DNA of 61,387 bases, the filler included, from Sluysia triapertura (taxonomy: Eukaryota): NCBI GenBank assembly GCA_046118255.1. It is 4 parts of 4 records of this genome, joined end to end, with 100 filler letters (N's around TTAATTAATTAA, not from the genome) between each part and the next. Parts side by side here need not be neighbours in the genome. Positions count along the whole stretch, not along the records: positions 19,089 to 31,390 come from JBJNIA010121860.1; 3 more parts are not named here. One strand, given 5' to 3'. Position 1 is the first letter of the stretch. Each line of letters starts with the position of its first letter. Position numbers and translations under genes: made by a program. This document shows, in pieces, positions 1 through 61,387 of this stretch. The notes beneath the pieces are model-generated. The model searched no databases and was not told the origin of the DNA. It saw only the letters and a list, made by a program, of their open reading frames with translations.

Positions 1-13949: not shown

Positions 13950-15378
13950 AACGTGATATGTTACCATCGTTATCAATTTCATCTGCACGATCATCAGTAG
14001 TCACTGTATAATTGACTCCAATTTACCTTAACCAGTTTTTGATAATGTTATTAAATGTTTAACTTCATATTTTGTAAGATTCAGTGCTTTACAAATATAT
14101 TGTAGCATATCTAGTAGACCTAAATATCTACCTTTGTAAATGTCAAAAATACGTTCAACCAAATGGTATTCATTATTGTGCATCCAAAGTGAGCAATATT
14201 TCTTTTTGAACATTTCTACATCATGCATTTGAACAATATTTATATTATCTTCAAATTGATTTACAACTTCACTGATTACACGATCCCTATCTAATCGAAT
14301 CTTTGGCTGTTCAAATGAATTAACAATTTGATTTAAGCATACTGTAGGAATTGTGTTGAATATATTTATTCCACAACATATAATCGCGTAAAAATTTTGT
14401 CCCATTGAACTTATTTTCGGTACGATATCTGATATTTTTCCACGATCACTCCAGTATGCGTCATTAGGCCATTTTACACGCAATTGGCGCTTTATATTTG
14501 TTACTTTAATACTAACAGCCATAGTGTGCTGCAACAAAGACACATACTTCACTGATTTTGACTTCATGTTTATTTCAATCAATGTAAACATTTTACATCC
14601 AGGAGTAATCCATTTATTATTTTTATGACCTTGACCTTGAGTTTGGTATTTAGATATTATTTCCTAGATTAAGTAACTTTTCCATCATTACATAACTACT
14701 TTCCAATACGTCAGTATAGATAATAAGTATGAAAATATTCCTCTTCATTAAACATAGGTGTTGTTTCAAGAAATTCGTATTTATCTTTGATTCGTAACAT
14801 TACTTTTCTAGTTACTGTAATATGAACTGAGTTGTTCTTTGTAAGATTTTTTGCGTAAGTTTTTATTTGGAAACTTATATTTATTTTATTTATTGAAGTT
14901 TTTATTTATTGAACTATATAAATAAACAGAAGTAGGAAACTTTACATAATCTTCGACGACTAACTGCATGTATCTTTGTAAAATAAGTGTTCAATTACAA
15001 AGTTATCGATATTTCCAAAACGAAAAGCAACTGGATCTTATGTATTAGGATGTTTTTAAATAATCACATTATTTTCTGTTCATTCCAGTAAATTCAATGG
15101 GTTTGTTATTAAATATCCAATCAGTCACAACAACGATTTTATGTGAATGATTCTTTATCGTTTCTGTTATAATGTTTGTAAGTTCTTTTTATGTGCTTCA
15201 CCACTAAGAAAATTTCCAATGACAAAAATTTTACTATTATTAATCCAAGATCATTTAAGTACTTCATCCGCATTTAATGTATAAACGACGTAATGATGTT
15301 TCGAATAAATATTTTTAGTTAATTCAGGTAAATTAGAACAAAGAAAAGAAGTATATAGTATTATATCACATTTCTTCA
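13950..15378 (-). pseudogene. HLCS: Holocarboxylase synthetase / biotin-protein ligase pseudogene
   Basis: Contains YVVYTLNADEVLK*SW (premature TGA), QTQGQGHKNNKWITPGCKMFT (degenerate QTxGRGRxxNxWxSPxG motif) and VKWPND..KIS..CGINI. Multiple stops and frameshifts; no clear introns. Confidence 0.85.
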
Positions 15379-15899
15379 TTGTATTTATCAAATTAACATG
15401 TAAATAATCGATTAATTTTTTGTTATTTTATATTTTTAAGGTATTTATTGAAAATAGACATAAATGTGGCTATGTTTTAGTTACTTCAGCAGCTTTATTC
15501 ATTAAGTTTATGATGTATTATCGTACTTATAAAGCGAAAGCTGGAGGATGAAGAGTATCGGAATTTTTCTCTTGATATTACAATGTCTAATATTACAATA
15601 CACTACTTTTACCGTGTTTGACATTTGTAAAACTAGCTAGTGTATTTTTTGATTAATATAAATAAATAAATAATAGAATAATAGTACCTGAAATTTAAAA
15701 GAAATTTGTGATTATTATATCTACAGATTGTCCTTGAAATTGATAGTTGTTAAAAGAATTTAATTTCAACGAATACTGATAACATATTTTAGTTTTCTCT
15801 GTAATATTTGGATGTTGAAATAATCACTTAAACCATAAATTTCAAGTGGTAGTAGCGTTGGGGTTGTTCGAAACATATAGGTCCATTTTTATTTTCTAT

Positions 15900-16380
15900 A
15901 GATTCTTTACATTTTATATATTACTAATTTTATCATTTTCTTCTGCTTGTTTAATCTGATTATTTTCAATTTCTTTAATTTTTGTTTTTAATAATTGAGC
16001 AATTTGTCGCTAATTATCTATTGTCTTTTCTATGTCGATTCTAAAATCAATTTCTTCCTGATAATTCTAAACTTGAATTTCTTAAATTATCAATAATTCC
16101 TTCCGATTCTTTTAACTTTTTTGTTTTTTTTTCAGCTATTTCTCTTTCAATATAACTTTTTCATTTATTAATTTTTTCAGCTTCTAATTTTAATTTCATA
16201 TGTAAAACTTTAATTTGCGTGTTGAGTCTTCATTGTTATCAGTTTTACACGAATTAGTATTTTTGTATTCTTCCGGATTAATTAAGTTTAATTCAAAATC
16301 TTTCGTTGGTGTTTTAGTTGGATCCGTTTTCCGAATTCCATTCGATCATCATTAATTTCAAATTGACTAAGTATAGAATT
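15900..16380 (-). pseudogene. Decayed E/K-rich coiled-coil coding fragment
   Basis: Minus-strand translation gives K/E/I-rich segments (e.g. IAQLLKTKIKEIENNQIKQAEEND) broken by stops and frameshifts. Confidence 0.35.
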
Positions 16381-17410
16381 AAATTGATCATAATCACACA
16401 TACATAACTATATACAAGTTCAGACATACAAAAACAAAAAAAATATGAAGAAATGTTGAAAGTAAAGATATTAATAATGATAACAATAACGTATTTATTG
16501 AATATTTTAAAATAATGGTGTTGTGAGGTTATTATACGATAATCACATTATATAACAATAATGATAACAATCATTATATATTTTAATACGAATGGATTTA
16601 TAATAACAATAACCATGGTTCGTGATAATTATGTACAATGATTAGGTTTTGTTTAATGCTCTGTCTATGTAAGAGATGTTTTCATGTGATGAAATGTTGA
16701 TATTGTGATATGATTTCCATACACCTTGTAATGCCATTTTAGTATAAACTGAATTATATGATAAGTACAATGATTTTATTATTTTTACATAAACCTGCCA
16801 TAAATTTACTCATAATTTTTTGATCCAACGTACCGATATTATTAAAACTCAAATATAAAAATTCAAGATAAAACTTTAATGGAAATTAATAAAGAATTAT
16901 TAATGGGCAGGCATAAATATTTTAAATTAATTAATGTAACCATTAAGTAACGTTAAGCGTTATCATTGAGCAGATTATGACTTAATTGTATTAATATACT
17001 TCGATAATGTTACACTAAGATTTTGTGAATATACGGGAGTTAATCGTTTATAACACCAATGTCACTTAGACAATTGTCAGTTAAATTAATTTTTGCTATT
17101 GTTTCATTATGTATGAAACATTTTGCTAATACTCTAATGTCACTTTCCCAAAGTCTATCTATCAGATAAAATGTAACAAATATATTTATTACATGGAAAC
17201 ACGTTATGCTTTTTAGTTTATTTTTATAAAATTTTTGACCAGTACTATCATTATCAGGTAAGTTGCTTTCACCAGTAAATGAGTGGATTAAAAATTCGCT
17301 ATTTGTTCCAGCGTATTAGTCGTCACATGACGCGACATAAAAATTAACAATACTATTAAGTGATATTATGGTAAGAGTAAAGCTGTCCATTATGCAATTT
17401 TCAATTTTTA

Positions 17411-17866
17411 TTATTTGCTAATCGAATTTGAAGTTGCTTGGAGATAGTTGCTTTTCTTCACAGTGCCGCTTGGATCTATTTTAGGAAGTAGTGGGCCGTG
17501 AATCTGATACTTAGGCCGACCAACTCCAACAAGTATTCCTTCTTCAATATCTCTATATGCTATTGTATCTGCTAAATGTATAACAAATTTCGCAACCTGT
17601 TTCATATAAATAATATATCCTCACTATAAGAATTGGTGATTTTGATATACCGAGCAACTTGCAATAGATGCTCACTCGATAAACATACTTGATAAATCCC
17701 ATAAAGCAGGGTCAGCTAATCCAGTATCTCATTACCAGCTTATTTTGTATATCTTCTTCGAAAGATATGTTTTAAGAAGTTCAAAGACACCCTCACACGA
17801 GATTTTATTGACTTGTCGTTTTTGATGTCTCGTTTTTCTTTGATTATTTTCTAAATAATCTGGTAT
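17411..17866 (-). pseudogene. PSMC2: 26S proteasome ATPase Rpt1 (regulatory subunit 7) 5' fragment, pseudogene
   Basis: IPDYLENNQRKT (ATA in place of the MPDYL start), DTGLADPALWDL, LQVARYIKI and [45 protein letters not shown] match the Rpt1 N-terminus. Deletions and frameshifts; no recognisable AAA core. Confidence 0.9.
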
Positions 17867-18988
17867 TTTATTTAATCAGAAAATATGTGTATCAAATATT
17901 TGTCAGAAATATACTTTTAATTATTAACTTTAAAAAAACGTTGAAGAAAAATAATGATGTAAAGAAAAATAGCTAACTTAATGTTAAGAAGTTTTGTTTC
18001 AATTAAATTTTTAGATAAATGTCAAAAAAACAATTAAAATTAAATAAAATTAATTTTATTTTTAATAAATTAGAATATTTTTCGTCCCCCACACACAAGT
18101 CTTAGTAAATCTGTGGTTAGAATCAATCTTTTAATATTTACATTACGAATTACAAACCGATCATCTTCAAATTGCATTGCCATTTAAAACAACTAACTGT
18201 AAAATCGATTTCTTTCATTTTACATTTTTATAACTTTGTTGCAAATATTTTAATGACCTTTATACATCATCAATAGGGATCAGTATACCTTCCTAAAATG
18301 TCAACCTAAAATGAGTCATTTTTAATCTATATATTATTATTATTATTGATACTTCTAAAAAAATTAAAAAATGAATAAAACTAAACTTTAACAATTGAAA
18401 GATAATGAAAAAGTAATAAATTAATTAATTAAATTATTTTTTTACAAAAACACCAATTTACTTAAACTAAAATTTACTCAAACAACTACAAAAATAAATA
18501 AACAACTTATCTAAATAATTGTTATTGTATCTGAAAATAAAAAATAAACTACGTTTTGAATGAAATATTATCTTGAAAATTAATAATAATTAAAACAAAC
18601 AATCGGCAATTGGTTAGAACTTTTTTTTATAAATGCACAATGCACTTTTACTTAGAAGAACTCATTCGAAAATTCGAACTGTCAATTAAACAATTCAGAT
18701 ACAATCGGTGTGGTTTTCTGAACTCTTAACATATGGTAAAATAAAATTAAGCAGGGTTCGCTTATAGTAAACGACCTATGACGTAGAGTGGGCGTTCCTG
18801 TAACTATGGAAATTTGGTTTGGCAATTATTGCTTTAAGCAGTATAATTACTGTAATGATTAGAGGTTTCTAATATCATAATAATATTTATTATGATAATA
18901 ATAAAATAATAATATTTATTAATAAAACGAGATGGCGCCTATGTGCCTTGTCTGAATAAATAAATTTTTTAAAAAATACTTAAGTAAA

Positions 18989-19088
18989 NNNNNNNNNNNN
19001 NNNNNNNNNNNNNNNNNNNNNNNNNNNNNNNNTTAATTAATTAANNNNNNNNNNNNNNNNNNNNNNNNNNNNNNNNNNNNNNNNNNNN
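18989..19088. other. Artificial contig linker (N44-TTAATTAATTAA-N44)
   Basis: 100-nt spacer with a six-frame stop cassette, identical at three positions. Confidence 0.98.
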
Positions 19089-22000
19089 ATAATAGGAATC
19101 TGTAATTGATATTTTGTTTAATTAATAAATTATTTGGTTTTTGCTTTTAATTTGATTTTCTTTTTGAAACATTTAATTTTAGAATAATTATTATTATTAG
19201 TAATTAAGAAAATTATTGATATTTGGTATAGAGAGTATATAAACAATTGATTTATTTTTGTAGTTAATTAAATTAATATCTATTTCAATTAAATAATATT
19301 TAGAAAGACAACTCAATATAATAGTAATTATAAGAAATTGTATTAATCAAATATTGTATAATTAATCCTTTTGTCTGAATTAAATTTTGATTATAATTTA
19401 TATTCATTCTTATTTTAATATGCTGATTTTTCTGGATTATAATGCTTTTAAATTTGATATCACATTATTCTCTCTGTTCTGCTCAACCTTTAATTTAAAT
19501 TAATTTTAATCTGGAATAATGTTACTAAATTTAATTTACAAGTTTTATTCAATCTCAATTTAACATAATTTTTGAGTTACGTTTTAAACTAATTTTACAT
19601 GGATTTTGTATTCTTAAAGTTTTATTTTTATTCTTTATAGAATCTCATTTTAAGATGATTATTTATTTAATTTCAATTTAAAACTGATCACTATTTCTTA
19701 TTAAATTTCGAATTTATATTAACTTTATTAAATCTCATTTTAAATTGATATAAAGCAGTATAATCTTAATGGTAATGATTTTAATTTAATTTTAAAATAA
19801 TTTTGTTTTGAATGAATTTAAATTAAATGGATCATGTATTTTAAAAATTTTAAAATTTAAAATAAGTGAAAATTTGAAATTTAAAATAAATAAAAACTTG
19901 AAAAGTGAATGAATATTATGTTACATTATACGTAATTAAGTTAACCCTTAACATATTTAAAGCAGAAAATCCCATTAGTAAATAACTTACGATTTTAATT
20001 TTTTATAATAATTATTAAAGATCCGAGGATGAAGGTCAGTGAAAAGACATTTAATCCAAATAATTAAATGCTAAACTGAACGAATCGGGATAACAAGTCG
20101 CCGATATATTTAAACTAAGAATTAAATGCGATGAAATTTTTTAATTTGAATTTTCAAAACTTTTCCTTCGTGTGTAAATTTTATATAATATAATTTCATG
20201 CCATTTATATTATTTTTTTAATGGAGGTAATTTTGTTTTTTAAATTATTATTATTAAATATTGTTAATTGTTACTATATTTTATCAATGCCCGCAATTAA
20301 ATAATAATTATAACAACAACAAAAACCTAAATTGATTTTATGTTATAACTTAATTTGAAATACGATTATTTGTACCACTTTAAAAAAATCGATTTTAGTT
20401 CTTTAGAAGTTTAAGTTACACTCAGATTTAGCATTAGTAAACTTTTGATTACTGCCGAATCCACTTTAATTATTTTTATAATCCTACTTGTGATTTTTCT
20501 GTAGACAATATATATTCCCATTATTGCGTTATTTATTACATTATAAACTAAGTTAATATTTCACATAGTCTTAAATAAATTGTTTTCGTGATTTTAACTT
20601 GAATTGAGACTAACTAATTTTGCACAATAATTCAATTTTGAAAACCCTCTCTGGTAAGCAATTCAAATTTGAGAGGTAAGGAATAAAAAAACTTATATGT
20701 AGACAAGAGTAAGAAAAATCTAGCATTATTATTATTAATTATTATTATAGCGTAACGGATATTGATAAATAAAAATTCAAAAAACTAAAGTTAAATTCAT
20801 TATTTTTCTATATGTTTAATAAGACTTTTATTGCAGGCGAACCCATCGATTATATTTATTCTTATCATAAGTTACTAGTATAACCGCACCATGATTATTT
20901 TATGATTATTTTTTTTTAATTACTGGGAATTTTATTTTAATTTTTATTAAATTGTGTTAGGGAATCAACCTCTATTTTAAAATACTTTTTAAAGCTGATT
21001 ATTTAATTTATTGTGTTTTATTTTTATACAATTGTAAAGCTATCGAGACGTAATTTTAAAAGTGGTCAGAGCATAAGTTAGATTCTTTTAGTGGTTTATC
21101 TTTACGAAAATTCTGTTTCGAAGGATAACGGAATTAATTAATCTATTTTACCAATTTCCATATAGGTTTTAATTATATAGATTTTTTATATCTTCTTTAA
21201 AGTCAATATGCGCCTCAACTTGTAAAGATTTTTTGCTATTTTAAAGCTAGCGTTAAAATCTAATTAAAATATAAATCAATACTAGGGATAATAATCTAAT
21301 ATTTTAAATTATATCATTGTGTAAATAGTAAAATGATCAACAGTACAATTTTCAGAACTACGATAACCTTAGTTTTAAAATATATATTCTCAAGCTTTCA
21401 ATCTTTCTAAAATCTTTCTGCATTAAATAGCTGAAATAAATTTAGATTTAATATATTTATACCTATTTATATCTCGATTTAGTAAATAAATTCCTATTTT
21501 AAACACTTATTACACAGCGATTTTGTGTACTTTTTAATTTAAGTATTTGCTTAAATTATTTCACGTAGCCAAATCTTACATGGCGTCATAAATTAACGTA
21601 AATCGTATCATTAAATAGAAAAATATAAAGTCAAATGATTTAAAACGACAAAGTTAAAACTTAAATTTCATTAAAATATTAACCTATTCGTTTCGATGTT
21701 TAAAGTGCGCAAAGTTTTATTAATGTATAAAAATAGTACATAATAAATTATAGTTAGATATCGATTTTTAAACAATTGTCAGTTATTGTAGATTTAAATT
21801 ATGGTTTCTGAATTTATCTAGTTTCAACTTAAATCCAATACGATTTTAATTATAAATATTTAAAATAATAAAAAAATTATTTAATATTTTGATTGTTTAT
21901 TATTAAATTTATTATTTGCAATAAAAATAACTTATTCGTTACTTTAATTTCACAACTATGTTAGTGATTCTAAAAGTTGTTATTGTTTGATGTAAATTAT

Positions 22001-22178
22001 CTTTAAAATATAATTATGTAATACTTAGATTTTACTATATTTAAATATGCACTAATTAAATAGATACAAAAATTAAAACGAGAAACCTTGAGTAGATTTT
22101 ATTTAATTTTCTTTTTAAAATCAACGCTTATGTTAGCTTTTATTTTTTGGCTTAGTCTTCTGAATAAAAATAATTATA

Positions 22179-22440
22179 GTGAGTTCACCAACGTACTATT
22201 CTTACCGGTAGGGCTAACCGCTGGGTTTTGAGAAAACTTAATACTTAAGGAGGTTAACTTGTTTCAACTAAAATTGAAATTAAGCCAATAGTTTTATTTG
22301 GATTTAATCATGGAAGATTTTAATATGGTTCTTAAAAATGAACCAGAAAATTTAAATTGGAATTTTAATTAGTTTCAAAAAATAAATGTAGTTTTAATTG
22401 TCAATAAGATTTTAATCAGGTTCTAAAATGAACCTCTACG
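22179..22440. repeat. Dispersed repeat, copy 2 of 6175-6450
   Basis: Shares GTGAGTTCACCAACG, TAGGGCTA.CCGCTG, GGAGGTTA..TTTCAACTAAAA and GGTTCT..AAATGAACC. Confidence 0.75.
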
Positions 22441-23814
22441 TAAACTCAAATTTTTAATAACAAAATAACAATAATGAAATACTAAGTTAATATGGAATTA
22501 CATTGAAAAAAATGAAGTCACACAAATTTATGTTTAATAAAGAATATTTTAATTAGCTAATTTAGTAAATAGTAACTCCAATAATTCAAAAGGATTTTAA
22601 GTAAAAGTTTAGAAGATGCAATATTAAAAATTTCGAACGATTCCTAATCAATTAAACTAACGATAAAGGATACAAATTTTGATTGTAGTAAGATAATTCT
22701 GGAACGTGGATTGCTGTCCAAAGAAAAAATCGTAGGAATGAAGTTCTGAAACGCGGATTAGTCTTTAAGAAATTGGAATTGTTTTTTAATTGAGTTTTTA
22801 ATTGTGAAAGTTTTTGAAGTGTGAAAGTTGTAGTGTAATGGTCTATCTTAAATATCAGAAAAGCGTCCTTGAAGGTCAATAGTTATTTTAAACAACAAAA
22901 AAGATAATTATTTTAAACAAAGTAAATAAAAATAAAAACGATTTTGAATTCTTGTATTACCAAAATTTAAAACATTTTACTTCTTTTAAAAATGATTTTA
23001 GAATATTTTATAAATATTTTACTTACTTATAAAATTTGAATTTAAATTTCCGTATAAAATCTATTATTAAATTTATAAAAATCAATAAATGCAAGTTAAT
23101 ACTAATAGTGTGTACAAAAATTAACATCAAGTATTATCATTAATCATCATAACAAATCGATATTCTAAATTAATCATCATATTAACAAAATGATCGATAT
23201 TCTAAATATAGAATATTAACACTTATAATATAACGAATATTCGGAAATAGTTCAAATTATCAGCAAAGATTTCTGGAAGTAATAGTTCAATATTAATCGA
23301 TGTGTTCAATTTTGTAATTATTCAAACGATCCCAAATCAATTAAATGAATAATTTCAAATAATCTCAAGAACGTAATAACAATTAAAAGTCTGTATTTAA
23401 ATCTTTCCTGTGAATTGACTGTCGATAAAATTTTAAAAAAATTCGTAAACAACTTGTAGAAATAATGTTATGTTTAATACTTGTCACTACATTTATAGTA
23501 ATAAAATATATATGGTCACTGACCTCAATCTAATCACTAATCTACCAATGTAGTTAAGTGCCTTGAATGTAAATAATGAAATATAACTTTATAATATTAG
23601 TAATAATAGTAATAATAATACTTTTCTAATAATGTAATAATAATTTCAAATAATGTAATAATTTTAATAGCTAATAATAATAAAAGTATTAATAATAATA
23701 TAATAATAATAACTATTTATTTTAAATTCTATCTAAAATTATTTAATATTTCCTTATGCATTTACTAAAACATACATTTAAAAATGCAAAAAAAATTAAA
23801 TTACTTTTACACTA

Positions 23815-24560
23815 GCATACTTAAACAGACCGAATGGATTGGTCACTGCTGTTTTGCGTATATCAGCAGTATGTAATAGAATTTGATGATATGCCTTCGC
23901 CGGGTCTCTTGTACAGCCAAAAAATGTAGACAGTATATCTGTGGTGAGTGGCATGGTTATGCCTCTGGAATTGTAACTTTGCTTAAAATTCTGGTTCCAT
24001 CTTTCTTTATGATGATCTGGATAGGTGTGGCCTATGAAAAAGAACTTCGCTCAATTACTTGCTTTTTTTAAGATCAAGTTACCGTCGTCATTGTCTGCAT
24101 CGTAATGTTGGTATTGTTTTGATGAAGTATTCTTATTTGGATTAAATTGGTCACGTGTTAAATTCGGGTAAACTTGTTTCACATAGATGTAACGTTCGAT
24201 TGATTTATCTGCTCTAATTGAATTTTTATGTGAGCAAGTTTTCGGATGCCTTACTTAATGTTTTATTGTTACAGTTAAGTATGAGCTTGTAATATGTTAG
24301 AAAGTCTGCTTCCATTATTGGCCGCTGTACTGCAGCAATTAAGGATGTCCATTCAAATGTTTGATTGAATTGAGTAAGTTTAAAGCGTAGTTTTCTGGAG
24401 TCGCAGCAGGCAGCACTGATGCCATTTGCAGCTGCTAGAAAAGAACGTGCGTTTTTTATAACTCTTATGGAATCACAAACACAACAGCTCCAATGTCAAT
24501 CAGAAAATCCAATTTATTATATTCGAAACCTAATATCTTTAATGAATAGGTTATATAGTT
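23815..24560 (-). mobile_element. Ty3/gypsy pol remnant (aspartic protease plus N-terminal reverse transcriptase)
   Basis: Protease: FLIDIGAVVFVIP, LAAANG..FEWTSLIAAVQRPIMEADFL. RT: VIERSSFS*ATPIQIIIKKDG and DPAKAYHQILLHTADIRKTAVTNPFGLFKY. Stops and frameshifts throughout. Confidence 0.9.
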
Positions 24561-24577
24561 AACAGAGGTCTTTTTAA

Positions 24578-24810
24578 CGTTAGGCTGTCATCACGAACCT
24601 TTAAAATTATCAAATCGATAGACATAAACAATATTAATTTCTAAAACTTATTTTCCAAAAATGAAGATTTGTTGCTAAAAATAGGAAAGAAGTTTCTAGA
24701 ATGTTCTAGAACATTCCATCGATTCCTACTGGCTGATGACTAGTACACAAATTAGCATCAATTTTGTTAAAATCATCATTTAAGATTCGGCCATGTTAGA
24801 TTTCACTTTA
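24578..24810 (+). mobile_element. HSE-bearing LTR-like repeat, copy A (partial)
   Basis: (C)GTTAGG start, TTCTAGAATGTTCTAGAACATTC at 24694-24716, CGGCCATGTT at 24788. Confidence 0.7.
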
Positions 24811-25367
24811 TTTGTTCGATTATTATTATTATTATTGGATTTGTTTAGATAATTTTAGTAGAGTTCAATTACAATTGTTCCATTGATTTAGTAAGTTAAA
24901 TATATATTTAAATATAACTTCACGATTGAAATTATTAAATCGTGATAAATTCTTTTCAGTAATTTTTAAATACTTCGATCTAATGAGGGGAAAATTATAA
25001 AATAAAATCTGTCAGAAAAAAGAATAAATATCTCTTACGATTTTAACCCTAAAATATTAATTTGTAAATTTTCTTCTTTTCTTGTTATATTATTTGATTT
25101 TATTGTTAGTATTTGCTAATAAATTCTTAAATTGTTTTTTACATTGTTTCTGAATTGATTTTTGATTAAAATTAAAGTTAGAAGTGCATAATAATATAAA
25201 ATTTAATTAATTCATAAAGTTAAAAATCATTCGAGAAACAACGAACTGGAATCACTACAATTATAAAACAAATCATTAAACATAAGGTACTCAAAAATAC
25301 AGAAAGTTTAATTAAAGAATTTTCAGTCATTCTATATTAAATTTTACTTTAAGTTGTGCTTAGATAT

Positions 25368-25743
25368 AGTTTGAGGAACGCCATCTTTACAACATAAACC
25401 GTTTATTTTAATTTCTATTTTGATATAGGTTAAGTGTTAAAAATCCCAGTAGTAATTTATAAACGTTAGAATCCTGATCCTTTTCAATTAATTTACAATC
25501 AATTGTTTCACAAATCAACGAGTTAACTAACTTTTACAATAAGATTTTAAAATTAAAACTTGTTAGATATTTAATATGAACTTGATATTAAAATAACTTT
25601 TCCCATCAGTAAAACTGGGTGTAAAAATAAAGAAAAAGTTTTAAAGTGAAGAAAAACCATCTTAATATTGAAAAATTTAATCATTCGTTTTTATAAGTGA
25701 AATAATTTCAAGGTACGCAATAATAATAATAATAATAATAATA

Positions 25744-25789
<46 letters not shown>

Positions 25790-26046
25790 TAATATTAATA
25801 ATATTAAAAATAAGTGAACTAAACTACAAATCAAATTGTAATTCAAAAATTGTAAAATGAAATTGTGAATTGATTTTCAATGGAAACTAGTGTTTGGACT
25901 AGTCAATGACCAATCACAATCAATTAAAATTCTAGAATTTTCTAGAAAGTTATTTTCTTTTTTAGAAAATCGTATTTTACGTTTTGGAAAATATTTTTCT
26001 TTTTCAAAAATTTATGATTTTAAACAGCTGTGACGGCAATCTAACA
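25368..26046 (-). mobile_element. HSE-bearing LTR-like repeat, copy B
   Basis: TGTTAG start at 26046 (minus strand), TTCTAGAATTTTCTAGAA at 25930-25947, CCAAT at 25910, family 3' segment near 25370-25445. Interrupted by a microsatellite. Confidence 0.7.
25719..25787. repeat. Self-complementary (AAT)n(ATT)n microsatellite
   Basis: About 9 AAT units switch directly into about 14 ATT units. Confidence 0.9.
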
Positions 26047-26150
26047 AGATAAATGTTTGTCCATGTTTAAATTTACTTAAGGATCTTAGTAAGGTGGCTT
26101 ATTTTATTAATTAAAGATTTTATTTTCATTATTTAAATTTTTATGAGTTA

Positions 26151-26407
26151 TGTTAGGTTATCATTACAACCCTAAAATCATGCCATTTCTATTAAAGCCA
26201 TTTTCTAAAAAGAGTCCGAATTTTTAGAAATTTTAGAGAATTTCCATTGATATTGATTGGAATCAGAAACATTTAAAATCTCAATTTAATACACAATTTG
26301 ACAATACAGCTCTAGTTTTTCTAACACTTAACCTAAGGCAAAGTAATTTTTAGCATGGTCCGGTTGCAGTAAACAACTCACAACGTGCAATGGGCGTTTC
26401 TGTAACT
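26151..26407 (+). mobile_element. HSE-family LTR-like repeat, copy C (internally deleted, HSE degenerate)
   Basis: Starts TGTTAGG and ends GGGCGTTTCTGTAAC. The 3' block is shared with 30543-30630 (minus) and 18730-18805. Confidence 0.65.
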
Positions 26408-28829
26408 TTAAGTTAATAATTATCAACGTACAATTTGTTTTCAACCCTGAAAAATGAATGCTTAAAAGTCTAATTAGTTTACTGAATTCTTTACTTAAAT
26501 ATAATAATGAAACGATAAATCCAAAACACTTTTATTAAGAAATTACAAAATTTAAGTTTACAAATTGTGTGTAGAATAAAATTATAGACATCAAGTAAAT
26601 AAAGTAAGACAAATTAAGTTTTTCAATTAAAACGGTTAGGGCCTTTAACTGTTTTTTTTAGTAAAATAAATTTAAGTATATTTTACCCCTGAATATATCG
26701 GAAAACTTAATATATGTGGAAGACTTAATACTTTTAAAGATTTTACCTACACAGTGAAATTTTATCTTTTTTGAAAGTTTAAAACATTAAATTTAAGAAA
26801 AAATTTGTTATTCTTTTTTATAATTACGAACAAATAAATTATGCTTAAGGTCTTTAACCAAACAAACAAAATTTAATCTAAACAATATAACAAAATTAAC
26901 AAGTAATCATATGTTGAACAAAGAAATAAAAATATCAAATACGTAGATGTAAAAGTTATACTGGCAAAACTAAATCTGGAATTCGTTTTATTGAATTGAC
27001 ACAAAATAAATATTCAAATTCTAATAAACATAATTAGCATAATCATTACTTTCATACGATTCATTGTTATATAAAACATTTTAAATGACTTCAGGTTGCT
27101 CAAATTTTCATAAATAAATGTGATATTTGCTTTTATTATGATTGTTCAAGAAACTTTCACGGAAATATAAACCCAAATAGATATTGTTCGTTAATGAATA
27201 ATCAGCGATCCGCTTATTTTCAGTACAAAGGTTATAATGATCAACAAATTAAATGAAGAGATGAATAAAATAAGTAAAAATATTCATGTCATTAATTATT
27301 TTATTATACATAACAACGATTGATAAAATCTTTATTTCTACTGACTGTTACTATTAATCACAAATTTTTATCATAAGAATTATCGATTATTTTATAATTT
27401 TAAATTACAATTTAAAAGCTAAATAATCACAAATAATTACATAAATAATCATCAAATCATGAACTCCGTAACATTTCTTTCTCTTTCTAACTTTAGTTCT
27501 TTCTAATTATATCATTTTAATCATCATCACTGTTGCTTTTGATTCGATAAAATTTTTTCAGTAATTTAATTATTAAATATATTTGACTGATTATTTATCC
27601 ACATTAAATGCATGTGACCACGTTTATTATTTAATTTAATTTGTGCTATTTATATTATTTAATTATATTTAATTGTATCTTAAATATTTAATATTTGATC
27701 AGTTTTATTTTTGTAAAAAAGTATTTAAATATTGTTATAATAAAATAAATATTATTTTAAACAAAAAAAATTATCATTAATATTACGAAGTGAATATCAT
27801 TATTAATTTGTTTTAATATATCAATTCTCCAATAAAAATCAAGATGGAGATTATCAATATAAATATGAGTTATTTTCAAACAACATGGCAGAACATAAAA
27901 AGGATTTTTCGAAGATTCAATTATACTCTCAAACTCACAGTTACATGCAAAAATAATTATTTATTCAATAAGTTTATAAAATACCTTAATTTTAACATAA
28001 TAGGGTCTCTAAAATATTACTTAAAATCTATTTAATTGTCCTAGACCGTAACTGGCTAGGTTAAAATTTTGATATACCTAAGCAGTAAGCTTAAGGTATT
28101 AAAATAATTATAATTATTATATCTTTGTCATTTGTAAAATTTTGAATATTTTGTTTTTGATAGTCTGTAAATAATATATTTCAGTTATAGCCACTTTCTT
28201 TAAAAATTAAAATACTTTGACTGTTTAATCAGCCCGTACAAAGGCTGACTTAAACTATAAAATATTAATTATATTGAAAGACCATAATAAGGCTGTCTTA
28301 ATCTCTGTTAAGTAAAACCACGATCTTTTTGTAAGTATAAGTATAAGTTGTATAAATAAAATACTTGTAATTGTATCATCTTGCAGTATATTAAATTGTT
28401 CTTTCATATCATCTATATCACTTTTCATATCATCATCATCATTATCAGGTGAATCTAAAATATCAGTCACTTTCGTCTTTAATTTGATTATCTATTCTAA
28501 TTGGAATTGACATGATGTTCGAATTGTTTGCTATTGATTAATTAGATATGTTTGAAAGGCAAGATATATTATCTAGTTCAATATTATCACGATTAATATC
28601 ATGATAATTTTCTTCTTTTATTATTTAATTATCGAATATAACCGTATCTATTGATCTATTTACTTGGTCAGGCGAACATTTATAAATAACATTTATTTGA
28701 TAAGGAACTAGTTGGTCGAGATACTGTTGATTTAGAACTGGAATCTTCTGGTAAATACGTGATGAATTTTCTAATGTGTTCAATAATTCTGACGGTTTTG
28801 AAATTATATAACCTTAAAAATGATTTATC

Positions 28830-29156
28830 TTAACAATTTTGAAGAATATAATGAAACATGTAAAAGTAGAAGTAAAAACAGAGATAACAGTGAAAAACAT
28901 GAGAAACGATTAAAATATATGGATAAAGATAAACACGGATGTAGGAAAAGGGCAACAAACAAAACATTGTAGTAGTTATTACTATTATGATACCAGTTAT
29001 TATAATAATAACAACAAATTATTGCGAGGTGTTTATATTTGGTATGTATTGAGTACATTATTGCTGTGTTGCAGTTTGTTTATTAATTTGTGACACGTGT
29101 TGCTTTGTGATGACATTTGATTATGACTGTGACGAGTTCATTTAGAGTCCACTACA
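28830..29156 (-). mobile_element. CA-rich TGTAGTGG LTR-like element
   Basis: Minus strand begins TGTAGTGGACTCTAAATGAACTCGTCAC, resembling the copies at 6830, 36987 and 45110. Confidence 0.5.
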
Positions 29157-29380
29157 AAATATTTTCAAAAATGAATTTAAGTTGATAAATTAGTACCTAC
29201 CTAAGAAAAATAACTAGCCCAAAACATGGAACCGTCCGCAGATATTGAATAATAATTGTCCTTTTTGATCCAGCGCAGTAGAAACCAAAATTGTAAGAAA
29301 AATTAATTGAATGGAATAACTATAAAAAACAAGATTGGTGAATGTAAAATGACGGCTATGATTTTAATGATGCTACTTTA

Positions 29381-29700
29381 TGTCATCACACCTTCTAAAA
29401 TCATATGAAATGCTCTAAATTTATTTATGTATCTTTAAAATCACCTTTAAAATATTTATTTTCCAAAAAAGAAATTTATTTCTAAAAAAGAAATTTCCCT
29501 TACTAAAAATGGGAAATACGTTTATAGAATATTCTAGAATTCTATTCGCCTATGACTGGCTGTGGATTTGTGTAAATATCCACAGCTAATCATAAAGAAA
29601 ACATTAGTCAATTTACAATTCAATTTTCTCTGGCATCTTGTAATTTTATGTATTACGATCAATTCGCTTTGTTCGGCCATTTTTGGAATTCAGAGTTTTT
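29381..29700 (+). mobile_element. HSE-bearing LTR-like repeat, copy D (partial)
   Basis: GTCATCAC..CTAAAATCAT, GAATATTCTAGAATTC at 29527-29542, CGGCCATTTT at 29674. Confidence 0.65.
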
Positions 29701-30542
29701 GGTCAATCAAATCGGTATATTAGAAATTCATTCCAGTTTCTTCTAATATTAGTTTTCTTCTAATACTAGTTTTTCCATAAAATCTTTTTATTTTATGGGA
29801 ATTTTGATTTAATAATCGGAATTTTAAAATAGATTTAAAATCTCAATCTTATTATTTTGTTTTTGGCTAATAAAAATTAGTAAATTTAATTTATGTAAAT
29901 CTCACTTAAATTCATTTTTTAATTTTTCAATTTTAAAAATCCGCAATATAAGAATTAAAGGCCCAAAAAGGTTTTGATTTTACAATATCTTATTTATTTT
30001 TCTTATAATCTATTTTGTGCCTTTGTTATAAAATTGTAAATTTCGAAAGTTTACTAGTTTTTAATTGTGAAGAAGACCAGTTGAAAAATTACAATAATTT
30101 CATTATGTAAAATAAAGATTAACATTTTTATTTTTCGAGTTATATTTGTATTTTTTATAAACATTTATATATTTTCTATTTATTTTTATGAAACTGATAA
30201 TTTTCAAGGAAAAAAATTATAAATAAATTTAAAATAATAAGTAATACTAAATACTATAAATATTTTAAAAAATTAAACATTGTAAATATTTTAGAATTAA
30301 TTAAATAAATCAGTTTAAGCATTGTAAATATTTTGGAGAATAAATTAAATTAGAATTAATAAATTAAATAACTTTAGAAAATGAAATCATTAAAATTTTA
30401 TTATTATTATTATTTTATACTTGAAAATGATTACACTTTAATTTCACATTAAATTTAATATTTTATCGCAAAAAGTATTAAAATTTGATCCTCGTATATT
30501 TAGATTATAAGTTTAAGTTACTACGTTTGTCTTCACTCATAT

Positions 30543-31296
30543 TGTTACAGAAGTGTCCACTTTACGATGTAAGACGCTTACTGTAACCGGACCCTGCTCA
30601 ATTTTCTATTTTGCCGTAGGTTTAGACTTAAGAATCAGCAAAAACCACAGCAGGTGCAATAGTTTTTTCAATACTCTATTTTATAGTTAAAACTATATTA
30701 AGTCTTTAACTTATTTAATTGTATTTTACAGTGTATTTTGCCCCTCAATATATCGGGGAAACCTTAAAATTTACTAACTGAAATATTAGTTTAAGTAGAA
30801 TTTAAGATATCAGCTTCCTTAAATAAAGTTAATATCAGTCTTAAAATAAACAAATTACTTTGATCATGGATATAAAATTGAATATTGTTCGATGTCTCCA
30901 AATCCAAAATTCTATTTGTGTTTGTCGAATAATTTTCCAATAATGATTATACGTCAAAATTCAATATGGCGATGATTGCAACTGCCTAATTTGAAACTAA
31001 TGCTATTAAAAATGGCGATTTTCATTGTATTGATCTTAGTTTATAAACCAGTCATCATCCAATAAAAATTGTTGCAGTGTTCTAGAATATTCTAGAGCAT
31101 TCTAAAAGCTTCTATTCTATTTTTAGAAGCTAATTTTCTTTTTCAGAAATTTTACTTTCTTTTTTGGAAAATAATTTTAAAGATTAATAAATGGTTTGAA
31201 ACATTTTCTATGATTTTATTTAATTCTTTAATAATGTTAAATAGTTTTAAATAATTTTAAGGTGTCATTATTTTATAAGGTTGTGTGAAAACCTAA

Positions 31297-31298
<2 letters not shown>
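30543..31298 (-). mobile_element. HSE-bearing LTR-like repeat, copy E (apparently complete ~756-bp solo LTR)
   Basis: Termini TGTTA...TAACA (TG..CA short inverted ends), TTCTAGAATATTCTAGAGCATTC at 31080-31102, CCAAT at 31059, AAAATGGCG near 31009. No clear TSD. Confidence 0.7.
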
Positions 31299-31353
<55 letters not shown>

Positions 31354-31390
31354 CCTCCTCCTCTTTTCCTCACTTCCTTCCACCACTTCC

Positions 31391-31490
31391 NNNNNNNNNN
31401 NNNNNNNNNNNNNNNNNNNNNNNNNNNNNNNNNNTTAATTAATTAANNNNNNNNNNNNNNNNNNNNNNNNNNNNNNNNNNNNNNNNNNNN
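31391..31490. other. Artificial contig linker
   Basis: N-TTAATTAATTAA-N, 100 nt. Confidence 0.98.
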
Positions 31491-31884
31491 GGTTTAAAGT
31501 TGATGTGGTTGATTGATGATTTAGGTGTAGTTGACTTATGTTTCTGAGGTAATTGTTAACATTGTTTGTATGGTGTTGTATTTGTGATTTGTGAGGTTTG
31601 TGCTGCAATTGTGCTTTATTTGGTAAAGTATTTAGTGGATGAATATTGTCAATTGTTTAAGCTGAATGTAGAAGTTTGTTAAGTTAGAGATGGTTGAAGT
31701 ATAAATTGGTTTGTTGGTGAATATAAATTAGTTAGGTATTGTGATTGTGGAATGTTGTTTGTGAGATTTGTAATGGTGTAATTGTAAAGTAAGAATATGA
31801 CTGTTGACAAAAAAATGGTATTTTAATGAATTTAGTTTAGAATTGTTGGGTCTAGATTTTACGTTATAAATGTTGACCACTACA
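31491..31884 (-). mobile_element. CA-rich TGTAGTGG LTR-like element (cut by contig end)
   Basis: Minus strand begins TGTAGTGGTCAACATTTATAA, similar to the 3684 copy. Confidence 0.55.
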
Positions 31885-32049
31885 ATTATATGATTTATTT
31901 AATTATGATAGGAATAATATTTTAAGTTTAATAATATTTACAATATAATACCGATAAATATAACTTTAACAAATACTTTCCCTTACGGGAAGATTCGTCC
32001 ACGAATAATAAAGTGTCCAGTTAATTAAAAAATGGTTATTAAAAAAGAT

Positions 32050-33500
32050 CACATTATTATATCAATCCAGGTCAACGGAATCGTTGTGCAATAAATAGTC
32101 ATCGAAATAAGACATGTGTCTCGAAATTTCTCATTTGAAATTGGCGGCAGTTCCCGATCGGCAAGCCGAGGAATTATTCCATGGTGGACCCCTGATGCTA
32201 TCGGAGACTTTGTTGTCACTGATTAGGTAATTGTTGGAACTGAAATAGGTGATATTGATAGTCGAGATGCAACTGTCGTTAATGATGAAGCAGGTATACG
32301 CCGTGTACTACGCAGGACTTTAAGCGATGTTGGGATGATTTGCTAAATGATGTATGCTGGTTGTGTATAACTATTACCTTGGTTGACAGATTTGTAATAG
32401 ATCTGTCAGGTGAAATTGTCTTGGTAGGAGCAGAAGAAGGAGGGGTTAGAGAAAAAGGAGGAGAAGTAATAGTAGAAGGGAGTTTCAGCTTTTTAAAATG
32501 AGAGATGAGTTATGGGTGGTCAGTAGCAGGTGTCTTGAAAAGGACAGAAGGTGGATTATTGCAGCGAGTTATAAACTGCAAATCTCGTTCTCGCATGTAG
32601 TCGAGCAGAGTCACCAATTCTGTGGCCATCTGTCGACATGTCATCACCGGATTAATGGGAAAGATTAGTCGCAGTGTTTGCCGCGCCCTTATGAAGATAT
32701 CAGTCGCAAAAGGAATTAAATTATAGTTGGACAAGTTTATAATTCCCCGTAACATCCCAAAAGGATATTCATGGCCTCGATTATAAATTGGGGATTAAGT
32801 GAATCCAAAATCTTATTTCGCAGAATCCCGATAATCTGAGGGCAGACGTCGTCGACGTCCCTAACGACCTTTGTATTACGTCGAAAATTCTGGATTCTAC
32901 ATCACGGTATGGAACTGTCTACTATATGGGGTAGAGGTCACACATGATCTGAGGCCTATTTAAACAATCAGTAGCATACTGAAAAGCCACAAACATAAGA
33001 CGATCTTCGTCATATGCTGAAAGAGGTGGAACGTGGGTGTATGACGCTCCACTCCATCGACTTAAATTATCGGTATCTTCAGCAAAAGGAAGAAAGGATG
33101 GAGCAAAAAGAAAGATTGGTGGTAATACAAAAAGGAGAGTGATATGGGTTTGAAATTCGAGAGCTTCCACTAAGATTTCGCAATCTTTTGTCAACTCGGA
33201 AAGATGGAGAGTTGACAAACCCTCTATACGCAAAATCAACGGAGTCCCTTCGACGATTAGCGTAATTTTAACAGATACCCGTGCGGATAGGACATACATA
33301 GTGTCAAACATATCTGGTATATTGACCATATTTCGCAAAGAGATGAGTGATTGTTTTGGCGTTAATGAGGAGATGTGAGTCGCCAGATTGTCCGTAAGTT
33401 CGGAATTTAATTTACATTCGGTAGCAAAAGAATTAGGAAAAAGGTAGGGATGGGGTTTTCCGAACAAAAACGATCGACAAAATTATAAAAGATCCGAATT
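32050..33500 (-). pseudogene. GC-elevated, intronless, frameshifted long ORF of unknown origin
   Basis: ORFs 32922-33467 and 32510-32755 are bridged by another open frame (RRNTKVVRDVDDVCPQIIGILRNKILDSLNPQFIIEAM) and followed by a P/S/T-rich tail. Visibly more GC-rich than the flanks. Confidence 0.5.
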
Positions 33501-33972
33501 TCATTGATAATTTTTGCTTGTGGGCGCTGGGTGTGTTGGAGTTGTTGCATTGATTTTGGACTGAAGGGAAATAAAATTGTAGTACAATAGATATAAATGT
33601 ATATAAAAATTATAAAACGAGAGGTTTCTGTACAAGTAATATATTGTCGATTTATAATTTTTATTTTATTATAATAAATAATAATATTTATGAATTAATA
33701 TTGCTTTAAAAAAGGATTACCGCACAGTCGTTTATTCTCTTTATAAAATTTTCTGAGTTGGCGTCGTCGGTAATTACACCTTTGTGATTTTGTCAGTCAT
33801 GGCGAATTATTATGCTTTGGCACCTGGAATCCATTGTACAGGACGGTATCACCTGGGGAAATTGGGGATTGATAGATATCAACACTCGCGTTTTCCTGGA
33901 GTCCATGATAAGCTACAACAGGAGTTAAGTTTGGTTGGATGTATTTTATAGTAAATTTCTAGGATTTACGAA

Positions 33973-34246
33973 AAACTTTTTTTATAGTAAATGTCACATT
34001 CCGTAATTGTGACTCGACATAGAGGACAAGGAGGTGAGGAGTTAAAGCGGAGTCAAATAAGAAATACAAACATCGAAAATGGAAACGGTGCTTACAAGGT
34101 ATTGGTATGGCATAATATTTGTGGATTGGTCTACGGCATATCGAACAAAGTGTAAATCGTAATGAAGGTTGTGTTGTTTTGCTTAAAAGTAAAAATTGTA
34201 TAATAAGATAATAACTACTTAAGAGAAATAAAATTAATCTAAGCAT
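33973..34246 (-). pseudogene. Small RING-H2 protein with hydrophobic N-terminus, frameshifted
   Basis: CSIC...IPCKHRFHFRCL, with the final CPLCRVTITEC pair in a different frame near 34030. Confidence 0.7.
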
Positions 34247-34848
34247 AATGCTATTAGTAAAAGTGTATTCTAATTACATTAATAAAATACACTGATAGAA
34301 CTTACTCCTAACTAAATAATTAATGCTATGTAAGATTTTAATAAAATGAGTTCCAACACCATCCTGTCCACAACCGAAAATGGACAGTTAACAGGAGAAT
34401 GCTATCACTCATATTTTATACTTTATATAATTTATACCTATTGTGGTTATGTTCTTATCATTTAAGAGTTTAAGTTTGCGGTTATTTTTGTTACACGTAC
34501 TGTTACAACGGGTTTGATCTACATAAAATCTATAAGGTACTCGAAAATTTCATTATAAAGAACCATTTTTGAATAAGAATAACATGAAAAAATTGTATTA
34601 TACGCACATAAAAAAAGGTTGATAAAGATTGTAGACACATTAAAAAATTGAACAAGTATAATAGTACAAAGCTTACATTCACCACCAATCGCGAGACCGT
34701 AGAATATCGCTGCAAAGTTTCCACTCTTTCCGACATTTTGAACAATAAAAATTATCTCAACAGGCTCAAGCACGATAAAAACTTCATAACAACAACATAG
34801 GTGGAACAGATTTTAAAATTATTTAAAATTTCATGCCGATCTAGACAA

Positions 34849-35466
34849 TTACGTATACATGTTATAATTATCGATTCTACCTAAACTTCCAACTTTAAAG
34901 TGAGCCTCAATTTTGAATTCGCAATAAAATCTTGCATATGCACGACAAGGCATAAAAATAAAAGAATTATTCCAAAAATCTAGCTCGATGTGAGAATACA
35001 TCATCCAAGTAAATTCGTTATGGCAGTAATGCATCATAATCTCAACATACACGACACAAACAAACATACTTCGGTGAGAATCAAATGTTGATTTCGAAAT
35101 AAAATTCAAAAAATAAAAATTCGAGCAAAATTTTACACCACAAGTTCTCAAACCCACAAAATCGCTCTTGGTACTCAGCAAACAATATTCTTGTCCAAGT
35201 CGGTTGTTGATAGAAAGATCGCTTACAAAACCAAAATGAATAAGCTTATACCTTCGATTAATTTTACAAACTAAGTAACGTAAACATCTCTTTGGACTAG
35301 GAATACTATCGCTCAGTACCAAGTGCTGAATTAACTTCAACTTAATCGTAAAATACATAGCAATATTAGGATACAATAATTTTAATGTGATATCAATAAA
35401 ATTGACCGGTTCTCTATTCTGCAAAGTTTTAGGAACATTCCAATTATCATAAACAGAGTTCGGCAT
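34849..35466 (-). CDS. Hypothetical 205-aa ORF
   Basis: Long open ATG-initiated frame in very AT-rich DNA, co-oriented with neighbouring gene fragments. No family recognised. Confidence 0.4.
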   Translation of the reverse strand: MPNSVYDNWNVPKTLQNREPVNFIDITLKLLYPNIAMYFTIKLKLIQHLVLSDSIPSPKRCLRYLVCKINRRYKLIHFGFVSDLSINNRLGQEYCLLSTKSDFVGLRTCGVKFCSNFYFLNFISKSTFDSHRSMFVCVVYVEIMMHYCHNEFTWMMYSHIELDFWNNSFIFMPCRAYARFYCEFKIEAHFKVGSLGRIDNYNMYT

Positions 35467-35519
35467 TTGCTCTTTAAGATTTAAATTTGACGTTTTCTTA
35501 ATTGCGACACTAGAACTGG

Positions 35520-36014
35520 CTACATCGAAATGTGGCTTGTAGGATTTTCGGTTAATACTGCAACTATAATTAACAATTCACACGTATTAGGCATCTTACC
35601 GATTTTTAAAGTTTCTTTAGTCATTCCATGTGTATCGGTTTTCTTTTTGCTGATTGGTACTACACCTATTACTGATAACTTACTGTCTTCTTTCCATTTC
35701 GCCATGCTTTGAAATGATTTTTCATCTGCTAAATCAAACATTAATATGTAACCACTAGCTTGTTTATAATACACTCTTGTCATTGATGAATATCGTTCTT
35801 GTCCAGCAATATCCCGTAATTGCATTTAAAATTTTCTATAATCGTGCCAAAAAGCTTCCTTCAATGCAAAATCGACACCTATTGTTACTTTATAACGGTC
35901 TTGAAAAATATCATGAATATACTGGTTTACAAATGATGTTTTTCCGACTTTGGCATCACCAATTATCAACATTTTTAAAAGAAAATTCATTAACATTAAA
36001 AAATCATGCATCAT
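35520..36014 (-). pseudogene. RAB29: Rab29/Rab32-family GTPase pseudogene
   Basis: IIGDAKVGKTS, TIGVDFALK, then in-frame TAA, then MQLRDIAGQERYSSMTRVYY..MFD..WKEDSKL. DIAGQE is the Rab32/38/29 signature. W>R change in WDIAGQ, no NKxD motif, no introns seen. Confidence 0.85.
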
Positions 36015-36023
36015 TTGAAAATA

Positions 36024-36272
36024 TTACAATCTTATAATATTAAAAAAATTAAATTCCGGTGAAATATAATTAAAACTATCACCAATTAAATATGGAACAC
36101 ATTTCACACTATCATCTAACATCATTAATTCACCTTCTAATTCCTCGAAATTTTCTACTTGTTTTTTTAAATCTTTTAATTCTTCTTTATACTCTTTAAT
36201 CTTTATTGAATGTTTAGCAAAAGTATTAATACGTTCTTGATCTTTCTTTGTAACATGAATGTCTTCTTGCAT
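36024..36272 (-). pseudogene. PFDN4: Prefoldin subunit 4, 3'-truncated fragment
   Basis: EDIHVTKKDQERINTFAK...LMMLDD..VPYLIGDSF matches the PFDN4 N-terminal two-thirds. The C-terminal helix is absent and RAB29 sequence follows within ~10 nt. Confidence 0.8.
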
Positions 36273-36569
36273 TTTTCAGATAATTTAATTTTAAAAAACT
36301 GTTAATTTCAACACTGAATTATAGTCTTATACTTCACTTAAGTATCGTTTACTAAAATATTAAGCATATTTTATGTAATGAATGAAGACAATATGGAATT
36401 TAAAAACCATCAAAATACATCAAAAATTCTGTATAAATCAAAAAGAATTGTTAAAATCTCAAATAGTTATATCAAATTTGTTGGTATTATTAGACAAACA
36501 CTATAAAATTTAAGAATTTCGAAACAGAGAAAAAGTTCAATTTTTAGATTAATTTTCTTTGGCATTACC

Positions 36570-36883
36570 ATTATTTAGTTTTCTCTAACATTTGGTAAAG
36601 GATATTATTTAAAAAAATGTGAAACATGTAGAAATATAAGATAAAGAGGTTATAATATACAGGTAAGAAGATATTGTATCATAATGATGGCAAAGTGGCA
36701 ATGCGTTGTGTTTTACTTTGATGAAATGATTTTATTAAGTATGTGAGATTTTATAAGGGTGAGTGTTGTAATTTTGTGAATAATATAGATGAGACTTGTT
36801 ATGGTGTAATTTTTGTCATGAGATTTGTGTAGATGATGTTATGATTGGTGTGATGTATAAGTAGGTGTAGACTGGCCACCACA
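36570..36883 (-). mobile_element. CA-rich LTR-like element starting TGTGGTGG
   Basis: TGT start and CA skew on the minus strand, with the same texture as the TGTAG family. Left boundary approximate. Confidence 0.4.
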
Positions 36884-36986
36884 TGAGCCCCCTTTAGTCG
36901 CGGAGCGTAACGAGAGTTTATATTAAGGTCATTATTTCGTACTAGTTTAATACTCAATTTTGTCATTGTAATGTGATAAAACTATT

Positions 36987-37330
36987 TGTAGGGAACTCGT
37001 CATATAGTATTCACCATAGTTCACCATATAATATTCATTATAACCCATCACATACAGTTCATCACAATCCATCGCTTAAAAACGCCCCACACATACACAA
37101 ATTATTAAACAAACTACTAAACTCATTCAAAAGTAAACATGATCATCCCAACTAACTATCACGAACTATCATTATTATTATTGTTACTTATATCATATTA
37201 AAATATGTGTAAAAAAGAATTATAATCATCATTGTAGTATAATAAATATCGAATAATAACTTTCATAATAACTTTAATAGTAATTTTTATGACAAAATTT
37301 TATATTAAATTCAAATAATTCTGTATGAAT
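36987..37330 (+). mobile_element. TGTAGGGAA LTR-like repeat, copy 1
   Basis: Aligns with 43262-43510 and 45110-45257 (shared AAACAAACTACTAAACTCATTCAAAA, TATCACGAACTA, AATAATAACTTT). Confidence 0.75.
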
Positions 37331-37878
37331 GAATATAATAATCACATAGGTGTTATCATTGTTATTGTTATTTAAGCAAATATATTTAAGCAAATAGTTT
37401 TAAATGACGAGAAATTCTTATTGTTAGTCAAATGGTCAGGAAATCAACATTTAATACACTTATCACATTTAACACTTAACATTTTAGTGCTTTAATCATC
37501 TGCATGCAAACTAATCATTTTTATCAATTATTTCTACCTATAATCAATAAGTTATAAGCTTAATTTATATTTACCATAAAGTATATTAATTATTATTTAT
37601 GAAAATGTTTGTATTTTAAAGAAAATTAAAATAGTATACTTATTTAAATTTTTTTTCTTGCTACTTACATATCATATTTGATAATACATTAAAATATATA
37701 GATTAATAGATAATTCGTAATTATCTTAATATTATTTGAATAATTTTTATATTTTAAATACGTGTTATATTTATTATTGTTACAATTCTTCGTTCAATTG
37801 AAAGTTAATATTTCTTTTTTATTTTGTAATATGAATATTTACTAATTCGTATTTTATATGTTTTGAAGTTTATAAAAG

Positions 37879-38592
37879 ATAAGCGTAGTAATTAAAGAAT
37901 TGCCATATGCACGAATAATTTTACATGCTGCACGTTATCCACATTGTTCAGTTAATGGAATATTATTATCTCCTTTATCAGATTCTAAAAATAAGTCTAT
38001 TGTAATATGTAACGCAATTCCATTATTTCATCATTCATTAACTTTAACTCCTATGTTAGAAATAGCGCTCAATCAAGTTAGTTTTTGCATTATTTGTGTT
38101 ATTCTTTTAGATTGAAAAATTTTGTAAAGTAAAACGTTTATGTATTAGTGGTTATTATCATATTAATGAATGTATCGATAAGTCAAGGTAATGTTTTGTT
38201 TATACTTTATTTTCGATAGTCCAACTCCATGTGCTTATAAAATTGCTGATAAAATATTTGAACATAATGAAAACAGTTGTTTAATAATGGTAAACAATCA
38301 AGAATTATCCAACAACGATCCACTAAAAGCATTCTCTTTATATCGAATGCAAGATGGCAGATGGAAGGAGTCAAATAATTTACCAGAACTTGATTTTGAA
38401 GAAGCTATTAATGTAAAGCAGATGATCAAATTGAAAGTGCAGAAATATTTAGTTGATTTCGACTGTTATTTAGATGACATTCAGAATAGTTGGCCTGTTG
38501 ATAGTATTGAATCAATTTTAGAAAATATGAACAAAAAAATAAGGCATAATAATAAAAATTGCAATAGCCGCACCAATTCAAATTGTTTATAG
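37879..38592 (+). CDS. EMC8: ER membrane complex subunit 8/9. Exons 37879-38076, 38111-38187, 38220-38592; start uncertain
   Basis: YARIILHAARYPHCSVNGILL..AIPLFHHSLTLTPMLEIALNQ / I..ISGYYHINE / SPTPCAYKIADKI..LVDFDCYLDDIQNSW. The 34- and 32-nt GT-AG introns splice in frame. Confidence 0.88.
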
Positions 38593-38990
38593 TGAGATAT
38601 AACCTCTCGTACACCTTAATTTGTTTAAAATATTTAAATATTAATATTTTTGTCTTTTTGTTTAGTATTGATTTAAACTTGTAGATTTTTAAAAGATATT
38701 CGTTTGAACTTTAAAATATTTGCATTACAAGCATAATAATTGAAACGCAGTTTAAAGTGTTTACTTAAAGAAAATTGATTATTGAAGTAAATAATTTTAT
38801 TTATTATAATTGTCTCTTCCGGCACGAAAGTAAATTAAATAATGAAAAACAAATAATGCGAATTACTATAAATCTTGTTATTTTTAAGTGTAAATTAATA
38901 TAGTTGATCAAAAATGATAAAAGTAAGTATTTTTATTTATCATAAGTTGCATTAGTTTATCGTCCTAATGGTAATTATCTGTAATTTAAG

Positions 38991-39135
38991 TGATGAGACT
39001 TCAGCTTCCTATGAGACAGCTAGAGCGTGTTCAAGATCTCATGCAGAGTGTATGGATAATTGTAATTTTGACAGTAATTGCGAAGAATTATGCGACAGTG
39101 CTTTAGAAAAATGCATGGAAAATGTTGCAAGTTAA
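38991..39135 (+). other. Exon encoding a small six-cysteine peptide
   Basis: After a taag acceptor: DETSASYETARACSRSHAECMDNCNFDSNCEELCDSALEKCMENVAS*. The upstream exon could not be joined in frame. Confidence 0.55.
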
Positions 39136-41687
39136 TGTGATTGAAGTTGCGTAGTTTATTAAATGAGTAAACTTATCTTTATGTTTTGTTGTTTGCAGAG
39201 ACTTTTCCTATCTTGTCTTATAACTTAAAAAAAATTATCCAATTTTATTTTAATAAATTTTTATGGTTACAGCATACAGTAAGTTTAATTTTGAGAAATA
39301 AAATATTTTACTTTTAAAATAATAAATTTTGTTTTGCATTTATTTTAATGTTTTATATACTTTACACTTTCAAAATTACTTACATAAAATTTCAAAATTT
39401 AAACGTGCATAAACCATATTTTTTCAGATTCTAAGCACGTCCTGTTTTTTTTACCGAAAATAAATTTCATTTAACCCTTTGCTGTCAAGCCTAAAATGTA
39501 TGAAATTATTCGCTTTACAATTTCTGTTTTGAGTGTTATTGTATATCTAAGTTTTATTATTTCAAGATAAATACATATATTTTGACAATCATTTACTTGT
39601 ATAAAAATCAAACATGCAACAGGATTCGATATCCTTTTTCCTTATTCTTTTGCTTATAAGCAAATCACAAATAGATGAAAGTGTAGAAATACTAAAAACG
39701 GGATTGAATTTTATGTAAATTTGCAAAGGCTGGTTATTTACTTTGACGATTATTTAGATTCTATTTCTTCTCAGAGATAAAAGGATCATGTAATATTGAC
39801 TCCAATTGGTTTTATCTGCAACATCTCTCATCAGTAAGCAGTGTAGCTTCGTATAGTCAGAAGTGCCCATCAATAAATTATTAATAAACAAATAAATAAA
39901 GTAGAATTTTTGTAAAAATTTATTTGTAACTTTCAAGTTTTAAAAATATATATAAAAAATCATAAATATATATATATTTATGTTTATGGCCATAAAAGGT
40001 TTGCAAGCTCCACAAGTTGTACATTATAATACATTAAAGTATCACGAGTATATTCGTGCTGCAATGCATAACATCCTGCCAACCACGAGCATATTCATGG
40101 TTGGCAGTGAACTGTTTAAAGATATTTTTAATTATCAATATTCTAAAAAAATAAGTTTTTGTGATTTGGCTTCTTTGGGGAATTTTGTTACAATTAGGAC
40201 TTTTTTCAAATTCGACTAGCTCCTGTAATTTTTCATTAAAATAAAATTTGATTGTTAAATTTAAAACCCGGTTAAATCGTAACGAAAACATGTATATATA
40301 TTTTCCTAGTTTATACAAGTTAATCTAGACTATTTAGTATATATAAATTATTATTTGGGTTCGCCTGTAATCGACGCTTTATATCCTGTCTTTTGGTAAA
40401 CACAGTTACAGGATCTTATTTTATTCTAGCTTAGGTAGTTCTGAGGGTCTCTATTTGTCTTTAAGCTTTTAATATGAATTTAATGGTCTCTATTTTCTTT
40501 CAATCTTATCAAAGTACCACTTATACGTAATCAAGTTACTTATAACTTTAATATTAAAAAAATGTGAAGCTATACTGTAAAAAACGAATAAATAAAAAGT
40601 AAACATAATTCGATATAATTAATTATATTTTACAATAAATATGAACACTTCAGATAAAAAAATTCTCCAATAATCAACGAGAAACAGTTATGAACTTGAT
40701 TTGAAATGAAACGAAAATGATCAAAAAAAGTTAGTCCACAATTATTGAATTGATTTAAGTGAAACACGTAATCGGAAATAATAGCCAAATGTTATTTTCG
40801 TAATGACTTAAATATTTCATAATTTTTTAAATATTTAGTTAATAAAATCTCATTCAAAAGAATTTACTAATTCATGAGTGTAAAAATTGCAATAGGTTTT
40901 TTATAATGCAAGATCTCATCTTTTGTTAGTGGTTTCAATAACTGCGAAAAATTAAACAGGAAATGATGTTGATTCACAATCAACTGATTTATCGAATTTA
41001 GTATTAACTTAAATTGGATAATGGTTTGTGCTAATTCATAATAAGAATCATTATTAGGTTTTATGTAATCGTAATTAAACCTAGTGTCGAAGTCATCATT
41101 AATTAACATTACTACATTAATTAATTAACATCAACCACTGAATTATAATCACACTCAATACTTAATTACTTAATACTTTTTTTCATAATATGCAAAATAA
41201 TAATAATAATGAAGCATTATCAGAATAAATAAAAAAATTTAAGTAATTTTTTGTATTATGTATTTGTATTTTGATTGGATTTATTTGGAAACCATTGAAA
41301 ATAATTAATAAAACTTTTAATATTAAATCCGGAAATTTTGTACAAAAATTTAATATCAAATAAATGATAATATTGGGTGGTCGGAAAATAAAGTGACTGA
41401 AAGAATGTTGCAGCTTGAAGGTAAATAGATCTATATTTTATAAAGTTTTATAAAAACTTTATAAATATATAAATTAATTTAATTAAAATTGTTTGAAGAA
41501 CATTTTTAATCAATAACTTTCTTTATAATGTTTGCATAGGAGTGAATGTCACAGTAAAACACAATCATGAAATATATCAATATTATTGTTGGTATTGTCC
41601 AACTGCGGATTAGGAGATGAGTAAGAGATATGAAGGAAGAGTTGATACGAAATGATAGATTGAAATTATAAACATTATGGAGAAAAA

Positions 41688-41870
41688 AATCATGAAAATG
41701 AAAGTATCTTTAATGATGTTAACAGCTATAGAATACCTTGGCATTCCAAAGACCTATAGAAGATGTCGAGACCTTGTGGAAACTTGAAAAGCACTTGGAA
41801 AACCTTTGAAGGCATTTAAGCTTGTTAATCTTGAGATCATCTAAGACATTATTAACCTTTAAGTATTCTT
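41688..41870 (+). repeat. Repeat block B (also at 53069-53258)
   Basis: Shared AATCATGAAA..GAATACCTTG..CCAAAGACCTATA..GAGACCTTGTG..CTTGGAAAACCTTTGA..ATTAACCTTTAAGTATT. Confidence 0.85.
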
Positions 41871-42504
41871 GAAAACTTCATAGACATTTTGGATCTTCGA
41901 GTAACCTTATAGAGTATTTAAAATCTTTAAAATAGTTGAGAAATAAAATCATTGTCAATAGTATTAAGAATAAATCTAGTATAGTAATAATTACATGAAG
42001 AGGTAGAAAAAAGGAATCATAGAGGTGAAGGTGAAAACATATAGAGCCTCCTGAATGCCTTATAACCTACTAAATAGCTTTAGAACCTTAATAAAACCTT
42101 GAAACATAAGATAGGATTAAGTATAAAAATAGATTAATTAATTACAAATCTTTATTAAGAAAAAGTACGCTTTTGTGAATAACTTTTAAATGCGGAATCC
42201 TACATTAAATTTGAAACTATGCATGTATTTTTTTACAAAGACCTTGCGATGAAGTTAGGGTTTGACCAAATTCATACAAAGAAAGCCTTAATATTGAGCA
42301 AAGTTAATATGAAATGTTGAATTTTTCATACTTAGAATGATGCTAATAAAATGAATTAAATATGAGATGATTGCTATGAAACAAGAGAACTAAAGTGCAT
42401 TCGATATGTTTATAGAATTGTTGCGTCTTTAAATATTATTAGTTATGATAATTCAATATAATCTTGATTATCTTAAAAGAATCTTAATAATTTAAGTAGT
42501 CACT

Positions 42505-42790
42505 ATATCAAGTATAATTTTGCAGTAATTCTCTTACTTAATATTAATAACTATTCCCCAAAAATTAAACTCTTAAAAATCAAATCAAAAAATAAGACAA
42601 TAATTTACTATTAAACAAAAATCAAATTACAATTTATTGTTATTAGTATGACTCTCCACTAAACAATAGTAAAAATAACTAAAATGACAAAATTAACAAT
42701 AGTGTTTATTATAATATTAAGAACACTACAATCTAACTAAAAAAACCAGGAGTTACGCAACAAACACTAACATTATCAACATTTAGAAAG
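42505..42790 (+). repeat. Repeat block A (also at 52509-52795)
   Basis: High-similarity ~290-bp match beginning TATATCAAGTATAATTTTGCAGTAAT. Confidence 0.9.
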
Positions 42791-43261
42791 TTAATAATTA
42801 TGCTACTTAAATATTTTTAGTTAACGTAACCGAGAGTAATCACCATTATAACAAAAATTTTTGGACAGAGATACTTTTAAAAACTTAACAGTAATATCTA
42901 AAGTATAAATATTTAATGTTTCGATAAAATAAAATGTGTAGGATGTTCTCCACAAAACTGCTTTAAAATGGCTGAAAATAAAATCAAACTATTTATAATA
43001 AAAGTAGCACAATAAAAACTTATATTAAAATTATCTTCCCTTTAATAACATCAAAAATAAAAGTAAAATAAAATCAATTAATTACCTTATTTTAATTTTA
43101 AAATAATAAAATATCAAAAATAAAAAATAAACAAGAAAATTACCCAATTCATGGATATTCACTGGATAATGGCATAATTGTGTCATTGTGTTATTGTTTG
43201 TTAAAAATTTAGAAATCTTTATTTTATACTCTCTCATCATCCAATCAATTCCCAGTCTCAC

Positions 43262-43600
43262 TGTAGGGAAATCTCATAAAATTCATAACACTTCATCACA
43301 TAAAACGATTTCACATATACACAGATAATTAAACAAACTACTAAACTCATTCAAAAAACAAACATAATCATTGCACATTATTATCACGAACTACACCTAT
43401 TATTATTACAATTCATATCTTATTAAACAATATATAATAATTATTTTCATTACTGTTATATAATATGATTATCAAATAATAACTTTTATAATAAATTTCA
43501 CAATAAAATTTCGTATCAGCATCAACAATGCCAGTATTAATAAACATAATAACCACGTTATTATTATCATTATTATTTTTCTTATCCTTAATATCAATCT
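43262..43600 (+). mobile_element. TGTAGGGAA LTR-like repeat, copy 2
   Basis: Aligns with the 36987 copy. Confidence 0.7.
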
Positions 43601-43685
43601 TTCTTTTTCCATTTCATCTATAAAGTTTACATTTAGTATCTGTTATAAAATTTGATCTTTCAACAACTCCAAAATTTCAATTGAA

Positions 43686-44347
43686 CTGTCTCGTATAATA
43701 GTGACGATTTTGCTCTTAATCGTGAATTCTTGGCTGTGCTAGTTTATCCTAGTTTATCAACAACTAAATATAAATCTTGCGTGTTCTATCCGACTACCAT
43801 AGAACCTATTATTGATGGTGCTCGTGTTAATTCACCACATTACTTAGTAAAACTGGTAAAATTAGATGTAACTGGTAAAATTACTCGTACACAATTCGTT
43901 CTTTTGAATTCTCAGTACGAACAAAATAATGATATTTCATATACTATTTGACTTTATGCTACTTGTGATATAACTCTTACCAAATCAAAAAGTATCTGGA
44001 GAATAGAATGCAAATTCTGCTGGTGATTGTCCAAATTTTAATATATTTAACAACAACCCAGTTTTTCATTAATAGATAATCAAATATTGGTTGAATTAAA
44101 AGCACTAAAAGAATATAGTGTTGGTTTTGAATTGACTTGTGCAGATTTTTACAACACATCGAATCCGAAAAACTTCACAACTCTAAATTCTGGTAATTAT
44201 GGACAAGGTTATTTAGTTCGTTAGTACAGTAACATATCCGGTGGAATTTACAATACTCGATTAGCAACTTTCAAGCCTCAACAATTGGATCCCTTTGTAT
44301 TACGAGTAGGCAGTCTTAGAGAGTTCAAATTATACAAAATAACTTGA
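43686..44347 (+). pseudogene. CAPN7: Calpain-7 (PalBH) C-terminal domain-III fragment, pseudogene
   Basis: DDFALNREFLAVLVY, FYPTTIEPIIDGARVNSPHYLVK, SQYEQNNDISYTI*LY, LVELKALKEYSVGFE, SGNY, GGIYN..TFKPQQLDPF match the calpain-7 C-terminus. Internal stops and a frameshift; no introns seen. Confidence 0.85.
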
Positions 44348-45109
44348 TATTTTATATATTTAGTATGCATGTAACAAATTTTGGTATATTTAATATATAC
44401 AATATGTTTCTGATAATAAGTTAACAGAACTTTTATATCCGTTTCTTATTTTATTTTTACCTGAAATTATGAAATATAAATAATTAAATTAATCTATGCT
44501 CAAAAAATCGATATTTATTGTATTCATTTTATAATGTTTCATTTCTTTGCCATTTATTATAATATTGAAATTAGAAACAATATGAACACTTATTTAAGTC
44601 AAATTTATTACTTGGATTCGAAAAATTATGTCATAGTAGTGTTTTTTTGTCTATATTATTACTTTTGACATTTTTTAATGGATTATATTTAAGATTTTTA
44701 CAATCATTACATTATAAAGGCGCTTTTTATGCATTAATCTAAAATGTTAAAGGAAGAATAGAAATTAAAATAGCACAAGTTCATATGTATTAGCTTAAAG
44801 CTATTATGCCTAATAGTATAACGAAACAACGTGTGTTTAAACATGTAAACGAATCAAACAATTTGAATACAATAACGTTTGTACAGTCATGTAACAGTGT
44901 AAGCGCTTTTGTGTCCTTTTGTTCTATTTTATTATATTAATAAAAAGTTAAATTTCGTTTTTGTTAAATTGTTATTCTTTAAAGGCTTTAAGCCTAGTGT
45001 ATTAATTAGTATCTTTAACAGTTGTTTAACGGTTATAAAATTAAAATGTTCGTGTTTAGCTAAAACTTTAAACCTATTAAATAAAAAAATAAAATTTCAT
45101 TATAATAAT

Positions 45110-45257
45110 TGTAGGGAACTCGTCATTCGGTAATCATCACAATTCATCACACAATATTCATCACAACTCATCTCATAAATTTCAACACAATCTATCACTT
45201 AAAAACGACACACACATACACAAACTACTAAACGAACTATTAAACTCATTCAAAAAT
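45110..45257 (+). mobile_element. TGTAGGGAA LTR-like repeat, copy 3 (cut by contig end)
   Basis: TGTAGGGAACTCGTCAT is identical to the start of the 36987 copy. Confidence 0.75.
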
Positions 45258-45357
45258 NNNNNNNNNNNNNNNNNNNNNNNNNNNNNNNNNNNNNNNNNNN
45301 NTTAATTAATTAANNNNNNNNNNNNNNNNNNNNNNNNNNNNNNNNNNNNNNNNNNNN
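45258..45357. other. Artificial contig linker
   Basis: N-TTAATTAATTAA-N, 100 nt. Confidence 0.98.
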
Positions 45358-45675
45358 AAAAATAAATTTAATAGTCTTAATTATAATACAAAAAATTTTT
45401 AATTATTTTTGAAATAATTTTTCTTTATCATTTGTTTAATATAAATAGTTTAGATTTTAGGTAAATAATTCTGAAGAAAATTTTGACACAATTTTTAGAA
45501 AAAAATTTGATAAATTTTAGAGAATCTGTAAAAATCAAGAAAATCAGCAAATAATTTCTGAAAAAGAAAATATGTTCATGATTAAAAAGTAATTTTTATT
45601 GTATAGGTTTTTTTACAAATATTCATTTTAGATAAGAATATTAAAATCTGACTCAAAATCATTTATATTTTAATG

Positions 45676-46029
45676 CTAGACCTTAAAATGGCTAACGAAA
45701 TAAAATTTTAAATTCTTTAGCCACCAACAGAATTGAGTAGACAATTAAAATATTATTATATTTTTTTAATAAGTGTCTATTTTAGATTTTTCTTTTTCAT
45801 ACACCTTAGGTGTGAGTTGGTTTTTGTTAACTAAAATAAAATCATTTTTCGCAACACTAGACCTTGATACGGCTAGTGAAATTTGTAAATTCTTATATTA
45901 TTTTTTCGATCTAAACCTTAAAAGGCTAAAGTAATTATTAAAAATCATTAAATTGTTTCATGCAAGACCTTGAAAAGGCTTGTGTTATTTATAATTTTCA
46001 TTTGAACTAGACCTTAGGAAGACTAGTGC
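45676..46029. repeat. Spaced array of ~20-bp palindromic repeats CTAGACCTT-N5-GGCTAG
   Basis: Units at 45676, 45857, 45911, 45963 and 46007 with AT-rich non-identical spacers. Confidence 0.75.
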
Positions 46030-49000
46030 AACATCATTAAATTATAGCGTGATTTAAATTAATTAACCTAAAATTAAATTTATAAGAAGGTAGTATATTC
46101 ATCTTAAATAGCATAATTTTCGTATTAAGTCTAATTTGAAGTAATCATGAGAGTAAGTTTTTATTAGGAGTGCACATATTCATTTTAAGTTAGTTAAGTC
46201 TAAGTTTGACTATCTTAAAATCCTAATAACACGTCTCCAGAATTAGGTGAATCTGACCCTCAATTATTTTGTAATTAAGTTAATTTTAAGACAAAACACT
46301 TGCACTTTTTATTGATAAAAATCTCTTATTAATTCTTATCTTATAAATCTCTTAACATTTAAATAATCCTGCATAAATTCTTTTTTGGTATTCGTCATTG
46401 TATTTAGCCCAATAAGTTTCGAGTGCGAACAAGCACTACTTCTTGAATAATTATTCTATTAAACTTTAATTATAAGGTTTAATTTTATTAAATAATTATA
46501 ATAAATATATCCTTTTATAATGTATAAAATTACACTAGGGGCAGGATGTTACAAGACTCTTTTCTTTTATTAAGTAGATTAGACATTTTTACGGAAAAAT
46601 TTGTAGATATTTAATATTGTGTAAACTGTTCTAATAATATTCTACTAATAATATTTATTAATATATTGTTTGATTAAAGGTTTTTCATTTGTGTTGAAAA
46701 ATAAGATTTAGGAAAAGTTTATTCTATCATTCTATTACAGTTGATTATACTATTACACTATCATTATTTTATGGCTCTTTAGGCATGTATTCCAACACTA
46801 TAAACAATTAAAGTATTACTAAAAAAGTTATAAGTTTATACGAGAGAGCATAAAGTGATAAATTTTAGAGTTGTAAGTTTTACCAGTAAGCGAACTATAA
46901 AGAATAAATTTTGAGAAGAATTAAATTCAAAAACTTACTATGATTTAAGACTTGAGCTTAAACAAACATGTCATTAAAGTTTATTGATAAACAAAAATGC
47001 ATAAATTCGAAACTCACAATAATCAAAGTAGAATCTTCATCTATAAAATAAATAAATAAATAAATCTTTTCTATTCCGTACACACCATGCAGCAAATATA
47101 ATAAAATTGAAAATAAATAAATATTGTTATTATATCGTATTAATCTTTACTTTAATTGTTATTCATATTGCTATAATAGTTCTTATTATTAATTTGTGTG
47201 AAATGAAGCAAATAAAAGACTCTTTGACAAATATTTCCAATTATTTTATCAAATGAAAGCGTTTTTTATTTTCTGTTATTATTATTATTATTATTAATTT
47301 CAGTAAAATAATTTTCTATAAATAATAACAAAAAAAACGTTATTTTCAAAACAAACAAAATTAATATTAAAATCAATTTTAAAAAATGCATAATTATGTG
47401 AAATAAAAATATTATTAAAATTATATTATTAGCACTATCGTGGCTTTATTAAATACGTAGTAAGTTCATTAAGTGGTGAACCTACCATTGAACAAAGAAC
47501 CAAGAATATGTTGATTGTTTATGAAGTATTATTTATATTGTTTATATTTTGTTTTAATATTATATTTTATTTAGAGAAATTCGAATATATATGAATATAT
47601 AAATGATTACGTTTATTGTAATAAATAAATATTCAAAGAATTAAATACTGTGTATAAAATGAATATCCATTGTATCTATTGAATTACGTATTCGTAAAAA
47701 ATATTCATCTCGAGTTGTTTTACAAAATACAATAAATAATAATGATAGAGGTGTGAAATTTAAAATACAAGAATGAGAAATTTATTACTTTGATCTTATT
47801 AATACATTTTATTTGTTGAATTGAAAGTTACAAAATCAAACGCTACAGATTTATCTGATAAAGATGATGTTTGAGTAACTAATTTCATGACGTGAAAAGA
47901 TGTGATTTCATCGTTTAATAGTACTCAAATTGAAGATGGAAAAATGTCATTATGAACAAAAAACAAAATTAGAAAATATTTTAAATTATATTTCTGATAC
48001 TGTAGGTATAATATTAAGTGGGATTCACATAAAAGTCAGAGTAAAAATGGATTGAAAAATTCAAAAAATTTGCATTTTGTGGTTCATTATTATTGGTATT
48101 TTTCAATAACCCAAAATACGTTATTTCAGGTTTTGAAGTTTACTTGAAATTACAAAGAAATAAATCAAGCTTTTGTCTTGTACTTGAAAAAGGTACTAAT
48201 AGTTATAAAGATGCAAAATATATGTCTTAGTTGAACATAGATTATATTTGCAAAAATCAAATGCAATTTATCGTCAAATAAAATTTACCAAAAGAAAAAC
48301 TTGGATTTTATAAAGATCAAATTTTTGGTGATTCAATATTATTGAAATTTGTTTTGGTTACATTTTAAACTACAGACAGAATTAATGGGAATATTAAAAG
48401 CGATGCATTAAGTTTTGTCCGTAGTAATCTCGAATCAGTTAGTATAAGTCGAAATATAGATTATCAAGAAATGAATTTTGATAATATGAACACATTCGTT
48501 AAATTTTATGTGCAAAATTATTAGACATATAATTTAAACAATAAAATTAGAACGGATGATTTCAAACTAGATTATCTTTCGTTACGTTTGTAATTGCACT
48601 TAATTTGGATATCGATCAAAAACAATTACCACAAAAAATTTGAGAATATACATTAAATTTTCTAAAGAATTAGAAAACCTAACTGTTTCGATTTATGGTC
48701 TATTTGATACCGAAACACAAATAAATAATAACCGTCTAATTATATTTTAAATGAAGTAAATTTATTTAATTTTCTTAATTCTTTAGAAATTGCTGAGATC
48801 GAGCGTCAAAGTCTGAGGCGTCTGCAAGGTCGTCGTAATGGTGTAGAGATCAATATTTTCTAAAGTTTTATGAAAAATGTATAAGAACATTTATTAATTA
48901 ACTAAAATTATATGGAAATCATTTTCACTCAATAATTTTGTATATGATGTTTTCATACGAGAGAACAGCACGAAATATGAAATACGGTGATAAAATTTAT

Positions 49001-51774
49001 TATTGATACGAACCCTGAAGCAATACGAAACATGTCGATGTAGATAACACAAAAGCAATATTTTGATTAATCCTCTTATTTATGAAATTAAATTTCTAAG
49101 TGTTATAATGATTAAACGTAGTAAAAGTATATATCAAATTAATGTTCATTAAAAGCTCATTTAATGTATGTTATGGAAATTGATGTGTGACCTGCAATTA
49201 ACGTGTTGCGAAGTGTATAAAAAAGTTATTATTGGAAATAATTTTTACAATTGATTAGATTTATATTCAATTTAAGTTGATGTATTATTGTACCAATAAG
49301 TATTGTTATAACAATGACGTTGAATTTTATTTTTTATTATACTGAAAAGATATGAGTTTGTTTGTCACAAAACACATTATCTTTTAATAATTTCTAGATA
49401 ATCGCATGTCGGAATGCGATGGAAATTAATGTTCAGTTTTGATTATTAGAATTGGTCGACTTAAAACCGATTCTAAAAAATAAGCTTATGTTGTTGACAT
49501 GCTCAATAATCAAGTCAAGTTCTCGACTTTCTAGAAATTATCTAAACATTATATTTGATTCTTTTGGTTTTTAATGTCCAAATTCATTAGGAAATCGCCT
49601 TATTAAATTTGAAATTTTAAAATATACTAAAATACTACATAAATTATGGTTATATTATCATCATATACTTTTATTTAAATATATCTTATTGTATATTGCC
49701 TTTTTTTGTATAAATAAAGATATTTTCCTCCAGAAAATATAAAATGAATTTCGTTTTCATTGGCAGAATAGTTTTATTAATAATGAAAACAAATTATTAA
49801 TTAAAGAATTATTTATTATGAATGTGGACGATTGGTTTCATACAATAAAAGAGATACAAATGATTAATTAAATGACATGAATTGAATAAAAAGTATTTAA
49901 TGAAACTTGTGTATCAATTAATGTGGTAGAAAGAAATTAAAAGTTTTTGTGGAGAGTTTATACTACAAGAATTAAGAATTAAATGTGGTATTAAACAGAA
50001 AATGTTTTATACATTTGGTATTGAAATGCACACTCATGCAAAAGGTTACTTCCAGAGTTAAGAATAGTTTTGCATTGTATGACAAACTTAAAAGAGGAAA
50101 ATATCATACGTATATTTCGTCATCATAACAATCACTATGTTCATCTAAAATGTTTATTTAGGGCCCATGTCTTTATTTGTAAATTTAATCGACTTAAGGC
50201 CGAAAAACGTTTTTATCTTATTTTTAAAATTACATTCACTCTTAAGGCGTGAGATAACAAAACCATGAACAATAAATTCTAATATACTATTATAAAAGAG
50301 GATCACTAACAACGTATTTCTAAACCAACATTTATATAGTAAATATTCTTTGATTACGAACTGCATAGCCATGTTTTATTAGTCTTGTATCTAATCTGGT
50401 ATCATAAGTATGAGTAAATTATTCGTGATAATTAAATACCATTTGTGAAGGCTGTTCAGGTCATCAATCTAATAGTTTAAATAAAAGGTACATTTTACTA
50501 AAAATTTTAATAATACTAGTTTTTTTCGAGTGAATGTTTGCTTAACTATAAAAGGTTCTAAAGCCCAATAACTAGTCTCTTCAGATTCGTCAATTGTTAA
50601 CTTCTCATGACAATAAACTTTAACCTTTAATACATTATTTGGGTTTGTTAAAATACGTCTATTACTCTAACTTTTATACAATTCATTTTTGTATAATTGT
50701 TTTTTAACTAATCTAGTAACTTTAGAACATAAGACACTCACAAGCAACCTAATTCTCTCGCTAAATCAGCTGTATAGATTGGTGAGACTTGAACTCTCTA
50801 CAATAATATAAATTAATCCACGAGTAACATTATAAGTAATCAGTAAAATGTCAAATCCAACGGAAATTGAATGTTCCTGCAATCTAAATTGAGCTTTTAA
50901 CTTTTTTTACTTTTTGTTTGCTATAATAATAATTTCCTAAAATTATATCTAAATAACGAGTATGTATTTTGTCGTTATTATTTTTCTTCACTCGTTTAAC
51001 TTGTTACTTTAGTTCGTTAATATCATCAACATTGTTGCTTACTTTCATTTTATAAATCATTTTAAAGTAATTTTGTGTTACCAACAAATTTGGCATATTA
51101 TTATTGATATTTTAAATATTAAATTTTTATTTTCATATTTTTGAGGTTGTAGTTTGAGAAAGCATTGTATTTCGGTATTAATATTATTATTGGTCTAAAT
51201 AAATAACAGAACGCCCTGATGAAGCTTATTGCATAATTCTAATTGAAAATCATTTGAAGATAGTATATACTTGCTAGAGCTGTCATTTTTATTCGTTCTA
51301 CTTATTAATAAATTATGCTTTTCTAATAAATCCAAATAAGTCTTTAATGAATTAATTTATTTATTGGTACTATTACTTTTCCGAAAACGGCTCGAAAACT
51401 TATTTTATTTTCGCTGAGAATAGAAAGTATACGACTGCAAAAATTGTACAACAGTTAACACATTCGCATGTATGTGACGTATCTTTGTTTTTGAGCCCGG
51501 CATGTGTGGGCACTATTTTTTTCGCAGTTAAAAAAATCCATTGCCATTTAAAGTCGTTTCAGTAGAAAATTTCAATGGACTATGGTACAAGATTTTCTTC
51601 TCAAGCTCCGATAACGAATGTGTTAATTAAAACAAACACATACATAATTAATAGCAATAAAAATAGGTAATAATAAAATTATAATAATAACATAATGATA
51701 GAATGATATTAGCCGATAAAATAATAGTGACAACAGCGAACAATAATGATTGTAATAGCTAAAATAATAGTGAC

Positions 51775-51813
<39 letters not shown>

Positions 51814-52508
51814 GTTATTTGTTTTGTTTATGATTTATGTTACTTATTATTAGAGTGAGTATTCGAGTGCATAATGATGTAAAGAGTATAAGAATAAGCA
51901 TTAGGAGTAAATTGTTGGGTTTTGGGCCTCCATTCACCATAAGAATCGGCACTCATAAGAAATTATTATTACACTATTGAAGCAGTCACAATAAGTGCAA
52001 TAATTCAATTTTAAAGATACCACAATCTGGAACATTATCATAAATGAAAGGATTGTGAATTTCTTGATGCAATTCGCAATCATTTGACCAATTATATTGA
52101 TCGGGAAACTTACCTTCACTAGCCCAATATGATTTTAGTAATTTCACTTTTACCCAATTTAGTATAATTTAACCATGTTCTCCGACCATAAATCTAAACT
52201 GAAAGAAATGTCTAATTCAGTAGAACATTTTCAGAAAGTTAGTACCGCCAGAATAACTACAATTAACTAATTTTAGTGCTTAGTATAGACACAAAGGGTA
52301 TCATTTTCTTGTCTGATCCATGTATTGTTGAATCTCACACGAAATATTGACAATTTTGTTCATTGGTATATTTATCTAATTTGAAATAAATCAATGATAA
52401 ATGGAAAGATTACTTATAGAAAAACACTTGTAGATACAAAAAATTTAATAATATTTGAAGTAGTAATAAATGTAATAAAATAGATGTAATAAATATAATA
52501 GTCGTCAA

Positions 52509-53258
52509 TATATCAAGTATAATTTTGCAGTAATCTTCTTTTAGATATTAATAATTATTATCCCAAAATTAAGCTCTTAAAAATCAAATCAAAAAATAAG
52601 GCAATAATTTACTATTACACAAAAATCAAATTAGAATTTAATGTTATTAGTATGGCTTTCCACCAAACAAAACCAAAAAATAGCTAAAATGACAAAATTA
52701 ACAATAGCGTTTGTAATAATATTAAGAATACTACAATCTAACTGAAAAGCAAGGAGTAACGTAACAAATACTAAAAATATGAATATCCAGAAAGTTTAAA
52801 ATAGTAATGATGATTAAATATATTTTAAAAGTAAAATTGCTAAATATCAAATAATTAATTCAAAATATTTCAAAAATAAACGGGACAAGCTGTCTCACAC
52901 TAAATTATCTTACAACTAGCTAAAAATCAAATATTTAATTCAAAATATCTTTAAAATAAATGGGGCAGAGAGTGGATCTGGGAAGAATGAAAACATATAA
53001 AATCATAAAATGAAAGAAAAACTGAAACAAAGTGATGAATTGAACATGATAAACATTGTTGAAATAAGAATCATGAAAGTAAAAACATCTATAAAAATTA
53101 TAGCAGCTAAAGAATACCTTGACTTTCCAAAGACCTATATAAGGTGTTGAGACCTTGTGAAAGCTTGAAAATGACTTGGAAAACCTTTGAGAGCATCAGA
53201 GTACCTTTGGGTTTGTTAATCTTGACAGCATCTAAGATCTTATTAACCTTTAAGTATT
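52509..53258 (+). repeat. Repeat blocks A (52509-52795) and B (53069-53258)
   Basis: Match 42505-42790 and 41688-41870 respectively. Confidence 0.85.
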
Positions 53259-53482
53259 TTAAAGATTATTTTAAGAAGGCATGAATTCAGAAGACATTAA
53301 TTTAGAAGAAGAGGACATTACTTCAGAAGAAGAAAAAGCAATTCCGAAAAGGAAATCATTATCAATTTTTAGAAAACATTTGTTCTGAAAAAAGGTATTT
53401 ATTTGTAAAATTTAACTCATTAAATTGATTAACGTTTAACGATATTTTATTTATCAATAGAACAATAAGATAATTGTGAGCA

Positions 53483-54905
53483 TTAACAATTTTGTAATAT
53501 ATTTGTAGATGTTAATGCGTCGAGTAGTGTTGAACAATATTTTAAAAAGGATTTTAAAAGTAATTTAATAGGTTCAACATATAGATCTGCAGTGCTGGCT
53601 CTGGTTGAGGGCTTATTATCACCATTATTATGCAGCTTCAAACTCAAATTTATTATAGGAGACGTATATTCGAGTAATAAATTTGTTATATAAGTATATG
53701 ATTCAAAATTTAGTACTCGTTTATAGAAGTCACTCGTAGTTATATATAAAATTACAATTAAAATTATGAAAGTCTTATCGAATTTCATTAAAAGTATAAA
53801 TTTAGTTGTTTTACAGATTTTGTAAAGCTTCCTTATAGTGTTATTATCATAAAGTGTTTTCAAAAGTATTCCAAAATTTATTTTAATCCTAGACGTAGTG
53901 TTTCGGGATACATTTAACAACTTGATATTAAAGCAATAAATTACAATTACAACACGATTATTATAATATTTTATTACATAACTAAAAATTTGAATAAGTT
54001 TAATTTTCGATGACACTTCAATATTCTTCTTTATTTCTGAAATTTTGATCTCAATACTACTGTATTCACCTTGTTGCAATTCCATGATCCGGTAGCGTTG
54101 CTTATTAACTAAAAAATAATCATATACATATATGGATTCAAAACTAACAGAATCAGACATAATGCTAAACGTATTGTCTTTACATAATAACATCATGTAA
54201 TAACAATCTTCTGGCATAGCAGGACTAACCGAGAATGAACCATAACATGATAACCCACATTGAAGAACGTAGTTTGTAAAAAGTGATTGATCACCATTAT
54301 CGACACGTAATGTAATTGACTTTTCATAATTGCATTTATGCTTCATGAAGATTTTTGTCTTTTCACTAATTAACATCAAACTTCTTGGAATCTCCTGAAT
54401 TTCGTTATAATTACTTTCTCGTAATCGTAGAGTCTTTAATTTATCCTTTGGCAAAGCAATTTTTTTAATTAGACCGGCCCTTATTATGAAAACTTTAACC
54501 ACATTATTATATTCTTCTCTGTCGAAGAATTTCATGTCTGTACTGTTGACAGTAACATATTTTATTAGAGCATCTTTATTCGACTTAAAATTTTCAATTG
54601 TTTTCAGACTTATATGCGGATTAACAATTACACTCATCTGCATTGGTATTCATTATATCAATCGTTGGATTTTGAGGATAATGTTTTATTGCGAATTTCA
54701 ATGACTTTGTTTTGACTTTTTCCTTTTTTATCAACCCTAAACCAAAATAATCTTCTAACATATCGTCTAAATCAGAACATATTTTATCAAATAAACTTTG
54801 GTCTTTCTTTTCATTATCTGAAGCATGTCGCAAATCTTTAATTGTATGAACATAAATTGAACAATAACAACAATCATCTAAACGAATATTTTTAAGTGAC
54901 TCCAT
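53483..54905 (-). CDS. Hypothetical intronless protein (94-aa and 386-aa ORFs, probably one frameshifted gene)
   Basis: Longest ORF in the window, overlapped by 23 nt by the upstream ORF. No family recognised. Confidence 0.5.
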
Positions 54906-57800
54906 TTGATAATTTAGCTAATTTTATTAATGAAGTGAAATAGTCAAATTTTTCGAAACCGTAATAAATGAAAAATTGAATTTTTAATTTTTTGTCTCGT
55001 CTGGAAATTTTTACTTCTCTGTCTATATTTTTTTGTGTCCACAAAATTTTATTACCATGAGGTTTTTAATTTTTTCTAACCAATCAGAGCATTGAGAAGT
55101 AAGTATTTAGTATTTTGTAATGAGCTGTACTCTGATTGGGTGATATTTGGTAAATGAATTTGTATGAAAATAAGCAACAACTGATGACTGACCATCATCA
55201 GGGCTGACAGCCTAATGTAAATGTGATATAGACTGTCAACACTAGTGATGGCAGTAACCAGATTTGTCATCACATGAATGGTAATTATAATTTTCATTAT
55301 TTAATAAAATAACAATAATAATAATAACAACAATGATAATAATAACAATAATAATAACAACAAAAATATTATTATTATTAGTCAATGGAAAAGAATAAAA
55401 TGCATAAATTTCTCTTGTCTTAACGTAAACATGACCTTTTCTATTAAAATCTTTTATTCTAACTTATAAATGAAATAAAAGGAACAAAACAAATGTCGTA
55501 TTGTGAAGGAACAACAATAACTAAGTATATAATGTATCATTTATAGTTGTTGCTTCACAGTACGATAATGAAATCTTTAAAGTTATCTTAAATTTGTTTT
55601 TGAAAGATGTGATGGTTTAGGTTGTAAGTGAAATGGAGAATGTCAAGATAATTTATTGAAACTTATTAAAGATTTATAGTTTGAAAACAAGATTTATGCG
55701 TTGGATAAAATTAACATATTGCTCACAACACGAAGATTTTGAAGTAGTTCTTCAATAGTCAAAATAATACATTGCGGATGGTACGTTGAATGCCTAAACC
55801 AATTAAATTTGTCAATTAAATTAGTTATTTTGTTATTCACATCACTTTATTCTTGCTTGAGATTTATTTTTTATTATCGTAGATATAGAATTAAGCCTTC
55901 CAGGTCCAACATACTGTCTCAACAAATACTTATTGGAAATCAAATTGAAATGAAAGGGAATTATTATTTTTTACGAAACATTGATCCGAACAAGTGCCTT
56001 CTCATCATACTGAAATGGAAAATCATCTAGCTGCTCTTAGGACTACTGAAGGTGAAATTGATTTTAATAATCAGAAGACGTCAAAATTTACTTCGGGCCG
56101 ATGCTGACGTTATTCTGAATATTTCAAAATTTTATTGTACATCATTTAATTTGGCTTAAGTATAACTGTAAAAAGTATTGTAATATTTATCTTGAAGTGT
56201 CTTAAGCTCTATTACCAATACTAGACGTAGAATCTGGAACTAAGCACTTTTGTCCATTAAACAATTTGGAATATAATTTGCAACCTACCAAAACCTATAA
56301 ACTCATATTTCCAAGTATCCAAATTTAGAATTTTAAAAAATATTAATTTCAAATTAATTAGTTATTTAAGTATTATTTAATATTATCCATTATAAATTTT
56401 TAAGTCCCATCTTAAACAAGGATATAAACTCCAGGGTGAATATTAACTTCAAATTTGTAAAATTTGTCGTCGTATTCTTTTACAGAGTCAGTTTGAAAAG
56501 ACTCATAAACTCATATTTTTCAAGTCTTATTTTATCTAAGGACATAAATTGAATAAAATTATTAATATTAAGATCAACTCGATAAAATTGATCATACATA
56601 TTAGTTCGTTTTACAAAATTCATTAAAAAATTACATTTATCAATTACTGAAGAGAGCATTAACTAACTTCAAAATGATACAAATAGAACTTGGCAAATAA
56701 AACCATTCCATCGTTGATCTTTTGGTGATATATGTATTAGGTTCATTAACTGTATAAAATTTTAGAGTTCTAGTTTTACGAAAAATTATTTGTATCATGT
56801 TAATGTTTACATATTTATTTAATGTAAGTTTAATATTAAATATTACATGACAACGTTGTCTATGGCGAAACTAATATTAGAAAATTTATTGTTCAATAAT
56901 TGCATCTACATTATTTTATGATTCGTATTCACTTTTTTTAACATGTACATGATTCTTTTAAAGGTTAGGTTACCATTACTTATATAAACAACAAAAATTT
57001 TAAAATGAGCCAAACAGGAAATTTTTATTAACTTGAAATCAAATATACAGTATAAAAACTTTAAATTGTTATTGAATCTTGAGTTCGGTATTGTTGATTT
57101 TATTGCTGCATTTCGTCGCATTTCGTAAATCCGAGTACCGGGCACGTAATCAAAGACATGATCTTAACATGGCCGTTATCGTTAGCATCTTGGAAAATCC
57201 TGGAATTGATAGACCTTCTTGTCTTCACCAGATTAATTTATATAAGTGATAACTCAAGTTGGAGATGTAAATGAAATTGATATTGAGTTTTCGATCCGAA
57301 ATTAGTTACTTTAGTTTTAACATAATAAAAATTCACAATAAAAGATTTAATTGAAATAAACAGACTTTGATTTGTTAAATTCAGAGACAACATGGTTATG
57401 AATAACTTGGATTGATTTCCCGTACTGTTGGATTAGCGGATACTCGATTACAATATCATAATTTTTGTTGAGGAATATCATTATGAGTGACTTTAAAACA
57501 GTCTTGTAATTAGGATCCTTGTTTGAGAAATGAACCATATTAGAATTGAACATGACATCACTTTCAGCAATTAGTTTTGCCCAGTAAAACACATTGTAAG
57601 CGTTTTCCGAGTTCACAAAAAACTAGACATAACTAAATCGATGAACTACCACACTACTTTCATGGGCATTTTTAAAGCATGGTTCCTCTAATAACTCTTT
57701 AACACATCTTCGGATTCTTAATGTATTGTCTTTATTTGAAATGCGCTTATTATCTAATTTTGGTAATACTACTGCGTGTGTCGATTACACGATCTTGGAG

Positions 57801-58438
57801 TTATAGATTTCGTTTGAAGAGGTGGTCAGGATGTGATTGAGATAGCCGAATAATATCGTCATATGGTTTAAAATTCATACTCATAAATTTAAGGTTAGGA
57901 AAAGTGGACTTAAGGCCCTTATAGCTATAAAAATATTGCAAATTAAATTTATAAATTATAACAGGTAAGGAAAAATAAGATCCACTAATATATTTAAATC
58001 GAAAATTAAAAATATCACGAATTTCCATCCCTAAAATAGATTTAACTTGATTTTTATAATTATGAATAAGCTGTTTCACTTCATCCACTGTTTCAAATTT
58101 TTTAAAAACTGCTCCAGAATACCGACTCATCTGTTTCTTGCAATCATCACAGTCCAAATAAATTTCAGTAACATGGCCAGCTGGAACTGCTTAATAAAAT
58201 CTTGATGATACAGCATCGTTTGCCATGACAGCTAGTATAGCATCGGGCTTCGCGAAAATTTTTCGAACATAAACGCCATCAAAACTTTCGATTCTTTCTT
58301 AACGTGCTTCCCAGGAAGGATAAATTCCGGGTTTCTTGCCTTCCATTAAATCTAAATCACTTTCTTTAATAACATCTCCACTTTCGGTTTCTGTATTCGT
58401 CTTTCTATTACTCTCTTCGATGTTGATTTTAATTGTTC
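57801..58438 (-). pseudogene. Tandem RNase H1 hybrid-binding (Cauli_VI/viroplasmin) domains, decayed
   Basis: GKKPGIYPSWEAR*ERIESFDG and FY*AVPAGHVTEIYLDCDDCKKQMSRYSGAVFKKFETVDEVKQLI match FYAVxxGxxxGIYxxWxxCxxQVxxYxGAxFKKF. No catalytic RNase H motif recognised. Confidence 0.75.
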
Positions 58439-58868
58439 TGTAAAAAAATCACAGGTAATATTTTATAATAATATTCAACCAACTTATTTCACTTTTATAG
58501 ACAATTTATGTTCCGTAAGAAAAACTCGAGTGTTAAGTTTTAATTCAAAATTCTATCACTAATTTAATATTCAAAAAAAATGATGATTAAGTACTAATTA
58601 ATTAACAATTATTTCTAAAAATAATACAAATCAAAAAATGAAACTACATAATCGATATTTTTAGTTTGCATCAATTAAAACAAAAGAAATGTGGAAAATA
58701 TAAAATGATATGTACGAAAGTATTTAGTACATTTTTATTTGATAATTATTTTTATTTTAATATATCAATGTTTATTTGTTTATTTGTTTATTTACAATAA
58801 TAAATTAATTTTATAAAAATTAGTTCAACATTAAGTATGATATGAAACAAAGACTCGGTTCACTCATT

Positions 58869-59248
58869 TCAAATTAAAAGCACCTTCGAATAATACATAA
58901 GGAAAAATAATAACATTGTTGATGATATGCTGATTCTGGAACTGGATAGCGTTACATAATAATTACAAAATTCGTATTCGCAGCATTCGTTACATTTCCA
59001 ATCCATGTAACATTCTCGATGACAAAGTTGCTGAGATTGTGTCTGCATCTCTTTGCACAGTTTTTCTGTAGCACATGACTTTTCAACAAAATGTTTTCTT
59101 GCAGCATTGTAAACCCAATACGGAGGAGTTTGATATGTAATTTGTGATAAGCAATAATTTTCATTTCTAAACACTACATTGGAGTTTTGGTTCATTTATC
59201 TCTATTTCCTTCTTGCTGCGTACAAACGTAACATTCCATTCCATTGAC
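58869..59248 (-). pseudogene. Ly6/three-finger GPI-anchored protein resembling Drosophila Coiled, pseudogene
   Basis: MECYVCTQQEGNRDK*TKTPM*C, then a frameshift, then NENYCLSQITYQTPPYW..KSCAT..C..DWKCNECCEYEFCNYY plus a hydrophobic tail. Confidence 0.8.
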
Positions 59249-59259
59249 CGATAAAATAG

Positions 59260-59613
59260 ATAAAGAACAATATGTATGACATTGAACTGCTTCGATGCTG
59301 CTTTCGTTGTTACTGTAGAGAAGTTAGCATGTGCATTAGATGTTGTTTTAGTTGAATATTTAATTGTTAGTGTACCGGTACTTGTAGAACTTGTCGTTGT
59401 AGCAACAGTTGTCAAAACAGAAGTTTCAGTTCGTATTGGTTTTGACATTCGAAAATCTTGAATCGATTCAATATATTGGTTCAATGTATTACTTATATTA
59501 GAAGATAGTTTTGACAATAAATTTGGATTTATACTACCTGCTTTATTTTCTATTATAACGCTACAATTGCAAATTAAAGCCGCATTTAAATTTCCGTTTT
59601 TAAATAATTCCAT
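59260..59613 (-). other. Thr/Ser-rich mucin-like coding fragment
   Basis: ORF 59167-59613 contains TTVATTTSSTSTGTLT; its 3' end overlaps the Ly6 fragment out of frame. Confidence 0.4.
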
Positions 59614-59694
59614 TCATTGGTCCACATTTCTTAAGTTTCCATTATGACTTATTTTTAATTTTTATATAGCACTGATATACACAGGATGAACTGT

Positions 59695-60039
59695 CTATTC
59701 AACTTTGGAAGTATGCAATCGTTGGTGGGGTGGTAGTTTAAGAAAGAATGGATGATTGAGAGCAGGTGTGAGTGAAATACGATCACTTGGTTCATCTTCT
59801 AGCATTTTGGTGATTAGATCAAACATTTCTATGGTTTCTTGGTTTTCATCTGTACAGTATCGCAATAACGGCCTGCAATTATCTCTGATATATCGTCCTT
59901 GAGAACAATAAGCGTCCCAAAGTAGTTTGCCGTGAGAAAAATAATTCGTTTTAGATTTTCGTGCTATGCGATATGGAAAATGCACCAATATACGTTCCAT
60001 CATCGCTAGGTGTTCTTTGTTGTCATGTGTTTGAAATGC
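59695..60039 (-). pseudogene. LAMMER (CLK/Doa) kinase C-terminal fragment
   Basis: [18 protein letters not shown]...[26 protein letters not shown]>V change in LAMMERILG. No AG acceptor upstream; abuts low-complexity and LTR-like DNA. Confidence 0.85.
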
Positions 60040-60044
60040 ATTAA

Positions 60045-60406
60045 AAATAATAATAATAATAAAAAATAAAAAAAATATAATAATAATAATAGTAATAGCA
60101 GTAATAATAATAGAAGTAATAATAAAAAAGAAGAGGGTGTGAAAATTAACACAATGTTGATGTAGTTGAGTGAGGCGATATCAGCGGTTTAAAAGTAGTG
60201 TTATATGATAAATTATCGTAGTCTGAATATATTATATTATATTTAAGGTGAGGTATATTAATGTACTATGTTTAAAGTATGTAATAGGTTTAAAGTATGT
60301 TATATTTTAGGTGTTGTCATATGTGAAAGATGTAGCAAAGCTGTACTGTGTATGGAATATTTGTGGTTGAGTTTGTTAAGGGTTCGTGAATAAGTTGAAC
60401 ACTACA
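60045..60406 (-). mobile_element. CA-rich TGTAGTG LTR-like element
   Basis: Minus strand starts TGTAGTGTTCAAC, is CA-skewed, and ends in an ATT/ACT low-complexity tract next to the kinase fragment. Confidence 0.5.
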
Positions 60407-61387
60407 CTAATGAAACCGATAAATTACTTATTCTTATGATTTCGAAGATATTCTCTATTATACTCCTTTCATAATTTCGCCTCACAATCCAAAGAGTAAA
60501 TTTAAAAATTATACAAAATATCCCTAACTTAGGAATTACCTTAAAAATATGTTATTCAGTATTATGATTGTGTAAAGATTTAAACGTATTGTTTTGAATG
60601 TTCGTTTAAAATTCCTATTGATTTTCGCTTTACAAAATGTTTCAGTTCGAGAACGTGTGCAAATTAAAACAATTACGGTATTCTTAAAAATATGCAAATG
60701 ATATTAAAAAAACTGGTGAAATCGAATCTGATTACTGAACAAAATCAAATAAAATGAAAGAAACGCATAATAATATATTCTCATGACTCAGAACCAATAA
60801 TAAACAAGTATATTTTATATAAAATCAGCAAAAATTGTTATCGACGAGAACAATATTCGTATTTCTGTGAGCAACAGGTATTAAAAAGTAAATACATTCA
60901 TAAATTATATCAGATTTTAAAGTTTAAGTACAAAAATAATTTAATTTAATTATATTTTCATTAAACAAGTTTTGTTAATAATCTTTATTTACTATTTTGT
61001 ATATTCGTATGACTAGAACTCATGCATTTCACCAGAGATTTTTTCATAATTTTATTAATTTTAGAAATTTTTTGATTTAAAAATTTTTTTAATTAAATAA
61101 TATTAAAATTTTCTTTATTCTTATATAATAAACAGAATGACATATTTTACAATAATTTTACTGATTCGAATTTATGCCATTTGCATTCATCAAAGTCTAA
61201 TCACCCATAAGAATTAGTTTTAAATTGACAGTTAAAAACAACCAACAATCACTTAATTTTTTTGGATTTAACCTAATCAGATTGTTTCGTGCTTCTAACT
61301 CACATCAAATAAGAAAACAAAGAATGTTGTATATCTTGCTGGTTTACATTAACTTCCAAACGTCTCTGTGATAGAAACATAGGAACA

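What the first reader, a model, noticed from the sequence alone, without database searches (positions are those of the whole stretch)
24578..31298. LTR-like family carrying heat-shock elements plus CCAAT and YY1-like motifs
Seen: five related copies in 6.7 kb. Three have alternating nTTCn/nGAAn arrays (24694 TTCTAGAATGTTCTAGAACATTC with five units; 25930; 31080), one has a three-unit array (29527) and one is degenerate. In copies B, C and E a CCAAT/ATTGG lies ~15-20 nt away, and copies A, D and E have GCCATnTT further on. These motifs look better conserved than surrounding sequence. Known: three or more alternating nGAAn units bind HSF1, and stress-activated or HSE-dispersing transposons are described (ONSEN in Arabidopsis, Helitrons in Caenorhabditis). 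Inference: a stress-inducible retroelement promoter seeding HSF sites.
Basis: partly seen in the sequence, partly recalled or inferred. Interest (0 to 1): 0.72.

Follow-up and report, generated by a model that had tools for sequence, protein, structure and literature searches.

The report
High-copy repeat carrying heat-shock elements
Five decayed copies of a very abundant, non-coding mobile-element family sit here, and the family's shared core is a near-ideal binding array for the heat-shock transcription factor next to a CCAAT box. It probably scatters heat-responsive switches through this genome, but it is not shown to be an LTR, and neither binding nor heat induction has been tested.

Summary
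Five related copies lie at 24577-31297: A+, B-, C+, D+, E-. Four carry perfect arrays of alternating nTTCn/nGAAn units (6, 4, 3 and 3 units); 0.17 such loci are expected by chance, and none of 1000 shuffles reached four. Contigs of the one public run that holds this DNA show the family is hugely repeated. Summed depth at the array is 80,000-265,000 against about 13 for single-copy parts. Most other copies read the two letters that complete E's damaged units, so the family's common form has 6-7 contiguous perfect units followed by a perfect CCAAT box. The HSE array is therefore an ancestral, best-kept part of the element, not a local accident.

B, C and E share a second high-copy block 40-450 nt downstream. 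The LTR reading is not supported: there is no direct pair and no pair closer to each other than to the rest, and a primer-binding-like TGG occurs in one copy only. The element class is unresolved. Non-autonomous, with conserved end blocks, internal tandem repeats and an (ATT)n tract, it looks most like a Helitron/Helentron-type or other DNA element.

HSF binding and heat induction are inferred from sequence only, because no RNA run was available. It is a new member of a known kind (TE-borne HSEs).

The parts
24577..24842 (+). Copy A, 5' block. It holds the terminus CGTTAGG..GTCATCAC, ~20-nt subrepeats at 24640-24687, a six-unit perfect HSE array at 24688-24717, ACTGGCTGATGACTAG at 24728-24743 (a mutated CCAAT site), GCCATGTT at 24790 and (ATT)6 at 24818-24838. 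A weak downstream extension may reach ~25075.
   Evidence: downstream A-E z=4.9 against controls up to 3.3
25366..26049 (-). Copy B. The core is 25875-26049, with a four-unit HSE at 25929-25948 and CCAAT at 25910-25914. An expanded (AAT)n(ATT)n tract lies at 25719-25790. A weak match to the downstream block Q lies at 25366-25451.
26152..26412 (+). Copy C, degenerate and shortened. It holds the terminus TGTTAGGTT, a decayed array around 26215-26245, ATTGG at 26256-26260, and a well-kept downstream block Q at 26308-26412.
   Evidence: 26327-26406 matches 30625-30544; E 4e-9; z=27
29371..29700 (+). Copy D. It holds the terminus TGCTAC..GTCATCAC, subrepeats at 29446-29520, a three-unit HSE at 29526-29540, GACTGG at 29554, a palindrome at 29548-29597 and GCCATTTT at 29676. 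No downstream homology to the other copies was detected.
30538..31297 (-). Copy E, the longest unit. The terminus TGTTAGGTT lies at 31297 and the subrepeats at 31116-31185. The HSE array is 31079-31113: three perfect units plus units broken at 31097 and 31105. CCAAT is at 31059-31063, a TATA-like TTTATAAA at ~31040, CGCCATnTT at 31009-31017 and 30963-30971, and the downstream block Q at 30538-30652.
26627..26713 (-). Possible fragment of a sixth, minus-oriented copy. It matches E at 30687-30770.
   Evidence: blastn E 7e-5; nhmmer E 0.08; weak
23799..24495 (-). Decayed protease/reverse-transcriptase remnant of an unrelated, older retroelement that abuts copy A. It has one in-frame stop at 24051-24053 and a frame change around 24229-24254.
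   Evidence: stop-free stretches; no Pfam hit on the pieces; Atlas features point to RVT_1, score 0.93, 29 of 30 hits; no second copy in the piece

Best explanation
The five copies are decayed insertions of a very abundant, non-coding (non-autonomous) transposable-element family. The common form of its 5' block is laid out like a heat-shock promoter or enhancer. In order, it holds three ~20-nt subrepeats, then a 10-bp-periodic TTCTAGAAnn array giving 6-7 contiguous inverted nGAAn units. About 10 nt further on comes a CCAAT box, then a TATA-like stretch, then one or two CGCCATnTT motifs. A second conserved block (Q) lies 40-450 nt downstream, across a variable middle that includes an expandable (ATT)n tract. 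That layout fits an element with conserved ends and a variable interior better than it fits an LTR. Shown here: the relatedness of the copies, the abundance of the family, and that the array is ancestral and the most widely kept part. Inferred: under stress, HSF trimers bind the array cooperatively and NF-Y binds the CCAAT box. Young copies would then act as heat-inducible promoters reading into the element, or as enhancers for nearby genes, while old copies such as C, D and E decay roughly neutrally.
For: Copies are related and arrays are far above chance. In the one public run, single-copy contigs have depth 10-16. Summed depth is 120,222 over 30991-31190 and 265,005 at 31105, and 11,366 contigs were laid on the 6 kb. 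At 31097 and 31105, 97% of that depth reads the letter that completes a TTCTAGAA unit. Contigs that leave E before 31085 share a sequence holding a perfect CCAAT that abuts the array, and its layout matches copy A. The HSE window is the best-conserved window among the local copies, and its core triplets are changed less often than the next 30 nt (p=0.03). Block Q is shared by C and E (z=27) and more weakly by B, always downstream and in the same orientation, and is itself high-copy (depth 120,390 at 30605). Part of the array is identical to the idealised HSE oligonucleotide used as an HSF gel-shift probe in many papers. Three or more inverted nGAAn units are the established HSF site. TE-borne HSEs that bind HSF-1 and drive heat induction are documented for Caenorhabditis Helitrons (PMC6927752).
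Against: No binding or expression data exist; no RNA run holds the locus. The local excess conservation of the array is weak: four copies, an alignment anchored on the array, p=0.03. It is compatible with near-neutral decay. A 10-bp palindromic tandem repeat can grow by slippage without any role for HSF. The CCAAT-to-TATA-like spacing (~13 nt) is tighter than in typical promoters, and the CGCCATnTT motifs point the opposite way to the YY1 sites at LINE-1 and ribosomal-protein gene starts (my own knowledge). Summed contig depth is not a true copy number (the tool's own warning). Element ends and class are not defined.
Confidence: 0.55

Rival explanations
1. One reading: the copies are (solo) LTRs of a heat-activated LTR retrotransposon, with the HSE array in U3, as in ONSEN.
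For: Four of five copies start with TG (TGTTAGG). In copy C, block Q reads ..CA|TGGTCCGGTTGCAG, which resembles an LTR end followed by a primer-binding site. A reverse-transcriptase remnant lies 80 nt from copy A. The order HSE, CCAAT, TATA-like is the order expected of a U3 region.
Against: No direct pair exists, and no pair is closer to each other than to the rest (all about 70-80% identical). The direct neighbours C and D are not significantly alike. The TGG is absent in E (GGG) and in B. Distance from terminus to Q is 215, about 650 and about 700 nt, with a low-copy middle (depth 344-2,111) between two high-copy blocks, which is unlike a uniform LTR. The RT remnant is on the opposite strand to copy A and has no relative next to the other copies. 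No gag/pol remnant follows Q in C or E.
Confidence: 0.18
2. The array is structural, not regulatory. It is one of the internal tandem or palindromic repeats typical of non-autonomous DNA elements (Helentron/HINE, foldback, tandem-repeat MITEs). It grew by slippage or serves as a transposase/Rep recognition repeat, and its likeness to an HSE is incidental.
For: The array is strictly 10-bp periodic, and unit number varies between copies (3 to 7) in steps that fit gain or loss of 10 bp. It adjoins three ~20-nt subrepeats and lies near an expandable (ATT)n tract. HINE and DINE-1 elements are described as carrying central tandem repeats and microsatellites (PMC4067079). Local decay is close to neutral.
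Against: The repeat matches the HSF site at every core position over 6-7 units and is followed at a fixed short distance by a CCAAT box, a pairing typical of heat-shock promoters (my own knowledge). The adjoining 20-nt subrepeats do not keep HSE phasing, so slippage alone does not explain why only the perfect-HSE repeat is the most abundant block. Even an incidental array of this quality would be expected to bind HSF.
Confidence: 0.22
3. The copies are arms of long-inverted-repeat (foldback-like or DIRS-like) elements: A with B, C with a decayed partner, and D with E. The HSE lies in each terminal inverted repeat, as in Dictyostelium DIRS-1.
For: Orientations alternate (A+ B- C+ [weak F-] D+ E-). 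The outer ends of the A/B and D/E pairs are both the TGTTAGG-type terminus, 1.47 and 1.93 kb apart. 10- and 20-bp tandem repeats inside the arms recall Drosophila FB inverted repeats (my own knowledge).
Against: Strict alternation of five copies has a chance probability of 1/16. Arm similarity stops after about 190 nt. D has no downstream homology to E (z=-1.2). Block Q is present on only one side of each pair. No target duplications are visible at the outer ends.
Confidence: 0.12

Closest known systems
HSE-carrying Helitrons of Caenorhabditis (Garrigues et al. 2019, PMC6927752)
   Same: A non-autonomous, high-copy DNA repeat that carries overlapping tandem HSEs and scatters them through the genome. 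The arrays are repetitive in nature.
   Different: The Helitron end marks (5' TC, 3' CTRR) are not seen at the candidate ends here. There is no sequence similarity. This family adds a CCAAT box and GCCATnTT motifs. That survey saw dense HSE clusters only in Caenorhabditis among the genomes it examined. HSF-1 binding and heat induction were shown there and are untested here.
ONSEN/ATCOPIA78 LTRs of Arabidopsis (e.g. PMC13602373)
   Same: A mobile element whose own control region holds HSEs, so heat activates it and new insertions can confer heat response.
   Different: ONSEN is a low-copy autonomous Ty1/copia element with paired direct LTRs. Here there are thousands of non-coding copies and no LTR pairing, and the array is far longer and more regular.
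DIRS-1 of Dictyostelium discoideum (heat-shock promoter in its inverted terminal repeats; from my own knowledge, Zuker et al. 1984)
   Same: HSEs near the ends of an element whose terminal repeats are inverted. The neighbouring copies here face each other in two pairs.
   Different: DIRS-1 is a 4.8-kb coding element with a tyrosine recombinase. No such coding region, and no arm homology beyond about 190 nt, is present here.
Helentron-associated INEs / DINE-1-like elements (Thomas et al. 2014, PMC4067079)
   Same: They are non-coding and very high-copy, with conserved end blocks, central tandem repeats and a variable microsatellite. Both have a short palindrome close to one end; here it is AGGTT..AACCT, 4 nt from the TGTTAGG terminus in E and C.
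   Different: The 12-15-bp subterminal inverted repeats were not found; only a 7-nt GTCATCA/TGATGAC pair is present. T-rich target sites and true ends could not be established from five decayed copies.
Human satellite III / nuclear stress bodies (review PMC9032817)
   Same: Massively repeated non-coding DNA that offers HSF1 very many sites.
   Different: SatIII is a pericentromeric tandem satellite with degenerate GGAAT repeats. This is a dispersed element with canonical arrays.

Membership tests
Heat-shock element (HSF binding site) | Three or more contiguous inverted nGAAn pentamers in correct 5-bp phase | tested here: met
   A has 6 perfect units, B 4, D 3 and E 3. The majority of genomic copies have 6-7.
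Heat-shock element (HSF binding site) | Occupied by HSF and conferring heat induction | not testable with these tools
   No RNA run holds the locus, and no ChIP data are available.
LTR of an LTR retrotransposon | Two direct copies flanking an internal region, more alike to each other than to other copies | tested here: not met
   Orientations are + - + + -. All pairs are about 70-80% identical. The direct neighbours C and D are not significantly similar.
LTR of an LTR retrotransposon | TG..CA termini with a PBS (TGG..) next to the 3' end of the 5' LTR | tested here: inconclusive
   A TG start is seen in 4 of 5 copies. CA|TGG is seen in C only; E has CA|GGG and B has neither. The host tRNAs are unknown.
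LTR of an LTR retrotransposon | gag/pol of the same element inside | tested here: not met
   The only RT remnant (23799-24495, minus strand) is antisense to copy A and has no counterpart near B-E.
Canonical Helitron | 5' TC and 3' CTRR ends, a 16-20-nt palindrome about 11 nt from the 3' end, insertion between A and T | tested here: not met
   The candidate ends read TGTTAGG and ..CTGTAAC. Only 4-5-bp palindromes are present. The flanking A (4 of 5) and T (3 of 4) are not informative at 78% A+T.
Helentron-associated INE (DINE-1-like) | 12-15-bp subterminal inverted repeats, a short palindrome near the 3' end, central repeats or a microsatellite, T-rich target | tested here: inconclusive
   Central tandem repeats and a variable (ATT)n tract are present, and a short terminal palindrome is present in E and C. 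No 12-15-bp subTIR was found. The ends are not defined.
Foldback / long-TIR DNA element | Two long inverted arms belonging to one insertion, with target duplications | tested here: inconclusive
   There are two facing pairs, but arm homology is only about 190 nt, D and E lack downstream homology, and no duplications are visible.

The most novel reading that the evidence does not exclude
A single non-autonomous element family has planted on the order of thousands of near-ideal 6-7-unit HSE arrays, each with a CCAAT box, across this AT-rich genome. Its young copies are bound by HSF on heat shock. The family would then be heat-activated itself and would also rewire, or buffer as an HSF sink, the host's heat-shock response. 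That would be a much larger, independent counterpart of the Caenorhabditis Helitron case.
Probability: 0.3. Interest if true: 0.7.

Novelty: new member of a known kind. Interest (0 to 1): 0.52.

Why it matters
Transposable elements that carry ready-made transcription-factor sites are a main route by which stress networks are rewired. For HSF, the well-documented animal case is the Caenorhabditis Helitrons, and that survey saw dense HSE clusters nowhere else among the genomes it examined (PMC6927752). A second, independent family would be informative. This one has a longer and more regular array, a fixed CCAAT partner, and apparently thousands of copies. It would allow a direct test of whether such dispersal is adaptive, whether it is a strategy of the element (mobilising under stress), or whether it merely titrates HSF. 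If the arrays prove inert, the finding is an ordinary decayed repeat cluster.

Tried and rejected
- There are no tRNA genes and no ORF over 77 aa in the piece.
- An Rfam scan at E up to 1 gave only a sub-threshold mir-383 hit on D's palindrome, and no hammerhead or SINE-type RNA.
- Pfam found nothing on the RT/PR pieces or on other stop-free stretches.
- Two metagenome scans with family-specific patterns found nothing. A viral-contig scan gave three chance matches that are alike only at the pattern letters.
- A full-text search for the family's motif strings found only papers using the synthetic HSE probe.
- A conserved hairpin downstream (E 30745-30770 and its counterparts) was considered, but folding does not support it (z -0.7 to +0.9 in four copies). 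Only D's different palindrome folds well.
- A 16-mer dot plot between the A/B and D/E units was swamped by AT-rich noise.
- Host heat-shock gene promoters were rejected as a reading: no coding sequence follows any copy, and the block is present in thousands of copies.
- The large protein search was not used to fish for spurious ORFs of other copies, because of its cost and low odds.
- I did not try to extend the piece or name the organism; the run's organism is coded.
Full report
**Setting**

The piece (19089-31390) is about 22% G+C throughout. It has no ORF longer than 77 aa, no tRNA gene and no Rfam family above threshold. It reads as non-coding, repeat-rich DNA of an AT-rich eukaryote. The single public run that holds it is coded, and I did not try to name the organism.

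**The observation**

A scan for alternating nGAAn/nTTCn pentamers gave these perfect arrays:
- six units at 24688-24717 (copy A);
- four at 25929-25948 (B);
- three at 29526-29540 (D);
- three at 31079-31093 (E), followed by further units one letter off.

There are none anywhere else in the 12.3 kb. In 1000 dinucleotide-preserving shuffles, the mean number of loci with three or more perfect units was 0.17. No shuffle reached four loci, and none contained a four-unit array.

The copies are related:
- Self-blastn gives 69-90% identity over 30-140 nt, with E down to 3e-15.
- nhmmer links A, B, D and E over about 130-190 nt, with E from 3.5e-12 to 3e-4.
- C is degenerate in this part.

Orientation is A+, B-, C+, D+, E-.

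CCAAT lies 15-17 nt from the array in B and E and beside the decayed array in C. A and D read ACTGG at the same place. GCCATnTT occurs seven times in the piece against about 0.8 expected from base composition. Four of these are at matching places in A, D and E (twice).

**The family in the rest of the genome**

I laid the contigs of the one available run on 25391-31390 at 80% likeness. Stretches between the copies are covered by single contigs of depth 10-16. In contrast, 11,366 contigs pile on the repeats.

| Place | Summed depth |
|---|---|
| 30991-31190 (bin mean) | 120,222 |
| 31105 | 265,005 |
| 31097 | 81,523 |
| 31144 | 83,847 |
| CCAAT side (31035-31064) | about 40,000-46,000 |
| Outer 5' part (31226-31236) | 10,000-19,000 |
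| Interior (30811-30915) | 344-2,111 |

The tool warns that summed depth is not a copy number. Divided by the single-copy depth, it suggests thousands of copies of the core.

Two further results matter:
- At 31097 and 31105, 97% of the depth reads the other letter, and both changes complete a TTCTAGAA unit. The usual form of the family therefore has six to seven contiguous perfect units, and E is a decayed copy of it.
- Contigs that leave E just before 31085 share a sequence holding a perfect CCAAT about 10 nt from the array. Its layout is the one seen in copy A.

The array with its CCAAT box is thus an ancestral feature of the element and its most widely kept block.

**Anatomy**

Read from the TGTTAGG end, each unit has these parts in order:
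1. a terminus (TGTTAGG..GTCATCAC);
2. 60-110 nt of unique sequence;
3. three ~20-nt subrepeats of the type TTTTCYAAAAAAGAAA;
4. the 10-bp-periodic array;
5. CATCGAT..ATTGGCTGATGACTAG, which holds the inverted CCAAT;
6. a TATA-like stretch, clearest in E and D;
7. one or two CGCCATnTT motifs;
8. an (ATT)n tract of very different length in A, B and E.

A second block, Q, lies downstream in the same orientation in C (26308-26412), E (30652-30538) and, weakly, B (25451-25366). It reads ..AACCTAMGGCAAA..GGTCCGGTTRCAGTAA..TTCTGTAAC. The support is C-E z=27, B-C 5.3 and B-E 4.4, against controls up to 3.3. Q is itself high-copy (depth 120,390 at 30605).

The distance between the two blocks is about 40 nt in C and 350-450 nt in B and E, and the stretch between them in E is low-copy. 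Two conserved blocks around a variable middle is the pattern of non-autonomous elements that share ends with a partner. It is not the pattern of a uniform LTR. D shows no downstream homology.

**Is it an LTR?**

Points in favour:
- a TG start in four of five copies;
- CA|TGG at the start of Q in copy C;
- a retroelement remnant next to copy A.

Points against:
- No direct pair exists, and no pair is closer to each other than to the rest.
- The TGG is not shared by E or B.
- The block structure is not that of an LTR.
- No coding remnant follows Q.

The remnant at 23799-24495 (minus strand) looks like protease plus reverse transcriptase. It has motifs of the ..AYHQI.. and ..KTA..PFGL type, and an Atlas feature match to RVT_1 at 0.93, but no Pfam hit on the pieces. 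It is broken by one stop and one frame change, is antisense to copy A, and has no relative near the other copies. I take it for an older, unrelated insertion.

**Other classes considered**

- Canonical Helitron end marks (hallmarks as listed in PMC4067079) are absent.
- The Helentron/DINE-1-like pattern described in the same paper is partly met. Tandem repeats, a variable microsatellite and a short palindrome 4 nt from the TGTTAGG end in E and C are present. No 12-15-bp subterminal inverted repeat was found.
- The facing pairs A/B and D/E recall foldback or DIRS-type elements. However, arm homology stops after about 190 nt, and five alternating orientations have a chance probability of 1/16.

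The class stays open. My ranking is a DNA element of the Helitron/Helentron or a similar non-autonomous kind first, then an LTR derivative, then a foldback-like element.

**How it most likely works**

It is established that three or more inverted nGAAn units bind HSF trimers, and that longer arrays bind them cooperatively. Part of this array is letter-for-letter the idealised probe used in HSF gel shifts. The order HSE, CCAAT, TATA-like is that of many heat-shock promoters (my own knowledge).

I therefore infer that intact copies bind HSF, with NF-Y at the CCAAT box. They would act as heat-inducible promoters reading into the element, or as enhancers on neighbours. This is what was shown for the HSE-bearing Helitrons of Caenorhabditis (PMC6927752).

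This step is inferred, not shown. No RNA run holds the locus.

Selection after insertion is at best weakly indicated. The HSE window is first of 209 windows (0.79 against 0.55 identity), and core triplets are changed at 9 of 75 positions against 31 of 120 in the next 30 nt (p=0.03). However, there are only four copies, the alignment is anchored on the array, and C, D and E are visibly decaying. A serious rival is that the array is a slippage-prone structural repeat whose HSE character is incidental.

**Novelty**

TE-borne HSEs are known from ONSEN, Caenorhabditis Helitrons and DIRS-1. No paper in the library holds this family's motif strings. Metagenome and viral scans found no relatives. I rate it a new member of a known kind. 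It is of moderate interest because of the quality of the array, the fixed CCAAT partner and the apparent copy number. It stays unproven until binding or induction is tested.

Noticed in passing
window 23799-24495 (-): Decayed protease plus reverse-transcriptase remnant of an LTR-type retroelement. It has one in-frame stop (24051-24053) and one frame change (~24229-24254), and ends about 80 nt from copy A.
   Followed up: partly
window 24818-24838, 25719-25790, 30940-30955, 31298-31353: An (ATT)n/(AAT)n tract sits at the same relative place inside copies A, B and E, with very different lengths: 6 units, about 24 units, and 3 degenerate units. Another long (ATT)n tract abuts E's terminus. The family may seed or target this microsatellite.
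   Followed up: partly
window 29548-29597 and 29775-29800: Two clean palindromes occur in or after copy D: GCTGTGGAT..ATCCACAGC, and a 10-12-bp stem CCATAAAAT..ATTTTATGG (DNA fold z=-3.3). The first caused a sub-threshold mir-383 hit in Rfam.
   Followed up: partly
window 27991-28390, 25791-25990, 28791-28990: Other stretches between the copies also show raised summed depth (490-1,650 against about 13 for single copy). The whole region is therefore a patchwork of further, unexamined repeats. One contig also skips 27532-28375.
   Followed up: no
window 31297-31270, 26152-26180: A short palindrome, AGGTT(7-8 nt)AACCT, starts 4 nt from the TGTTAGG terminus in E and C and is imperfect in A. It may be an end hairpin of the rolling-circle type. 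The stems are too short to judge.
   Followed up: no
window 31354-31390: The piece ends in a CCT/CTT-rich low-complexity run right after the (ATT)n tract.
   Followed up: no
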